DNA of 64,000 bases, from the IMG/VR virus record IMGVR_UViG_3300027963_000058, positions 27,015-91,014 of that record; one strand, 5' to 3'. Origin of the DNA: a virus. Lineage: Duplodnaviria > Caudoviricetes. A program made the position numbers and the translations under genes. This document shows positions 1-64,000 of the stretch, piece by piece. Under the pieces are notes generated by a model, which saw only the letters and a program-made list of their open reading frames with translations, was not told the DNA's origin and did no database searches. Every line of letters begins with the position of its first letter. Positions within the stretch are counted from its first letter, which is position 1.

Positions 1-3000
1 GCCAACAACATTGTATTATCATTGCCAGCTGAAGATGTAGCTGGATATGGAAATAGTCTTGAATGGGGCGATAACAATTGGGCAGTCATTGGTGCCAGTA
101 CCAGCCGCAGTGGTCAAGGATATGCTTCTGTGGTATATCAAATTCCTGGCAGTAACAATTACGAGCAAACACAACTATTAACAGCCTTGAGTAGTAATGC
201 AGTTACAACCAATGCTGTAGCATTTGGCTCGGCAGTAGCAATGAGCAAAGATGAAAGATGGATGTATGTTAGTGCACCAGTTGAAAATTTAGTTTATGCT
301 TACGGCAAGGTAGAAATCCCAGAACAGTCAGTGACTTACACAACCGATGGCACTAGCACAGCATACGCCTGGTCACCTGACTTGATTATCGACCCAGCAT
401 ATCCTGAACAATTAGCGGTAATTCTTGACAATCAACCACAATCTTATCCAGCTGATTATACCATACCCTTAGATAGCTCTAACGTGGTGTTTGCTACAGC
501 ACCGCCAGCTGGTGTTCAGTTAGAGATCGCTCGACGAGCTTTCCAATCTTTTGACGGTACTGGATCGGGTGATCCTACCTATGATTTACAACCATATCTA
601 TATACAGCCACCGTTGGTAATACTGCGACAAATATCAATTCATGTACTATTACTGTTGACGGAATAATTCAGCGTCCTTGGATAGATTATGTGTTTTCTG
701 ATGATGGAAATGTAACTTTTAATTCAGGATCAGAACCTGCCAGTGCCGCTGTAATTAATGTGACTGCTGGCACATACTGGCAGTATGTTACAACTCTTCC
801 TACTGCTGGTCTGTCATTGTCAGCCAACGCTGTTTTTGGCACCAGCCTAGCAACCAGCACTGACGGAAGAAGTATAATTGTTGGTACCCAAAACGACACA
901 GCCGTAAATGCCGCAGGCAATACTGTGACAGCAGGATCGACCTATGTGTTTGATCGTAGTGTAGTTAGATATGTGGTAACAGATACCGCTCAGACCATTT
1001 ATGCCATTCCTGGCACGTCAATTGATCCAATCTCGGTACTACACAATGATGTATTTTTAACCAACGAGGCCCAATATGTGCCAGGACAGTTCTCTGTGGT
1101 TGGGTCCAACATTGAATTAGCAAGTTCTGTTACACTGACCATTGGAGACAGTATTGAAATTGAAACCAATGAATTCCAGTTTGTACAAAAAATAGTTTCT
1201 CAGGCTCCACAAAATGGTGCACGATTTGGAAATGCTGTGGCCATGTGTTCTAATAATTGTAGTCTTTATAGCGGAGCTCCTAGCAACACCAATGTCATTG
1301 AACAAGATGGTAGTGTTGAACGACAAGCCAATCAAAGTAGACTGTATGGCGTGACAGTCAGCACTATTGCCAACCCAACCCTGACTCCTGGTACTACAAT
1401 TCGTATCAACAACATTGAAGTTGCTGTTCCTAACAGTCCTAACAATACTGTGTCTGGATTAGCAACAGCTATCAGTCCTGTAGCATGGTCTATTACAAAA
1501 CAATATTATATCAATGATCGAGTGATTTATAATTATGTTTGTTATATTGCTACCGCATCAAGTTCAGAGAAGGTACCTAGTTCTTCAAGCGCCTACTGGG
1601 ACGCATCATTTGTCATACCCAATGTTCAAGCCTCATTGACTGCTGATTTGGAATTCACCGGGGATGGTATTACAAAAATCTTTTTTGTAGGAACGGTGTA
1701 TAGTACCGCTGGATCAACCCCGGTAGTTTATGTCAATAATGCATTAAGCTCTGGCTACACCTATAATAACACCTCTCAACAAATTGAATTTGTATCTGCT
1801 CCAGCAATAGGAGTTAAAATAACAGTGGTCACAGGACGATTGATTTTGTCAACTATTAACAATTCATCGGCCCCAGAATTTAACAAACTCACAGTATTAC
1901 CTGGAGTGGGCGGAACAGGATCAGCATTTGCGGAACTGGGATTTAATACTTTTATCTATACACAAACACTATACAGTCCAAATCCAGTTGGATACAGTTC
2001 TTTTGGTAGTGCAATCAGTATCAATACTGACAGTGTCAACATCGTGATAGGTGCACCAAACGGCAGTGTGTATGAAGCCATGAGCTTTGATGGTGGCGAA
2101 ACCATTGTTGACGATAACAGCACGTTCTTTAGTAATCCGGTATCCAACTGTGGTGTAGCGTATACATTTGATTATTTGCCAAGTGCTCAATCATCAGTGT
2201 CAAACACAGGACAATTGGTATTTGGTCAACAAATTTATCAATTGCCTCGACTGGATACTTTTACTTTTGTCGGTGATGGAACCACAAGAACTTATAATAT
2301 AAACTCTGTTTATAATACTATTACAAATCCGCCACAAGTTTATTTAAACAATGAGCTCTTAATCCTAGGACCAGACACTTACGACTACGCTTATTATTCT
2401 TCTACTTATTTTGTTGTGTTTGCAACTGCACCTAGTACGAATTCTCTTATTTTTATTGAAACAGGACAGGCTGGCACAAGTATTGCAGATCGATTTGGCA
2501 CAGCAGTAAACTATGTGGATGGACGTCTGATTGTGGGTGCGCCTGGTGTAGATCTTGGAGCTAGTAGTAACACAAACTACGGGTCAATGTCTATATTTGA
2601 TAATGCCAATAATTTGCCAAGTTGGGCAGTAATACATGAACAACAGCCAGTGGTCAACATTGAGCTGATGAATAGTGTATACAGTTTTGATAAACTGTTA
2701 AACAGCACTCAAACCTATTACGACTTTATTGATCCACTACAAGGCAAGATACTGGGAGTGGCTGCTCGCAATATCAATTACATTGGTGCAGTAGATCCAG
2801 CCAATTACAATACAGGAACCATACACAACAACGGCACTGCCTGGGGATCTGCTCATGTGGGAGAAATTTGGTGGGACACTGACACTGTGAGATTTATCAA
2901 TCCCAACCAAGATGATATTGTGTACGCAAGTAAACGCTGGGGCCAGATATTTCCAGGTAGTCGTGTAGACATTTATCAATGGATTCAAAGTGACGTTCCT

Positions 3001-6000
3001 CCTGCTAGTTATATTGGCATCGGAACTCCATTAAGTGCCACTAGTTATACGGTGTCATCGATACTGACTGCCAATGGAGTGTTTGCCAGCTATTACTATT
3101 ATTGGGTACGGGGAATCAACACTGTAGACACAGCCAATGGAAAAAATTTAAGCACCACAGCCATTGCCAGTTATATTGCCAATCCACTTGGCAGCGGTCT
3201 ACCTTATATAGCCGCACTAAATTCTAGTACTGTGGCACTATACAATGCGGTAGGATTAATCAGTGCTCAAGATACAATTTTACACATTGAATATGAACGT
3301 CAGATTGGTGGTGCTAATGCTAACATCCATACTGAATATCAATTTGTAAATGAAGGCAAAGCCGACAGCTTTGTTACTGATTCAATCTATCAAAAATTAC
3401 AAGACAGTTTGTGTGGAGAAGACGTATCTGGTAATTTGGTTCCAGATCCATTCTTGAGTCCAGGTCTGCGTTACGGAGTACAATTCCGTCCACGGCAGAG
3501 CATGTTTGTCAACAGATATACAGCATTACAAAACTATCTTGGCCGAGCTAATACTATACTGGCACAATATCCTATCTCAGAGTTACGCACTTTCAATCTG
3601 TTGAACAGCAGTGAAAGTATTCCAAATGCCACAACAGCAACAGCTACAGCGGCCACTATCTCTGGAAACATATTGACTGTGGCTGGCACAATCACTGGAG
3701 TGTTTGCCTTAGGACAAACCATAAGCGGCACCGGCATTCCTGGTCTAGTCACAATCTTGGATTATGGAACCGGAACTGGCGGAGAAGGAACATATACAAT
3801 CAGTGCCAGTCTCTCTATCACAGCACGCACTATAACTGGTACTACTGGTTATAATCAAGTTGTTTCTAACTTGACTGTGTTAGGTTATCAAAATCTTGCC
3901 GCTGTCAATCTAGGATATCGTTATCTGGTCTTGACTGACAGCAGCCAAGGTGGACGATGGACCATATACGAAGTGGTCACTGACCCCTTGACAGACATCA
4001 CTGCAACTCGAACTACCTTGTTGGTTCGCATACAAAATTACGATACATCGTTATATTGGAGTTACATCAACTGGAATCAGCCTGGATACAACAGTTCAAT
4101 ACAGCCTGTTGCTCAGGTTGCCATCACAGCCGATCTACAAGCATTAAGTATCAATCAGGCACCTATTGGCAGCAGTGTGCAGGTCAATAACAACGGCCAA
4201 GGAAAATATGAAATTTATTTAAGAATTGACACTGGGTGGGAACGTGTGGTACTCGAAGATGGCACTATTGCTTTTGATGCTGTGCTATGGAATTATGCAC
4301 TTGGTCCTTATGGTTTTTCGGCCGAAGTATATGATGCACAATACTTTGACCAGGCTCCTACAATTGAAACTAGAAAAATTATTCAGGCTATTAATCAAGA
4401 ACTGTTTACTAATGAGTTTTTGATATATCGCAATGAACTATTGATATTGATGTTCAAATATATCTACAGTGAATTTACAGCCCCAGTCTGGTTAATGAAA
4501 AGCAGCTTTATCAATGTGGATCATAAACTGCGTGCCCTGGAGGCGTATCAGCTGTATCAACAAGACAATCAAACTTTTGTGGAACAATATCTACAAGAAG
4601 TAAAACCCTATCATGTGCAAACTCTAGCATTTAATTTGGTCTATGATGGATTGGATCTCTATCCTGGATCAATGAGCGACTTTGACGTACCAGCCAGGTG
4701 GGATAACACAGTTGAAATCCCACAGTTTGTAAGTCCGGTGTTAACCCCTTACACCGACTCTGTGAGCTTGGTTGAATCATTTGTCAGTGACACCGCTCCA
4801 AATGCAGCTATATGGACAGAAACTCCTTGGCAGTCGTGGTTCAATAATTATACCTTGAGCATTATCGGTGCAACTGTAGTAACTGGTGGATCTGGATATA
4901 ATGTAGTTCCTGAAGTGGTGTTTGGAACCGAATGGCAAGCTGATACGGTTTATACTATTGGACAACAAATTTTTTATGTTAGTGGTCCAACCAATAATTT
5001 ATACACGGTCACTGCATCTGGAACCACAGGAAATATTCCTCCATCATTCACGTCCGGGTCAGCCCTAAACGGAACAGCTACCTTGTCCTGGTTTGGCAAT
5101 GGTGCCAGTGGGTATGCCACACTCAGTGGCACAGGTGGTGTACAATCAGTGATTGTGAGCGACCCTGGGTCAGGCTACACGACAACAGCCGCTATAACAT
5201 TTGTGGGTGGTAATGGAACTGGCGCACAAGCTGTGCCAATCATGACCAATCAGTTGGTAAGAAATTTTACTATTACAATTCGATTTGATCGTTATCAATA
5301 TGAAACTACTATATACGAATGGCAAGCCAATTACAGTTATGCGCAAGGAGATCGGGTACGTTGGCACAACCTAGTTTGGTCTGCCAACAGTGCTGTTTCA
5401 AGTGCCACATTTAACATAGACCAATGGACAGATATCACTATTCCTGTGGACGCTGTTGACATTGTGGCTGGTAATACCTATACCATAACTTCTTTAGGAA
5501 CAGTCACAAGTCCAACCAATTTTACTTTGATTGGTGCATCTCAAAACATAGTTGGAACACCGTTCATTGCAACAGGAGCAGGCACAGGAACTGGAACCGC
5601 AACTATTTTATTAAGTGGTGTAGATCGTACCATGGGCTATTATACTCCTACTCCAAACATGCTGGGACTCAGTTTGCCATTGTTGATTGCAGGTGATCAT
5701 TATCCAGGTGTGCAAGTAATGGCTCCAAATTTTGATCAAGATATAATAGCTGATCCTGACATACTTGATGCTGTGTATTCCAGTTCGTATCTTGACACAT
5801 TCCTGGGAACACGTCCAACTGATATCAATGTTGATGGCGGTGGCTACATTGATGTATTCAGCAGTTATGCTCCAGAAGAACTGGTGCCCGGTAGCGAATT
5901 TGATACCTTGGATTTCCGTGTATATACCACCGGCGGTCCAACCAACGGAGCTGATTTTAGAATATTCCAGGACATGCGTGGATTACAATTGACCTATATC

Positions 6001-6801
6001 ATCAATGATGAGACTACTACTGAATTGGCTCAAGACCTAGGCACCACCGATGACATAATTTATGTTGACAATGCTGGCGCTTTGGCTGTTCCAAATTTGG
6101 CTTCAAATCGATGGGGCGTGTTGACTGTTGGTGCTGAAAGAATTATGTACCGTGAAATTGACCTGGCAAACAACACAGTTAGTGGATTGTTGAGAGGAAC
6201 TGCTGGTACGGCTATCACGGCTCACATCGATGGAGCAACAGTCTACAACATGGGCACTGATAATTTGTTTAGCCAACAATATCAAAATTACATTGTGGAA
6301 ACCACCACCGTGGCCAATGGATCCACTACAGTATTTGCTGCTCCAAACATCACTCTAAGCACATCAACTACTGCCTGGGTAATTGGTAACACCTACACAT
6401 CTGGGGATATTGTCATCAACAGCGGCAGTTTTTACAGTGCCAAACAGAATGTACCAGCTGGCACAGCAATCGCCAACACTGATTACTGGCAACCACTTGC
6501 GGTAGCTGTAGAAGTTTATGTGGGCGGACTACGAATAACAGGAGCAACTACATGGGTGATTGGTAATACCTACTCATTTGAAGATATAGTTGTCAACAGC
6601 GGCAGTTTCTACAGTGCCAAACAGAATGTACCAGCTGGCACAGCAATAAGCAATACTGATTACTGGCAACCACTCTCCACACCTGCTGAAGCTTATATTG
6701 TAACCAATCAAGCCCCAGTATCAGTCACACTGAATACTGCACCACCAGATGGCGTTGCTGTAACTATATTAGTTCGCAGAGGAACCTGGATAGACTATTA
6801 A
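1..6801 (+). CDS. Giant virion structural protein (baseplate wedge/tail-associated), 5'-partial
   Basis: Frame is open from base 1. T/S/G/N-rich, with FG-GAP-like propeller repeats (FGSAVAMS, FGTSLATS, FGNAVAM), GDG-x-T-x-F modules and CBM5/12-like W-x4-Y-x2-GD-x-V motifs. Adjacent to other structural genes. Confidence 0.75.
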   Translation, partial: ANNIVLSLPAEDVAGYGNSLEWGDNNWAVIGASTSRSGQGYASVVYQIPGSNNYEQTQLLTALSSNAVTTNAVAFGSAVAMSKDERWMYVSAPVENLVYAYGKVEIPEQSVTYTTDGTSTAYAWSPDLIIDPAYPEQLAVILDNQPQSYPADYTIPLDSSNVVFATAPPAGVQLEIARRAFQSFDGTGSGDPTYDLQPYLYTATVGNTATNINSCTITVDGIIQRPWIDYVFSDDGNVTFNSGSEPASAAVINVTAGTYWQYVTTLPTAGLSLSANAVFGTSLATSTDGRSIIVGTQNDTAVNAAGNTVTAGSTYVFDRSVVRYVVTDTAQTIYAIPGTSIDPISVLHNDVFLTNEAQYVPGQFSVVGSNIELASSVTLTIGDSIEIETNEFQFVQKIVSQAPQNGARFGNAVAMCSNNCSLYSGAPSNTNVIEQDGSVERQANQSRLYGVTVSTIANPTLTPGTTIRINNIEVAVPNSPNNTVSGLATAISPVAWSITKQYYINDRVIYNYVCYIATASSSEKVPSSSSAYWDASFVIPNVQASLTADLEFTGDGITKIFFVGTVYSTAGSTPVVYVNNALSSGYTYNNTSQQIEFVSAPAIGVKITVVTGRLILSTINNSSAPEFNKLTVLPGVGGTGSAFAELGFNTFIYTQTLYSPNPVGYSSFGSAISINTDSVNIVIGAPNGSVYEAMSFDGGETIVDDNSTFFSNPVSNCGVAYTFDYLPSAQSSVSNTGQLVFGQQIYQLPRLDTFTFVGDGTTRTYNINSVYNTITNPPQVYLNNELLILGPDTYDYAYYSSTYFVVFATAPSTNSLIFIETGQAGTSIADRFGTAVNYVDGRLIVGAPGVDLGASSNTNYGSMSIFDNANNLPSWAVIHEQQPVVNIELMNSVYSFDKLLNSTQTYYDFIDPLQGKILGVAARNINYIGAVDPANYNTGTIHNNGTAWGSAHVGEIWWDTDTVRFINPNQDDIVYASKRWGQIFPGSRVDIYQWIQSDVPPASYIGIGTPLSATSYTVSSILTANGVFASYYYYWVRGINTVDTANGKNLSTTAIASYIANPLGSGLPYIAALNSSTVALYNAVGLISAQDTILHIEYERQIGGANANIHTEYQFVNEGKADSFVTDSIYQKLQDSLCGEDVSGNLVPDPFLSPGLRYGVQFRPRQSMFVNRYTALQNYLGRANTILAQYPISELRTFNLLNSSESIPNATTATATAATISGNILTVAGTITGVFALGQTISGTGIPGLVTILDYGTGTGGEGTYTISASLSITARTITGTTGYNQVVSNLTVLGYQNLAAVNLGYRYLVLTDSSQGGRWTIYEVVTDPLTDITATRTTLLVRIQNYDTSLYWSYINWNQPGYNSSIQPVAQVAITADLQALSINQAPIGSSVQVNNNGQGKYEIYLRIDTGWERVVLEDGTIAFDAVLWNYALGPYGFSAEVYDAQYFDQAPTIETRKIIQAINQELFTNEFLIYRNELLILMFKYIYSEFTAPVWLMKSSFINVDHKLRALEAYQLYQQDNQTFVEQYLQEVKPYHVQTLAFNLVYDGLDLYPGSMSDFDVPARWDNTVEIPQFVSPVLTPYTDSVSLVESFVSDTAPNAAIWTETPWQSWFNNYTLSIIGATVVTGGSGYNVVPEVVFGTEWQADTVYTIGQQIFYVSGPTNNLYTVTASGTTGNIPPSFTSGSALNGTATLSWFGNGASGYATLSGTGGVQSVIVSDPGSGYTTTAAITFVGGNGTGAQAVPIMTNQLVRNFTITIRFDRYQYETTIYEWQANYSYAQGDRVRWHNLVWSANSAVSSATFNIDQWTDITIPVDAVDIVAGNTYTITSLGTVTSPTNFTLIGASQNIVGTPFIATGAGTGTGTATILLSGVDRTMGYYTPTPNMLGLSLPLLIAGDHYPGVQVMAPNFDQDIIADPDILDAVYSSSYLDTFLGTRPTDINVDGGGYIDVFSSYAPEELVPGSEFDTLDFRVYTTGGPTNGADFRIFQDMRGLQLTYIINDETTTELAQDLGTTDDIIYVDNAGALAVPNLASNRWGVLTVGAERIMYREIDLANNTVSGLLRGTAGTAITAHIDGATVYNMGTDNLFSQQYQNYIVETTTVANGSTTVFAAPNITLSTSTTAWVIGNTYTSGDIVINSGSFYSAKQNVPAGTAIANTDYWQPLAVAVEVYVGGLRITGATTWVIGNTYSFEDIVVNSGSFYSAKQNVPAGTAISNTDYWQPLSTPAEAYIVTNQAPVSVTLNTAPPDGVAVTILVRRGTWIDY
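6376..6674 (+). repeat. Two ~122-bp direct repeats (6376-6497, 6553-6674) encoding a CBM5/12-like module
   Basis: WVIGNTY..DIV.NSGSFYSAKQNVPAGTAI.NTDYWQPL occurs twice with near-identical DNA. Confidence 0.9.
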
Positions 6802-6847
6802 AATACCCCAAGGTTTTCCGGGGGCTGTAAAACAAGCTAAATAAAAT

Positions 6848-6997
6848 ATGACTGATAAAAACCAGACAACCAAACAAACTGTTACTGAAAAAACCCCACA
6901 GCGTCGTCCCAACGATACCGGAACTATTTCAGTACAAGGACATATAAGGATTTCGGATCCTCAAACCAAGCAGGTATTTGTGGAGAAACGAGCATGA
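6848..6997 (+). CDS. 49-aa protein (not in ORF track), similar to the N-terminus of the next gene
   Basis: MTDKNQ...VQGHIRISDPQTKQVFVEKRA*. TAAATA box 4 nt upstream. Stop overlaps the next ATG (ATGA). Confidence 0.7.
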   Translation: MTDKNQTTKQTVTEKTPQRRPNDTGTISVQGHIRISDPQTKQVFVEKRA

Positions 6998-7617
6998 TAA
7001 TCACTCCTGGACTAACAAAAATTGAAGGTTTTGTAAAAATACACGACCCCAGAACAGGCGAAATTTTAGTAGATAAAAAGAATGCCATACACTATGAAAA
7101 TATCAGTATCTGTATGGCTCGTACTCTAAGCGACCGATCTTTGGTACAAGGCGGAGGATTTATCTATGACATGGCATTTGGCAACGGTGGTAGCGCAGTA
7201 GATCCTACTGGAGTTATAACCTATTTGCCCCCCAATACTGTGGGCATTAACGCAAGTCTATACAACGAAACCTACGTTAAAGTAGTGGATGATAACAGCG
7301 CAGCCAATCAAGACCCTGGTAACAACTACATGACTGTGGTACACACGTCAGGACAACCTTACACCGACATTATTGTGACCTGTTTGCTAGACTACGGTGA
7401 ACCAGCAGGACAACAGGCCTTTGATAACAGCACCAATTTCAATGGCGAATACGTGTTTGATGAACTGGGATTGCAATGTAAAGTTGGACCCAGTGCAGGT
7501 GATTTATTGTTAATTACCCATGTAATCTTTCATCCTGTGCAAAAAAGTTTGAATCGTCAAATACAGATTGATTACACGTTACGAATCCAAACTCTTACTA
7601 ACTTGAGTAGAGCATAA
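6994..7617 (+). CDS. Putative baseplate/structural protein
   Basis: 207 aa with MAFGNGG and FDELGL motifs, in the structural operon. Confidence 0.6.
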   Translation: MIITPGLTKIEGFVKIHDPRTGEILVDKKNAIHYENISICMARTLSDRSLVQGGGFIYDMAFGNGGSAVDPTGVITYLPPNTVGINASLYNETYVKVVDDNSAANQDPGNNYMTVVHTSGQPYTDIIVTCLLDYGEPAGQQAFDNSTNFNGEYVFDELGLQCKVGPSAGDLLLITHVIFHPVQKSLNRQIQIDYTLRIQTLTNLSRA

Positions 7618-7665
7618 ATATGCTTATGCTACAGAATAATAAATATAACGGGATCGAATAAACAA

Positions 7666-9066
7666 ATGTCATATACAATAACCCTAACAGATGGAACCAT
7701 ATTTGCAACTATAGCAGACGGTACAATCAACACTTCTGCCAATCCAGCTGTAACATTGGTAGGTAAAAATTACGCTGGATATGGAGCATTCTTAGACACT
7801 AACTTCATGAGAATGTTAGAAAATTCTTCTTTCAATACGGCACCACCTGCTCCAATAACTGGACAACTTTGGTGGAACAATACTCCAAACGCTGGGCAAC
7901 TTTCTGTTTATATGGGTTCGGCCTGGAAATCGCTTGCTGCCTTGGTCGTAGCAAACTCAACTCCTAGCACATCAGTTTATAGTACCACTGGCGATCTTTG
8001 GTATGACACTGTAAATCAACAGGTAAACATCTGGACTGGTGCTACCTGGTTGTTGGTAGGTCCACAATTTAGTGCAGGTACAGGTGTAACCGGTGCCTTT
8101 GCCAATGTGATAACTGATAGTATTAGTGTAACTCATAAAGTGATAGAGTTAGTGGTCAATAATAATGTAGTCGGTATCATCAGTGAAGACACAGTATTTA
8201 CACCTCAAACAACCATTCCAGGTTTTGCCAACGTCAATCCTGGACTACAATTGGCCAATGTTTCAAACGGTGTGGGCGGTGCTAGTGTTCCATCATACTG
8301 GGGACAAGGCAATGTAGGTGTAAGCGTACAAGGCAACGTCAGCGCCAACGTATTCTTGGGTAATGGTAGTCAATTGACTGGAGTATACGGTAATGCCAAC
8401 GTAGCTACCTTTATGGGTAGTGGCAACAGCATGAACATCAGTGTCACTGGTACCGTCAATACCACTTCAATAGTATCTGCTACTGGTAACATAACTGGTG
8501 GTAATGTGCTATTTGGTGCAGGTGTTGTAAGTGGAACTGGTAATATTACTGGAAATACATTACGAATTTCAAGTATTACTAATGCCAGCGGCAATATCTC
8601 GGGCAATATTGGTAATAGCACATCTTATTTTAACACTGTGTTTGCAAACACATTCGCTGGTACTTCCACTACGGCCTTATACGCTGACGTTGCAGAACGA
8701 TTTTCTGCAGATGCTGAGTATGAACCTGGTACCGTGGTTGAATTGGGCGGATCGGCAGAAATTACAAGATCCACAACAGAATTAAGCGACTCTGTGTTCG
8801 GTGTCATAAGTACACGAGCAGCATATTTAATGAATAGTGGTGCTGGATCTGATTTGACTCATCCTCCGGTTGCAATGACCGGCCGAGTTCCTGTACAATG
8901 TACTGGTGTTATACACAAAGGCGATCGATTGGTCAGTGCCGGACATGGCGTTGCAAGATCTGCCAATCCTGGAGAAGCCACAGCGTTCAACACAATTGGC
9001 CGAGCACTTGTGGACAAATTAGATTCAGGTGTGGGCATGGTTGAAGCTATTGTAACAATTAAATAA
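7666..9066 (+). CDS. Tail fibre/baseplate protein with C-terminal intramolecular chaperone-like domain
   Basis: G-x-LW-W/Y motifs and GNI/GNV repeats. C-terminus ADVAERF..YEPGTVV..GVIST..GRVPV..KGDRLVS resembles autocleaving chaperone domains. Confidence 0.7.
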   Translation: MSYTITLTDGTIFATIADGTINTSANPAVTLVGKNYAGYGAFLDTNFMRMLENSSFNTAPPAPITGQLWWNNTPNAGQLSVYMGSAWKSLAALVVANSTPSTSVYSTTGDLWYDTVNQQVNIWTGATWLLVGPQFSAGTGVTGAFANVITDSISVTHKVIELVVNNNVVGIISEDTVFTPQTTIPGFANVNPGLQLANVSNGVGGASVPSYWGQGNVGVSVQGNVSANVFLGNGSQLTGVYGNANVATFMGSGNSMNISVTGTVNTTSIVSATGNITGGNVLFGAGVVSGTGNITGNTLRISSITNASGNISGNIGNSTSYFNTVFANTFAGTSTTALYADVAERFSADAEYEPGTVVELGGSAEITRSTTELSDSVFGVISTRAAYLMNSGAGSDLTHPPVAMTGRVPVQCTGVIHKGDRLVSAGHGVARSANPGEATAFNTIGRALVDKLDSGVGMVEAIVTIK

Positions 9067-9084
9067 AGTTGGAATTAATAAAAA

Positions 9085-10041
9085 ATGACATATACAGCCG
9101 GTAGCACTATTGTAGCAACAGATTATAATGGGTTTGTCAGCACCACAGCTGGTGCCAATGTAAATGCCACCTGGAACTCAACCTACGGTCAAACAGCAAT
9201 AAGCACAGTAAGTGCTGCTGGTAGCATAACAGCAACACAATGGGCTACTCTAGTAAACACTATCACAAGTATGGGCAGTCATCAACCTACTGTTATCACT
9301 AGTAGAGCCGCACCAACTGCAGGTACTACCATATCAATTCTGGCCGCAGTAAATACCGACATTACCAACTGCTACAACAACAGGCTGAATGCCTATGCCT
9401 CGGGTAGCCAATACACTGGATGGACCGGTACCAACAGCAAGACCTCAGCAACTGGCGCAGGTACAAATGCTTGGTCAATTGCATTTGTCAATGATGTGGC
9501 CTTCTCTAGCAGTACTACCAAAGATTACTTTTTTGGAGCAGGCGGCATAATCCGTTTACAGTTCAGCAAAACCAGTACCGGCACTGACATTGATCCAGAC
9601 TGGAATGCTTTTGCCACAGCCTGCGGAACATTGTCGTTCACTGGAACCAGTACAAGCAAAACCATCGCCGGTGTCTCCTATCAAGGAACTAATAAAATTG
9701 CCGGCTCGGGAACCCCAACCACGTTGGCCACCAGTATTGGTGCTGCACAGTTGACTGGAAGCAATCAAGAAATATTCCTACAGTACATAGGTGGAGCATA
9801 CACTACTTCATATATCCAAGTGCAGGCATACAATTTAAGCGCAAGTGTGATACGGTTTACCGCCAATTGGGTACAACCAGCCGTAGGCGGAGCCGGACAA
9901 ACCAACAACATCACGGGCGGTACAGCTGCAAGTGGTGCCACACCTGGCACAGCACCATGCACAATTTGCACCTATTTCCCACCAGAAACCACATACTTGT
10001 CCAATAGCTGGGGCACACCAACTGTAGCCGCTACACTGTAG
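9085..10041 (+). CDS. Putative virion structural protein (T/S/A/G-rich)
   Basis: Composition and position in the structural operon. Confidence 0.6.
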   Translation: MTYTAGSTIVATDYNGFVSTTAGANVNATWNSTYGQTAISTVSAAGSITATQWATLVNTITSMGSHQPTVITSRAAPTAGTTISILAAVNTDITNCYNNRLNAYASGSQYTGWTGTNSKTSATGAGTNAWSIAFVNDVAFSSSTTKDYFFGAGGIIRLQFSKTSTGTDIDPDWNAFATACGTLSFTGTSTSKTIAGVSYQGTNKIAGSGTPTTLATSIGAAQLTGSNQEIFLQYIGGAYTTSYIQVQAYNLSASVIRFTANWVQPAVGGAGQTNNITGGTAASGATPGTAPCTICTYFPPETTYLSNSWGTPTVAATL

Positions 10042-10048
10042 CCGCTAC
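10021..10048 (+). repeat. 14-bp perfect tandem duplication ACTGTAGCCGCTAC x2
   Basis: Directly visible; it creates the TAG stop of the 9085 gene. Confidence 0.9.
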
Positions 10049-10078
10049 TACCACCTAACCAAATTGGCACAACAACAG

Positions 10079-10107
10079 TAGACTTCCAACGTATTTTGTA
10101 GTATAAT
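10079..10107 (+). promoter_or_regulatory. Sigma70-like promoter (leaderless transcript)
   Basis: TAGACT-N17-TATAAT, with ATG 6 nt downstream. Confidence 0.65.
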
Positions 10108-10113
10108 ACAATT

Positions 10114-10428
10114 ATGGATACCAATCAACTAGTAGAACATGGCCGTGCTAGATTTGAACATGCTCAGTCTCGACGTGTACTTAAAGAAAAATATCAAGCC
10201 AAACTGACCTTTGCCTATAACGGTGGAATGTGGTCAGCTGGTCCTGAACTTATCAATACATTAACAGCGTCCGTGGAAACGGGCCAACAAGGCTTGGTTC
10301 TTCTTGACTTGTACGATACACCTGTTAGAGTAGATTATCGAGAACTACTAACATTGGCACAACAACGCTGGCAAGAACAAATGACAGCCTGGTTGATTGA
10401 ACACGACGAACTAAACAAAAACAGATGA
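10114..10428 (+). CDS. Hypothetical protein
   Basis: 104-aa ORF, translationally coupled to the next gene. Confidence 0.7.
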   Translation: MDTNQLVEHGRARFEHAQSRRVLKEKYQAKLTFAYNGGMWSAGPELINTLTASVETGQQGLVLLDLYDTPVRVDYRELLTLAQQRWQEQMTAWLIEHDELNKNR

Positions 10429-11228
10429 CACAAGGAGTTGTAATATTTGCCTACGCCAACAAACTGATCGACTATGTGGCCTTGGCAGCCTGGAGTACTA
10501 AGAATATACATCGTCATTTGGGTCTCCCGGTCTGTGTTGTTACTGACGTTGTTGATTTACCTGGCACATACCAATTCGATCAAGTCATACACGCTGACAA
10601 GCAAGGAAACAATTCCAGATACTTTACCGACTTTGGCGACAGCGTGACATGGTACAATCATGATCGCATGACAGCCTATGCCGTGAGTCCATGGGATCAG
10701 ACCCTGGTCTTGGATGCAGACTATGTGGTAGCAAGTGATCAATTAAAAGTATTGTTCGATGTTGATATAGATTTCTTGGCACATGATCATGCATATGATG
10801 TTACCGGAGGTGACACATTTGCACAGGACAACTGGTTTGGACGATATCGCATGCCCATGTCATGGGCCACTGTAATGCGTTTCAACCGCAGTCAAACCTC
10901 TGAATTGATATTTGATGCTATGCAAATGATAAGAGACAACTGGACCCATTATAGACGCTTGTATGGCGTATCTGATGCCACCTACAGGAATGATTATGCA
11001 TTGACCATCGCTCAACTGCTTGTAAATGGGCAGGTACTAGATTGGCCTAGCATTCCATGGGGACTGGCCACAGTTACTCCAGATGCACAACTGACACAGT
11101 TAATCAACAAACACTATCGAGTAGACTATCGGACTGTGTCGGGTCAGTCACGGTATATCACATTAAATCAAGACTTTCATGCCATGGGCAAACGACATCT
11201 AGGAGACATTGTTGCCAGTACTTGCTGA
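10425..11228 (+). CDS. GT-A nucleotide-diphospho-sugar transferase-like protein (GT8-like)
   Basis: SPWDQTLVLDAD DxD motif; RND motif. Confidence 0.65.
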   Translation: MTQGVVIFAYANKLIDYVALAAWSTKNIHRHLGLPVCVVTDVVDLPGTYQFDQVIHADKQGNNSRYFTDFGDSVTWYNHDRMTAYAVSPWDQTLVLDADYVVASDQLKVLFDVDIDFLAHDHAYDVTGGDTFAQDNWFGRYRMPMSWATVMRFNRSQTSELIFDAMQMIRDNWTHYRRLYGVSDATYRNDYALTIAQLLVNGQVLDWPSIPWGLATVTPDAQLTQLINKHYRVDYRTVSGQSRYITLNQDFHAMGKRHLGDIVASTC

Positions 11229-11994
11229 ACGTGGCTATCTAATACCAGCCATTGATAATGCTACAACAGACTATCTGGCCTGTGCTGTCCAGCTGGCTCG
11301 TAGTATCCGTGAGTTTCATCCTGATGCACAAATTGCCGCTGTTACAACACGACGATTAAGTGATCCAGTATTTAATCATGTGATTCCTTTGCCACATGGT
11401 GATCAAAGCGCCACAGAAAACAAACAATGCAACGACTGGCAGGTGTTTGAAGCTAGTCCATTTAGACAAACTATCAAACTAGAAGCTGACATGATTGTTG
11501 CAAGTCCCGTTGATCATTGGTGGACCTTGTTTGAACGGCGTGATGTGGTGATTAGTCAAGGCTGTAGAGACATTTATGATCAGCCTGCTCGATCCAGATT
11601 TTACAGACAACTATTTGATCGCAATCATCTTCCAGATGTTTACAATGCTATCACTTATTGGCGCCTGAGTAAAACAGCAAGAGATTTTTTTGATCTAGTA
11701 AGAAGCATATTTGAAAATTGGTCTGACTATCAACGCTGTCTCTTAATGCCCGATGCAGAACCGTCCACAGATGTGGTATATGCTATGGCCGCAATCTTAA
11801 TGGGGCCAGACCTTGTTACATTGCCTTCGGGACTTGGTCCTACAATAACTCACATGAAACAACACATAATACCAACGCAAACACCGGATTGGACTAAAGA
11901 ATTAGTATGGGAATATCCCAACCTTAGGATACAGACAGTGGCACAATGGGGAGTAATACACTACAACACAAAGACTTGGCGTGCTGATGGATGA
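11209..11994 (+). CDS. GT-A glycosyltransferase-like protein, paralog of 10425
   Basis: SPFRQTIKLEAD (ExD variant of DxD). Confidence 0.6.
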   Translation: MLPVLAERGYLIPAIDNATTDYLACAVQLARSIREFHPDAQIAAVTTRRLSDPVFNHVIPLPHGDQSATENKQCNDWQVFEASPFRQTIKLEADMIVASPVDHWWTLFERRDVVISQGCRDIYDQPARSRFYRQLFDRNHLPDVYNAITYWRLSKTARDFFDLVRSIFENWSDYQRCLLMPDAEPSTDVVYAMAAILMGPDLVTLPSGLGPTITHMKQHIIPTQTPDWTKELVWEYPNLRIQTVAQWGVIHYNTKTWRADG

Positions 11995-12346
11995 TACTAC
12001 AAAAAACTTTTGGCAGGCGTTCCAGGACTGGCAGGCTACACCTGTGGAATACAAGCCACCCATTCAACGACTCTATTACGATGACAACGGCATGCCATTA
12101 TTTTACGTGGATCAAGATCTTCCAGGTAATTATATTGATCTAGATGGTGCCAGTTACGTTGTAGCAGACATGAATATCCGTGTTGTTGACGGTAAAATTG
12201 TAAAAATTAAACAGCCTGTTTATATAAAAAAATTAATGCCTGATTTGGAATCGGGCACATGTTGCCATCCTGATACTGTATGCATAGTAGTCGATGACAC
12301 TGAACCTTGTACCAAATGGAATTTAAAAACTTATGAAAAAAATTGA
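11987..12346 (+). CDS. Hypothetical protein
   Basis: Coupled ORF within the operon. Confidence 0.65.
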   Translation: MDDTTKNFWQAFQDWQATPVEYKPPIQRLYYDDNGMPLFYVDQDLPGNYIDLDGASYVVADMNIRVVDGKIVKIKQPVYIKKLMPDLESGTCCHPDTVCIVVDDTEPCTKWNLKTYEKN

Positions 12347-13259
12347 CATAGCTGATCTAGATTGTATCTACCTAACATATGATGAACCCGAACGTGAAGA
12401 GTTCTGGGTCAAAATCCGTAACATGATTCCTTGGGCTCTCAGAGTTGATGGAGTTAAAGGATCGGATGCTGCACACAAGGCAGCTGCGGCCGCAAGTACC
12501 ACTGAACGTTTTGTTCTAATTGATGGTGACAACTTGCCAGAAGAAAAGTTTTTTAATCTCACTCTAGAGTTACCTGACGCCCAATGGGAAAGTGCTGTGT
12601 TTCGCTGGCGTGCCCGTAATCATGTCAATGGGCTTATGTACGGCAATGGTGGATTAAGTTCATGGACTAGAACATTTGCCAATGAAATGAAAACACACGA
12701 AGCCACGGATGGTCGTGTGGCTACCGAAGTAGAGTTTTGTTTTGATCCGTTATACTGGGCCATGCACGATTGTTATAGCACAACATACCCCAATGGATCA
12801 GCATTCCATGCTTGGCGTGCGGGCTTCAGAGAAGGAGTCAAAATGTGTCTCAATCAAGGAGCTCGACCAAGTCTTGCCGAGTTCAAGACACGAGTGCATC
12901 ATAGAAATCTAGATCATTTGACCATTTGGCACAACGTAGGACGTGACGTAGAACATGGCATCTGGGCAATAGCCGGCAGCAGAATGGGCACTTACATGAC
13001 CATGTTGACTGAATGGGATCATTGCCTGGTACAGGATTTTGATGCTCTTGCTGAAATATATAAAACGGTAGACGGACACAATCCTGAAATAATACTGGGT
13101 CGTGTGGCTGAAGACCTATACAAACAATTGGACTTGCCCATGACCGTGATAGACGCACAGGCCAGCAGGTTCTTTAAGCATCACTATCGTAGCAATTGGC
13201 ACAACCGCGGAGTCATGACACGTGAGATTGATGTGATTAGAAGTCAGGAAGGTTGGTAA
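12333..13259 (+). CDS. GT-A fold glycosyltransferase-like protein
   Basis: IYLTYDEP...AAHKAAA...FVLIDGD DxD motif; GNGG; AWRAGFREGVK. Confidence 0.6.
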   Translation: MKKIDIADLDCIYLTYDEPEREEFWVKIRNMIPWALRVDGVKGSDAAHKAAAAASTTERFVLIDGDNLPEEKFFNLTLELPDAQWESAVFRWRARNHVNGLMYGNGGLSSWTRTFANEMKTHEATDGRVATEVEFCFDPLYWAMHDCYSTTYPNGSAFHAWRAGFREGVKMCLNQGARPSLAEFKTRVHHRNLDHLTIWHNVGRDVEHGIWAIAGSRMGTYMTMLTEWDHCLVQDFDALAEIYKTVDGHNPEIILGRVAEDLYKQLDLPMTVIDAQASRFFKHHYRSNWHNRGVMTREIDVIRSQEGW

Positions 13260-13338
13260 TTTGACCTGGTCCTGTGCTGCAACTGTCAAATTGTTCAATA
13301 CCAAAAGAAAAACTATTGCTATCTGATTTAAAATTCAG

Positions 13339-13367
13339 TTGATTTAACAAGACAAATACTGTATAAT
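13339..13367 (+). promoter_or_regulatory. Sigma70-like promoter (leaderless transcript)
   Basis: TTGATT-N17-TATAAT, with ATG 5 nt downstream. Confidence 0.6.
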
Positions 13368-13372
13368 AAACT

Positions 13373-15310
13373 ATGATTATTGCTTTTTATCCTGGTGCCG
13401 GTGGCAACCGCTACCATCACTATTGTCAAGGCCAACGCACATTTGATAGCAACGTCACTTATGATCATTTATTAAAAAATCAAGATTTTAAATATCGTTA
13501 TTTAGACCACAGTTCTATTGGACTTGCTGACCAAGAATTGATATTGACGCATTGTGTCAATGTTCCTTTGCTTAAAACACTTTTTCCAAATCAAACAGAA
13601 ATTGTTGTCATACAAGCAGACCTTGTGCAAAGTTTACGTAGAGAATGGTATCTAGCAGACCAGCATCGAGACAAAAACATGCCCGACAAACTTGAACATG
13701 CTAAAGCACATTGGTCATACCATAAAAAATATTATACAGAATATCCAATGGATATCACCGGATCCACAGTCGTGGTTGATCTTGCCGATGATAGTGATTT
13801 TTCTAAAATCATGCAAGGCGAACTTGACAGTATCCAATCATCAGAATACGATCAAGCAGTCGCAGAATTCATGCCACATGATTTATCAAATATAGCGGGC
13901 GATAAGATCGTGGAAGGATTTAAAAGTAAATTTCTTGACGATGCCGAAACAATGAAACAACGCTTGGACAAGGTAAGTCCAAGCATGTGTCTAGCCAAGT
14001 GGAAACAAGTGAGTTTGCACCTGGCTACTGGTCTCAATAACTCATGCTATCATCCGCCGTTGCATACGATACAATTAGAAGATATACAGCGTAGTCCCAG
14101 TGGATTACATAATACAGCATATAAAAAAGAACAACGTAAACTAATGCTCGATGGCAAACGTCCCAGTGAATGTAGCTACTGCTGGACCATGGAAGATGCC
14201 GGTAAACTGAGTGATAGACATTATCGTTCAGGTGAGTCTTGGGCTGCTCGAGACTTTGGAAAAATTGTTAGTGGAGAATGGAACGATGATGTCATACCTA
14301 GCTATGTTGAAGTCAATTTTAATCATGCTTGTAATCTGGCATGTAGCTACTGTAGTCCTCAATTTAGTTCAACTTGGCAACAAGAAATGGATCAGCATGG
14401 CGCTTACCCTACTAGCACTAGACACAATGATCCTAGTCACTTTGTTGGTCGCAACAGGCCTATTCCAGTTCGCGACCACAATCCTTACGTAGAAGCATTT
14501 TGGGCTTGGTGGCCCACACTATATCCTGAACTTGAACACTTCCGTATGACCGGTGGAGAACCTTTACTAGATAAAAATACCTATAGAGTGTTTGACTATG
14601 TGCTGGCCAATCCCAAACCCAACCTGCATTTAAATGTGACTAGCAACTTTAGCGTAGATGAAAAGTTGTGGCAAAAATACAAAGGCTATGTGAAACAGTT
14701 GTGTGAAGGTGAACAGATCGAACACTTCATGCAGTACATAAGTTTGGACTCATGGGGCACCCAAGCTGAATACATCAGACACGGACTGGACTTCGATCTC
14801 TTATGGGATCGAGTAAATCAATTCCTAACTGAAATACCCTATCGCAACAGCGTGACATTTATTGTGACCATGAACAATCTTTCAGTGACTGGACTCAGCA
14901 GTTTGATGTCTGGCATCTTGGGCCTCAGACAGCTTTACAGCACAACTTACCAGCGTGTGTGGTTTGATACTCCAGTTCTAAGACAGCCACATTGGCAAAG
15001 TCTACAACTGTTGCCCGAAAGCTATTGTGATCAACTGGAACAGTTGTGGGCCTGGATGTTGACTCAAGCAGAAACTCCTGACACAAGATTCCATGGATTT
15101 AAAGATTATGAACTGTCCAGACTGGATCGAGACATTGCCTGGATGCGAGCTGGACAACAGCTAGATCCTGTGTATATACAACAGAACAAGGCAGACTTTT
15201 ATAGATTCTTCACGGAAGCTGATCGTAGACACGGCACCAACTTCTTGAAGACCTTTCCGGAAATGCGTGCATGGTGGTCAGAATGCGAGTATCATGCTCG
15301 GCAATCGTAA
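13373..15310 (+). CDS. Radical SAM enzyme with N-terminal twitch-like Fe-S domain and an extra N-terminal domain
   Basis: CNLACSYC and TGGEP; upstream CLAKW..SCYH..CSYC; N-terminal FYPGAGGN domain. Confidence 0.9.
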   Translation: MIIAFYPGAGGNRYHHYCQGQRTFDSNVTYDHLLKNQDFKYRYLDHSSIGLADQELILTHCVNVPLLKTLFPNQTEIVVIQADLVQSLRREWYLADQHRDKNMPDKLEHAKAHWSYHKKYYTEYPMDITGSTVVVDLADDSDFSKIMQGELDSIQSSEYDQAVAEFMPHDLSNIAGDKIVEGFKSKFLDDAETMKQRLDKVSPSMCLAKWKQVSLHLATGLNNSCYHPPLHTIQLEDIQRSPSGLHNTAYKKEQRKLMLDGKRPSECSYCWTMEDAGKLSDRHYRSGESWAARDFGKIVSGEWNDDVIPSYVEVNFNHACNLACSYCSPQFSSTWQQEMDQHGAYPTSTRHNDPSHFVGRNRPIPVRDHNPYVEAFWAWWPTLYPELEHFRMTGGEPLLDKNTYRVFDYVLANPKPNLHLNVTSNFSVDEKLWQKYKGYVKQLCEGEQIEHFMQYISLDSWGTQAEYIRHGLDFDLLWDRVNQFLTEIPYRNSVTFIVTMNNLSVTGLSSLMSGILGLRQLYSTTYQRVWFDTPVLRQPHWQSLQLLPESYCDQLEQLWAWMLTQAETPDTRFHGFKDYELSRLDRDIAWMRAGQQLDPVYIQQNKADFYRFFTEADRRHGTNFLKTFPEMRAWWSECEYHARQS

Positions 15311-16346
15311 ACTTATTGTAGATGAATTTTGTGAAGTAAAAGAATTTACGCAAAATTTCCAAGATGGATATTTTTGGAATTTTGCCGAACACGAAATTTG
15401 TGCAGGGGCAGTATATATTATCAGTCGTCAGCAGTTTGCTGAGAACATTGTAAAAATAAAACAGCTGGCCCAAGATCAAATCATACTACCGGTGCTGGGT
15501 AATCCTGCCGAAGGCTCTGACACCATGTTCAAACAAGCACAGGCTTTGGGAATTTTAGAACTAGTTCAACAAGGAAAAATTATTATTATTTCCGGAGGTG
15601 ATCTACCCGAACACATTCCGCATCTGTTCTATGAAAACTTTTTACCCAAGATCCTGGATTACGATGAAAATTTACAAGCCATTGCACAGTACAAAAAAAG
15701 TTGGAGTACTGATAGACCCTATAAATTTTTATTTTTAAATGGTCGAGGGCGAGATCATCGTAGACAATTATTGGCTAGACTACACCCTTTACTTGATGTA
15801 GCAATCTGGAGCAACTTGGATTCGGCAGCTGGGCCAATCAAGCTACTGGATCCAGAGCACGAGTTTGAGTTTTATCGGCACAATCTCGATATTGATCCGT
15901 CGGGTTTTGTAAAATATTCATTGTTCGATAACAATTGGGGAGAAATATATCTCAATGCACAACCATATACAGACAGTTATTTCAGTCTAGTGACAGAAAC
16001 TGTATTCGATTATCCGTACAGTTTCAGGACAGAAAAAATCTGGAAGCCGATTGCAATTGGACATCCGTTTGTTGTGGCCAGTAATGCTGGCTACTATCGT
16101 GACTTACACAACTTGGGATTTAAAACTTTTGGGGATCTGATTGACGAAAGTTTTGATCTAGAAATGGACAATGTTAAAAGAATGGCAAAACTCATACACC
16201 AAATAGAATGGTTATGTCAACAAGATCTTGCTAAATTTGTACAAGAGTCGTATAATGTATGTAAATACAATCAATCACTGCTTGCCGAACTTGGACCCAA
16301 GATCCGTGCAGAATTTCCCCAGAAGCTCCTAAACTTTATAAAATGA
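15294..16346 (+). CDS. GT-B (GT10/GT47-like) glycosyltransferase-like protein
   Basis: FLFLNGR..HR; FSLVTET..TEKIWKPI..HPF..GFKTF..DESFD. Confidence 0.6.
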   Translation: MLGNRKLIVDEFCEVKEFTQNFQDGYFWNFAEHEICAGAVYIISRQQFAENIVKIKQLAQDQIILPVLGNPAEGSDTMFKQAQALGILELVQQGKIIIISGGDLPEHIPHLFYENFLPKILDYDENLQAIAQYKKSWSTDRPYKFLFLNGRGRDHRRQLLARLHPLLDVAIWSNLDSAAGPIKLLDPEHEFEFYRHNLDIDPSGFVKYSLFDNNWGEIYLNAQPYTDSYFSLVTETVFDYPYSFRTEKIWKPIAIGHPFVVASNAGYYRDLHNLGFKTFGDLIDESFDLEMDNVKRMAKLIHQIEWLCQQDLAKFVQESYNVCKYNQSLLAELGPKIRAEFPQKLLNFIK

Positions 16347-17422
16347 TCACTACAATATCTAAAACTTTTCCAGATCATTGGATTTATGGCAAGTATGAAC
16401 AAGAAATTCTTGCCGGCATACAACGTCAGATTGATGCACGATTCCCTGATCAAAACAATCTGTTGTTCAACACCACTTGGCGAGAAAATCCTGAACATGA
16501 TGTGGAACTACAGCAGTGTCTTGCTGATGCTGTGCCTGTTGACAATTTGTTTGTGGTATCCACTGTGGATTATTTTTTACCACATCACGAGCAAATGGTA
16601 CTGGACATGATTGAGCGCCTGTCAGTAAAGCACACCTACTTCCTGGGCAACTTTGATACTCCTAGTCCTAGATGGGCTCCTGACAATAGCACGACAATTT
16701 ATTTTAATTTTTTTGCCATCGTGTGTAGAGATAAGTTTGAAAAATATCAGCAGGATGAATTAATTTTGACCGACCCAAAGTATCTGTTTATCAGTTACAA
16801 TCGCAAACCATATGCACATCGTTTGGCATTTGTAAAAAAATTAATTGAACACAACGTAAAAGATCTTGGAGTGGTCACTCTAGGTCGGGCATTTCCTGGT
16901 AACACTGGACCTGACAAAGATCTTTATTTTAGCATTGGTGAAAAGAATCAAGACTACGTGAAATATGGACACTGGTACAGTGACAGTCCCGAAGCCACGT
17001 CTCACGATATTCCACATGACTTGTTTAGCCTACACAACATGCACTATTGGAAACATCATTTTTTACACATAGTGGGCGGAACCAGTCAGTCAAGATGGAA
17101 TCAATTCCTTACACAGATTGATTTCAAACCCATCATTGGAATGCGGCCGTTCCTGATCAATGGACAAACACAAAATTACGAATTCTGGCGACGCAATGGA
17201 TTCCGTACATTCAATCATTATTTTCCAGGATTGGATTTTGAAAAATCTGACACCGTGCATGCAACCCTAATAGATGCAATACGACAACTTTCTGCGATGA
17301 GTTCTAGTGAGTTATTGGCCATGTACAACATGATGTTGCCGGACTTGATACACAACAGACAACGCTGGTATGCCTGGGCCAATGAACAAAAAAATCAAGT
17401 GGAGAATTTGTTTGATGAATGA
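16343..17422 (+). CDS. Divergent GT-B-like paralog
   Basis: FISYNRKPYAHR; FKPIIGMRPF..GFRTF. Confidence 0.5.
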   Translation: MITTISKTFPDHWIYGKYEQEILAGIQRQIDARFPDQNNLLFNTTWRENPEHDVELQQCLADAVPVDNLFVVSTVDYFLPHHEQMVLDMIERLSVKHTYFLGNFDTPSPRWAPDNSTTIYFNFFAIVCRDKFEKYQQDELILTDPKYLFISYNRKPYAHRLAFVKKLIEHNVKDLGVVTLGRAFPGNTGPDKDLYFSIGEKNQDYVKYGHWYSDSPEATSHDIPHDLFSLHNMHYWKHHFLHIVGGTSQSRWNQFLTQIDFKPIIGMRPFLINGQTQNYEFWRRNGFRTFNHYFPGLDFEKSDTVHATLIDAIRQLSAMSSSELLAMYNMMLPDLIHNRQRWYAWANEQKNQVENLFDE

Positions 17423-18749
17423 TTTAGAATTCCGCCAGCAAGTATTGGACACCAAAAGTTCCAGCTTTTGTGCAGCCAAATGGTACAATGCTACCATATG
17501 GTTAGGATCAGGACAGACTACCAGTTGCCATCATCCATTGCCACATGCTGTTGATCCAGAAGAGCTTGAACACAATCCCAGTGCGCTACACAACACGCAA
17601 CGCAAGAAAATGGAACGTGAGCAGATGCAAAAAGGCGAACGTCCCAGCGGCTGTGAGTATTGTTGGAAAATAGAAGACATTGGTCGAGATAACATCAGTG
17701 ACCGTGTGTACAAGAGTCGAATTTACCCCTTAGAGGATTTATCATATGCATACCGAACACCACCAGAAACAGACATTAACCTACGCACCCTGGAAATCTC
17801 GTTTGACCGTACTTGCCAATTGGCTTGTAGCTATTGTAACCCTGCTTTCAGTAGCACATGGGTTAGGGACATACGACAAAGCGGCCCCTATACCAATCTG
17901 GTGTCTGATGGGCGCAATCACTTTACTCATATTCATGCTAGTAGTCAACCGTTCCGCCGTGGTGAAACAAATCCGTATGTGGAAGCATTCTTCAAGTGGT
18001 GGGAAACAGACCTACACCAAAGCCTCCAAGAGCTAAGGATCACTGGCGGTGAGCCCTTGATGAGCGGCGACACCTGGAAACTACTAGATTGGTTCAAGAA
18101 CAACAAAGGGCGCAGCCGGACACGACTGGCTATCAACAGCAATTTAAGCATGGCCTATGACATAGTTGATCGTGCCATCACAGCATGCGAAGGCACTGAA
18201 CTGGATATCTATACCAGCATGGAAAGCGTAGGCTCACAAGCTGAATACATCCGAGACGGCCTGGACTATGACCGCTGGTGTTACAACATGACACAGATCA
18301 TGGATGCCAAGCAGGTGCGTGGGCTACATGTGATGTGTACTATCAACGCACTTTGTTTAGAAAGCCTTCCTGAATTGCTTACTCAACTCATGTCATGGAA
18401 AAGCCTTGCCGGTGCGGACTTTCCAAGTTTTACATTAAATATCTTGCGTTTCCCCAGCTTTCAAAGTGCTTTGGTATTGCCTGACGAGATTAGAACACAT
18501 CATCAACAACGCCTACAAACTTGGTTAAACACGTGGGATCGTAATATCCATTTACACGAGCATGAACGTAATCATGTGCAGCGTTTAATCGATTACCTAG
18601 ACGTAGTTAAAACTCCACACAGTGAAGCATTTGATCGTGTGAGTTTGTTAAATGATTTCAAACAATTTTATACACAGTATGATCAACGTCGTGGGCAAGA
18701 TTTTGCAAAAACATTTCCTAACTTGGCAGATTGGTACAACACATTATGA
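17415..18749 (+). CDS. Twitch-domain radical SAM enzyme
   Basis: CQLACSYC, TGGEP, CAAKW..SCHH..CEYC; GGAG RBS before 17415. Confidence 0.9.
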   Translation: MNDLEFRQQVLDTKSSSFCAAKWYNATIWLGSGQTTSCHHPLPHAVDPEELEHNPSALHNTQRKKMEREQMQKGERPSGCEYCWKIEDIGRDNISDRVYKSRIYPLEDLSYAYRTPPETDINLRTLEISFDRTCQLACSYCNPAFSSTWVRDIRQSGPYTNLVSDGRNHFTHIHASSQPFRRGETNPYVEAFFKWWETDLHQSLQELRITGGEPLMSGDTWKLLDWFKNNKGRSRTRLAINSNLSMAYDIVDRAITACEGTELDIYTSMESVGSQAEYIRDGLDYDRWCYNMTQIMDAKQVRGLHVMCTINALCLESLPELLTQLMSWKSLAGADFPSFTLNILRFPSFQSALVLPDEIRTHHQQRLQTWLNTWDRNIHLHEHERNHVQRLIDYLDVVKTPHSEAFDRVSLLNDFKQFYTQYDQRRGQDFAKTFPNLADWYNTL

Positions 18750-20398
18750 CCTTAGATGAAAAAGTAGCAGAGTACAAAACAAAATACACAGTACTAGCTG
18801 TTATCGACCTGGATCACTGGCATGATTTAAAAATATATCAGCAAGATCCGTGGTTGCGTGATACATTGACATCATTGCATCAAGAAGTTTATACAAATGA
18901 TCAACGCATTTTATTAACCTTGTCAAGATGTAACAACGCAGAAATACTGTTAGAACGACTACAACATTGGTTATACAACGTAGATATTTCTAGTTTTTTT
19001 ATTGCAATACTATCAAACGATCCTGATATTGCTCAATTATGGAAATCTGGTCCAGACATGTCCGGTATAACTTTTGATTTTTTCCAAAGTGAAAAGTATA
19101 TCGATGATAAAGATCAAGCTACGTCGAGTTATAATAATAGCGAGTTGGTAAACCCAATAGATCTTGACGGTCGAGAACAATTTTTATTAAAGGAATCAAA
19201 AACATTTTGTATGTATCCGTGGATACATCTTCATACTTATCCTACTGGTGAAGCATATCCGTGTTGCCAGGCAGAAATGAAAGTGGGTTCAATTGGAAAC
19301 AGCCGTATCAATACACTCAGTGAAATATGGAATAGTCCTAAGCAAAGACAACTACGACAGGATATGTTAAGCGAAACATTTAATCCAACTTGTGGAAGAT
19401 GTTATGAACAAGAAGATAGCGGATTTTTTAGCGGAAGACGAAGCGCAAATAAACATCATGGTCACCACATTAAAAAAGTCAAAGACACTCAAGCAGATGG
19501 CACTGTACAAGACTTTAAAATGACCTATTGGGACATACGCTTCAGTAACTTGTGTAATTTAAGTTGCCGTAGTTGTGGACATATCTTTAGCAGCAGTTGG
19601 TACCAGGATCAGGTTAAATTGGCTGGAGGAGATTGGAAGGATCGTAATCAAGTGTTGAACTATGCCGGACGTACAGAAACAGACATGTGGGAACAGTTGA
19701 TACCACATTTGGATTATGTAGAGCAGATTTACTTTGCCGGTGGCGAGCCCTTGATGATGAAGGAACACTATAATATTTTGGATGAGCTAGAACGCAGAGG
19801 ACGTTTTGATGTACGGTTAATCTACAATACAAACTTTACACATATCAAACTAAAAGACCGTACAGTCTTTGATTACTGGAAACGATTTAAATCAGTAGCA
19901 GTTGGAGCAAGTCTAGACGCTATGGGCCCACGTGCTGAATATATAAGAAAAGGCACAGACTGGTCTGTAGTAGAATCAAATCGTAAACAAATGCTGGAAG
20001 TATGCCCAGAAGTTGATTTCTATATCAGTCCTACACTCAGCATTATGAATGCGTTACATTTACCAGACTTCCATCAAGAATGGGTTGATCAAGGCTTGTT
20101 AAAACCGCAAGATCTCAACATAAATATCTTACAAGATCCGTTTCATCTCAGGATTGATCTGGCCCCAAAAAATTACAAGGATCGTATACACGCTCGATTT
20201 CAAGAACATCTAGAATGGTTACGTCCTTTAGATCCATTGCAAAGAGCCACTGTGGGTTTTGAGAGTGCTATTAATTTTATGTCAGCTGCTGACAACACAC
20301 ATTTGCTAGATACATTCTGGCGCAAAACACATGAACTTGACAACATCAGAAATGAAAATATATTGACAACTATCCCTGAATTGAAGGCATTACTATGA
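18746..20398 (+). CDS. Twitch-domain radical SAM enzyme with N-terminal extension
   Basis: CMYPW..YPCC..CGRC; CNLSCRSC; AGGEP. Confidence 0.9.
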   Translation: MTLDEKVAEYKTKYTVLAVIDLDHWHDLKIYQQDPWLRDTLTSLHQEVYTNDQRILLTLSRCNNAEILLERLQHWLYNVDISSFFIAILSNDPDIAQLWKSGPDMSGITFDFFQSEKYIDDKDQATSSYNNSELVNPIDLDGREQFLLKESKTFCMYPWIHLHTYPTGEAYPCCQAEMKVGSIGNSRINTLSEIWNSPKQRQLRQDMLSETFNPTCGRCYEQEDSGFFSGRRSANKHHGHHIKKVKDTQADGTVQDFKMTYWDIRFSNLCNLSCRSCGHIFSSSWYQDQVKLAGGDWKDRNQVLNYAGRTETDMWEQLIPHLDYVEQIYFAGGEPLMMKEHYNILDELERRGRFDVRLIYNTNFTHIKLKDRTVFDYWKRFKSVAVGASLDAMGPRAEYIRKGTDWSVVESNRKQMLEVCPEVDFYISPTLSIMNALHLPDFHQEWVDQGLLKPQDLNINILQDPFHLRIDLAPKNYKDRIHARFQEHLEWLRPLDPLQRATVGFESAINFMSAADNTHLLDTFWRKTHELDNIRNENILTTIPELKALL

Positions 20399-21603
20399 AC
20401 ATTCCACATGATCAATTTTGTGTGTTGCCCTGGGTCAGTTTGGAAACCAGCCCAATTGGCACAGTGAGGCCATGCTGTCTGGCTGAAGAAGAAATTGTTG
20501 ATGACGCAGGTAACAAGTTTGATCTCAACACAGCAAACTTTAGCAACATACAAACCAGCCAGTACATGCAGGATCTAAGACAACAGTTTTTAGACCAAAA
20601 GAAACCAGCCGCTTGCAGAAAATGCTGGCGAGAAGAATCAGCCGGTCGTACTAGCAAACGTATGCATACTTTGGACAGACTCAAGCACATGATTACCGAT
20701 TCTGAATGGACTGCGGATGCCAAACCCTTGATGTTTTTGGATCTAAAACTAGGCAACATCTGCAATCTCAAATGTCGTATATGTGGCTCATGGAGTTCTA
20801 GTACCTTTGCCACCGAAGAACTAGCCGATCTGCCACCAGGAGAAGATCGCAAAAGTAATCATCACTACCATATGCTCAAGCAAGGAGCGTGGCCTAGAGA
20901 GAATCCCACGTTCTGGACTGAAATTGATCAGGTAGCGGATCAAATACAGTACATAGAATTTACCGGTGGTGAGCCATTCATGATCAAGGAACACTTTGAT
21001 CTGTTACAAGGTCTAGTCGATCGAGGTCTAGCCGGGCAGATTGAAATACATTATAACACCAATGGCACGCAATGGCCCGAACACGCAGAGGCAATCTGGA
21101 AACATTTTAAAACTGTGGAAATAGCATTCAGTATTGATGATGTGGGCGATAGATTTGAATATCAAAGATCAAATGCTGTATGGTCAGAAGTATGCGATAA
21201 CATTGAACGTTTTAGACAAATGCGCAATCGTAATCCACGCATCAGATTACAAGTATGCACCACAGTAAATGTGTTCAATGTTTACTACATAGAACAAGTG
21301 GCCAATTGGATCAACACACAAAGTTTTGATTTTGTGTACTGGAACATGATGCACGAAGCCTACTACTTTAGCATCAGCACTTTGCCCGAATCAGCCAAAC
21401 AGTCAATTGCAACAAAATTACAATCTGCACAAGTTGATGCACGAACACAACATGAGTTTGCACAAATCATAGACTTCATGATGCGTGGTGTCAGCCTAGA
21501 TGGCAACATATTGCGTATGCGTGTAGCAGATCTTGATCGCAAACGCAATCAAAATTTAACACAGGTGCAACCTGAACTGGCTGCCTTGATCGACTATGCG
21601 TAA
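20395..21603 (+). CDS. Twitch-domain radical SAM enzyme
   Basis: CVLPW..RPCC..CRKC; CNLKCRIC; TGGEP. Confidence 0.9.
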   Translation: MNIPHDQFCVLPWVSLETSPIGTVRPCCLAEEEIVDDAGNKFDLNTANFSNIQTSQYMQDLRQQFLDQKKPAACRKCWREESAGRTSKRMHTLDRLKHMITDSEWTADAKPLMFLDLKLGNICNLKCRICGSWSSSTFATEELADLPPGEDRKSNHHYHMLKQGAWPRENPTFWTEIDQVADQIQYIEFTGGEPFMIKEHFDLLQGLVDRGLAGQIEIHYNTNGTQWPEHAEAIWKHFKTVEIAFSIDDVGDRFEYQRSNAVWSEVCDNIERFRQMRNRNPRIRLQVCTTVNVFNVYYIEQVANWINTQSFDFVYWNMMHEAYYFSISTLPESAKQSIATKLQSAQVDARTQHEFAQIIDFMMRGVSLDGNILRMRVADLDRKRNQNLTQVQPELAALIDYA

Positions 21604-22615
21604 ACTGGTTTACATGTGGCTTCCTGGTCAAGCACCTGAATGGTTCCGTGACGCATTGCCAGAAAATTACCCAATAGAAATTTATGATCCAGCGAAAGAG
21701 TACGATCTAGACACCGTTTTTTATTATGACCTGTACGGATACTATCGCGAAAATATCAAGACTTATCTAGAGCGTGGACACCGAGTGATTCTTGACGCAA
21801 AAAATGAACATTATATTCAATATCGTTTTCATTGGATATTTTTATTGTTCTTGCAATACCCAGGACAAGGCATGATTTTGATCAGTGGCGATCGTGCCAA
21901 ACAGATCCCTGGACTCCAGATACAAGCCACTCCGTATTGGTACTGGATCATGGACCAACCTAGATTACAAGCAATAGGATTAGATCAGTATCACCCTGTT
22001 CCTACGCAAGAGAAAAAATTCTTCATGAGCCTGGGCAAGACTCGAATAGCTCGTGATTATCTGTACGACAGGCTTGGAGATCTCTTACAAGACAGCGTAC
22101 ACAGTTATTTGGGTCGCGGTAGGTACTTACCAAATGACCGAAAACAAGACGAGGTTATAGGAATAGGTTTTGATCGGTATGTAAACACCGACTGGTTAGA
22201 TGCAACTTGTTTTACCTTGGCTGTTGAAACTTATGTAGATGATTCTGATCTATCTGGATTTAGCCTGACTGAAAATGATGGTTTTTTCTTGTGCGAAAAA
22301 ACCTATAAGCCATTGGCTTGCAAGCATCCTTTGTTGATGGTTAGCACCCAGGGAAATTTATCACATCTACGCAATCAAGGGTTTGAATCATATCCTGAGC
22401 TATGGGACGAAAGTTATGATGATATTCCAGATTGGCAAACAAGAATAGATCGCATAATACAGATAGTGCATGACTTTGATCCGCGTACTCTTGATAATCC
22501 TGTGATTCAAGAAAAGCTATTGTATAATAGCGTAAGATTTTTTGATAAAGATTTAACAACACATTTATTAAATAGCACCGTAATCAATCCGTTACTGGAG
22601 TTTGTTAATGCTTGA
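21596..22615 (+). CDS. GT-B-like glycosyltransferase paralog
   Basis: FTLAVET..CEKTYKPL..HP..GFES..DESYD. Confidence 0.6.
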   Translation: MRKLVYMWLPGQAPEWFRDALPENYPIEIYDPAKEYDLDTVFYYDLYGYYRENIKTYLERGHRVILDAKNEHYIQYRFHWIFLLFLQYPGQGMILISGDRAKQIPGLQIQATPYWYWIMDQPRLQAIGLDQYHPVPTQEKKFFMSLGKTRIARDYLYDRLGDLLQDSVHSYLGRGRYLPNDRKQDEVIGIGFDRYVNTDWLDATCFTLAVETYVDDSDLSGFSLTENDGFFLCEKTYKPLACKHPLLMVSTQGNLSHLRNQGFESYPELWDESYDDIPDWQTRIDRIIQIVHDFDPRTLDNPVIQEKLLYNSVRFFDKDLTTHLLNSTVINPLLEFVNA

Positions 22616-23900
22616 TTCACCTACCTTGTGCATGGCACCCTGGACTCATACGTACTTGAGTCCACAGACCGAACGCCGGCTGTGTTGTGCCAGTCGTGAA
22701 CCAGCACAGAACTTTGAACAGTATATAGATACCAGTTCCGGCACTGGCCGTTACATTCCCGTCACTCTAGATGACCACTGGAACAGCGAGCACATGCGGT
22801 CAGTACGCAAGAGAATGATGGCTGGAGAAACACTGCCCGAGTGTGATGTTTGTAACAGCAAACTGCTCAACACTGACGTGTATAGGAGTTACTTCAATAG
22901 CCTGTTTGGTCATAAGCGTGATCAGATTGAATTGACCACAGATGCCACAGGACATACTAGTATGTTACCAGTCAGCTGGGATTATAGATTCAGCAACCTT
23001 TGTAACTTTAAATGTCGCATGTGTGGTGACATGTTGTCAAGTGCTTGGGAAAGTGAACAACGACAGCATGACATGATTGATTGGACCAACACAAAAAACA
23101 GTTGGATGCGGCCAGAAGTCAAAGCTGAGATAACTCAATTCCAAGACACGCAGATTGAAGCCGAGTTTGCTCAAGCAGTAGAGCAACACAGGGTAGAAGA
23201 AATATACTGGGTAGGCGGAGAGCCACTCATGTATGAACAACACTGGCGCTATATGCGCAGAATTATTGAACTAGGAGATGGACAACGTGTTTACGCTAGA
23301 TATAATACTAATCTTAGCCGTGTCAACTACGGTAGTAGCAATCTGTATCGCGATATTTTATCTGGGCTACGAGACTGGCAGATCTGTGCAAGCCTTGACG
23401 GAACCGGACAGATTGGAGAATACATCCGTACAGGACTCGATTACCCTGCATGGCTTGCGAACTTTAAGCAAGGAGTACAAATAGCACGCCATTCAAGGCA
23501 GATGCGTATAGACTTTACGCTTACCTTACCTGGCATGTTTGAAGTGAAAAATATCACACGTCTAGCACAAGAATTACAGGTTGATATACTAGCCAAAGTG
23601 GTATTCTCATTCTCACCAGACATTGTGATGAGCCCCTTGGCCTTGCCAAGGACCATATTAGATCCTTGGCTAACGGAATTGATTGAGCAAACCTCAGGAG
23701 CCATGCAGTCCGTATTAACACAGTTACGATCGCGACCGACCTTTGAGGAACAATGGCCTGACACTTATCTAGCCGGTATCAAGAAAGGCAAAAAGAGAAT
23801 ATTGCAGCTTGAAAAAATCCGTAAAGACCTGTATACTATGAGTAATATCCTGGCATCGAGACCAGCTGTATTAGAATGGTGGAACCAAATTGACAATTAG
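22608..23900 (+). CDS. Twitch-domain radical SAM enzyme
   Basis: CMAPW..LCC..CDVC; CNFKCRMC; VGGEP. Confidence 0.9.
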   Translation: MLDSPTLCMAPWTHTYLSPQTERRLCCASREPAQNFEQYIDTSSGTGRYIPVTLDDHWNSEHMRSVRKRMMAGETLPECDVCNSKLLNTDVYRSYFNSLFGHKRDQIELTTDATGHTSMLPVSWDYRFSNLCNFKCRMCGDMLSSAWESEQRQHDMIDWTNTKNSWMRPEVKAEITQFQDTQIEAEFAQAVEQHRVEEIYWVGGEPLMYEQHWRYMRRIIELGDGQRVYARYNTNLSRVNYGSSNLYRDILSGLRDWQICASLDGTGQIGEYIRTGLDYPAWLANFKQGVQIARHSRQMRIDFTLTLPGMFEVKNITRLAQELQVDILAKVVFSFSPDIVMSPLALPRTILDPWLTELIEQTSGAMQSVLTQLRSRPTFEEQWPDTYLAGIKKGKKRILQLEKIRKDLYTMSNILASRPAVLEWWNQIDN

Positions 23901-24975
23901 AGTCGTACTAAGGAACCCGCTGGATTCAACTGATCAAGTGGATTATACAATACGAGCAGAAGATCATGAGCTGGCACAGGACTGGCAACATGCTCTTAAA
24001 GATCTATTGCAATCGGGTAACCTGTTAGAAAAAAACTTTTGTTTTATGGGATTCCCTGACACAGCAAGGACCTTGGACTATTTGTGCAACGAGCTTAATC
24101 AACACGTTAAAACAATTAATGCATTTTTTCCTGATTACCGTATTGCAGAATCATTTAGTCCTGATAATGTATTAGCAGGAGATTACGCCGACCATGGCAT
24201 TAATCATGACGTAATGAACATATTACATAATCATTTTGAAATATTACAAGGTACTGTTTGGAGTCTTAGCGAATATTACAAACGAGCAGACTATGAAACA
24301 AAATACGCCATTAGACAGTTAAACAATATCTGTCATGAAATGGAGAATCTTATACTGAGTCAACGTAAAGCAAAAACTAGTCCATTTTGGGTCAGACCCA
24401 GTCAAATTACTACATTTTTAAATGCTCCTAGACTAGACCTTAAACCTGTCCATAGACAAGGATTTGCTACTAACGGATATGATAGAGTACTAGGCGGAGT
24501 GTATATGCACTGGACTCAAATAGGAAAGACTCTATATGAAGTTTTTAAAGATGAAGGTGCTCCGGTATTGACTGACGCGGTGTGCGAAGCTATTACTGAA
24601 TTGCGTTATTATTCCGGTGAATTTGATGTGGAATGGGGCAACAATGTAACTTTTGCTGGTGACAATCCCTGGCACAATCGGGACCAATTGGCTTTCAAGG
24701 CATGGCTGATAGAAAACAATCGAGATCCATTGGATCTCAATCTAAGCCTAGGATACTTACCACTAGGGCAAGTGGACCTGCGCAGCAGTTTTGGTACTGC
24801 TAAAAGTTCTGACATATGGGAAATACTGTCAGCACATTTGGATATCTATAGTATAGAAATTGACGGTGTATCACAAAAATTCAATTACTGTTGGACCGAC
24901 GCTAATTATAAACAAATGCAAATTGATATGATGAAACCTGGATATGATTACTCAACTAAAGGAGCACGACCATGA
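23890..24975 (+). CDS. Hypothetical protein in radical SAM operon
   Basis: 361-aa coupled ORF with His-containing motifs (LHNHFE, CHEME). Confidence 0.7.
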   Translation: MTIRVVLRNPLDSTDQVDYTIRAEDHELAQDWQHALKDLLQSGNLLEKNFCFMGFPDTARTLDYLCNELNQHVKTINAFFPDYRIAESFSPDNVLAGDYADHGINHDVMNILHNHFEILQGTVWSLSEYYKRADYETKYAIRQLNNICHEMENLILSQRKAKTSPFWVRPSQITTFLNAPRLDLKPVHRQGFATNGYDRVLGGVYMHWTQIGKTLYEVFKDEGAPVLTDAVCEAITELRYYSGEFDVEWGNNVTFAGDNPWHNRDQLAFKAWLIENNRDPLDLNLSLGYLPLGQVDLRSSFGTAKSSDIWEILSAHLDIYSIEIDGVSQKFNYCWTDANYKQMQIDMMKPGYDYSTKGARP

Positions 24976-25073
24976 ACTGGATTAAAAACATAATTAACCG
25001 TATTCGACTAGAAATACGATACCGCAAGAAATTAAAAGAATTACGCAAACGAGATCCTTTTATCTATAAATGA
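24972..25073 (+). CDS. 33-aa basic peptide (not in ORF track)
   Basis: MNWIKNIINRIRLEIRYRKKLKELRKRDPFIYK*. AAGGAG RBS; ATGA overlaps at both ends. Confidence 0.7.
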   Translation: MNWIKNIINRIRLEIRYRKKLKELRKRDPFIYK

Positions 25074-26554
25074 AATTGCAGAACATCCTTGGCATCAGTG
25101 CCGGGTTCCATGACGCAGCCGCCTCGGTAATCAACACCCGGGGTGAAATCTTGTTTGCTGGACATAGCGAACGCTATAGTAAAAAGAAAAACGATGCCGA
25201 CATACATCCGGGATTGCTGTGTGATCTTGGCCGATATGCAATTGATCATGTGGCCTATTACGAACGACCTTGGAACAAACAACTAAGACAACTATATTCA
25301 GGGCAAGGTATTGAATGGTCAAAACTAACCGTACGACAGATACTCAATCAGCAATTACACGGTTATTTTTCGCATACTACCGTCAGTTCGTACAACCATC
25401 ATTTGAGTCATGCCGCCGGGGGATTCCAAACTAGCACGTTTGATCGTGCCACAGTTGTGGTCATTGATGCCATAGGCGAATGGGACACTGTGAGCATATG
25501 GGGTGCTGAATATCGGAATGGCCAGGCAAGATATCGAAGACTTTGGCGACAACAGTATCCACACAGCATAGGACTATTTTATACTGCCATGACTGATAGG
25601 ATAGGACTTAGACCCATGGAAGATGAGTATGTACTAATGGGCATGGCGGCTTACGGCACTGATCGGTTGACCAAACATCTTGATGATCTAGTCATTGAAG
25701 ATTTAGACGAGATACAATTACGACAGAACTTCCATGCCGGAGTAGATGAAAACTTCTTGGCGTCAACTGAAAATGAAGATATTGCCACCGCAACACAGCA
25801 AGTAGCAGAAACTTTGATATATAGTATTATGCGCCGAGCAAGATCATTTGCCTGGAGCACAAATCTAGTATACTCGGGCGGGGTCGCCCTGAATTGTTTG
25901 GCTAATAGAAATCTTGGAGAGTATTTTGAAAAAATTTGGATCATGCCTTGTCCTGGTGATAGCGGCAGTAGTCTTGGTGCGGCCGCCTTGGCCTACGGGG
26001 GACGATTACAGTTCGACCATGCATACCTTGGTCACGACATCGGTGGACCATATCCTGTCAACGCCGTACTCCGTAGTCTCTTGGATGATAGAATCTGTGG
26101 TGTGGCATCCGGCAAAGCAGAATTTGGTCCCCGGGCGCTGGGGAACAGGAGTCTCCTCGCCGACCCGCGAGGACCAGATATAAAGTATCTTGTAAATGCA
26201 ATCAAGCGTAGACAGCAATTTAGACCGTTTGCTCCAGTCATCTTAGAGGAGCATGTCGACGAGTATTTTTTTATGCCTAAAAATTGGGTCGACAGCAAGT
26301 ATATGCAGATCGTTGGGTATTGCAGGCATCCTGAATTATATCCTGCTATCACTCATCATGATGGCACCAGTCGCATACAGACTGTACCCAACGACGGTAG
26401 TGGAATAAGATCCTTATTAGAAGCGTGGTATGCGTCCACTGGCTGTCCCATGTTGCTAAACACCAGTCTCAACATCCGCGGAGAACCCATGGTAAACGAT
26501 CGTAGAGATGCTGATCGTTTTGAAGAATTGTATAACATTCACGTTTGGTCGTGA
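25070..26554 (+). CDS. O-carbamoyltransferase (NodU/CmcH/TobZ family)
   Basis: HDAAA, ERYSKKK, HHLSHA, GGVALNC, EFGPRALGNRS, FRPFAP, LLNTSLN. Confidence 0.95.
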   Translation: MKLQNILGISAGFHDAAASVINTRGEILFAGHSERYSKKKNDADIHPGLLCDLGRYAIDHVAYYERPWNKQLRQLYSGQGIEWSKLTVRQILNQQLHGYFSHTTVSSYNHHLSHAAGGFQTSTFDRATVVVIDAIGEWDTVSIWGAEYRNGQARYRRLWRQQYPHSIGLFYTAMTDRIGLRPMEDEYVLMGMAAYGTDRLTKHLDDLVIEDLDEIQLRQNFHAGVDENFLASTENEDIATATQQVAETLIYSIMRRARSFAWSTNLVYSGGVALNCLANRNLGEYFEKIWIMPCPGDSGSSLGAAALAYGGRLQFDHAYLGHDIGGPYPVNAVLRSLLDDRICGVASGKAEFGPRALGNRSLLADPRGPDIKYLVNAIKRRQQFRPFAPVILEEHVDEYFFMPKNWVDSKYMQIVGYCRHPELYPAITHHDGTSRIQTVPNDGSGIRSLLEAWYASTGCPMLLNTSLNIRGEPMVNDRRDADRFEELYNIHVWS

Positions 26555-26566
26555 ATATTATCGATG

Positions 26567-26806
26567 TTAAACTATCTTGGCGCTGACCGGGCTTAAAGCA
26601 TTAACAATTGCCAGGTATTCATTTGCAGCTGCCAGATCTACCCAAACGGCTGTAACAGTATGAGCAGAATCAGCATCTACTTCTGGACTTGATCTTGAAA
26701 TTAACTTGTTAGATTCACTCATTTCTTTAACCATTGCCTCTATTGCGTTAGCGGTTTCTTCACTGTGTGGACCGATCCATTCTACTTTTGTAGTTACTGT
26801 TGCCAT
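26567..26806 (-). CDS. Small hypothetical protein
   Basis: AAGGAG RBS; CATAAATA late-type box at 26832-26839. Confidence 0.7.
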   Translation of the reverse strand: MATVTTKVEWIGPHSEETANAIEAMVKEMSESNKLISRSSPEVDADSAHTVTAVWVDLAAANEYLAIVNALSPVSAKIV

Positions 26807-26842
26807 AAAAACTCCTTATATTCGATATTGTTATTTATGGTA

Positions 26843-27862
26843 TTACAGATAAGATTCTAATCCACCACGACGTGACAGATCCTGTGTGCAACAACTGATG
26901 CCACCATCCCAAAAGTAACTGTGTCTTAGTTCGCTAATGATAGGATTGATTCTATGCCGTTTGCAAAAATCAAACACATCTTTGTTGTAGGCACTAAAAA
27001 TAACGTTCTCTTCGTCTAGGACCAGACAGTTGACATCAAACACAGTTTCAGCCACAAACCCGGTCCATTTTTTCAAATAGGTATCTACAAATGCAGTAAA
27101 TTCGGGCGTAGGAGTCTGCCCTTGCACATACCACGCACCTGGATTGGCGTCCCATTTGAACTTGCCCACTTCCATGGCCGCCCATATGCTCGAATCCCAC
27201 AGTTTCAATACTTCCCAGCCGGGAAAATCTTCAGCCAAGTGCAAGTGCATGTCATGTTTACTGCTCAATATCACTCCAGGTTTCAGGATAGCAAATACAG
27301 CATCTCCATGTCCATCAGTAACAGCTTCGTGTATGCGATATTCAGGACCAAGACAATTTTCAATAATCCAGTTAGTTTGTGTAGGAGTTAGGAAATCACT
27401 GTTGTCAAAGAACACGTCTCGACCCACTCGCACTATACAACTGGCACTGGCACCATTCAAAACACAATCAGGATCCCATGCACTCTTGTGCGGGCTGATT
27501 ACCTGACCAGCATAGTTGGCGCAGATGCTGTCTAGTTCTGGCATTGCTAACACTCGTAGTAATTTTTGTCCCAGAGTTATTTGCCAGTCTCGCGGAGTCA
27601 AGGGTGGCAACGGAGCCCCACCACCTTCGGTTTGATGCCAAATAAACGAATCTTTGTTGGGTAAATCGGGTCGATGCACACTAGCACCATATGTTTCTAT
27701 AGTTTTTTGTAATTGATTCAAGTCTTCTTCAGTCTCGGCTAAAATTTGCTGTAACTGATTGCGAACCTGTGGGTTATCAATAAAATCAAAGTAGTCTGGA
27801 CTATAAGCTCGACCCACAACTACTTCTTGTAACGGTTGCCAACTGGTATAGGAATTAATCAT
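26843..27862 (-). CDS. Amidinotransferase (glycine/inosamine-phosphate amidinotransferase family)
   Basis: SYTSWQPLQEVVVG, TPRD, HGD, C-terminal GGISCCTQD with catalytic Cys. Confidence 0.85.
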   Translation of the reverse strand: MINSYTSWQPLQEVVVGRAYSPDYFDFIDNPQVRNQLQQILAETEEDLNQLQKTIETYGASVHRPDLPNKDSFIWHQTEGGGAPLPPLTPRDWQITLGQKLLRVLAMPELDSICANYAGQVISPHKSAWDPDCVLNGASASCIVRVGRDVFFDNSDFLTPTQTNWIIENCLGPEYRIHEAVTDGHGDAVFAILKPGVILSSKHDMHLHLAEDFPGWEVLKLWDSSIWAAMEVGKFKWDANPGAWYVQGQTPTPEFTAFVDTYLKKWTGFVAETVFDVNCLVLDEENVIFSAYNKDVFDFCKRHRINPIISELRHSYFWDGGISCCTQDLSRRGGLESYL

Positions 27863-29055
27863 TTTAGTCTTTCAAGTAAGTTATTTAATCGTGAAGATTT
27901 GTTGTGTGAAAATAATTGTTGATTGTGTATTAGGTCTTCTTGACACTGATCGAACAACTGTGCGATTCCTTGTTGTTGTGCTTTCATGATCGAATCAGTC
28001 AACTGGATCCAGCGTTGTGTATGATCTGGTTCAAGGTCATAGCTGTTGTCTAACACATGATCAAAAACTCGATAGCCCAAATCTCTCAAGGCCTGTAGGC
28101 TACCTACACCACCTGCAATAAAAAACATCTGACCGTGTTTGATAGGTTTAAATGTTTTTTCAGTAATGAACACTCCGCCGCTTTGATCTAGATCAAATTG
28201 ACTTTCCAGCACAATATGACAGTAAGCATCGGTAAAATATTTTGGTTCAATTAAAGCATGATTGTTACGCTGGTCTTGGGTGAGTTCATCGCTGAAGTAG
28301 GGTGCATGTGCAATAAACTTTGTGAGATACCATCGCAGTTGTCCAATGGTGTCAATTTCAATTGGATTGTCATTGGTACAGTTATCGTCGTCGGGTGTGT
28401 CATCGGGTGCTTCACAATAGCTCCAGTAGCTGTTGCTCAATATGTCTAGACGATTTAAATCAGCAACAGCAGAAGCTCTCCACCATTTGTGAATACGATT
28501 TAAACAAACAAATTCGCGTGATCTTTTATCTGTATGGATAGGGAATGGCGGAATTTGAATATTACGTTGATAATACCAAAACTCAAAGTCGTGGAATGTG
28601 ACAAATCCTTCTAGTTCATCTGCTTTGGAATTAGCACTGACAAATCTATAACACCCGGCAGGTAACTGGTGTTGCTCTACCAATTTATCAAGACGTTGTT
28701 TGATACGTGCAGGATTATCACCTTCGTGATAGAAGAACAAGACCTGGAGATTCCTATCACGCACAGCAGATTGCACAGTAACCGGTAATAGGTCAAAGTA
28801 ATCTATTTCAAAGTGAAAGAATCCTAAACAAATGGGATAAAATGAATTGGCTGGAAATTGTTCGACAGTAAAGGTATTGATCCGGATACCGTGCGATTCA
28901 CAATATTCCTGTATGCGTAACGGTGTGGTATAGGGCCAATGGTTGCCAAATTCTCTCCAACTCTGTGTGTATGGCTCGGCCTGATGACGAGCTAGAGCTG
29001 GATATATTTTTGTACGTATTACTGCATCAACCACAAAATTAAATTCTAAATTCAT
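27859..29055 (-). CDS. GT-B-like glycosyltransferase paralog
   Basis: FVCLNR..WR; HIVLES..ITEKTFKPI..GYRVF..DNSYD. Confidence 0.6.
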   Translation of the reverse strand: MNLEFNFVVDAVIRTKIYPALARHQAEPYTQSWREFGNHWPYTTPLRIQEYCESHGIRINTFTVEQFPANSFYPICLGFFHFEIDYFDLLPVTVQSAVRDRNLQVLFFYHEGDNPARIKQRLDKLVEQHQLPAGCYRFVSANSKADELEGFVTFHDFEFWYYQRNIQIPPFPIHTDKRSREFVCLNRIHKWWRASAVADLNRLDILSNSYWSYCEAPDDTPDDDNCTNDNPIEIDTIGQLRWYLTKFIAHAPYFSDELTQDQRNNHALIEPKYFTDAYCHIVLESQFDLDQSGGVFITEKTFKPIKHGQMFFIAGGVGSLQALRDLGYRVFDHVLDNSYDLEPDHTQRWIQLTDSIMKAQQQGIAQLFDQCQEDLIHNQQLFSHNKSSRLNNLLERLK

Positions 29056-30136
29056 CTAACATCTCCTGGAGTTCTTGCCATAATATAGATTCAAACCCAC
29101 CACGATAAAAATGGTTATAGTTGTGTTCGACTATGGGCAAACAGGCCTGGTGTATGTCATTGCGTTCCGCTACAGATAAATTATCAAGATCTTTTAATAG
29201 TCGAGTTACTGCTTCAATTCTTTTCACATCGTCAGTTTCTAGATCGTAACTTTCGTCAAAGATTTCATCAAAGGTCTGGAATCCATATTCGCGTAGGTAG
29301 GCCAATGATCCTGCTGGAGCTACCAGTACAAATGGCATTTCTAATGCTATAGCTTTGAATGTTTTTTCTGTGATGTGTAATCGATCGCCAAAGTAAACAG
29401 TTTCAGTAGGAACGTAGATCAAACTGTCTGCGGCTTCCTCATAGTTCCCTAGCCAACAACTGGTCATGATTTGAGTGTCTTCGCCAGCAAACAGTTTAGG
29501 TAGGTCAGCCTGCTCAAACACTTGCATTATGTCGGGATATATGTTACAATACTTACTAGCCACCACACTGATGTCAACATTTTCGTAAGCACAAGTCCTA
29601 GGAGCTGTGATATGATTGTGATCAAGTTGGTTTTTAAATACATTATATAAAAATAACACACGATGATCACGCTTGCCAGCCACAATACGATTGGGACTCA
29701 TAAAAGTTCGAGTAGGCTTGCGATCTCCGGCCCGGTCGATCAGGTATGTTCGATCATATCCGCGGAACCAATCAAGACAGGCCCAGCCATGGAAGAAATA
29801 GTAGTGACTGGTCCAGCCATAGGTTCTACAAAGTTCTCGAACATATTCACCACGTTCACTGACAACAATGTGTCCAGATGGTGGGTTTGGCCAATTAATA
29901 TCCTGGTTGCGGTAAACAACATCTTTGAACAAAGATTCGTGCAAATCCAAATGAACAGGCTCTTGATCATGCAAGTACACATAGTCAGTTTCTACAATAT
30001 CGTCAGACCCTAGGTTAAATAAGTGATCGCAATCAGTATACCCAAATGGATCACAAAAAAATACACGAGTGCCTGGTCTCTGTTCCTTGAACCATGGCCA
30101 AATGGTATTGTTATAAATTTCATCTATTCTAATCAT
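29039..30136 (-). CDS. GT-B-like glycosyltransferase paralog
   Basis: FMSPNR..HR; VPTET..ITEKTFKAI..PF..GFQTF..DESYD. Confidence 0.6.
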   Translation of the reverse strand: MIRIDEIYNNTIWPWFKEQRPGTRVFFCDPFGYTDCDHLFNLGSDDIVETDYVYLHDQEPVHLDLHESLFKDVVYRNQDINWPNPPSGHIVVSERGEYVRELCRTYGWTSHYYFFHGWACLDWFRGYDRTYLIDRAGDRKPTRTFMSPNRIVAGKRDHRVLFLYNVFKNQLDHNHITAPRTCAYENVDISVVASKYCNIYPDIMQVFEQADLPKLFAGEDTQIMTSCWLGNYEEAADSLIYVPTETVYFGDRLHITEKTFKAIALEMPFVLVAPAGSLAYLREYGFQTFDEIFDESYDLETDDVKRIEAVTRLLKDLDNLSVAERNDIHQACLPIVEHNYNHFYRGGFESILWQELQEMLDEFRI

Positions 30137-33100
30137 GTTTGATATATTTTATTCTGGTATAAAACCCAATATGTTTGTTCATGAACGTGAAGCATTGGAT
30201 ATTGAACATGCTAAATCATTGTCACGCACTAGATATTTTTGGTGGATCACATACTTAGCGGACTATACAGGGTGGGATTTTTTATGGGAACCATCACCGT
30301 GGCAGGCTAACCAGCGGCATGCCTGGCTAGATCAATATCATGTTGACGCCGGTCTATACCTTGTTCCAACTGCGGGCTACAATGACACCCACTATCATAC
30401 TGATCAACGGGTACATAGATTACCCAATATTGATTTTTGGCATGTGCCAGTCTGGATTGATCCTGCAAGTATAAATTATAGATGGGCACCCAACTCCACA
30501 GATCCGCCTTACATCTATGAGTTTCCTGTAGAATGGGATTGGGACCGAGTAGGCGGGCCTGAATACCGAATACCCGGTGCCACTGAACGCAAATACGTGG
30601 ATGTGTTTGTTGCTTGTACACAGTCGGACCGAGGGAACTGGCAAGTACATGATGCAGTAGACAGCAACGATCCAGTGTTTAGATGGCATCCAAATCCGTT
30701 GGATCCTGCTATGATCTATGTGTTTGGCAATCAATGGTGGCCGGCTGAAGTTCGTGCCAGTGTAGAATATCATGTGCCTGGTGCCACAGTAAAAAAATAT
30801 ATGACGGATATCCGCACTGTGCGGTTACCGGACCCGGGCAAGTTCACATGTTTATATCCTTGTGAGTTTGATTGGTCATGGGAACCAGATCCGGGAGATC
30901 CGCCTTACATCTATGTGTTTGGTAATCAATGGTGGCCCGCAGAAAAAATGCCTACAGTTGAATATCATGCCGCAGGTGCTACTGAACGCAAGTTCATGGA
31001 TCAACCTGCAACCTTGCTTGGAGATCAAACAAATTGGCAAGTCTTGGCGGATGTAGACGCATTAAGCATAGATTATTCGTGGCAACCAGATCCAGGAGAT
31101 CCGCCTTACATCTACGAGTTTGCTACACAATGGCAACCCAATGGTGGTGCTAGATATGTGGTTCCAGGTGCCACTGAGGTCAAGTACATCGACATACAGC
31201 ATCACAGGATCGATGATCCAACGCATTGGCAAATTCCTGTTGAGATTGATGCTACTACCGTTGACACCAGTTGGCATCCAGATGCCACAGAACAACCTTA
31301 CATTTATGAATTTGCCACACAATGGCAACCCAACGGTGGTGCTAGATATGTGGTTCCTGGAGCCACTGAGGTCAAGTACATTGACATACAGCATACCAGG
31401 CTAGGTGATCCAATGCATTGGCAAATTCCCGCTGAAGTTGATGTGGCCACAGTTGACACCAGTTGGCATCCAGATGCCACAGAACAACCTTACATTTATG
31501 AATTTGCCACACAATGGCAACCCAACGGTGGTGCTGTATATCATGTGCCCGGCGCTACAGAACGCAAGTATGTTGCAATACAGCATGGTAGATTGCCCAA
31601 TGAACAGGCATTTAAAAAACTAGAATCGATACAAGGGTTTGATTACTCTTGGCATCCAGACAACACAGAACCACCTTACAATTATGTGTTTGGCAATCAG
31701 CACTGGCCAGGCACAGAAATGCCCACGGTTGTGTATGAAATGACAGGCGCTGAACAAACTAAGTTTGTCGACGGTCCTGTTGCTAAATTAGCCCGGTGCA
31801 TGGACCATTGGAAGCTGTGTGAAGATATCGATCAGGACGAATGGGATTGGACCTGGCGACCAAATCCTCAAGATCCTGCTTACATATATGTGTGGGGCAA
31901 TCAGTGGAACCCACCTGAGTTTAAAACCAGTGTCCAGTATACAGTTCCAGGCGCAACAGAAGTAAAGTACCAAGATCGTCGCACACGTAGACTACCACAA
32001 CCCAAATTGTTCAAGCATAACTTGACTGTGAGCATGTTTGACTACTCTTGGGAACCCAATCCTTTTGATCCTCCTATGACGTATGTGTTTGGAAATCAGT
32101 GGAACTCGGCTGTGCTTGAACCCACAGTGATTTATCCAGCCGGTGGAAACGAAATCAAATATGTTGACGATATTGTTGCTACTGTGGCGCAAGATATTGC
32201 CGCTTGGAAGTTGTTGGATAAGATTGAAGAGTTTGATTATTCATGGAGACCAGATCCCACTGACCCACCTTACATCTATGTGTTTGGGAACCAATGGCTT
32301 ACACCTGAGCAACGCCCAGCACTACAGTATCGAGTAGCAGGTGCAACAGACATCAAGTACATGGAATACCCACGAGCACGTCGACGTGGAGATAAATTAC
32401 GTTTTGTTCGACACTATCCTGTGACATTTGATTGGTCGTGGGAACCTGATCCAGGCAGTCCTCCTTACAATTATGTGTTTGGTAATCAGTATTATTCTGC
32501 AGAAGTCATGCCCACAGTAGAATATCATATGCCTGGGGCAACAGAACGCAAGTACATGGATATTGGTGCCGCATTGTTACCAAATCATGATAATTGTTGG
32601 CACACGATTGTTAATTGTGCATGGGATTATACTTGGCGGCCTGAACCTGGAAGTCCAGCTTACGTCTATGTGTTTGGCAACCAATGGTGGCCAGCAGAGA
32701 AAATGCCCACAGTAGAATATCATATGCCTGGCGCAACAGAACGCAAATATATGTCTGGACCAGTGGCTCAATTACCAGTAGACATGACCCAATGGCATGT
32801 GCCCGAGTATGTTGATATAACTGACATGGATTTTTCCTGGGTACCCGATCCAGGCGAACCACCTTACATTTATCAGTTTGCTACACAGCACCAAAAGACA
32901 GGTGGCCCACAATATCGAATGATAGGCGGCACTGAGTTCAAGTATGTGGATATGATGCGAGCCGAAGTCAAGCAAGAAGCCGCACCCATATTTGAAATCG
33001 ATCACCTGGATGGCAACGCTGGACAGATTGAAGGAGTCGTTCGCAAGGTACGCTACTTTGACAACTACCGAGATACACTAATAAGATTGGCTAAAAGCCT

Positions 33101-34322
33101 TGTTGGTGAGTATGAACATGTATGGATCTGTTCCAGCATCTGTGATTATACCAAGTTTGATTTTAGCTGGCATCCAGAAACATGGCAAAGCACAATGTTA
33201 CATGTGTTCGCTTCGGACAAAGAAAAGTTTGGTGATACATTTTACATGCATGTTCCTACCTTTGCTGAACGTGCTGAAAAGAAAGAGCTATTGGAATGGT
33301 ACAGTGTAAATTATGTGCCACGTAAGAGTGTGCCACGTAGACCTTTACCAGTGATCGAGCATGATTTTGACACACACGTTGAAGCCATTAAAACTGTTGA
33401 TTGGACTGGACCGTTGGCCATATTCTCTACCGGCCAACCTATAACCCAGATACCAACTGTTCCGTTATGGCGAGAACCGACTAAAACTATCGTGCCACTT
33501 AGTGCAGGTGCAAGCAAAGTGATCGTGCCAAAATCAGCAGTTCCTTATGTAAAGACACAGGCATACGATTATCCTTATATTGATCGTACACAAAGACACA
33601 TGTGTACGGATCAACCGTTGGACATAGTGTTTATTGACAATGGTGAACCCACCGCTGAACATAACTACAAACAGTTAAGTGAATCAGCCAGTCTTAGGTG
33701 GATAAATCGCATACATCGTAGCAGTGGCATCAATGGTCGTGTGGCAGCATATCGAGCTGCTGCTGAATTGAGTCAAACTCCGTGGTTCTTTGCTGTGTTT
33801 GCCAAATTACAAGTAGAAAAAAAGTTTGACTGGGCATGGCAACCAGATCGATTACAAGAACCCAAGCACTATATCTTTCATGCATACAATCCTATCACAG
33901 CACTGACTTACGGCCATCAGGCCATAATTGCTTACAATCGTGAATTGGTATTGACAAATACTGCACCAGGACTGGACTTTACACTTGATCAAGCACACGA
34001 AGTAGTTCCTGTGCTGTCGGGCGTAGCCATGTACAACGACTCAGCCTGGATGGCCTGGCGCACAGCCTTCAGAGAATGCGTTAAACTAAAACACAGTTTA
34101 CCCGATGTAGAAAACGAATACCGTCTCAGTCAGTGGTTATCAAACACCCGTACTTTCAGGAGTCTATTACAAAACAGCGAGTGGAGTGTGCGTGGCGCCG
34201 AAGACGCAGTTGAATACTACGAACAGGTCAATGGGGATTTTGTTGAGTTGAAAAAGAGCTACGACTGGGCCTGGTTGGCTAGCTATGCTTTTCTAAAGAG
34301 AAATCTAACACCTGATCAATAA
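30135..34322 (+). CDS. 1395-aa Trp/Pro-rich tandem-repeat protein with C-terminal GT-A-like domain
   Basis: About 13 repeats of ~62-65 aa (W-x-P-D-P-x2-P-P-Y-I-Y-x-F..PGATE.KY). C-terminus is homologous to the 12333 protein (AWRTAFRECVK vs AWRAGFREGVK). Confidence 0.85.
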   Translation: MFDIFYSGIKPNMFVHEREALDIEHAKSLSRTRYFWWITYLADYTGWDFLWEPSPWQANQRHAWLDQYHVDAGLYLVPTAGYNDTHYHTDQRVHRLPNIDFWHVPVWIDPASINYRWAPNSTDPPYIYEFPVEWDWDRVGGPEYRIPGATERKYVDVFVACTQSDRGNWQVHDAVDSNDPVFRWHPNPLDPAMIYVFGNQWWPAEVRASVEYHVPGATVKKYMTDIRTVRLPDPGKFTCLYPCEFDWSWEPDPGDPPYIYVFGNQWWPAEKMPTVEYHAAGATERKFMDQPATLLGDQTNWQVLADVDALSIDYSWQPDPGDPPYIYEFATQWQPNGGARYVVPGATEVKYIDIQHHRIDDPTHWQIPVEIDATTVDTSWHPDATEQPYIYEFATQWQPNGGARYVVPGATEVKYIDIQHTRLGDPMHWQIPAEVDVATVDTSWHPDATEQPYIYEFATQWQPNGGAVYHVPGATERKYVAIQHGRLPNEQAFKKLESIQGFDYSWHPDNTEPPYNYVFGNQHWPGTEMPTVVYEMTGAEQTKFVDGPVAKLARCMDHWKLCEDIDQDEWDWTWRPNPQDPAYIYVWGNQWNPPEFKTSVQYTVPGATEVKYQDRRTRRLPQPKLFKHNLTVSMFDYSWEPNPFDPPMTYVFGNQWNSAVLEPTVIYPAGGNEIKYVDDIVATVAQDIAAWKLLDKIEEFDYSWRPDPTDPPYIYVFGNQWLTPEQRPALQYRVAGATDIKYMEYPRARRRGDKLRFVRHYPVTFDWSWEPDPGSPPYNYVFGNQYYSAEVMPTVEYHMPGATERKYMDIGAALLPNHDNCWHTIVNCAWDYTWRPEPGSPAYVYVFGNQWWPAEKMPTVEYHMPGATERKYMSGPVAQLPVDMTQWHVPEYVDITDMDFSWVPDPGEPPYIYQFATQHQKTGGPQYRMIGGTEFKYVDMMRAEVKQEAAPIFEIDHLDGNAGQIEGVVRKVRYFDNYRDTLIRLAKSLVGEYEHVWICSSICDYTKFDFSWHPETWQSTMLHVFASDKEKFGDTFYMHVPTFAERAEKKELLEWYSVNYVPRKSVPRRPLPVIEHDFDTHVEAIKTVDWTGPLAIFSTGQPITQIPTVPLWREPTKTIVPLSAGASKVIVPKSAVPYVKTQAYDYPYIDRTQRHMCTDQPLDIVFIDNGEPTAEHNYKQLSESASLRWINRIHRSSGINGRVAAYRAAAELSQTPWFFAVFAKLQVEKKFDWAWQPDRLQEPKHYIFHAYNPITALTYGHQAIIAYNRELVLTNTAPGLDFTLDQAHEVVPVLSGVAMYNDSAWMAWRTAFRECVKLKHSLPDVENEYRLSQWLSNTRTFRSLLQNSEWSVRGAEDAVEYYEQVNGDFVELKKSYDWAWLASYAFLKRNLTPDQ
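31075..31570 (+). repeat. 192-bp period tandem DNA repeats inside the repeat protein
   Basis: CATYTAYGARTTTGCYACACAATGGCAACCCAAYGGTGGTGCT at 31109, 31301 and 31493. Confidence 0.9.
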
Positions 34323-35427
34323 CGTATTCTACTTCTAGATCAGTCAGCTCAGGATATAGCGGCAGGCTCAAACAGCGACGACTTAAAGCACTAGATCCTG
34401 ACAGGATATCTGGTCCAGGACATTTCTGATACACTGGCATTTCGTGCAAGGGCTGAGCATAATGAATGCGTGTTTCAATTTTGTGTAGATCAAGATGTTG
34501 CTTGAGCATATCTCTACAGTCCGCATCAACTACAAATTTATGATAGGCATGTGTGCTGTAGTTGGTTTCGTCTATGAGACTGCGTATGCCAGAACCTTTG
34601 AGTCGATCCATCCAGTAACGCACTATCACACTACGCCGCTTCTGCCATGCATCAATGTAGCGACTTTTAACCAGCATCTGGGCACAATCTATTTCACTCA
34701 TCCTGCTATTGCTACCAGTCAGTCCATGATCGGGCTTGCCATTGTCTCGCCACCCACGTGCAAACTCTAACAGATTTAAATTGTCAGTTACTACAGCACC
34801 GCCATTGCCATAGTTGCCAAGATTCTTCATAGGGTCAAAGCTAAGAGCCGCGGCCAATCCTGTGCGGTTGCCGTTGTCGCTCAGCCAATGTTGGGCCGCA
34901 TCTTCAACAACAGTGCCCATGCCTTTGAGATTTTTTACACGCCCACTAGACACACTTGAACCAAACATGCCAACCTGTACTATGATCTGGTAGCTGATAG
35001 TGTTATCAATTTTTTCATAATCGGCCATGCCGTGGAAATTGGTATCTAATAATACAACCTCGTATCCAGCTCTAGTGAAGGCATTGGCCGTGGCCGCATA
35101 GGTAAAGCTGGGGATTAGAGCTCTTGGTGGAACTGGTACAGGGTGGATATACTTGCGACCAAACTCGGCTATGATTTCTAAAGCCTGTGTGCCCGAGTGG
35201 CATGTGACAGCATACTTGACATGATTTCGGCGTGCCAACCAATTTTCAAACTCAGCTGTGTAATTGCCGTTCATGAGCTGGCCCGATCTTAATACTTCAT
35301 CGGTTGCATCAAGTATCTCGTTACGGATCGTGCTATACTGTTTTTTTATTCCGGTAAAAGGAATTGTTAAGCCACTGGAAGTAATTTTCAAATCCTTTTT
35401 CGATGTCAATTGTGGGGTTGAAAGCAA
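34279..35427 (-). CDS. DegT/DnrJ/EryC1/StrS PLP-dependent sugar aminotransferase (start uncertain, possibly TTG at 35391)
   Basis: SGTQAL, EDAAQ, SFDPMKNL (PLP lysine), GNGGAV, NSRMSE, LSLPLYP. Confidence 0.92.
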   Translation of the reverse strand: MLSTPQLTSKKDLKITSSGLTIPFTGIKKQYSTIRNEILDATDEVLRSGQLMNGNYTAEFENWLARRNHVKYAVTCHSGTQALEIIAEFGRKYIHPVPVPPRALIPSFTYAATANAFTRAGYEVVLLDTNFHGMADYEKIDNTISYQIIVQVGMFGSSVSSGRVKNLKGMGTVVEDAAQHWLSDNGNRTGLAAALSFDPMKNLGNYGNGGAVVTDNLNLLEFARGWRDNGKPDHGLTGSNSRMSEIDCAQMLVKSRYIDAWQKRRSVIVRYWMDRLKGSGIRSLIDETNYSTHAYHKFVVDADCRDMLKQHLDLHKIETRIHYAQPLHEMPVYQKCPGPDILSGSSALSRRCLSLPLYPELTDLEVEYVIDQVLDFSLEKHS

Positions 35428-36313
35428 AATCTTTTGTTGCTGCAGATATATTTAACTGCCCACGAACCGGGAACTCTCGATCTCGCGTGTTGATCTGTAT
35501 AGAACCAGTACCAGCAATGGCCACGGCTAACTCAGCCGCTTCCAGTAGTCCACGGCTTGTGCCTCGCGTGATATTATAAGTGCTATTACCAGCAAGTTCG
35601 CTTAAGGTGGCTTGCGTTATGCCTTGTGCTACATCATCCACATGTGTGAAATCCAAGTATTCATTGGATCCATTTACCTGTATCTCTCCGCCACGCATGG
35701 CTGCGAGAAGAAACCGTGATACCACACGATCTTCTACATCTCTTGGTCCGTATACTGCGCTGGGTCTCAATATAGTGTAGTCAGATCCAGTCCTGGCAGC
35801 ATAGTCTCGCACCAACCATTCGCCGGCCAATTTCATGATACCGTATTGTCCAATTGGACGACACTGAGCTGATTCATGTAGTCCACTAACATGTTCTTCT
35901 TTGAAATCACCATACACCATGCTTGAACTCACATAAACAAATCTTGACACCTGGTTCTCTTTGCAGGCTTCTAGTAGACTTAGTAGGCCTTCACTCATGG
36001 TTCTGCTACCTAGTGCTGGATTGCTATTGACCACTTTTTGTCTGGGGAAACTGGCAAGATGGATCACAGCTTCAGGTCGGTGAACTCGCATCATCCAGGT
36101 CATACTAGCTTGGTCAGCTACGTCGACCCGATAAATCCTGTCTGTTTTAATGTATTCTCTACGTTCTAGGATCAAGGATTCAAGTTCATCTCGAGGTACA
36201 ATACCATAGTCAGTTTGTGTATCTGTTATGAAGATTTCGTGTCCTTGTGCTTCTAACATGTGCACCACACGATGGCCTATAAAGCCAAGTCCTCCGGTTA
36301 CTAGTATTTTCAT
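35333..36313 (-). CDS. NAD-dependent epimerase/dehydratase (extended SDR)
   Basis: ILVTGGLGFIG, HLA, SSSMVYG, YGIMK (YxxxK), VYGP, DFTHVDD. Confidence 0.93.
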   Translation of the reverse strand: MKILVTGGLGFIGHRVVHMLEAQGHEIFITDTQTDYGIVPRDELESLILERREYIKTDRIYRVDVADQASMTWMMRVHRPEAVIHLASFPRQKVVNSNPALGSRTMSEGLLSLLEACKENQVSRFVYVSSSMVYGDFKEEHVSGLHESAQCRPIGQYGIMKLAGEWLVRDYAARTGSDYTILRPSAVYGPRDVEDRVVSRFLLAAMRGGEIQVNGSNEYLDFTHVDDVAQGITQATLSELAGNSTYNITRGTSRGLLEAAELAVAIAGTGSIQINTRDREFPVRGQLNISAATKDFAFNPTIDIEKGFENYFQWLNNSFYRNKKTV

Positions 36314-36552
36314 TTGCCCCACTTTAGTTTAAGATATGTACAGTCCCGATCTTCAAGCTCGCCGACAATAGTAACACGAAAACCCCATGCACCAGGATCT
36401 GCGTTACAATGAAATATAGGTTCGCCTACAGCATGTTCCATGCACCACTTGCCGTGTTCGGTCTTTTGCCATTCACTGATGGGAAAGGCTGCGTATAGGT
36501 AAGGATCCTCGACATCGCCCATGGTAAACGTATGGAATGTAATTTTTTGCAT
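36310..36552 (-). CDS. Small hypothetical protein (C-terminal LKW family)
   Basis: 80 aa; TTGCAA-N17-TATAAT promoter at 36559-36587. Confidence 0.7.
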   Translation of the reverse strand: MQKITFHTFTMGDVEDPYLYAAFPISEWQKTEHGKWCMEHAVGEPIFHCNADPGAWGFRVTIVGELEDRDCTYLKLKWGK

Positions 36553-36570
36553 ACAGTTATTATAACACTT

Positions 36571-37245
36571 TTACGAGTTTGTTGCAACTAAATCGGAGGC
36601 CATTGGAAAGATTGTGGCAATAACTCCTGCACAGGCCTGCGCTACCAGTTGATGTTCGCGTTGGGTACCGTTTGCTGATCGCAATTCGATGAAATGAATC
36701 CAGCTTCTCAGCGTACCGTGCATGTACAAACGACTTTCGATAAGCCCTTCTGGTAACACAGCACGAGCTTGTTCTTTGGCTATGCCGTTAGCGATAGCCC
36801 ATTCGTATTCGCGTCGAGCGGCATAAATGACTCGTTGTTGAGCTCGGAACCAATCATTTTGTAACGCTGTATCCAGGACTGGCACACTATTTTGTCTATT
36901 TGTGGTGTCTTGGAGTCGGGCTTCTCGTGTGACAAAATTGAGATCTTGCGTTGGGTCAGCATAGCGTTGAGAGAATTCTTGGAAGCTGAAACTTCTGTGT
37001 CTAAGGATTTGTCGGGCGATGTCTCGAGTAGTTGTAATTTCCAAACAGGCTGACACCATTTCAAGTGGGCTCCAATGTTGGTGCTTGATAAGATATTTAA
37101 TAAGTCGTTCACTGGTATCGCTATTGAGTTGATTGGCCGGATTGCTTACTCTAGCACAAAACGCCACCAGCTCTTGTACATCAATCAAGCCCCACTCGCG
37201 TGTTTCGGTAGTGGGTTGACTGTGTGATATGAGTCGAACATTCAT
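36571..37245 (-). CDS. thyX: FAD-dependent thymidylate synthase
   Basis: HWSPLE, RHRSFSFQEFSQRY signature, EQARAVLP. Confidence 0.96.
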   Translation of the reverse strand: MNVRLISHSQPTTETREWGLIDVQELVAFCARVSNPANQLNSDTSERLIKYLIKHQHWSPLEMVSACLEITTTRDIARQILRHRSFSFQEFSQRYADPTQDLNFVTREARLQDTTNRQNSVPVLDTALQNDWFRAQQRVIYAARREYEWAIANGIAKEQARAVLPEGLIESRLYMHGTLRSWIHFIELRSANGTQREHQLVAQACAGVIATIFPMASDLVATNS

Positions 37246-37997
37246 TATAATCCTTGGTTAATACTAATGCAATTACTATTTGTATAGTCTAAAATCAAAT
37301 TTTTATTATCTAAAATCCACTCGTTAATAACAGGTTTTTCAAAATTATAAAACACATCATCTGGAGCTTCATGATTGTTATTTTGTAAAAAGGACAATGC
37401 CCATATTTTAAATAATTTGTGTTGGAAATTTATGCTAAACTTTATAGGTTTACAGGTCTCTTTATAATTTTCCAATGTAGTTAAAAACTGATTAAAGTTA
37501 CGATAATTTTTTATCTGATTGTTTTCTAGAAATTCGCAAATCTTGGTCCAAACTTGTTGTGGATTGTAAAATAAATTTTGCCAATCAATTTGGAACTTTC
37601 CAGGACAGTTATACTCTTGTATAAATCGGCACTGATCGATCAACCAAAAAAAATCATCTTTTAAATCAATATATTGGTTATGCGGTGCAGTGACAATTCT
37701 TGTGTGTCTAAATTTTTTATAATATACTTGGTGGCTAAATCTTTTATAATCTAGCTCGCGTATTACTTTTTTGTGAGCATAAATTCTCCAAAAATTATAT
37801 TTGTAATTACCGTTACCAATGGACAAGATGTTATCCGCAAGATCAAACTGATGAAAAATTTTTATTTTTTGACTTTGATTATAAAAATTAATTTTACGGT
37901 ATTGCCAGATTGCATGTGGTGTTGTACAGTAATGTAATAAACAAGCTAACCACATTCCACCAGAACCTTGTGGGTATGAAATTTTAATATCCATCAC
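37245..37997 (-). CDS. AT-rich hypothetical protein, possibly sulfotransferase-like
   Basis: N-terminal ISYPQGSGGMWL; visibly more AT-rich than the flanks. Confidence 0.55.
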   Translation of the reverse strand: MMDIKISYPQGSGGMWLACLLHYCTTPHAIWQYRKINFYNQSQKIKIFHQFDLADNILSIGNGNYKYNFWRIYAHKKVIRELDYKRFSHQVYYKKFRHTRIVTAPHNQYIDLKDDFFWLIDQCRFIQEYNCPGKFQIDWQNLFYNPQQVWTKICEFLENNQIKNYRNFNQFLTTLENYKETCKPIKFSINFQHKLFKIWALSFLQNNNHEAPDDVFYNFEKPVINEWILDNKNLILDYTNSNCISINQGL

Positions 37998-38001
37998 ATT
38001 T

Positions 38002-38304
38002 TTATAGTTTGCCTAACAGCTTGTCGGTTTCGGGTTGTACCATGTTGGCCACAGCCGATATATCCACTACAAAATCCACATCGCGGATCACAGCATCTAG
38101 TTCGTTGAAGGTACGGGTTAGCACACTTTCAACGTCTTCCAGACTGAGTCCTTGCTTTCTCAAAGAATGTATGTTGATGGTTTTTTGCTTGCCACCGGTC
38201 ATTTTGATCACGACTTTTTTGATACACTCTAAGGGAACATCAGTTTTACTGACATCGTTGATTATGAGTTCCCACTGGTGTAAAAAATCATCCGTGGGTT
38301 GCAT
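38002..38304 (-). CDS. Hypothetical protein
   Basis: Coupled ORF starting MQPTDD. Confidence 0.7.
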   Translation of the reverse strand: MQPTDDFLHQWELIINDVSKTDVPLECIKKVVIKMTGGKQKTINIHSLRKQGLSLEDVESVLTRTFNELDAVIRDVDFVVDISAVANMVQPETDKLLGKL

Positions 38305-39040
38305 CTGCCACCACAGTCTTTGGTTTGTTAGGACCACGAGTGCGTTTGGCTTTAACTGTCTCTACACTCTCGACAACTGGGGCTGGTGCAACTTTTGCCG
38401 TCACATAAGGATCCATGCGTTCTGCATCCTTTTTCATTCTGGCAGCTTCGGCAGCCATGGCCTTGGCTTCATTCTCCATGCGCTTGGCCTGTGCCAACAT
38501 GTTGGCCGCAATATCTCTATCGCTCAAGGCGCTATCATTGCCAGCGATAAATGGTGCTGTGGCCGGTGTAGCAACAGTCTTTTGAGCTTGAGATTTTTTG
38601 AATTCAGCTTCGGCAGCACGTTTGACCTGTGGCTCAACCATGCCACGGCTGGCATCATTCTCGGCCATGCGTTTGACAGCATCAGCGCCTTGCTTCATTT
38701 CATTCAACATCTTGTTTAATTCATCTAAGCGGATCTTGCTGGCCGTATTGGGAGTCATGACTACATCAGCACAACGTATTTTTTTAATCATGCGCTCTTG
38801 ATGTAAGGTTTCCAGGATAGGACGACCGTCTGGCAAATAACTTCGATGTAGGGCATCAGCAAACTCTTCGCCTTGTTGTGCCATGTCACTTTCAAGAACC
38901 TTTTGGATAGCATCTTGCCAGTGTGCATGTATCTGGTCAGGATAGATGATCAAGCACATGTGGTCTTCACCGGGTACCTGTCTAAACAACACACAGACTC
39001 TACGGTCTCCGTGTTTGCCTACAAATTTTGTAAATGCCAT
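38288..39040 (-). CDS. Hypothetical protein with coiled-coil C-terminus
   Basis: AAGGAG RBS before MAFTKF. Confidence 0.75.
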   Translation of the reverse strand: MAFTKFVGKHGDRRVCVLFRQVPGEDHMCLIIYPDQIHAHWQDAIQKVLESDMAQQGEEFADALHRSYLPDGRPILETLHQERMIKKIRCADVVMTPNTASKIRLDELNKMLNEMKQGADAVKRMAENDASRGMVEPQVKRAAEAEFKKSQAQKTVATPATAPFIAGNDSALSDRDIAANMLAQAKRMENEAKAMAAEAARMKKDAERMDPYVTAKVAPAPVVESVETVKAKRTRGPNKPKTVVADATHG

Positions 39041-39041
39041 T

Positions 39042-39257
39042 TTATTCTCCTTGGGGTTCTGCAGATTCTGCATCTGCGAATGGTTGTTGCGCCTTTGCAT
39101 TGGCTATTACTGCATCTAAAAAATTCTTTAGTTTGTTATAGACAATGCCAATTTCTTGTAATTCTTCACCGCGGAATGCACCACGGCTACTGGCCAGATC
39201 GATGATATTTTTTATGGTATCAAGATCAGCAATTGATATTTGATTTGTATTTTCCAT
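39042..39257 (-). CDS. Hypothetical protein
   Basis: 71 aa (SRGAFRGEE); TAAATA box 5 nt upstream. Confidence 0.7.
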   Translation of the reverse strand: MENTNQISIADLDTIKNIIDLASSRGAFRGEELQEIGIVYNKLKNFLDAVIANAKAQQPFADAESAEPQGE

Positions 39258-39442
39258 GTAGATATTTAACAGTAAATATTCCGCACAGAATATTTTCTAG
39301 CAGTTAAACCAGGAGAATCCCACCATTTTGGCTAAACTGATCAGCCATAAATCCAGGTAATCAACCAGATCACAGCAGGTGTTATGATAAAGGCTATGAT
39401 AAACATCAAGGTTCCGTCATCGGGGCTGTTCATGTTGTTCTC

Positions 39443-39604
39443 CTAATGGGTGGGTTGTAGCAGTTCGCATTCAACTTGCCAATTGACAAATTGACTTTGT
39501 GTTTCTACTGGAAAGCCTTGTGCCACAGCCTGTTTGACAAAATGCAATAGCAAGGCATTGTATAAATCATCCGGCATGGTATCTCGTTCAAACTTGATTT
39601 TCAT
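39443..39604 (-). CDS. 53-aa hypothetical protein (not in track)
   Basis: MKIKFERDTMPDDLYNALL...; ATGA coupling. Confidence 0.55.
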   Translation of the reverse strand: MKIKFERDTMPDDLYNALLLHFVKQAVAQGFPVETQSQFVNWQVECELLQPTH

Positions 39605-39720
39605 TTTATCTTGTTTCCAATGTTACGTTTAGAAAAATCACACAAGGGATGATATCCCATTTTGTAGCAGGCACAATGCTGACCCAGTAACCATCGGGCA
39701 ATGGCAATCCTGATACGCAT
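39601..39720 (-). CDS. 39-aa hypothetical protein (not in track)
   Basis: MRIRIAIARWLLGQHCAC...; coupled on both sides. Confidence 0.5.
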   Translation of the reverse strand: MRIRIAIARWLLGQHCACYKMGYHPLCDFSKRNIGNKIK

Positions 39721-39914
39721 CATTCTTCAATTCCAAAATGTTCTTTGATCATGTCACCAGTACCAGCACAATTCCCTGTTGCATTGATACATTCTCGTAC
39801 AATCAACTCAGCAAACTTTTCTATGGCCTCATGATCATAGCTGTCCATTTCATCCCAACAGCCTTGCGCTGTGAGTCCTGCTTGATACATAAGTTCTTCA
39901 AGTCGGTTGTTCAT
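39720..39914 (-). CDS. Small phage protein (EKFAELIV family)
   Basis: EKFAELIVREC..IKEHFGIEE. Confidence 0.75.
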   Translation of the reverse strand: MNNRLEELMYQAGLTAQGCWDEMDSYDHEAIEKFAELIVRECINATGNCAGTGDMIKEHFGIEE

Positions 39915-40135
39915 TCTTTAACTCCAAAATTTTGTTTAATCTCGTCCGCAATCATACGTCCATACCAAGCAGGATGTTCCGCACAAGTCTTTAACATTTC
40001 TTGAACAATCAACTCGGCAAACTTTTCAAATAAGTTATTTAAGAATAGTTCTTTATCTTTCAGATCGGGTAAGGGTCGCTTTGATGTGGCGTAATTTATA
40101 GCCTGTTCACTAAATTGTTTAATCTGTTCGTTCAT
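39911..40135 (-). CDS. Small phage protein (EKFAELIV family paralog)
   Basis: EKFAELIVQEM..IKQNFGVKE. Confidence 0.75.
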   Translation of the reverse strand: MNEQIKQFSEQAINYATSKRPLPDLKDKELFLNNLFEKFAELIVQEMLKTCAEHPAWYGRMIADEIKQNFGVKE

Positions 40136-40349
40136 ATTCGTGATCCTCAAAGTGTTTTATGATTGCGTTCATGACTGCTACACCTTGATCGTCGCTTAGT
40201 TCGGGGCAATTACGAGCCACTTCCGCACAGGCCGTGACCACTGCTATACCATACCTAGTGCTCTGTTGTCGCCATAGCTCACTGCTGTGGATACTGAATC
40301 CAGTACCTAACGCTATTCGATCAATCAAGCGATTTGAGCATGGATTCAT
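40119..40349 (-). CDS. Small hypothetical protein
   Basis: Coupled ORF ending IIKHFE, like its neighbours. Confidence 0.6.
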   Translation of the reverse strand: MNPCSNRLIDRIALGTGFSIHSSELWRQQSTRYGIAVVTACAEVARNCPELSDDQGVAVMNAIIKHFEDHEYERTD

Positions 40350-40663
40350 AATGTTACAGACACAGGTACGATTTCCATTGTTCCCATATTTCTTTCTTCA
40401 AGTTCTTTTTTGTAACCTTCAAACACTCCGGCAGTATACGCACTCATACCTTCGGCACTTTTATAGCACTGGTACACTGACCCAGAATATCCAACCACAT
40501 CATAATATTCACCTTGATCAATCACTTGAGTGATACCTGAGTTCATTCTCCATGAATCAGAACCAAGATACCCGCCGTACCACGAACCCAATACCTTGTG
40601 TAAGCGACCTTGGTCACTGTTGATTTCTACTATGACCCAACGGTCTGGTGTGTAGTTACTCAT
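40346..40663 (-). CDS. Hypothetical phage protein
   Basis: YTPDRWV..WYGGYLGSDSWRMNSGI. Confidence 0.75.
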   Translation of the reverse strand: MSNYTPDRWVIVEINSDQGRLHKVLGSWYGGYLGSDSWRMNSGITQVIDQGEYYDVVGYSGSVYQCYKSAEGMSAYTAGVFEGYKKELEERNMGTMEIVPVSVTL

Positions 40664-41055
40664 TTTGTTTCCTTTGCTAGTTGTCGATATCCTGTTGCAG
40701 TTGGATGCACACGATCTGGACTGAGTTGCGTGATAGGCAACACAGTATCACCCCAATCAAGTGCTATCTGTCGTATTAATTGTTGCATAGACACATTGTT
40801 GGCTGGCAAGATCCAGAACACTCGATCTGAATGTGCATTGGCTCTGATAGCTCTAAGTTCCAGTTCGCTTTTGACTGCAGGTGAATCGTTTGATCCTAAA
40901 CTGATGATCACACTGTGAGCATTCAACTCCTGGCTACCCCATCGGCGATTCCATTGTGCTGATGTCCACCCATACCGTGCTATACCCAAGCATTCAGGTC
41001 GGTATTGGGCCACACCCTGCGCGATGCTGTCGCCTATGATGGCACATTCAATCAT
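40660..41055 (-). CDS. SGNH/GDSL hydrolase-like protein
   Basis: GDSI block I, GSND block III, DRVHP block V. Confidence 0.8.
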   Translation of the reverse strand: MIECAIIGDSIAQGVAQYRPECLGIARYGWTSAQWNRRWGSQELNAHSVIISLGSNDSPAVKSELELRAIRANAHSDRVFWILPANNVSMQQLIRQIALDWGDTVLPITQLSPDRVHPTATGYRQLAKETK

Positions 41056-42323
41056 GTGGTTTCCTTCTCATAATAAGCCCATTGTCCCCACGGTGGAACG
41101 ATTGTAGTGGTGCCATGTAATATCCACACGGTATCAGCATAGTTCTCATCACCCCAGGATCCAAATGGATATCCATCTGTGAATACTACTAGTCGCTTGG
41201 GTTCAATCTGTTCTTCCTTCAAGTAATCAAATATACAATCAAAGTCGGTACCACCGCCACCTTCAACTTCATAGTCTGCCATTGAGTCCAAGTTCTCGCT
41301 GTCGTATTGCACAGTATTATATACCCGGGTATCAAAGGTGCCCACGTGTATTTTATAACTCTGGAACTGTTCCATGATGCCTTGGGTTTCACTGATAAAG
41401 TCCCGCAACATGTTAGGGTCAATACTGCCGCTGGCATCAATCATGACAGCAATATCAATCAGTTCATCTGGCTTCTGCCCTGGCATTATGGCATCCATGT
41501 GCCAGCCCTTACGACCGGCTCGCATCCAGGTATAGTCACTTTTGAGAGTACTTTCCAATTGCATACGCAACAGTTCTCTCCAGCTCATTTTAGGTGCTGT
41601 TAGGTCTTGTAGGATCCGTTTGACTCCGGCTGGCAAGTTACCAGCACCGTCAGACGCCGCGGCAGCCGCCAACATGGCTTCTTTTATTTCGTCACGTACC
41701 TTGGCACGCTCTTCGGCTGACATCCGGGGTCGATTCCCGTTGCCATCTTTATCCCCACCACCATCAGTCTCATCATCACCATCCAGGTGCTCATCCAATA
41801 GCTTTTCGAGCAATTTATCAATATCAATCTTTTCAGCATTTTCATACAAGACGTCATAGATTTCTTCACTGCTCATGTCTTCATATTCGGGATTGTATAA
41901 ACAAGGAACCGACGTAATGAACTCGCCCACACGGTGTTTCTTCAAGTCGGCATTCACACAATAGTCATTGGCTATATTAAACAACTGTGGGTCTCTGTCA
42001 CCTCTACGGCCGAAGTGATCATAGACACAGTGTAACACTTCATGCCCAAACAAGAATTCCACTTCCTTGGGTTTAAGCATGTCCACAAATCTGCTGTTGT
42101 AATAAAAATTTCTTCCGTCTGTTGCGGCAGTAGGACACCATTCGTCGGCATTGACTAGTTTCAATCTAGTAGCCAGGTTGCCAAAGAAACTGGCACGGAG
42201 CAACATGCCCACACGGGCGGTCACCATTTTCTCACGCACAATTCGATCCAGCTTGGGATCCATTGGGCCCACCAAGTCTTTGAACTTGTCGGATTCTTGT
42301 TTATTCTGTGTACTAGTAGTCAT
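41052..42323 (-). CDS. Metallopeptidase-like + vWA domain protein (DUF2201-type)
   Basis: TAATDG, HEVLH (HExxH), DASGS MIDAS motif, GGGTDF, FTDG. Confidence 0.88.
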   Translation of the reverse strand: MTTSTQNKQESDKFKDLVGPMDPKLDRIVREKMVTARVGMLLRASFFGNLATRLKLVNADEWCPTAATDGRNFYYNSRFVDMLKPKEVEFLFGHEVLHCVYDHFGRRGDRDPQLFNIANDYCVNADLKKHRVGEFITSVPCLYNPEYEDMSSEEIYDVLYENAEKIDIDKLLEKLLDEHLDGDDETDGGGDKDGNGNRPRMSAEERAKVRDEIKEAMLAAAAASDGAGNLPAGVKRILQDLTAPKMSWRELLRMQLESTLKSDYTWMRAGRKGWHMDAIMPGQKPDELIDIAVMIDASGSIDPNMLRDFISETQGIMEQFQSYKIHVGTFDTRVYNTVQYDSENLDSMADYEVEGGGGTDFDCIFDYLKEEQIEPKRLVVFTDGYPFGSWGDENYADTVWILHGTTTIVPPWGQWAYYEKETT

Positions 42324-42352
42324 ATGGGTCCTGTTCAGTAACTGTATATATT

Positions 42353-42381
42353 ATTATAACACTCGAGCCATTTGAGGTCAA
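42353..42381 (-). promoter_or_regulatory. Early sigma70 promoter
   Basis: TTGACC-N17-TATAAT. Confidence 0.85.
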
Positions 42382-42383
42382 CC

Positions 42384-42665
42384 TTAGACCTTGTCCCAGT
42401 CTTTTACTTGTTGGAACAATCGAGTGGCTTTGGCCAAGTCAAAATTTGGATGCCGATACATGTAGTCTCGTTTGCGTTCGGCGACTGCAATGGACTCAAG
42501 CAAATCTACTTTGACATAGAAATCTTTGATGCTCATCAGCATATTACTCATATCGTACACATCCAACTGATACTCTACCCATTTTTCAGTGGCTTGTATT
42601 TTGAAATAATTGCTGTAGCCTACTTTTTGGGCTTTGTATTTGTTTACATAATTTCTAGGTTGCAT
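42384..42665 (-). CDS. Hypothetical early protein
   Basis: AAGGAG RBS and its own promoter. Confidence 0.75.
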   Translation of the reverse strand: MQPRNYVNKYKAQKVGYSNYFKIQATEKWVEYQLDVYDMSNMLMSIKDFYVKVDLLESIAVAERKRDYMYRHPNFDLAKATRLFQQVKDWDKV

Positions 42666-42688
42666 GCTGTCTCCTTCACTATACTACT

Positions 42689-42717
42689 ATTATAGCAAAC
42701 CTTGAATTATTGGTCAA
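42689..42717 (-). promoter_or_regulatory. Early sigma70 promoter
   Basis: TTGACC-N17-TATAAT. Confidence 0.85.
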
Positions 42718-42730
42718 TCAGTGTTTTAGA

Positions 42731-42748
42731 TGTTGTTTTTATACAACA
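42731..42748. promoter_or_regulatory. Palindromic operator-like motif TGTTG-N8-CAACA
   Basis: 13 bp upstream of a -35 box; recurs at 47568 and 48403. Confidence 0.55.
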
Positions 42749-42753
42749 TCAGA

Positions 42754-43035
42754 TCAGGTGCCAAACTTTAAAACAAACATCACATACCTTTGCTCATCGA
42801 GCACCACATAATCCAGCCCAAATGCTTCGCCCGAATCGGCCACGCTCAATCGTATACCGTAGTATTCTTGTATGTAATCGTTAAAAGACAAAAAAGCCAC
42901 ACCAGGTTCGACTGCATGGGCCAAGAGATCGTACTCGTCTTTGCACAGTTTCAGTCTGCGGAAATGGCTGGTATCTCCACCTATGATGGTGTCTAATCGG
43001 TCATCGTGCGAACGATAGTATTCACCCTGGCTCAT
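42754..43035 (-). CDS. Small hypothetical protein (F-x-L-K-W/F family)
   Basis: Ends MFVLKFGT. Confidence 0.7.
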   Translation of the reverse strand: MSQGEYYRSHDDRLDTIIGGDTSHFRRLKLCKDEYDLLAHAVEPGVAFLSFNDYIQEYYGIRLSVADSGEAFGLDYVVLDEQRYVMFVLKFGT

Positions 43036-43303
43036 ACTCGATAGTTCGGGATTTTAACTTGATTATGGTAAATTCTCTTGGATCTACCTGATGCCGTTGT
43101 CCATAGTAGTCAGGTTTGATTAGATAAACACCATTGGCATTTTCCAACCAAACTCGTTGGCTGTTGGCCAAGAATTCATCATGTACACCATATGGCATAC
43201 GTCCACCACCATCGGCTATTGAGCAGTTGGCTAGACACCAATAGGACCATTCTTGGCCAAACACTTTTTTACGGGTAGGATGCAGTTCGTAGTAGTAGTT
43301 CAT
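43022..43303 (-). CDS. Small hypothetical protein
   Basis: ATGA-coupled to the halogenase stop. Confidence 0.65.
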   Translation of the reverse strand: MNYYYELHPTRKKVFGQEWSYWCLANCSIADGGGRMPYGVHDEFLANSQRVWLENANGVYLIKPDYYGQRHQVDPREFTIIKLKSRTIEYEPG

Positions 43304-44877
43304 CGGTTTATGTGTTGTATAAGTTGCCAATGAGTTGGTACCAGGTCTAATACACCCTGGGCCATTTCATCTCGGTGTTGGTAAAATAGTCGTGCTCGTG
43401 GTAACAGTGCTTCGTTTATTGCTCGTGTGGGACAATCCTTGAATGCTCGCATGGTGGTAATAGTCTGTGCCCAGTCATACTTGTTATAGCGGGTATGATC
43501 AAAGTCCTTTTCTCTACGATAGATATCGCTGAAGTGGCGACCAAACCATCCATGTACCATGTCTACCGCTTCCTCACGTTTGGAGGCCTGTTCGCGCCAG
43601 AACTCGGTATCCGATCGTTCAGTTAAGGCATAGTGCGCCCACAAGAAGTCTCCAGTGATTTTAACTTCGCGGCTCATTAATCGACTCAGCACACGATCCT
43701 CGCCATCAAGCCAATGTCCATCATGCTTCTTTAATACTGCCACTACCAGTTCGTTGATAAGTGTAGTAAAGCTAATACTGGTTGCTTCCAGCGGTTCCAG
43801 GAAGTTGCTGCTCAAGCCACACGCAATCACGTTGCGGTGTGCTGACCGATCCAGGATACCATTATCAAATGTCAGGGTAACCTTGTGATCCCATGTCTTG
43901 CCTTGGCTTTTCCAATAAGCCTGTAATTCGTCGACAGCTTGTTCTGTAGTTGTAAACCGAGTGTCGTACACATAGCCTGAACCCATATCGTCTCGTAACG
44001 GCACACGCCACGACCAACCATGATCCAATGCTGTGGCATGTAAGTTGGGCACACAGAATAGTTCTTGATCATCTTCATAACGCACACGCCCACCCACCGC
44101 ATTCTTACAAGGTAATCGATCTTCGTAGCTAATCCATTTGGCTACAGGACCAATAAGCAATCGTTTGAATCCAGTACAGTCAATGTACAAGTCTGCCACA
44201 TGAGTTTCGCCTGTGTCATCTACAATGCCGGTAACTTCTTCACGCTCGTTGCGATCAACTCGAACAATATGTCTTTCTAGTGTTTGAACACCATTTGGTA
44301 TGGCCACATGGTTGCGGATAGTTTGTCCTACCTTGAATGCGTTTATGTTATAAGCATATCCGGGCACACGGCTTGTGTATTGATGTCCGTCTAGGTCTCT
44401 GTGGGCACGACGATTTTGCACTAGATGATAGGTATCCGACGCATATTGATAGTAATCATCCTCATTGATCAGGCCACGCTTGAGCATTTCAATCCAGTAG
44501 TCGGCTACCAATACTGTGTCATCCTTGGCCGTACTCTGGCGCTTGCCGAATTCGTCCATGCTACGATTGATACCTTTTTCTGTGACAAAGTCACCAAAGC
44601 CATGCCAACGGGTATCGGATCCTGTGCGCCAGTTATCAAAGGTAACTCCATACTTGAATGTGCTACCACTTTCACGCATCCACACATCTTCGTTCAAGCC
44701 CATCTTTTCCAAGTGATTGCGGAACTGTGGCACTGTGGTTTCGCCTACACCAATTATGGGCACTTCCTTGCTGTGGATTACCGTGATTGCTACACCAGGT
44801 AATTGGCTGCTTAAAAAGCCGGCACTGAGCCAACCCGCGGTTCCACCACCTACAACAATTATTCGTTTGACTTTCAT
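43300..44877 (-). CDS. Flavin-dependent tryptophan halogenase family protein
   Basis: GGGTAGW, GVGE, TFK catalytic Lys, DCTGF, WSWRVP (WxWxIP), FLEPLEATSI. Confidence 0.92.
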   Translation of the reverse strand: MKVKRIIVVGGGTAGWLSAGFLSSQLPGVAITVIHSKEVPIIGVGETTVPQFRNHLEKMGLNEDVWMRESGSTFKYGVTFDNWRTGSDTRWHGFGDFVTEKGINRSMDEFGKRQSTAKDDTVLVADYWIEMLKRGLINEDDYYQYASDTYHLVQNRRAHRDLDGHQYTSRVPGYAYNINAFKVGQTIRNHVAIPNGVQTLERHIVRVDRNEREEVTGIVDDTGETHVADLYIDCTGFKRLLIGPVAKWISYEDRLPCKNAVGGRVRYEDDQELFCVPNLHATALDHGWSWRVPLRDDMGSGYVYDTRFTTTEQAVDELQAYWKSQGKTWDHKVTLTFDNGILDRSAHRNVIACGLSSNFLEPLEATSISFTTLINELVVAVLKKHDGHWLDGEDRVLSRLMSREVKITGDFLWAHYALTERSDTEFWREQASKREEAVDMVHGWFGRHFSDIYRREKDFDHTRYNKYDWAQTITTMRAFKDCPTRAINEALLPRARLFYQHRDEMAQGVLDLVPTHWQLIQHINR

Positions 44878-44898
44878 CCTGTATTTAACCCCTTATAT

Positions 44899-45084
44899 TC
44901 ATGCATCTTTCAATAGATCCAATGCGTCACCAAACTCATACCCTTGATGCGGCCATACCATTCGATTGCGCTCTCTACGATATACAGTAGTTAGCCAATA
45001 CCATCGACCGTTAATTTTTCGTGGGCGCCAGGCAAAAACAGGTTGCCATGGTCCCCCCGGTCCTCGAAATACCATTATCCCCAC
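44899..45084 (-). CDS. Small hypothetical protein
   Basis: W..VFAWRP...GRWYWL motif. Confidence 0.65.
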   Translation of the reverse strand: MGIMVFRGPGGPWQPVFAWRPRKINGRWYWLTTVYRRERNRMVWPHQGYEFGDALDLLKDA

Positions 45085-45305
45085 CTTAGCACAAAAAACA
45101 AGTGATCTTGTTTGTGCTTAAACTCAAAGATACCTTCACCAACATAGTGCCAGGACTCGCAACATCCAAACCGTTCTTGACACCAGTCAATGCAATCGGT
45201 CCACCCTGTATATGGATATATATGACCCGACACCGGATCAGACCGTGGTATAGGTGACATGACACTGGCCACATACCACTGGTTCAGTTCGTTTTTCATT
45301 TCCAT
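45075..45305 (-). CDS. Small hypothetical protein (F-x-L-R-W family)
   Basis: WCQERFG..FFVLRWG. Confidence 0.7.
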   Translation of the reverse strand: MEMKNELNQWYVASVMSPIPRSDPVSGHIYPYTGWTDCIDWCQERFGCCESWHYVGEGIFEFKHKQDHLFFVLRWG

Positions 45306-45544
45306 TTTAGTCTAAACAAAGTGGCATCTGCTTCGGAATAAAAATAAAATGCAGATACCTTATCAAACTCATAACTGACATCACTGGTATCTAACGACTC
45401 ACTCCAGATAAATGATTCGCAATAGGCATAGGCCCACGCCCGTATTTCTCGCATGCTGGTTTGGTGATCAGCTAAATAGACCTGTATGCACTGATCCAGC
45501 ACTTCGCGTGGTGGTTCAAAGGTGGTAAAATTATTATAGATCAC
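45296..45544 (-). CDS. Small hypothetical protein (F-x-L-K-W family)
   Basis: EADATLFRLKWK. Confidence 0.7.
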   Translation of the reverse strand: MIYNNFTTFEPPREVLDQCIQVYLADHQTSMREIRAWAYAYCESFIWSESLDTSDVSYEFDKVSAFYFYSEADATLFRLKWK

Positions 45545-45879
45545 GATCGTGGGTGGGCCAATACAAACCAGTTGAGTTCAGCATCGCCGGCTATGTAGAT
45601 CCTGTATTCATCATAGGCGATACTCCATGACCATTTTTCGTTGTATTCGTCTGTTCCACGTATGTTAGGATCAGCTTTCAGCATACGTTGCCTAGTTTCA
45701 ACATCCTGGCTCCAACCAAAGGTGGTGTTAAACCAGCGCCGACTGCGATCAAATTCCAACACACCAGAACTGTTTGTAAACTGGCCTTGGAAAAAACCTC
45801 GCTTCTCAAACTCAACCATGTGTTTAAAATGTCGATGCCAGGCGTGCCGTTTATCTAGTTTGATCGTTTTATAGTGCAT
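45541..45879 (-). CDS. Small hypothetical protein
   Basis: AAGGA RBS before MHYKTI; ends ELNWFVLAH. Confidence 0.7.
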   Translation of the reverse strand: MHYKTIKLDKRHAWHRHFKHMVEFEKRGFFQGQFTNSSGVLEFDRSRRWFNTTFGWSQDVETRQRMLKADPNIRGTDEYNEKWSWSIAYDEYRIYIAGDAELNWFVLAHPRS

Positions 45880-45954
45880 GCCAGTTCCTTTGAAGTAGAA
45901 GGAGGGCGGTGCGAACACAGCCCTGTGATACTACTACACCGTCCTCCGTTGACG

Positions 45955-47040
45955 TTAGGCCGAAGCCTGTAAAATGTACTTGCCGTAACGCTGATGGAAC
46001 TCATCAAAGTTCTTGAGCTTGGTCGGCTGGAACGGTAGGTTGTATGTGGTAAGCGCAATCCTAGCACCCATCACAACCAGTTCAACTTCAAAGTTCTTCA
46101 TCATGTAAGCAAAGAAGTTGTCGCTCATGACATGGAACTCTTTGTCCGCGACCTTTTTCTCCACAGCGGCCTTGAGTTCATAGCACATACCAATCACCAA
46201 ACTGTACATGGCACTGACTTCTTTGACATCCAAAGTATCAACCTTGCCGCTCAAGATGTCGGCTGGGTTAGGCATGCGTCCAGCAATCTTGCGGTGAGCC
46301 ATAAACTTCACAGCCAAACCTTCGCCTACGGTACCAGCGATCAAGTTCATGTTGGTGTCGTCATCGGTGTCATCATCTTGCAATAGTTCGCTCACAAAGT
46401 GCCACGATCTTGGTGTAGCAAAGGCACGGCTTGCTGACTTGGCATCAAAATCATACAAATCTTGCTTGGCAAAGGTCAAGTAACCGACCACGTCCTTGTG
46501 CTCGTTGTTCTTGACTGCCCACTCCTGCCAACTAGCGAAATCACACTTCATCTCTTGGTGTACAAAACGATTGGCAAGCGGAGTAGGCATACGGTATGTG
46601 ACGCCCTTGTCGCTTTCACGATTACCTGCGGCAACTAGAACTACATTCTTGGGCAAATGATACTTGCCCACACGGCGATTCAATATAAGCTGGTAAGCCG
46701 CGGCCTGTACGCTGGGTGCAGCCGAGTTCATCTCGTCCAAGAATAATACTACTACTGGATACTGGCTGGCAAATTCCTCAGTTGGTAAATCCACTGGCTC
46801 AGCCCAATCCATCTTGCCCGAGTCCTTGTTGTAAAAAGGAATACCACGGATGTCTGTGGGCTCCATCTGACCCAGTCTAAGGTCGATCATGTATCCACCC
46901 ATTTCCTCAGTGAGCTCGGCTACCAACTCACTCTTACCGATACCAGGAGGGCCCCATAAAAATACTGGGCGTTGGATCTTGAATGCCTTCATCAGGCTAC
47001 GACGGGCTTGTATTGCGGTTACTGTTCTTGTTTCTGACAT
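45955..47040 (-). CDS. MoxR-like AAA+ ATPase
   Basis: Walker A GPPGIGKS, Walker B LFLDE, AAGN, LANRF, TPRSW. Confidence 0.9.
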   Translation of the reverse strand: MSETRTVTAIQARRSLMKAFKIQRPVFLWGPPGIGKSELVAELTEEMGGYMIDLRLGQMEPTDIRGIPFYNKDSGKMDWAEPVDLPTEEFASQYPVVVLFLDEMNSAAPSVQAAAYQLILNRRVGKYHLPKNVVLVAAGNRESDKGVTYRMPTPLANRFVHQEMKCDFASWQEWAVKNNEHKDVVGYLTFAKQDLYDFDAKSASRAFATPRSWHFVSELLQDDDTDDDTNMNLIAGTVGEGLAVKFMAHRKIAGRMPNPADILSGKVDTLDVKEVSAMYSLVIGMCYELKAAVEKKVADKEFHVMSDNFFAYMMKNFEVELVVMGARIALTTYNLPFQPTKLKNFDEFHQRYGKYILQASA

Positions 47041-47090
47041 GGCTGTGTCCTTAAAAATTAAACTACGATTAAATTAACTACTATACTGCT

Positions 47091-47119
47091 ATTATACAGT
47101 GAGTGCCTTTTGAGGTCAA
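47091..47119 (-). promoter_or_regulatory. Early sigma70 promoter
   Basis: TTGACC-N17-TATAAT. Confidence 0.85.
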
Positions 47120-47316
47120 GCACTGATACGATCAAAAATACTCTGTTGTAAAACAGCAACTTCATCGCGATCTACATAAAAATCTGTGCGTGGGTCATAA
47201 TACTCACCGGCCTTGGGATCATAGTACAAGACCTGACCATTTGGATAATGGAATGGACCTTCCAGACCTTTGCGTGGTCCATATTCTTGATTGTGTTTGA
47301 ATACTGTATAGGCCAT
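47116..47316 (-). CDS. Small hypothetical protein
   Basis: MAYTVF..GLEGPF..LYYDPKAGEYYDP. Confidence 0.7.
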   Translation of the reverse strand: MAYTVFKHNQEYGPRKGLEGPFHYPNGQVLYYDPKAGEYYDPRTDFYVDRDEVAVLQQSIFDRISA

Positions 47317-47317
47317 A

Positions 47318-47485
47318 TTAAACCAACTCGCTTTCTTTGATTTTTTTAACCTGGCTGACTGTGAAATTATGCCACTGACTTCCCTCATTGAGTTCGGTAA
47401 AATTATGCTGGGTCACAAGTTTTTCAGCCTCTGCTTTGGAGTCTGCTTCTATTAGGAATTCTACTTTTACTGTATAAAATTTCAT
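47318..47485 (-). CDS. 55-aa hypothetical protein (not in track)
   Basis: AAGGAGCCGAAATG start; MKFYTVKVEFLIEADSKAEA. Confidence 0.7.
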   Translation of the reverse strand: MKFYTVKVEFLIEADSKAEAEKLVTQHNFTELNEGSQWHNFTVSQVKKIKESELV

Positions 47486-47514
47486 TTCGGCTCCTTGTTG
47501 TTTACTATACTACT

Positions 47515-47543
47515 ATTATAACCGAACTACCATTACGGGTCAA
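47515..47543 (-). promoter_or_regulatory. Early sigma70 promoter
   Basis: TTGACC-N17-TATAAT. Confidence 0.85.
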
Positions 47544-47626
47544 CCATTATCCGGGACTTAGGAATTACGTTGCGTTTACGCAACACCCCTGGTCAACTGC
47601 CCGGGCGGAGTTCATATGACTATGAA

Positions 47627-47968
47627 TTAGTCCAATCTGCTTCCGGCATAGGCCTGGAAACCATACTTCTCAAATACCCGAGCAGCCGCATATGCACCTG
47701 CTTCTTTGGTGTCGATATTTTGGGTACCGTGTTCCGAAGGATTCCAGATAGTGAATGCCTTGCTATAATCCTGACGCACACCAGCGGCCTTCAATGTCTT
47801 GCCCATCCGAGTATTGCCTTTGATACCGTGTATCTCGACCCAGGCAAAACCACAACAGCCCTGATCACGTCCGCCCATTTTTTCTTGGAAGAATTCGTCA
47901 GCGGCCTGTCTAGCGGCCTGTTTGGCTTCGGATACTATGGCTACTACTTGTTCTTTGGTATAATTCAT
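47627..47968 (-). CDS. Hypothetical early protein
   Basis: AGGAGCCGAAATG start; CGFAWV motif. Confidence 0.75.
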   Translation of the reverse strand: MNYTKEQVVAIVSEAKQAARQAADEFFQEKMGGRDQGCCGFAWVEIHGIKGNTRMGKTLKAAGVRQDYSKAFTIWNPSEHGTQNIDTKEAGAYAAARVFEKYGFQAYAGSRLD

Positions 47969-47998
47969 TTCGGCTCCTAATTGTTTAACTATACATAT

Positions 47999-48027
47999 AT
48001 TATAACAAATGGCCCATTTTGGGTCAA
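47999..48027 (-). promoter_or_regulatory. Early sigma70 promoter
   Basis: TTGACC-N17-TATAAT. Confidence 0.85.
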
Positions 48028-48032
48028 CCGTT

Positions 48033-48308
48033 TTACATGCTCCAGTATGATTCGTTTGCAGGACTGCAAAAATACGGAGTATTCGCGCTTTCTTCAAACT
48101 GTTTTCCAGTCATTAAGTTGGTGCGGACTACGGTTTTTTCGATGTTGTTTAAAAACAACGAATAATCAGCGATAGCATACTCACCAACATTGTAACCCAT
48201 TTTGGCCATGCGCTTTAAATGACCTTTTGCGGCACCTATGCTTTTCCAAGATTCATGCACACGACTACCAACAATTTTGGTTGTTTCTTTATTGTAGACT
48301 ACAAACAT
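48033..48308 (-). CDS. Hypothetical early protein
   Basis: AAGGAG RBS; NLMTG..TPYFCSPANESYWSM. Confidence 0.75.
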   Translation of the reverse strand: MFVVYNKETTKIVGSRVHESWKSIGAAKGHLKRMAKMGYNVGEYAIADYSLFLNNIEKTVVRTNLMTGKQFEESANTPYFCSPANESYWSM

Positions 48309-48337
48309 ATCTGCTCCTTGTTATTTACTATACTACT

Positions 48338-48366
48338 ATTATAACCGAAATGGCATTTATGGTCAA
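48338..48366 (-). promoter_or_regulatory. Early sigma70 promoter
   Basis: TTGACC-N17-TATAAT. Confidence 0.85.
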
Positions 48367-48368
48367 TC

Positions 48369-48399
48369 AAAAGAAAACCCCCTGCGAACAGGGGGTTTT
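48369..48399 (-). terminator. Intrinsic terminator
   Basis: AAAACCCCCTG-TTCG-CAGGGGGTTTT followed by CTTTT. Confidence 0.85.
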
Positions 48400-48422
48400 G
48401 AGTGTTGTTTTTTTGCAACAAA

Positions 48423-49208
48423 TTAACATTCTAAGTATTCTTTAAGACGTATCCTAAACACAATGCCCATGGTTGGTTCAGGCGAATAATGAGCAACCGG
48501 CTTGACCTGATGCAAATATCTACCATCGTACAGCATAAATCTACCGGGCATGGGTGCAACAAAGTTTTCTGCCTCACCAACTGGAAATTCTCTTGGTTGA
48601 TCTGGAGTGAACTTACTGGTATGATCGCCTGTGATATTGTCATTGCTATGAAATAGCGTTTCGCCGTAGTACTGAGGATGCCATTCTTGATTGGCAAAAT
48701 AAACCAAGGTATAATCTCGATGTTCGTCCATGTCTACACTGTCACGATGAACACTTTTGGTTCTTGCCTTGAAATTTAGTTCTTGTGCATGTCCACTACC
48801 ATATACTCGCCATCCACAATTGGGTCGACCTGGAGTGCCATCCACACGAGTCATTCCACTCAGTGGACTGATACCTGTCATGTAATTTAGACCTTCTTGT
48901 GTACCTGCGATTGCAAACTTATCGTCGAGCGACGCAGAAATAGCCCGCCATAGTTTATAAACAATTGGTGCGCGATGCTCCAGACTCTGTTCGTCCCATG
49001 CCAGAGGTAATCTCAATGCACCGGGCATGGTTCTTGGAGTGACCCATTTGTTTTCTCTAGGATACCAAAGCGAGTGATTATGATCGTAAAAATTTACACA
49101 ATACTCGCTGTCTAATAGATATTCATACACAGCAGTTTGCAAGTCTTGGTCAATTTCTTTATCAAACACTGATAAATTATAAGTTTTATGTTTGTCAATT
49201 CTAGACAT
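48423..49208 (-). CDS. 2OG-Fe(II) oxygenase
   Basis: HRD (HxD), GETLF, distal His in YLHQV. Confidence 0.8.
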   Translation of the reverse strand: MSRIDKHKTYNLSVFDKEIDQDLQTAVYEYLLDSEYCVNFYDHNHSLWYPRENKWVTPRTMPGALRLPLAWDEQSLEHRAPIVYKLWRAISASLDDKFAIAGTQEGLNYMTGISPLSGMTRVDGTPGRPNCGWRVYGSGHAQELNFKARTKSVHRDSVDMDEHRDYTLVYFANQEWHPQYYGETLFHSNDNITGDHTSKFTPDQPREFPVGEAENFVAPMPGRFMLYDGRYLHQVKPVAHYSPEPTMGIVFRIRLKEYLEC

Positions 49209-49237
49209 AGTTTTTCCTTTGGCGTTGAATACTTATT

Positions 49238-50392
49238 TTACAGTGGTCCCACGGCATAAAATTTACTGTATGATCCTATCAAGCCATCGTGTACAGTTTG
49301 ATTATTAAACCAACGCTGACCCACTTGTCTTTCCATTTCTTGTATGCCTTCTGTCCATTTTTTCTGTGTTTCTGCTGGTGCCAGATCAAAAAACCATTTG
49401 CCCACTTCATCTCTCACAGAGCTTGTGGGTTTCTTGATCTGCCAGGTTTGTGTATTCCAACTTGGGTATATAATAGGATGAATCATTTGATAATAATCTG
49501 ACACGTGAAACGACGCTTTGGTGCCCAAATGTGTCAATGTGTTCAGTTGGTCGGTTCGTTTTAGATAGTTATAAATCAAATGTGCTTGTTTGACCACTAA
49601 CTGTGGCAAGTTGGGTGACCAATAAAAATATTCATCGTTCTCCCAATAGCGATTGTGTATATCGGCAGTATTGCCCACGCCCGTAGTCAACATAGTGTCA
49701 ATAAATGCAAAATACACTTGATGATCATCGCGAAATAGTCTGGGTTTATCAACTCCAAAAATAAATGCTACTTTTTTTCCACGACCTTCATAACGATCGT
49801 TGTGCCGGAATACTTCATGTAGATATTGTCTAGGAACTGCATCAGGAGCAAATCTAGTACCAACATCCCAAAACCATTCAGTCTTGTTGTTCAAGGTGTC
49901 AATTATTTTGTCAGTCCAGTCCCATATGGTAACTTTGAATTTTTGATATTTTTGTAATTCTTCCAACATGGGTTTGGCAATGTTGATTATTTCTCTGGTG
50001 TAATATCCAGGATCTCGGCTCCAGCCCACTGACTCAATTATTTTTTCTTCAGCTTTGAATGCACCAAAACAAAACACTTCATCAATTTTAATGTTGTTCT
50101 TGATAAATGTTTGTAGTATGGTATGGCTGTCGGCACCACCACTGTAAAACAATACCAAATGGTCGTATTGTTCTCGTAGTTGTAACGCACGTTGGCGATA
50201 CAATTCTTCTATACCAACAGGAGGTTCTTGAGTCCATGGTTGATGTTCATACACATGTTCGTGATAATCCCAATGCACATGATGATCACCCGGAATACGA
50301 TTTAGGGCTAAACAGGCTTCGAGTTTGTTAGTGTAAGGAACACCGCCTACTAGATATGCACCTTTGTGATTGTAAATGTAATTTTCTAGCAT
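49238..50392 (-). CDS. PP-loop (adenine nucleotide alpha-hydrolase) family protein
   Basis: LFYSGGADS; GVDKP. Confidence 0.75.
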   Translation of the reverse strand: MLENYIYNHKGAYLVGGVPYTNKLEACLALNRIPGDHHVHWDYHEHVYEHQPWTQEPPVGIEELYRQRALQLREQYDHLVLFYSGGADSHTILQTFIKNNIKIDEVFCFGAFKAEEKIIESVGWSRDPGYYTREIINIAKPMLEELQKYQKFKVTIWDWTDKIIDTLNNKTEWFWDVGTRFAPDAVPRQYLHEVFRHNDRYEGRGKKVAFIFGVDKPRLFRDDHQVYFAFIDTMLTTGVGNTADIHNRYWENDEYFYWSPNLPQLVVKQAHLIYNYLKRTDQLNTLTHLGTKASFHVSDYYQMIHPIIYPSWNTQTWQIKKPTSSVRDEVGKWFFDLAPAETQKKWTEGIQEMERQVGQRWFNNQTVHDGLIGSYSKFYAVGPL

Positions 50393-51288
50393 TACTTTGG
50401 AATTTGCACAGTTGAACTGATCTTTTTCCAAAAGTCCACTTGATTGTTATACCATGCCTGTGCCTGACCGGGCGTCATTGGTACCGCAGTGCAATAATCA
50501 ATGGTATAAGATTCCTGTACAGATCGAGCAAGAGCTGCTTGGTATAAAATGCCTTGCCACTCAGTAAAAGTAGACTGAGCAACCCGCTTAGAAGCCACCA
50601 AGTGATGAGTCTGATCCATAAATTCAGTGACAGCAAATTTTGCTGATTTCAGGGTAGGCACATTATCTATTTCTCGTGTGCCAGTGATACCCAACACATG
50701 TATTCGATTTTTCCATTGTCTCAGATCTCCCAAAAATCCCACACTTAGATCAATTTGATTGCCCAGCAAGGCCAGGGTCGCGTCATTTGTGCTTTTGAAT
50801 GGAACTGGTTGGATATTTGGATATAGATTGGTAATTTGTATAGAAGTCAAATGACTGACCACACCTAGTCCGCTAATACCAATATTGAGTAGTTGATCTC
50901 GAGGAACTTCTGCCCATGTCTTGTAACGTACTGATCCAATGGCCATTGGACTACGGCATTGTAGCATTAACGAGCGAAAATTATCAGTGCTGTGACTTTC
51001 AGCCGGGTACACAATGGGTCTAACAAAAAATGCCGAACTGGCAGCTAGTATTGTGTCGGGCCTGGATTCCACGTATCGTGACGCTATGCTACCACCAGCT
51101 CCGGGTTTGGCATCAAATATAAAATAGTATTTTTTCTGCACAGAATTTGCTTCTTCAATCAAGGTACGAGTATAATTGGCCATTGGGTCGCTGGGACTAA
51201 AGGCATAAACTATGGTTACATTTTCTTTGGCTACTACGGTGGTTACAAATAATAATAGTAGAATAATTAAATTTTTTAATTTACACAT
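50392..51288 (-). CDS. Tripartite tricarboxylate transporter substrate-binding protein (TctC/Bug-like)
   Basis: Signal peptide; KPGAGG, VPFKS, GNQID, VPTL motifs. Confidence 0.8.
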   Translation of the reverse strand: MCKLKNLIILLLLFVTTVVAKENVTIVYAFSPSDPMANYTRTLIEEANSVQKKYYFIFDAKPGAGGSIASRYVESRPDTILAASSAFFVRPIVYPAESHSTDNFRSLMLQCRSPMAIGSVRYKTWAEVPRDQLLNIGISGLGVVSHLTSIQITNLYPNIQPVPFKSTNDATLALLGNQIDLSVGFLGDLRQWKNRIHVLGITGTREIDNVPTLKSAKFAVTEFMDQTHHLVASKRVAQSTFTEWQGILYQAALARSVQESYTIDYCTAVPMTPGQAQAWYNNQVDFWKKISSTVQIPK

Positions 51289-51333
51289 TGATGAATTTTA
51301 TATCTTTTAAGGTTATGATGCTGAAGTTATAAC

Positions 51334-51362
51334 AGTGTACTACGTTTACAACACAAAGTCAA
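51334..51362 (-). promoter_or_regulatory. Sigma70-like promoter
   Basis: TTGACT-N17-TACACT. Confidence 0.55.
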
Positions 51363-51426
51363 TAGAAAGTTAATACATTGTATGCACTAACATTGAGAAT
51401 AATAAATTGAAAACTACAGATCAGAT

Positions 51427-51723
51427 TTATTCGGTTACTTCTTCAATTATATTGGTAAATGTAGTACATTCAACAATAGTGGTAAGATATTCTGACAACG
51501 CCGCTTGCCATGTCTCAGCTGATGCACGATCACTAAAATACCTAACTGCATTAAGTTCGTCGATCTTATTAAGTTCCCCGTCGGTTTTCCCATCAGCTAT
51601 TAATTGCGATAACAGTTCGTGAAGGTTCTCACCATCGTTATTGTTGAGACCATTGGGCCAAGTCCCAAAGCTAAAATTTAGTGGTTCCTTGTAGGTAAAA
51701 GTACTTTTTATGTTATATGCCAT
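51427..51723 (-). CDS. Small hypothetical protein
   Basis: GGAG RBS, with TATAAATA upstream. Confidence 0.7.
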   Translation of the reverse strand: MAYNIKSTFTYKEPLNFSFGTWPNGLNNNDGENLHELLSQLIADGKTDGELNKIDELNAVRYFSDRASAETWQAALSEYLTTIVECTTFTNIIEEVTE

Positions 51724-51747
51724 TATGATCTCCGTTAATTGCTATAA

Positions 51748-51755
51748 TATTTATA
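51748..51755 (-). promoter_or_regulatory. T4-like late promoter TATAAATA
   Basis: Exact T4 gp55 consensus in an intergenic region. Confidence 0.65.
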
Positions 51756-51770
51756 CAGATCTATTTATTG

Positions 51771-51935
51771 TTATCTGCCGCGACCAGCACTTCTAGTAGG
51801 CGGTTTTTTGCCCTGTGGAGGTTGTGTGCGAGTTTTAGTCTTTTTGTCCACACTGGGTGCATCATCTGCATCTGGGTGTTTTATACCCTTTTTCCGGTCT
51901 AATGCGGCTTGGATTTGATCGCTTAATTTGCTCAT
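51771..51935 (-). CDS. 54-aa basic protein (not in track)
   Basis: AAGGA RBS; MSKLSDQIQAALDRKKG...RSAGRGR*. Confidence 0.65.
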   Translation of the reverse strand: MSKLSDQIQAALDRKKGIKHPDADDAPSVDKKTKTRTQPPQGKKPPTRSAGRGR

Positions 51936-51954
51936 GTTAGTCCTTTATTTATTT

Positions 51955-52030
51955 TGGAGCGGGCGAAGAGGCTCGAACTCTCGACATCTTCCTTGGCAAG
52001 GAAGTGCTCTACCAACTGAGCTACACCCGC
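51955..52030 (-). tRNA. tRNA-Gly(GCC)
   Basis: Cloverleaf; CTTCC-TTGCCAA-GGAAG; encoded CCA. Confidence 0.96.
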
Positions 52031-52038
52031 TTTGTTAC

Positions 52039-52114
52039 TGGCTCCCCAACGTGGACTCGAACCACGGACCAACAGATTAACAGTCTGTTGCTCTACCGAC
52101 TGAGCTATCAGGGA
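52039..52114 (-). tRNA. tRNA-Asn(GTT)
   Basis: ACAGA-CTGTTAA-TCTGT; encoded CCA. Confidence 0.96.
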
Positions 52115-52121
52115 ACTGTCC

Positions 52122-52196
52122 TGGTGCTGATGAGTGGGATTGAACCACCGACTTCCTCCTTACCAAGGAGGTACTCTACCACTGAGTTACATCAGC
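52122..52196 (-). tRNA. tRNA-Thr(GGT)
   Basis: CCTCC-TTGGTAA-GGAGG; encoded CCA. Confidence 0.96.
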
Positions 52197-52203
52197 CAAT
52201 CTG

Positions 52204-52431
52204 TTACTCCGTGGCAGGTTGTTCTACAACTACCGCTGGCTTAGGTATTTGACCACGCTTGGTTAATAGGTTCATCCTGCGCTGGATCTTGGCCTGTTCT
52301 TTTGGCTTGCTGGATTTATCTCGCATGGTTTCGAGTTGTGTAAAATTCAACGGACCCAAGCGTTGACGACCGTTTTTGGTCTTGTTTGGATCCGCTTTTC
52401 TATTTTTTTGATTGCTACCTTTAGTGGCCAT
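52204..52431 (-). CDS. Small basic hypothetical protein
   Basis: AAGGA RBS; TKNGRQRLGPLN. Confidence 0.7.
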   Translation of the reverse strand: MATKGSNQKNRKADPNKTKNGRQRLGPLNFTQLETMRDKSSKPKEQAKIQRRMNLLTKRGQIPKPAVVVEQPATE

Positions 52432-52473
52432 AACTGTTTCCTTGTGTGAAACAACTACTTACCAGGTTGTTGT

Positions 52474-52707
52474 CTACCCGTGAACTTTTTGGAAATAATC
52501 CGCACCAACTTCACCTTGTTCAATTTCCATCAAGGCAGTGACCATGCTACCGTCAGTTGATATGATCCGGGCTGTGTAATTCTTTTTTAATTCTCTGGCA
52601 CGGGCACAGGCGATTAACACCATGTCATAACGACTACCGATGGCCTCAGCGGCACGTTGACTTGTTAAACCGTTCATGTTTCTTGCTTCTAATGGTAAAC
52701 CGTTCAT
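52474..52707 (-). CDS. rpoZ: RNA polymerase omega subunit homolog
   Basis: AAEAIGSRYDMVLIACARAREL...TALMEIEQG matches the omega pattern; AGGAG RBS. Confidence 0.85.
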   Translation of the reverse strand: MNGLPLEARNMNGLTSQRAAEAIGSRYDMVLIACARARELKKNYTARIISTDGSMVTALMEIEQGEVGADYFQKVHG

Positions 52708-52732
52708 GCTATCTCCTAGAGTGTAAAAATTT

Positions 52733-52761
52733 ATTATACAGTTATTAAAACAAAAGGTCAA
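52733..52761 (-). promoter_or_regulatory. Early sigma70 promoter
   Basis: TTGACC-N17-TATAAT. Confidence 0.85.
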
Positions 52762-52762
52762 G

Positions 52763-52864
52763 AAAAATGTTGGTTTTTGTGTGTCAGGATTACCAACAAC
52801 CCCGTGAGCGCAGCCCATCCTGTTTTCGCGTCAGCGGATGCGGAATATGGTTACAGGTCCGCAT
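52763..52864 (-). ncRNA. Candidate structured RNA element ending in a terminator-like hairpin
   Basis: ATGCGGA/TCCGCAT, TGGGC/GCTCA and TGTTGGT/ACCAACA+T5 stems, with loop complementarities. Confidence 0.45.
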
Positions 52865-52872
52865 AATTCTAC

Positions 52873-53475
52873 TTACATTGTGGGACCGTTGCCGTTCCTG
52901 AACCCAACTTCTCCACCTTCTGCTTCGATACGAGCAATAACTTCTTCAAACAAGATCGGAGCAAAGTCGGTCTGTTCCACGCATACGCAATGATATCTAG
53001 GATCGATTGCATCGCTGTACAAGACTTCTCCAGTTCTGGCATCAACTCCACGGGCCTTACGCACACGATTGGCGTGCAAGTGTCCGTGTATGTTTACACC
53101 AAACCGTCCAAGACTTTCTGCGTGTACCGGGATATGGCTAAGGATCATGCCGTTCATGACATGATACGCACGGAGTTCACGAAAGTGTTCACGATAGTCA
53201 GTGTCCCGGAAGATGTCGTGATTACCACGGATAAGAACTTTATCCCCGTTTAGTCTACTCATGATAGAAAGACTTTTACGGTTGATAACAACGTCACCCA
53301 AGTGATACACCTTGTCCGTGGGCCGGACTTGATCGTTCCAGGCCTTGACCATGGCTTCGTCCATTTCTTCTGCCGAATCCCACGGGCGTAACTTGGTCAC
53401 TCCGTCGTTGCGTGTGAAGCGACATACACCTGCGTGACCAAAATGCGTGTCACTTACTAAAAATACACTGGGCAT
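52873..53475 (-). CDS. Calcineurin-like metallophosphoesterase
   Basis: SDTHFGH, LGD, GNHD, HGHLH; promoter TTGACC-N17-TATACT at 53501-53529. Confidence 0.9.
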   Translation of the reverse strand: MPSVFLVSDTHFGHAGVCRFTRNDGVTKLRPWDSAEEMDEAMVKAWNDQVRPTDKVYHLGDVVINRKSLSIMSRLNGDKVLIRGNHDIFRDTDYREHFRELRAYHVMNGMILSHIPVHAESLGRFGVNIHGHLHANRVRKARGVDARTGEVLYSDAIDPRYHCVCVEQTDFAPILFEEVIARIEAEGGEVGFRNGNGPTM

Positions 53476-53490
53476 AAGCGCCTCCTTTCT

Positions 53491-55485
53491 TTAATTATTA
53501 AGTATAACAGCCTGTTCATTATTGGTCAACCTGGACCAACAATCGGTGTGTTTCCATGCAAAATGGAAATCTGTGGGATTATTGTCAAAATCTGGATCTG
53601 CTTGTAGTCCTAGATCAAAATCAGCAGTCCACTGTCCTTGATCGTTGATTTCAAAATCATACCGGCCCCAAAATCTATGCCGACCACCTCGCGGATAACG
53701 ACTATATCCAAAGTCGGTTAGGTCTTGATCAGGATCAAATTCCAAATGAAACTTGAATGGACCTGCACCCAGCCACATCACACGCAAGAATGGCCATATT
53801 TCATTGACTAATGCGTCGGCTACAGGATTGATATTGACCTTTATGATTTCGTAATCAAAATCTTTTTCCCACGGAATGTCATCCGTCCAGTCAGTTGAAC
53901 CGGGTTCAAACTTGTAGTGATTTTTTAATGTGGGATATTGTAGATGCGGTCTATACTTTTCTGGTGCATGCATGCTGTGTGATCTAAATTGCTCTAGCAA
54001 AATATTCGTACATTTAAACCTTACGAATCTTGTAAATGCTGTATTTCTCATATCTTGAGTAGTCCATGCCATAGACCAATCGTATTTGTGAACACCAAAC
54101 CGTTCGCGTTCGAGTTCTAACGGAGTTCCGTGGCCTAGTCCGCAGGTGCCCGAGCTTTGACTGCCCATTCCAGAATTTCGTAATCGCCACATCAGGGTCA
54201 TGGTCTGTGCCACGTCAGTGAGTTCTTCTCCGGGGAAACCGGTAAACCATGTGGCAAAATTGCTATGCATATTGATTGCAAGTAGGTCGCGAAAGTTTTG
54301 TTCTATAGACTCAACCTTGCAATTTTTTTTCATCAACTCCAGAACTTTTTGACTGCCAGATTCCACACCAAATGCAAATCCACTAGCACCACTTTTCTTT
54401 AAGAGACGCCAAAAATCAATATCCATTTTTCCATCAATACGTGCATAGCCAGTCCAATTGACCCGGATGCTTTTCTCTAGTAGGCCTTCAGCAAAGGCTC
54501 GCAGTTCTTTGAGATTACCGTTTAACAAACTGTCAATAAACCACACAGCCTTGATACCTTTGGATCGATAAGCAATTTCGATTTCTTCTAGTACTCGAGA
54601 ACTTTGTCTAGCCCTAAACTTCCAAAACACAGTTTCATTACAATACACACAATTAGCAATACATCCACGACTGAATTCGCAACTGATTCCGCCTGAGTCA
54701 TAAAGTGTTAGATCAAAGTCAGCATAGTCTGCTGGCGGCATTGAATCTAGATCTACTCGTTGATCTTTAGATTGTATGCAAATATGCGGAATTGTTTCTG
54801 TGGGATTTTCTAGATTTTCTAAGATACGCACAAACCATAATTCACCTTCGCCGCTGACAATATGATCAGCAACCGACATATCACTTACCTTGAGCTGTGT
54901 GGCATTGGCTCCGCCAATGATAATGGTCACACCCGGAAGTCTGGCTCGCAATTCACGTGCCATCCATACAGTGCAAGTGTCGTTGGTATACCAACTGCTG
55001 AATCCAATCACGGTAGGAGCCCACGCCACAATTTCGTCCATGTATTTGCGCACAGTCAATTCAATCTTGGGATGTATGTTTTCACTGTAATGAGGTTCGG
55101 TCCATTTCCAATCTTCATAGGCAGTCCAGTATTCCTTACAACCAGCCTCATGCATGGTCAAAATATTGATGTCCCAACATTGTGTGGCAAACCCGCTATG
55201 CCGACTGATCGCAGCCATCCTGGCAATACCATACGGAGGAGCTAAAGGAGTCCATTCAGGAGCCACAACTAGCGCAACTCGATTTTTACGAGTTATTGAC
55301 TGAGTCATTTCTACCTGTGTAAGATTTTTTTGTTTGCGTGGTTCTAGGGCCGTTGCGGTGCCGTGCTCGGCCATGTAGATTTCTGCCATTTTCACATGCG
55401 GATCAACACTGCCAAGGGCCGGTGTAAGATCAGGTGCCTGGGTAGTTTGTAGTATGGGGTATATTTTTTGGGGAGGTTGCGTCAT
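53491..55485 (-). CDS. Cobalamin-binding radical SAM enzyme (class B)
   Basis: B12 domain (PPYG, IGFS, IIIGG, GEGE); SRGCIANCVYC; GVESGS; GFPGE. Confidence 0.9.
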   Translation of the reverse strand: MTQPPQKIYPILQTTQAPDLTPALGSVDPHVKMAEIYMAEHGTATALEPRKQKNLTQVEMTQSITRKNRVALVVAPEWTPLAPPYGIARMAAISRHSGFATQCWDINILTMHEAGCKEYWTAYEDWKWTEPHYSENIHPKIELTVRKYMDEIVAWAPTVIGFSSWYTNDTCTVWMARELRARLPGVTIIIGGANATQLKVSDMSVADHIVSGEGELWFVRILENLENPTETIPHICIQSKDQRVDLDSMPPADYADFDLTLYDSGGISCEFSRGCIANCVYCNETVFWKFRARQSSRVLEEIEIAYRSKGIKAVWFIDSLLNGNLKELRAFAEGLLEKSIRVNWTGYARIDGKMDIDFWRLLKKSGASGFAFGVESGSQKVLELMKKNCKVESIEQNFRDLLAINMHSNFATWFTGFPGEELTDVAQTMTLMWRLRNSGMGSQSSGTCGLGHGTPLELERERFGVHKYDWSMAWTTQDMRNTAFTRFVRFKCTNILLEQFRSHSMHAPEKYRPHLQYPTLKNHYKFEPGSTDWTDDIPWEKDFDYEIIKVNINPVADALVNEIWPFLRVMWLGAGPFKFHLEFDPDQDLTDFGYSRYPRGGRHRFWGRYDFEINDQGQWTADFDLGLQADPDFDNNPTDFHFAWKHTDCWSRLTNNEQAVILNN

Positions 55486-55508
55486 TATGCAATATTTATC
55501 AACCAATT

Positions 55509-55601
55509 TGGCGGAGAGCTAGGGATTCGAACCCTAGATGGACTGTTTAGATCCATGCCCGCTTAGTAGGCGGGTGCCTTCGACCGCTCGGCTAGCTCTC
55601 C
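55509..55601 (-). tRNA. tRNA-Ser(ACT)
   Basis: CCCGC-CTACTAA-GCGGG; long variable arm; G73; encoded CCA. Confidence 0.92.
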
Positions 55602-55607
55602 ATAACA

Positions 55608-55683
55608 TGGCGCTCTCGACCGGATTCGAACCGGTGTACTCGCCGTGAAAGGGCGATGTCCTGGGCCTCTAGACGACGAGAGC
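55608..55683 (-). tRNA. tRNA-Glu(TTC)
   Basis: TCGCC-CTTTCAC-GGCGA; encoded CCA. Confidence 0.96.
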
Positions 55684-55691
55684 ATAAACGA

Positions 55692-55811
55692 TTAGCAAAG
55701 AAAGGCCTCAACCCTACACTTGTAACACGGTGCTAGTAGACTAGCTATCTTGCGATATTAGAGCCTCAACCCTAAACTTGTAACACGGTCGCTGTAAACA
55801 GCATCTGCTAA
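55692..55811 (-). ncRNA. Candidate structured ncRNA with two 27-nt repeats, between tRNA-Asp and tRNA-Glu
   Basis: Closing stem TTAGCAGA/TTTGCTAA, three internal hairpins including a GCAA tetraloop, and repeats at 55705-55731 and 55763-55789. Confidence 0.65.
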
Positions 55812-55814
55812 ACT

Positions 55815-55889
55815 TGGCGGTCCCAGAGAGAATTGAACTCTCGACTGAAGCGTGACAAGCTCCTATATTAACCACTATACTATGGAACC
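55815..55889 (-). tRNA. tRNA-Asp(GTC)
   Basis: GGAGC-TTGTCAC-GCTTC; encoded CCA. Confidence 0.95.
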
Positions 55890-55895
55890 AAATCT

Positions 55896-56063
55896 TTACA
55901 TAAACTTTGCCTGCTTGACAGCTTTGATAGCCAAATAGGCCTGGTGCTTGTATTTTGTAATGGCAACATAGGCTTGAGTTCTTTTTTCTTGTTTGCTCAT
56001 TTGCCCAGCCAAGGTACGACTCAACTGTGAATTTGACTGCTGTGTTTTTGGTTGCTTGGCCAT
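55896..56063 (-). CDS. 55-aa basic protein (not in track)
   Basis: AAGGA RBS; MAKQPKTQQSNSQLSRTLAGQ... Confidence 0.65.
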   Translation of the reverse strand: MAKQPKTQQSNSQLSRTLAGQMSKQEKRTQAYVAITKYKHQAYLAIKAVKQAKFM

Positions 56064-56092
56064 GTTATCTATTCCTTTATGTTTAAGTTACT

Positions 56093-56121
56093 ATTTTAGT
56101 AGCTTTTGTCATTGTTGTCAA
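56093..56121 (-). promoter_or_regulatory. Sigma70 promoter for the Asp-ncRNA-Glu-Ser unit
   Basis: TTGACA-N17-TAAAAT. Confidence 0.75.
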
Positions 56122-56168
56122 CTTAGACCTGGCCTAAGGCGTTATTATAGTACAACAGTGAGGTTATT

Positions 56169-56279
56169 ATGACTATTCAACAAAAACTAACACAATTCAA
56201 TCGAGCTAGAACCGCCCGCGGACTACGCCCAGTGACCTTACAAGAATTCCGGCATCGACAGGCTATAATTGTTGTTTGA
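56169..56279 (+). CDS. 36-aa peptide (not in track)
   Basis: GAGGT RBS; MTIQQKLTQFNRARTARGLRPVTLQEFRHRQAIIVV*. Confidence 0.45.
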   Translation: MTIQQKLTQFNRARTARGLRPVTLQEFRHRQAIIVV

Positions 56280-58184
56280 TTGCGTAACGGGTAGCCGGGC
56301 AATTTTGGTCTTGCCAAAGTTGCGTTTGCGCCCAAAGTAAAAATTTTCAAGAAACATGGTTGCGCTCATATGCTTGTCCTCAGCAGTATCAAATTCATAA
56401 CGCACTGGTTGATCCAGATCAGTGCCGTGTACCAAATGACCCCAAAAGTCCCAGTCCAGATTGATTTGTTTGGGCAAGTGCCCAAGATCGGTATGCTTGA
56501 TTACTGTGGCTTTTTGGAACTGTATCAATTGTTCCAGCTGTTCAAATTTGTAATGCGTATTCACAAAGTCTGTGACTAGATCATACACAGCATCAATTCT
56601 GTTTTCTTGATGCAACATCAACGTGGTTCGATTGTGCAGATGCCAACCCAGCATTTCAATGTTGCCAATGCGGGTGTGTTGGACCCGGCCATTTGCAATC
56701 CAGTCTTGATAGCACTGTCGAGTCTGCGCAAGATGCTCGTGCCACCAAGGATCTTGTTGTATGACCGCATACAATCGATCATAAAATTCACTATATTCAA
56801 CGCCAGTGCTGTGCAGGTATCTTGCAATGTAAGTGGTCAAGCCGTTGATGTGAAATGCGTTTATGAAACTGTTCCAGGTCATGATGTCCAGCATCTCAGT
56901 TCTTGATATATCTCTAGTGCCAACTACCACTTCGATACTTTCTTCTACTTCACCGTTGGAATAACTGCCGGACATGTAGTCGTAAATTGGTACTGCATCC
57001 AGTTGATAGAACTTGCGCTGACTGAGATTCATTTCGGCATTTTCCAACAACTGAGCATGCAATATGCTTATGCCTGTATGGTTGCCGGCTTTGAACAGAG
57101 TCCAAAAATTCTCACGCCAACTTTCAGTAGTCTCGCCTGGCAAGCCCAATATAAGTTCGGTGTGGATTGGAATATTGTTTTGATCACACAAGGAGAATAT
57201 CTCACTTATCTTGTGTTGATTTAAATTTTTACGTTTTATTATATCAAGCACATTGTTGTCCATGCTTTGTACACTCACAGTAAGTCCTTGACTGCTGGTT
57301 GGGCTTTCGCGTACTAGTTTTTTTACAATGTCAATCACGGCATTTTTTTGATTCTTGGCCCAGGTTATACTGAAGTTTGTAATTTTACCCCAGTGTCGTT
57401 GCACTTCAATTAACTTGTCTATGACTGCATTGTCACGTTCAATGAACATGCCAAAGTTGGCATCAGTAATGGTTACAAATCCACAATTCTGTCCCATCCA
57501 GTCCAGTTCAGCAAACACTCGCTCAAGATCAAACTGCTTGACCTTGCTGTAGGTTAGGCTGCCCCAGTCACAAAAGGTACATTGATATGGGCAACCTCTG
57601 TTGGTTTCAAGAGTGCCGTTCCAGATGACATCTGGATGGTCCCGGATCAACTGATCAAATAGTCCTGTCAGATACGGGCTTGGTAACTGTGACAGATCCG
57701 CAATGCGTTCAGCATTGCCGGTATCCACTGCTTGACCTGTTACATTTAAAACAAGTCCGGCTACCTGGGCCAGGTCCTGACCATAATGGGTCAGTAGATC
57801 GCTAAAGATCTTTTCACCTTCCATTTTGACTATGGCATCAAGATAAGGATGCTTATGAAAAATGTCTGGGTCAACAATGGCTGGTTCTGGTCCACCTACA
57901 ACAATTATGCAAGCAGGATTCAGTTGTTTGATCCGCTTGGCCAGGGCATAACTATACTCGCGATTCCACACATACACACTGAAAGCCACCAAGTCATTAC
58001 GACATAGTTCATGAGCAACGGATTCTACGGGATCTCGTCGCCAAATAATATCGGTCACTTGCCAATCAGGATTGTGTTGCAAGGCATAAGCCAACACAAC
58101 GCCTGCACTATAAGGTAAAAAATGTGCGTTGAGTTCTTTGGGTCCTTGCGGAAAATTTACCTGTACGAATCCGATGGTTTTCAT
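56238..58184 (-). CDS. Cobalamin-binding radical SAM enzyme (class B)
   Basis: LPYS, FSVYVWN, GGPE, EGE; RGCPYQCTFC; DANFG; GLPGET. True start is MKTIGF (the track start runs into tRNA-Cys). Confidence 0.9.
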   Translation of the reverse strand: MKTIGFVQVNFPQGPKELNAHFLPYSAGVVLAYALQHNPDWQVTDIIWRRDPVESVAHELCRNDLVAFSVYVWNREYSYALAKRIKQLNPACIIVVGGPEPAIVDPDIFHKHPYLDAIVKMEGEKIFSDLLTHYGQDLAQVAGLVLNVTGQAVDTGNAERIADLSQLPSPYLTGLFDQLIRDHPDVIWNGTLETNRGCPYQCTFCDWGSLTYSKVKQFDLERVFAELDWMGQNCGFVTITDANFGMFIERDNAVIDKLIEVQRHWGKITNFSITWAKNQKNAVIDIVKKLVRESPTSSQGLTVSVQSMDNNVLDIIKRKNLNQHKISEIFSLCDQNNIPIHTELILGLPGETTESWRENFWTLFKAGNHTGISILHAQLLENAEMNLSQRKFYQLDAVPIYDYMSGSYSNGEVEESIEVVVGTRDISRTEMLDIMTWNSFINAFHINGLTTYIARYLHSTGVEYSEFYDRLYAVIQQDPWWHEHLAQTRQCYQDWIANGRVQHTRIGNIEMLGWHLHNRTTLMLHQENRIDAVYDLVTDFVNTHYKFEQLEQLIQFQKATVIKHTDLGHLPKQINLDWDFWGHLVHGTDLDQPVRYEFDTAEDKHMSATMFLENFYFGRKRNFGKTKIARLPVTQSNNNYSLSMPEFL

Positions 58185-58204
58185 TGTGTGCTGGTATTTA
58201 TTGC

Positions 58205-58282
58205 TGGAAGTACGGGTCGGAATCGAACCGACGGTTTTACAGCTTTGCAGGCTGTTGCCTTGGACCACTCGGCCACCGTACT
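58205..58282 (-). tRNA. tRNA-Cys(GCA)
   Basis: ACAGC-CTGCAAA-GCTGT; U73; encoded CCA. Confidence 0.95.
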
Positions 58283-58287
58283 ATATC

Positions 58288-58361
58288 TGGAGCAGGATGC
58301 GAGAATCGAACTCGCGTCATCAGTTTGGAAGACTGTCATAATACCATTATACTAATCCTGC
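58288..58361 (-). tRNA. tRNA-Gly(TCC)
   Basis: CAGT-CTTCCAA-ACTG; encoded CCA. Confidence 0.95.
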
Positions 58362-58367
58362 ACAACT

Positions 58368-58443
58368 TGGGGTGATGTATGGGACTTGAACCCATGCTAA
58401 CGGCTTCACAAACCGTGGTGCTAACCACTACACTAACTTCACC
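58368..58443 (-). tRNA. tRNA-His(GTG)
   Basis: ACGGT-TTGTGAA-GCCGT; G-1:C73 pair; encoded CCA. Confidence 0.95.
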
Positions 58444-58450
58444 ATTGTTC

Positions 58451-58524
58451 TGGCGAATCCCCAGGGAGTCGAACCCCGGCCCTCAGTTTTGGAGACTGAT
58501 GTGCTACCGTAACACTTGGGACTC
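58451..58524 (-). tRNA. tRNA-Trp(CCA)
   Basis: TCAGT-CTCCAAA-ACTGA; encoded CCA. Confidence 0.95.
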
Positions 58525-58684
58525 ATCTATCTGATCTGGCTGGTAACACTCTACTCTTCAACTCAGCCTCGGCACGTTTGAGCTTGTCTTCAAACAGTCG
58601 CTGTTTCATTTCTTCAGTTAAGACCAAGTTACCAATGGCCTGCTTTACAATCTGTTGATTCAATCTGGTATAATCTATTGTCAT
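58523..58684 (-). CDS. 53-aa protein (not in track), first gene after the attenuator
   Basis: AAAGGAAAG RBS; MTIDYTRLNQQIVKQAIGNL... Confidence 0.6.
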   Translation of the reverse strand: MTIDYTRLNQQIVKQAIGNLVLTEEMKQRLFEDKLKRAEAELKSRVLPARSDR

Positions 58685-58703
58685 TTTTCTTTCCTTTTAA
58701 AAT

Positions 58704-58736
58704 AAAAAAAGCCCCTAAATCACTTTAGAGGCTTTT
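58704..58736 (-). terminator. Attenuator terminator hairpin
   Basis: GCCTCTAAA-GTGA-TTTAGGGGC followed by T7. Confidence 0.88.
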
Positions 58737-58771
58737 GAATATAATTGATACAATCGCTATTCAAATGCCTC
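58728..58771 (-). promoter_or_regulatory. Antiterminator hairpin, mutually exclusive with the terminator
   Basis: GAGGCATTTGAATA (58771-58758) pairs 13/14 with TATTCAAAAGCCTC (58741-58728), which overlaps the terminator 5' arm. Confidence 0.8.
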
Positions 58772-58840
58772 ACTCAAATGACCGTCCTCTTGCCAAGCGC
58801 AAGTGTCCAAACAAAGATGGATGCAGTATTGATTCTTCAT
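58757..58840 (-). CDS. 27-aa putative attenuator leader peptide MKNQYCIHLCLDTCAWQEDGHLSEAFE
   Basis: Starts 9 nt after the -10 box; last codons and stop form the antiterminator 5' arm. Confidence 0.75.
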   Translation of the reverse strand: MKNQYCIHLCLDTCAWQEDGHLSEAFE

Positions 58841-58849
58841 TATGTAACT

Positions 58850-58878
58850 ATTGTATACGAGTATTTATTATGTGTCAA
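58850..58878 (-). promoter_or_regulatory. Sigma70 promoter of the tRNA operon (with embedded AATAAATA)
   Basis: TTGACA-N17-TACAAT. Confidence 0.85.
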
Positions 58879-58889
58879 CCTTTAAAAGG

Positions 58890-59993
58890 TCAACCTTTGA
58901 ATTTGGCCATATCCTGTGGTACCAGCTCCATGGATACGGAAATATTTGGATTTAACTGAGTGGACACATGCCACTGTTTTTGATTTGTTATTAACAAATG
59001 CAATTCAGATTGCGTATGCTCGTTGTGTTTTTTTATTTGATTGTGCAGGTGGCCTGAAAAAACATTCTGTCTGCATAACTTTAGATTGTGCTTGAATCTT
59101 GGTTGATTGTCCTGCACAAACTGACACACCCGATCTGGATCTTGTAACAGGTCTAGATTGCGTTCAATGGCTGAGTAACATCGATCTAGTGGATCCGGCA
59201 TGTTTTGATATCTGTGATCGACCACATCATTAAACATATCAAATCCCAACTCACTCAACCTATCGGCATGCCGCCATCCACCTACCCAAATTGGTATAGT
59301 TCCGCCCCAGATGGCCATGATGGTTTTTTCTGAAATCCTGGTCTCGCGTTCAAAAAACAAACTTTCAGTGATCAGGCTAATGCAACTGGGTTCAAACACT
59401 GTGGTTCGTAACAGTTTATCATAAGTGTCTTGATTGGTAAAATTACCATTTTGTAACCCTTGATCCAGCAGATCTTCTGTGCCAAACATGTAGCTGGTTC
59501 CGGGTATAGTAGTCTCAGCGTTGTCTGATATGATTTTATGGTAATGGTCATTGTTGGTTAGAGTCATCAGTCTTTTACTGCCCAGGTGTTTTTCTTTCCA
59601 GGGCAAACTGTAGGTGTAATTGGTCAATCCAAAATGTGCTATCAGCATCAATAAAAAATTTCTATGCACTCTGGGTTTGTTGATCATGAAATTAAACGCA
59701 ACAGTTTTTTTACCCCAGTTGGGTTGTATGGCATGGGCATTGAACCGATCACAAACTTCAGCAGTGAATCTTGGAAAAGTAACACAGTTATACCGGGCCA
59801 GTACATCATCATGTCCAAGTCCTTCGATGATTACAAGATGCTGTTGTGGATCACACTCACTGTTTGCCAGTAATTTTTCCACCTGAAAGCAATGATTGGC
59901 TTCATCATAATGATGGTCGTCCATGTAGATAATGGCTGGTTGGGTAAGGATTTCTCCCTGATACTGATAGTCAGGGCCGAATATTTTAATCAT
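58890..59993 (-). CDS. GT-B-like glycosyltransferase paralog
   Basis: FNFMINKPRVHR; ISLITES..ISEKT..GFDMF..DHRY; start MIKIFG. Confidence 0.6.
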   Translation of the reverse strand: MIKIFGPDYQYQGEILTQPAIIYMDDHHYDEANHCFQVEKLLANSECDPQQHLVIIEGLGHDDVLARYNCVTFPRFTAEVCDRFNAHAIQPNWGKKTVAFNFMINKPRVHRNFLLMLIAHFGLTNYTYSLPWKEKHLGSKRLMTLTNNDHYHKIISDNAETTIPGTSYMFGTEDLLDQGLQNGNFTNQDTYDKLLRTTVFEPSCISLITESLFFERETRISEKTIMAIWGGTIPIWVGGWRHADRLSELGFDMFNDVVDHRYQNMPDPLDRCYSAIERNLDLLQDPDRVCQFVQDNQPRFKHNLKLCRQNVFSGHLHNQIKKHNEHTQSELHLLITNQKQWHVSTQLNPNISVSMELVPQDMAKFKG

Positions 59994-60038
59994 AGTTAAT
60001 CTATTAAACTGATATTTATTAGGGGTTAACACGCAATC

Positions 60039-60046
60039 TATAAATA
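60039..60046 (+). promoter_or_regulatory. T4-like late promoter TATAAATA (divergent partner AATAAATA at 60013-60020)
   Basis: Exact consensus 5 nt before ATG 60052. Confidence 0.65.
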
Positions 60047-60051
60047 TCATC

Positions 60052-61059
60052 ATGTTATCTTTGCATGAAATAAAACACGTCCAGATTGAATTGACCACAC
60101 GATGTAATGCTAGATGCCCTATGTGCATGAGAAACTATCGCGGGTTTGATTACAATGGTGGTTATCCTGAAACTGAACTTAGCCTGGCGGACATACAAAA
60201 AATACTAGCTCCTGATTTTTTAAATCAGCTACGCTCGGTAAAGTTTAACGGCAATCTTGGAGATTTTGGCCTGGCCACTGACGCCTTGGACATAGTACAC
60301 TGGTTAGTGGATCAAGATGTTAGAGTGTATATCAATACCAATGGCAGCATGCGGACACCCAGTTGGTGGGCACAATTAGCCCAACCTGGTGTCACCATTG
60401 GTTTTGCGCTGGATGGCATGGCTGATACACATAGTTTGTATAGACAAGACACTAATTGGCATACCGTGATTAAAAATGCCCAGGAATTTATTGATGCAGG
60501 CGGAGAAGCAATCTGGAGATTCATACCATTTGATCACAACCGGCACCAAGAACAAGAATGCAAACAATTGGCCTCTAACATGGGATTTGCACGATTTGAA
60601 AATATCGACGAAGGACGAAATCGCGGTCCTGTGTATACCAGGACTGGTCAGCTTAGTCATCTGCTTGGCAAGCCCTTTACTGGCCACGACTCAGTCCCGC
60701 CTGATGTTCAATCACTATTGGCCAGTCATGTGACCTGGTTTGACCATCGCACAGTAAGCTGTGACAAAGACACCCAGCCATTGAATTTGATCTGTCAACA
60801 CAAACGTATGAAAGAATTATACATAGCAGCAGATGGATCAGTATATCCGTGTTGTTTTTTAGGATTCTATCCTGAAACCATGCACCATCCAGGTAACAGT
60901 CAATTGAAAGAGCTAGTAAAAGAAAACAATGCATTAGAATACGATCTAGAACACTGTCTCAAATGGTTTGATGCTATAGAAGAAAGCTGGAGCAAAGATT
61001 CAATAGCCGAAGGTCGCTTGTACGGATGCGTAAATTCGTGTGGTGGTCGTAGTAGTTAA
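60052..61059 (+). CDS. Radical SAM enzyme with C-terminal SPASM/twitch domain
   Basis: CNARCPMC; TNG; [19 protein letters not shown]. Confidence 0.9.
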
Positions 61060-61075
61060 TTTTAAAAGGAACGTA

Positions 61076-61951
61076 ATGACTTCAGCAAAAATTTTGTATC
61101 TAGCACGTTATCGAGTGCCGCATGCTATCATGAGCCTGCAACCTGAATTTACCAAACATTTGATTGGCGTAGACAGGACCTGTATCGCCAGTCCGGTACC
61201 TAAAGAAGAACTTTGGCCCATCTTTGAAAAATACAACATTGATACCACAAACTTTGATTATGCACCGGACAGTGAAATTTACAGGCTATATCCTGAAGTC
61301 AACAACTGGGTATTTGAAGGCGACTACAGGACCTATTGGTTGCGTCAACAGGCCATCAAGTTTGCGTTTTTAGATTACCTTGATTACGATCTCATGGTCA
61401 TGCACGACTGTGACTGCTTGTTGATACAAGACTATGAACCCTTCAAGAACAACATGCTCAACTTCATGGTGTTGGAAAATGAACGACACAGTTGGGGTTA
61501 TTATGAAAGTATCAAGAATGCTCTGGGATTTGAACGACTTACTCCGCACTGCTTTATTAGCGAGTTTGTGCCAGTGCTCAAACGCGACTTCGACGACCTT
61601 GTGACATTTTTAGAAACAACACACAAGAAAAAATGGTTGGATGCCATGATTGACAGTTGCCCACCAGAGCCTACTGTACCACCTTGGGGCAAGGGAGAAT
61701 TAATACGTTGGTTCAGCGAGTATGAATTTATCGGTAACTGGGCCATGAGCCGACAACCGATCACTATGGAATTCCAGCGACGCTATCACTACGATGACAT
61801 GGAAAACATTGGCGGCTTTGATCCTGCCCTCCACACAGCAGTATGTGATGCTGTGCCCGATCTTTCTAGAAGTTTGCAGTTTGATTGGACACGTCGAGAA
61901 GTTGTACGCCTTGATTATTACATGGACAAGATACGTGAACACTTGGCTTAA
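61076..61951 (+). CDS. GT-A-like protein (DUF6492-like)
   Basis: WLRQQAIK, HDCD (DxD), FSEYE; AAAGGA RBS. Confidence 0.55.
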   Translation: MTSAKILYLARYRVPHAIMSLQPEFTKHLIGVDRTCIASPVPKEELWPIFEKYNIDTTNFDYAPDSEIYRLYPEVNNWVFEGDYRTYWLRQQAIKFAFLDYLDYDLMVMHDCDCLLIQDYEPFKNNMLNFMVLENERHSWGYYESIKNALGFERLTPHCFISEFVPVLKRDFDDLVTFLETTHKKKWLDAMIDSCPPEPTVPPWGKGELIRWFSEYEFIGNWAMSRQPITMEFQRRYHYDDMENIGGFDPALHTAVCDAVPDLSRSLQFDWTRREVVRLDYYMDKIREHLA

Positions 61952-62999
61952 CAACCTCAAGATATACAGCCCTGGTTATGAAGGCAGATACTGGGGATTC
62001 AACGTCGGGCAGTTTGTAGACCTTAGCACCGCGCTTGAACAACCGGTCAAAATTGCTGTGTTACCTGTGTTCTATAACAAGCCCGCAGAGTTCAGTTATA
62101 GACCCGAGTACGCCAGTCTTGACGTTTCTCAATTTGATCTTGTGGTATTTGTCGACATTGAATTTAGATTCCAGACCGAACTGGTAGACTGGATTGCAAC
62201 CACCGGAGTTTCAAATTGGTTACTCAGCATGGGCGGGTTACATGCGGGCGAAGTGCTAGATGCAAGAACTGTATATGTACCGGTATGGAGTTTTAACTTT
62301 TTACAATGGAACACGCCACGTGCGGATTTTCCACTAGATAGGCCATTCTTGTTTGACTGTTTATGTGGTACACGGAGATCACACAGAGATTATGTGATGC
62401 TGGCCTTGGAACAGTCAGGACTGCTGAATCAATCTATCGCAACCTACCGAGATGTGTTTATTGGTGGCGATTGCACTTCTACTCCGCTACATGTGCAGAA
62501 CGAATTTCCAGGCCGACAAGTACTTTGGCCATATGTGAGCCCAAATCTTGACCCCGAGTGGGAGGTAGGATCAAAAATAGACCACACTATCAGTGGCATA
62601 GTGCCATGGGAAATCTACAATCGCACATACTATAGCATCTTGGTGGAAACACTGGGATATGGAAGTACCTATCTCATGGCTGAAAAAATAGGTAAATGTT
62701 TATTTGGCCGCAGACTATTTGTGCATTTTGGTGCTGCTAACTGGCTATCAACATTAAAAAGTTTTGGGTTTGAAACTTTTGATTCCGTACTAGACGAAAG
62801 CTATGATACTCAGTCTACGATTGATACACGCAGATACAAAGCGGCATTTGACCAGGTAGAATGGTTGAGCAAACAAAATCATCCTGCGTTGTTGCAAAAG
62901 GTTCGCCCTATACTAGATCACAATCATGATAACCTGTATCGTTTTAAAGAGCAAAAGCTCACGGAAATGCAAGAGCTATTTGTTGCTTACTGTAGATAA
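61935..62999 (+). CDS. GT-B-like glycosyltransferase paralog
   Basis: FDCLCG..HR; YSILVET..AEKIGK..GFETF..DESYD. Confidence 0.6.
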   Translation: MNTWLNNLKIYSPGYEGRYWGFNVGQFVDLSTALEQPVKIAVLPVFYNKPAEFSYRPEYASLDVSQFDLVVFVDIEFRFQTELVDWIATTGVSNWLLSMGGLHAGEVLDARTVYVPVWSFNFLQWNTPRADFPLDRPFLFDCLCGTRRSHRDYVMLALEQSGLLNQSIATYRDVFIGGDCTSTPLHVQNEFPGRQVLWPYVSPNLDPEWEVGSKIDHTISGIVPWEIYNRTYYSILVETLGYGSTYLMAEKIGKCLFGRRLFVHFGAANWLSTLKSFGFETFDSVLDESYDTQSTIDTRRYKAAFDQVEWLSKQNHPALLQKVRPILDHNHDNLYRFKEQKLTEMQELFVAYCR

Positions 63000-63000
63000 T

Positions 63001-63723
63001 TTATTCTAGTATAGAATTCTCGCGAATATAATTAACTAAAAATTCGTTTAATTTTTGATGATGCCCAGCCTTTGGGTGCTTGATATCATCTGGTACATCA
63101 TATATAGGATTGGCTCCATAGTTGGTTGGCGGCACACCATTGCTTAATTGCCACGGGACCGCACGCCATCTGTATCCATCTATGATAGTACTAGTGCTTT
63201 TGAAAAGAGCCAGGCGTGGATCGTCTAGATATTCTTGATATAATGGGTCAGCCTGTTGATACACCAACACACGGTGTCCACGAGCATGTAAACTAGAAAT
63301 CATGCTTAATATTTTATACATTAAATCTTCAACACGATCTAATATACTGTACATTTCACTGTTTAGTTTAAGAGTCACAAACTGATTGGTTTCAGCTTGC
63401 CCCCACCCATATTGCCAGTCTTTTGCAAACTGTTGATTTTGTGGATTTGTCCAACGTCCTTCAAATTCAGATTGATTCTCCAAGATAGGAATTTCTAGTC
63501 TACTCAAAAATGTCATGCCTAGCACATACAAAGTTGGTTGTACAGTTTGATAACTGTGTTTGAGTGTGGTGCGTATGATTCTAGTGTTAGCACTACCGCC
63601 AATGGCCAAACTTTCAGAAGCAACCATGCCTAGTTGATCAGCAAGATCCCAGTGTCCAACACCTAGAGCGTAAGCCTCCATATAACTACAACCATTTACC
63701 ACTAGATGATTAACTTTGTCCAT
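63001..63723 (-). CDS. SGNH-hydrolase-like protein
   Basis: NGCSY, LAIGGSAN, C-terminal HP..HH. Confidence 0.6.
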   Translation of the reverse strand: MDKVNHLVVNGCSYMEAYALGVGHWDLADQLGMVASESLAIGGSANTRIIRTTLKHSYQTVQPTLYVLGMTFLSRLEIPILENQSEFEGRWTNPQNQQFAKDWQYGWGQAETNQFVTLKLNSEMYSILDRVEDLMYKILSMISSLHARGHRVLVYQQADPLYQEYLDDPRLALFKSTSTIIDGYRWRAVPWQLSNGVPPTNYGANPIYDVPDDIKHPKAGHHQKLNEFLVNYIRENSILE

Positions 63724-64000
63724 GCGCTTGGGTGATCAGTTTATAAAAATTTTCTGCAATAATCGCTTGTCCAGCAGGACTTGAATGATATCCAGGATCT
63801 TCCCCTTTAAATGGATTGTTGCCGCATATGGCCTGTGGTGAGTGTTTTGGATCTAGATTGATATAGTGATCAGGAACCACATCTGGAAATGCCTGTCGCC
63901 ATTGATTGATATTATCTGGATCAAACGGCCACAGCAAATTGGGCAACACCAGGAATTTGATACCGTCTAGATACATCGTGATTACACCTTCACGTATAAT
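63710..64000 (-). CDS. SGNH-like protein, C-terminal part (start lies outside the window)
   Basis: DPGYHSSPAGQAIIA block-V-like motif. Confidence 0.5.
   Translation of the reverse strand: MIREGVITMYLDGIKFLVLPNLLWPFDPDNINQWRQAFPDVVPDHYINLDPKHSPQAICGNNPFKGEDPGYHSSPAGQAIIAENFYKLITQAHGQS

What the first reader, a model, noticed from the sequence alone, without database searches (positions are those of the whole stretch)
58205..58878. Leader-peptide attenuator controlling a phage tRNA operon: a putative tRNA-on-demand sensor
Seen (minus strand), in order: promoter TTGACA-N17-TACAAT; a near-leaderless 27-aa ORF MKNQYCIHLCLDTCAWQEDGHLSEAFE*; a terminator (GCCTCTAAA/TTTAGGGGC+T7); a 53-aa ORF; then tRNA-Trp, His, Gly and Cys. 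The leader's last codons and stop (GAGGCATTTGAATA) pair 13/14 with the segment overlapping the terminator's 5' arm. The leader has 3 Cys, 2 His, 1 Trp and 1 Gly, matching the amino acids of the four tRNAs (its GGT codon is read by the GCC tRNA, not TCC). By my count 15 of 26 codons are cognate to tRNAs in this window, and 17 amino acids are sampled. Established: this is trp/his/pheST attenuator architecture. Inference: complete translation masks the antiterminator (OFF), while stalling from tRNA cleavage or starvation frees it (ON). The phage could thus sense host tRNA-targeting defences (PrrC/PARIS-type) and supply replacement tRNAs. I know of no described attenuator on a phage tRNA operon.
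Basis: partly seen in the sequence, partly recalled or inferred. Interest (0 to 1): 0.92.

Follow-up and report, generated by a model that had tools for sequence, protein, structure and literature searches.

The report
Leader-peptide attenuator before phage tRNA genes
A lake phage places a tiny translated test gene and a switchable transcription stop in front of a small protein gene and its Trp/His/Gly/Cys tRNA genes, so it probably makes these tRNAs only when ribosomes translate slowly.

Summary

New here is that the unit is conserved. It runs promoter, start codon 6-9 nt after the -10, 27-47-aa ORF, hairpin, terminator, ribosome-binding site, small protein, tRNAs. It recurs in 22 loci with 18 distinct leader RNAs. 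A 23rd, divergent copy is L177.

- The ORF is open and ends inside the 5' arm of an antiterminator hairpin, or just 3' of it in L177. The 3' arm of that hairpin holds 5-12 of the 10-13 nt of the terminator's 5' arm.
- Both helices are kept across clades through changed sequence.
- In 17 of 18 nascent-RNA folds the antiterminator forms unless a ribosome sits on the stop codon.

My best reading is a ribosome-mediated transcription attenuator that is ON when leader translation is slow. Trp and Cys codons are the only ones kept in all leaders. Wider matching between leader codons and the tRNA set is weak, and defence sensing is untested. There are no expression data.

Eight literature searches found no such control of tRNA genes. 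This scan has noted the same idea on other phage DNA.

The parts
58850..58878 (-). Sigma-70-type promoter TTGACA-N17-TACAAT. The GGTTGAC...ATAAATA...TA[TC]AAT core is shared by related modules, and homology among the clade A/B loci begins at the -35.
   Evidence: 11 of 12 consensus positions. One search shows invariant columns in 12 of 12 sequences. Searches show the flanks upstream of GGTTGAC differ between loci.
58757..58840 (-). Leader ORF of 27 aa plus TAG, MKNQYCIHLCLDTCAWQEDGHLSEAFE*. The ATG lies 9 nt after the -10 with no SD, so it is near-leaderless. Trp codon at 58795-58793; Cys codons at 58825-58823, 58813-58811 and 58801-58799.
   Evidence: The ORF is open in 22 of 22 modules, ranging 27-47 aa. 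The other two frames carry 0-6 stops. pN/pS is 0.57-0.74 in frame and 0.72-1.65 out of frame.
58789..58803 (-). Small hairpin CTTGC-GCTTG-GCAAG that holds the Cys14, Trp16 and Gln17 codons. It may be a pause hairpin (inference).
   Evidence: 5 pairs kept in 9 of 9 clade A/B sequences, with U-A changed to U-G in 2. No hairpin common to clades C-F was found.
58758..58771 (-). Region 2, the antiterminator 5' arm GAGGCATTTGAATA. It covers the last four codons and the first two bases of the TAG stop.
58728..58741 (-). Region 3, TATTCAAAAGCCTC. It is both the antiterminator's 3' arm and the G/C part of the terminator's 5' arm, so it is the switching segment.
   Evidence: 8 of 13 terminator-arm nt are sequestered. 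(own-clade duplexes are more stable than cross-clade ones)..
58704..58736 (-). Intrinsic terminator: stem 58736-58724 with 58719-58707, loop GTGA, T7 run 58710-58704.
   Evidence: (-16.0 kcal/mol; 100% of 139 cells paired, 3 pairs changed on both sides).
58689..58695 (-). Ribosome-binding site AGGAAAG of the 53-aa ORF, starting 8 nt after the T-run. No promoter-like site was reported between terminator and ORF.
58523..58684 (-). Conserved 53-aa protein of unknown function, predicted as a two-helix hairpin. It is the first regulated gene, and its TGA stop overlaps base 1 of tRNA-Trp.
   Evidence: (33 homologues), (pLDDT 76, helices 5-18 and 24-46). No Pfam or PHROG family for the window protein; only weak scattered Pfam matches among relatives.
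58205..58524 (-). tRNA-Trp(CCA), tRNA-His(GUG), tRNA-Gly(UCC) and tRNA-Cys(GCA), the regulated tRNA block.
   Evidence: The same block follows the module in 8 loci (L106, L107, L109, L110, L111, L114, L115, L116), with variants in L112 and L113. L108 is cut off.

Best explanation
This is a ribosome-mediated (leader-peptide) transcription attenuator. It gates a small operon made of a conserved 53-aa protein gene and the tRNA-Trp/His/Gly/Cys genes.

Proposed mechanism:
1. Host RNA polymerase starts at the strong promoter, and the transcript begins at or within about 3 nt of the leader AUG.
2. The nascent RNA folds region 2 (the last leader codons and the stop) onto region 3. This locks up the G/C half of the terminator stem, and transcription runs on into the small gene and the tRNAs (ON).
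3. If a ribosome translates the leader quickly and sits on the stop codon as region 4 emerges, region 2 is covered. Region 3 then pairs with region 4, and transcription ends at the T-run (OFF).
4. Slow decoding upstream, or no translation, leaves the switch ON.

The most likely sensing codons are the Trp codon, which lies 12-13 codons before the stop in four of six clades, and the nearby Cys codon(s). These match the two tRNAs found in the operons that could be checked. That would give a negative feedback loop on the phage's own supply of these tRNAs.

What is shown: the parts, their conservation, the two competing helices and the open frame. What is inferred: translation of the leader, a leaderless start, the sign of regulation, and which codons are sensed.
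For: 1. The unit is conserved. The 53-aa ORF has 33 homologues. Eleven metagenome loci carry the whole unit, ten viral contigs carry diverged versions, and one further contig carries a distant version. In clades A/B, homology starts at the -35 while upstream sequence differs.
2. The frame is conserved. The ORF is open in 22 of 22 modules (27-47 aa) despite 55-61% nucleotide identity between clades A and B and length changes between clades. Its stop is always inside region 2: GAA TAG in 21, GAT TGA in L123. The other frames carry 0-6 stops. The ATG lies 6-9 nt after the -10 in the 21 modules where it was measured.
3. Substitutions are mildly biased. pN/pS is 0.57-0.74 in frame and 0.72-1.65 out of frame. 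In WQEDGHL the window and L113 differ at four sites, all synonymous (sequences).
4. The helices compete.
   - The antiterminator folds at -9.1 to -22.7 kcal/mol and the terminator at -14.4 to -18.4. They share 5-12 of the 10-13 arm nt in 18 of 18 distinct modules.
   - Antiterminator z-scores are -2.1 to -5.1 in 10 of 11 representatives.
5. The helices co-evolve.
   - Terminator: 100% of 139 cells paired, against 19-71% when the partner columns are slid.
   - Antiterminator: 86.5% of 208 cells paired, against 22-52% slid.
   - Own-clade region 2:3 and 3:4 duplexes are more stable than cross-clade ones. For example, window region 2 gives -9.8 with its own region 3 and -1.9/-3.0 with the others.
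6. The geometry fits. In 17 of 18 nascent-RNA folds, 7-10 arm nt are held by region 2 with no ribosome or with a ribosome at Trp. Only 0-2 are held with a ribosome on the stop.
7. No promoter-like site was reported between terminator and the next gene, and only 8 nt separate the T-run from its ribosome-binding site. The 53-aa gene and the tRNAs therefore need read-through.
8. Trp and Cys stand out.
   - Both codons occur in all eight representative leaders and in the other window-clade variants.
   - The Trp codon is 12-13 codons from the stop in 13 of 15 distinct leaders examined.
   - tRNA-Trp and tRNA-Cys both lie downstream in all loci with more than 600 nt of downstream sequence. L108, L140 and L164 are cut off.
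9. Weak support: an RNA-library contig (X2, record 9) bridges the 53-aa ORF with tRNA-Trp and tRNA-His.
Against: - There is no Shine-Dalgarno sequence, so translation needs a leaderless start. In the window clade the ATG is 9 nt after the -10, which would leave roughly 2-3 nt of 5' UTR. From memory, this lowers leaderless translation in E. coli.
- There is no tandem run of regulatory codons, and only one Trp codon. Cys/His/Trp richness is matched by 5.9% of chance small ORFs.
- Matching between leader and tRNA set is weak. Own-set match is 0.189 against 0.166 (692 of 20000 permutations as high) by codon, and 0.248 against 0.217 (320 of 20000) by amino acid. The eight leaders used are related to one another.
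- His codons stay in clades C and D, where no tRNA-His is adjacent. The clade D tRNA with anticodon CAU has no internal Met codon to read. GGT is not read by tRNA-Gly(UCC).
- In full-length equilibrium folds the terminator coexists with the upper antiterminator stem. The switch would therefore rest on folding kinetics.
- L123's antiterminator is no better than shuffles (z = -0.17, 74 of 200).
- Only 1 of the 3 tRNA blocks in the window has the unit.
- There are no data on transcript ends or ribosome occupancy.
- The clades descend from one ancestor, so counts across loci are not independent.
Confidence: 0.6

Rival explanations
1. The same attenuator hardware, but as a general gauge of translation rather than of particular codons. 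Any slowing or lack of ribosomes (host shut-off, starvation, ribosome-targeting attack) would keep the antiterminator formed and turn on the small protein and the tRNAs. Trp and Cys codons would be kept for other reasons.
For: The default state without a ribosome is antiterminated in 17 of 18 folds. There are no tandem regulatory codons, and codon/tRNA matching is weak. Known analogues respond to general translation stress: bmrB-bmrCD (PMC4191407, search listing and start of abstract only) and the Anabaena tRNA array (PMC8421152, abstract).
Against: The Trp codon sits at a fixed distance from the stop in four clades whose peptides are otherwise unrelated. Trp and Cys codons occur in every leader, and tRNA-Trp and tRNA-Cys in the operons that could be checked.
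Confidence: 0.2
2. A small-peptide gene, or a roughly 140-nt small RNA, with its own promoter and a leaky terminator. The downstream genes would be expressed by constitutive read-through, and the alternative hairpin would serve RNA stability or be incidental.
For: A strong promoter, a short transcript and a strong terminator are the usual signature of a small RNA or micro-protein gene. The whole leader folds at z = -2.83. A short motif (Trp, Cys, then acidic residues and Gly) recurs in the peptides.
Against: The peptide sequence is poorly conserved: pN/pS is 0.57-0.74, and clades A and D share almost only Trp and the last Glu. The C-terminal codons change in step with the RNA pairing. The stop codon is fixed inside region 2. 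The terminator's G/C core is always the part sequestered. No Rfam family matches.
Confidence: 0.1
3. A switch read by a factor other than the ribosome, for example a tRNA (T-box-like) or the 53-aa protein binding the leader RNA. The ORF would be incidental.
For: The competing helices alone do not require translation. The 53-aa protein always accompanies the switch.
Against: Rfam gave no T-box or other match at E <= 1. No conserved bulge or specifier-like element appears in the alignment, and the loops vary freely. The frame, start and stop placement are kept in 22 of 22 modules.
Confidence: 0.07

Closest known systems
Leader-peptide transcription attenuators of amino-acid operons and pheST (trpL, hisL, pheL, thrL, ilv leaders) - textbook knowledge, recalled
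   Same: A short translated leader, an intrinsic terminator, and an antiterminator that shares a strand with the terminator. The position of the ribosome decides which helix forms.
   Different: The regulated genes are tRNAs plus a small protein, in a phage. There is no Shine-Dalgarno sequence (leaderless start) and no tandem run of regulatory codons. There is no conserved 1:2 hairpin, so no translation predicts read-through rather than termination. No Rfam leader family matches.
Leaderless polycysteine short ORFs of mycobacteria, the 'Cys ribulon' (bioRxiv 10.1101/834739; abstract read)
   Same: A leaderless short ORF acts as a ribosome-read sensor for the downstream operon, and Cys codons are among the sensing codons.
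   Different: [quoted passage not shown] Here an intrinsic terminator is controlled. There is no polycysteine tract (1-3 scattered Cys codons), and the targets are tRNA genes rather than cysteine metabolism.
Antibiotic-responsive ribosome-mediated transcription attenuation, e.g. bmrB-bmrCD of Bacillus subtilis (PMC4191407; search listing and start of abstract only)
   Same: It is described there as a ribosome-mediated transcriptional attenuation mechanism in which expression responds to antibiotic pressure, that is, to stress on translation.
   Different: The signal and cargo differ (a drug transporter). I did not read how its helices are arranged.
Inducible tRNA array (trn operon) of Anabaena PCC 7120 (PMC8421152, abstract read; PMC10272220, listing only)
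   Same: An accessory set of tRNA genes is silent by default and induced when translation is impaired.
   Different: Per the title and abstract start of PMC10272220, control there involves the transcriptional repressor TrcR. Neither abstract mentions a leader peptide or attenuator.
Phage tRNAs as counter-defence (PMC10264068, PMC11464382, PMC11555353; search listings and abstract starts only)
   Same: They concern phage-encoded tRNAs that replace host tRNAs lost to defence nucleases.
   Different: The abstract starts I saw say nothing on regulation of the phage tRNA genes. Nothing here links Trp or Cys tRNAs to a defence system.

Membership tests
Ribosome-mediated leader-peptide transcription attenuator | Short ORF in the 5' leader of the regulated transcript | tested here: met
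   A 27-aa ORF at 58840..58757. The ORF is open in 22 of 22 modules.
Ribosome-mediated leader-peptide transcription attenuator | Intrinsic terminator between the leader ORF and the regulated genes | tested here: met
   One search shows 100% of 139 cells paired across 16 sequences. A T-run of 6 or more follows in all modules.
Ribosome-mediated leader-peptide transcription attenuator | Antiterminator helix that excludes the terminator | tested here: met
   It shares 5-12 of 10-13 arm nt in 18 of 18 modules. z is -2.1 to -5.1 in 10 of 11 representatives. One search gives 86.5% of cells paired.
Ribosome-mediated leader-peptide transcription attenuator | Leader end placed so that a terminating ribosome masks the antiterminator | tested here: met
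   The stop codon is inside region 2 in 22 of 22 modules. In folds with the stop-codon footprint masked, 0-2 arm nt remain held, against 7-10 without the mask, in 17 of 18.
Ribosome-mediated leader-peptide transcription attenuator | Regulatory codons for the sensed amino acid or tRNA, usually in a run | tested here: inconclusive
   There is no run. Trp and Cys codons occur in all leaders, with Trp 12-13 codons from the stop in 13 of 15. Enrichment is modest and tracking is weak.
Ribosome-mediated leader-peptide transcription attenuator | 1:2 (anti-antiterminator or pause) hairpin giving termination without translation, as in trp | tested here: not met
   The 1:2 duplexes are weak and lie at different places in different clades (-4.9 to -11.2). 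Untranslated nascent RNA folds into the antiterminator in 17 of 18.
Ribosome-mediated leader-peptide transcription attenuator | Leader peptide is translated | not testable with these tools
   Support is indirect only: frame conservation and mild pN/pS. There is no SD, and the ATG lies 6-9 nt after the -10. RNA contigs did not cover the leader.
Rfam leader and T-box families | Match to a curated covariance model | tested here: not met
   Among all 4227 families at E <= 1 on 50000-60000, only tRNAs and four weak, unrelated matches appeared elsewhere in the stretch. Nothing fell on 58690-58880.
Leaderless sORF attenuators (mycobacterial Cys type) | Leaderless AUG start, a polycysteine tract, and control of a downstream ribosome-binding site | tested here: not met
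   A leaderless start is plausible from the spacing. There is no polycysteine tract, and the downstream RBS lies outside the hairpins. The element controlled is a terminator.

The most novel reading that the evidence does not exclude
A whole family of lake phages closes a feedback loop on its own tRNA supply. A leaderless mini-gene carries single Trp and Cys codons at a fixed distance from an antiterminator, and it reports how fast ribosomes decode those codons. The phage transcribes its tRNA-Trp/Cys block (with a conserved 53-aa partner protein) only when decoding is slow. This would be the first case of tRNA genes controlled by ribosome-mediated attenuation. It would also be a natural read-out of why phages carry tRNAs.
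Probability: 0.4. Interest if true: 0.85.

Novelty: new variant of a known kind. Interest (0 to 1): 0.74.

Why it matters
Why phages carry tRNA genes has been debated for decades. The proposed reasons include codon supply, replacing host tRNAs lost during infection, and escape from tRNA-cleaving defences.

A sensor wired in front of a phage tRNA block would show which signal the phage itself uses to decide when these tRNAs are needed. That makes the question testable with simple reporter fusions.

It would also extend leader-peptide attenuation to three new settings: tRNA genes as cargo, a leaderless leader ORF, and a default-ON design. The conserved unit gives a compact search signature (promoter, short ORF ending in a hairpin, terminator, ribosome-binding site) for finding more cases.

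Tried and rejected
**Searches that did not find the unit**
- Synteny through neighbouring genes failed. Relatives of the upstream 412-aa protein numbered 23 loci, with tRNAs in 2. Relatives of the downstream radical-SAM protein numbered 80 loci; 60 were scanned and tRNAs were found in 3, with only L025 having them just upstream. L025's and L008's records gave no meaningful DNA match to the leader region.
- The GenBank phage collection matched only tRNA genes.
- The 53-aa ORF found nothing in viral contigs, either as a single query or as alignment A1.
- A leader-core DNA pattern found nothing.
- I found L008's module by reading the sequence. That suggested the terminator/RBS pattern that worked.

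**Expression**
- The four RNA-library runs laid on 58100-59000 gave no contig over the leader (58690-58850). Most of their cover on the tRNAs comes from other organisms. This says nothing either way about leader expression.

**The small protein**
- The window protein gave no Pfam, PHROG or Atlas hit, and relatives gave only weak scattered Pfam matches.
- The AlphaFold model is a two-helix hairpin. I did not run a fold search on it.

**Ideas considered and dropped**
- A trp-like 1:2 hairpin: pairing is weak and not conserved in place.
- A promoter between terminator and ORF: none reported.
- T-box or a known leader family: none.
- Column-wise covariation in the lower antiterminator stem is blurred by register shifts between clades. 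I therefore also give per-sequence folds.
- RNAalifold's pairing of the A-rich 5' end with the U-run looks like a composition effect.

**Limits**
- Supplementary files were not consulted.
- Host identity was not determined. L177 lies in a 1.6-kb contig of a bin labelled Bacteroidetes, which is weak evidence.
Full report

Yes. All coordinates below are on the minus strand.

The window holds TTGACA (58878-58873), a 17-nt spacer and TACAAT (58855-58850). This matches 11 of 12 consensus positions, tied for the best score among 34 promoter-like sites in 50000-64000. That total is itself no more than in shuffles (32.7 +/- 6.6).

An ATG follows 9 nt after the -10 with no Shine-Dalgarno sequence. It opens a 27-aa ORF (58840..58757) reading MKNQYCIHLCLDTCAWQEDGHLSEAFE*.

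An intrinsic terminator follows at 58736-58707. It has 13 pairs, a GTGA loop and a T7 run, and it is the longest stem of the 13 terminator-like sites found.

A ribosome-binding site starts 8 nt after the T-run, followed by a 53-aa ORF (58684..58523). Then come tRNA-Trp(CCA), His(GUG), Gly(UCC) and Cys(GCA) at 58524..58205.

The claimed alternative pairing is there. GAGGCATTTGAATA (58771-58758, the last codons and the stop) pairs with TATTCAAAAGCCTC (58741-58728) at 13 of 14 positions. The hairpin folds at -18.2 kcal/mol with z = -5.14, and 0 of 200 shuffles fold as well.

The composition claims also hold:
- The leader has 3 Cys, 2 His, 1 Trp and 1 Gly.
- Fifteen of 26 codons are cognate to the 10 tRNAs of the 91-kb record.
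- Seventeen amino acids are used, by my count from the peptide.

The enrichment is only moderate. Cys/His/Trp make up 6 of 26 codons, against 5.5% in the phage's 51 long ORFs (binomial P = 0.002; 1.0% of 26-codon gene windows are as rich). However, 5.9% of 390 chance small ORFs are as rich.

**2. Context**

The window lies in an IMG/VR virus record of 91 kb, estimated 26% complete. The record has phage-type genes.

Two other tRNA blocks in the window (Asp-Glu-Ser and Thr-Asn-Gly) each follow a strong promoter and small ORFs, but with no terminator between. Only one of the three blocks therefore has the element.

**3. Relatives**

Neighbouring genes gave no synteny. The 53-aa ORF was the key:
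- It has 33 homologues at 77-92% identity.
- A scan of metagenome contigs with their alignment returned 11 loci.
- All 11 carry the promoter, leader ORF, hairpins and 53-aa ORF. Ten of them carry the tRNA block; L108 is cut off.
- Homology starts at GGTTGAC, the -35, while the upstream sequence differs between loci.

L112 and L113 form a second clade, at 55-61% nucleotide identity to the window within the ORF. Their leaders are MNNKIHLDHAILGACHWQVESLLVGVIE* and MNNKTQQIHVALTACHWQEDGHLDGVFE*. Their tRNA sets are Trp-Gln-His-Cys and Trp-Gln-His-Gly-Cys.

Reading L008 showed a third version. A terminator/RBS pattern then hit 58 viral stretches, and 10 of them had GAATAG within 90 nt upstream. All 10 are modules.

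A protein scan of bacterial genomes added L177, a distant version whose leader has a Shine-Dalgarno sequence.

In total there are 22 modules with 18 distinct leader RNAs, plus L177. I group them into six clades, A to F.

**4. Evidence for a translated leader**

- The frame is open in 22 of 22 modules, at 27-47 aa. The other two frames carry 0-6 stops over the same span.
- The stop lies inside region 2 in all 22: GAA TAG in 21, GAT TGA in L123. In L177 it lies just 3' of the 5' arm.
- The ATG lies 6, 7 or 9 nt after the -10 in the 21 modules measured. The mRNA would therefore be leaderless or nearly so.
- pN/pS is 0.57-0.74 in frame and 0.72-1.65 in the other frames. This is mild, as expected if the act of translation matters more than the peptide.
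- Within WQEDGHL, the window and L113 differ at four sites, all synonymous.
- The C-terminal residues change (SEAFE, DGVFE, VGVIE) in step with the RNA pairing.

**5. Evidence for the switch**

- In 18 of 18 distinct modules the antiterminator (-9.1 to -22.7 kcal/mol) and the terminator (-14.4 to -18.4) share 5-12 of the 10-13 nt of the terminator's 5' arm. The shared part always includes its G/C core.
- Ten of 11 representatives fold the antiterminator far better than shuffles (z from -2.1 to -5.1). L123 does not (z = -0.17).
- On a 16-sequence alignment the terminator has 100% of 139 cells paired, with 3 pairs changed on both sides. Slid controls give 19-71%.
- The antiterminator has 86.5% of 208 cells paired, with 3 pairs changed on both sides. 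Slid controls give 22-52%.
- These double changes mostly separate clade A from the rest, so they represent few independent events.
- Segments from different clades do not fit each other. Window region 2 gives -9.8 kcal/mol with its own region 3, and -1.9 and -3.0 with those of L112 and L113. Region 3:4 behaves likewise.
- For the nascent RNA that ends before region 4, 17 of 18 modules fold into the antiterminator, both with no ribosome and with a ribosome at the Trp codon. With a ribosome footprint on the stop codon only 0-2 arm nt remain held.
- In full-length equilibrium folds the terminator coexists with the upper antiterminator stem. The decision must therefore be kinetic, as in known attenuators.

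**6. What is sensed?**

Trp and Cys codons occur in every leader. The Trp codon lies 12-13 codons before the stop in 13 of 15 distinct leaders, covering four clades whose peptides otherwise share almost nothing. A ribosome paused there would end well upstream of region 2.

tRNA-Trp and tRNA-Cys both lie downstream in every locus with more than 600 nt of downstream sequence. L108, L140 and L164 are cut off.

Beyond Trp and Cys the match is poor:
- His codons persist in clades C and D, where no tRNA-His is adjacent.
- The clade D tRNA with anticodon CAU has no internal Met codon to read.
- GGT is not read by the UCC tRNA.
- A permutation test on eight related leaders gives only 692 of 20000 (by codon) and 320 of 20000 (by amino acid).

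I therefore hold the codon-specific reading at about 0.4, and the attenuator as such at about 0.6.

**7. Comparison with known systems**

It works like a leader-peptide attenuator but departs from the trp/his type in four ways:
- It has a leaderless start.
- It has no codon run.
- It has no 1:2 hairpin, so the default state is ON.
- Its cargo is tRNA genes.

No Rfam family matches the leader. Leaderless sensory short ORFs are known in mycobacteria, where by the abstract the stalled ribosome blocks structures that sequester the downstream ribosome-binding site (10.1101/834739, abstract). An inducible tRNA array is known in Anabaena (PMC8421152, abstract). By the title and abstract start of PMC10272220 it is controlled by the repressor TrcR.

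Eight full-text searches returned no paper describing an attenuator before tRNA genes. The library lacks most subscription journals, and older E. coli tRNA-gene papers that I recall only dimly could not be checked.

This scan's own notes report the same reading on several other phages. One was later checked at 93/100 for what was seen and 30/100 for the bold reading. These are leads, not support.

**8. Verdict**

The mechanism is well supported by anatomy and comparison but has no expression data. I class it as a new variant of a known kind.

Noticed in passing
window 58523-58525 and 58524 (minus strand); also L106-L116: The TGA stop of the 53-aa ORF overlaps the first base of tRNA-Trp. RNase P cleavage at the tRNA's 5' end would therefore remove the stop codon of that mRNA. 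In clades C' and D the small ORF ends within a few nt of the first tRNA.
   Followed up: partly
L162 9613-10053; L164 1309-1672; L140 6358-6730: ARAGORN calls permuted tmRNA genes with tag peptides in three related phage loci that also carry the attenuator module.
   Followed up: no
window 58856-58872; all modules: The promoter spacer holds an ATAAATA element that is invariant in the 12 clade A/B loci and visible in the other modules. In clades A/B, homology starts at GGTTGAC with different sequence upstream. The unit therefore behaves as a cassette.
   Followed up: partly
L116 632-1150: About 520 nt are inserted between tRNA-Trp and tRNA-His in one window-clade locus.
   Followed up: no
window 55509-55601; L106, L107, L110, L113, L172, L176: A tRNA-Ser with the unusual anticodon ACT recurs in related loci. 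The window-clade leader uses AGT for its Ser codons.
   Followed up: partly
L025 720-1745: In the closest relative by the radical-SAM gene, a strong promoter (TTGACA-N17-TACAAT) is followed by long G/C-rich non-coding stretches between scattered tRNA genes. The attenuator module is absent.
   Followed up: no
window 55896-56121 and 52204-52761: The other two tRNA blocks follow strong promoters and small basic ORFs (55 aa; an Rpb6/omega-like 114 aa plus a 75 aa) with no terminator. Small ORFs co-transcribed with tRNAs are thus a general habit of this phage.
   Followed up: partly
L177 960-1420: A 1.6-kb contig of a metagenome bin labelled Bacteroidetes carries a divergent module. Its 43-aa leader has a Shine-Dalgarno sequence and contains Trp, Cys and His. 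The antiterminator folds at -19.6 and the terminator at -17.0 kcal/mol. A two-codon ORF sits at the predicted transcript start.
   Followed up: partly
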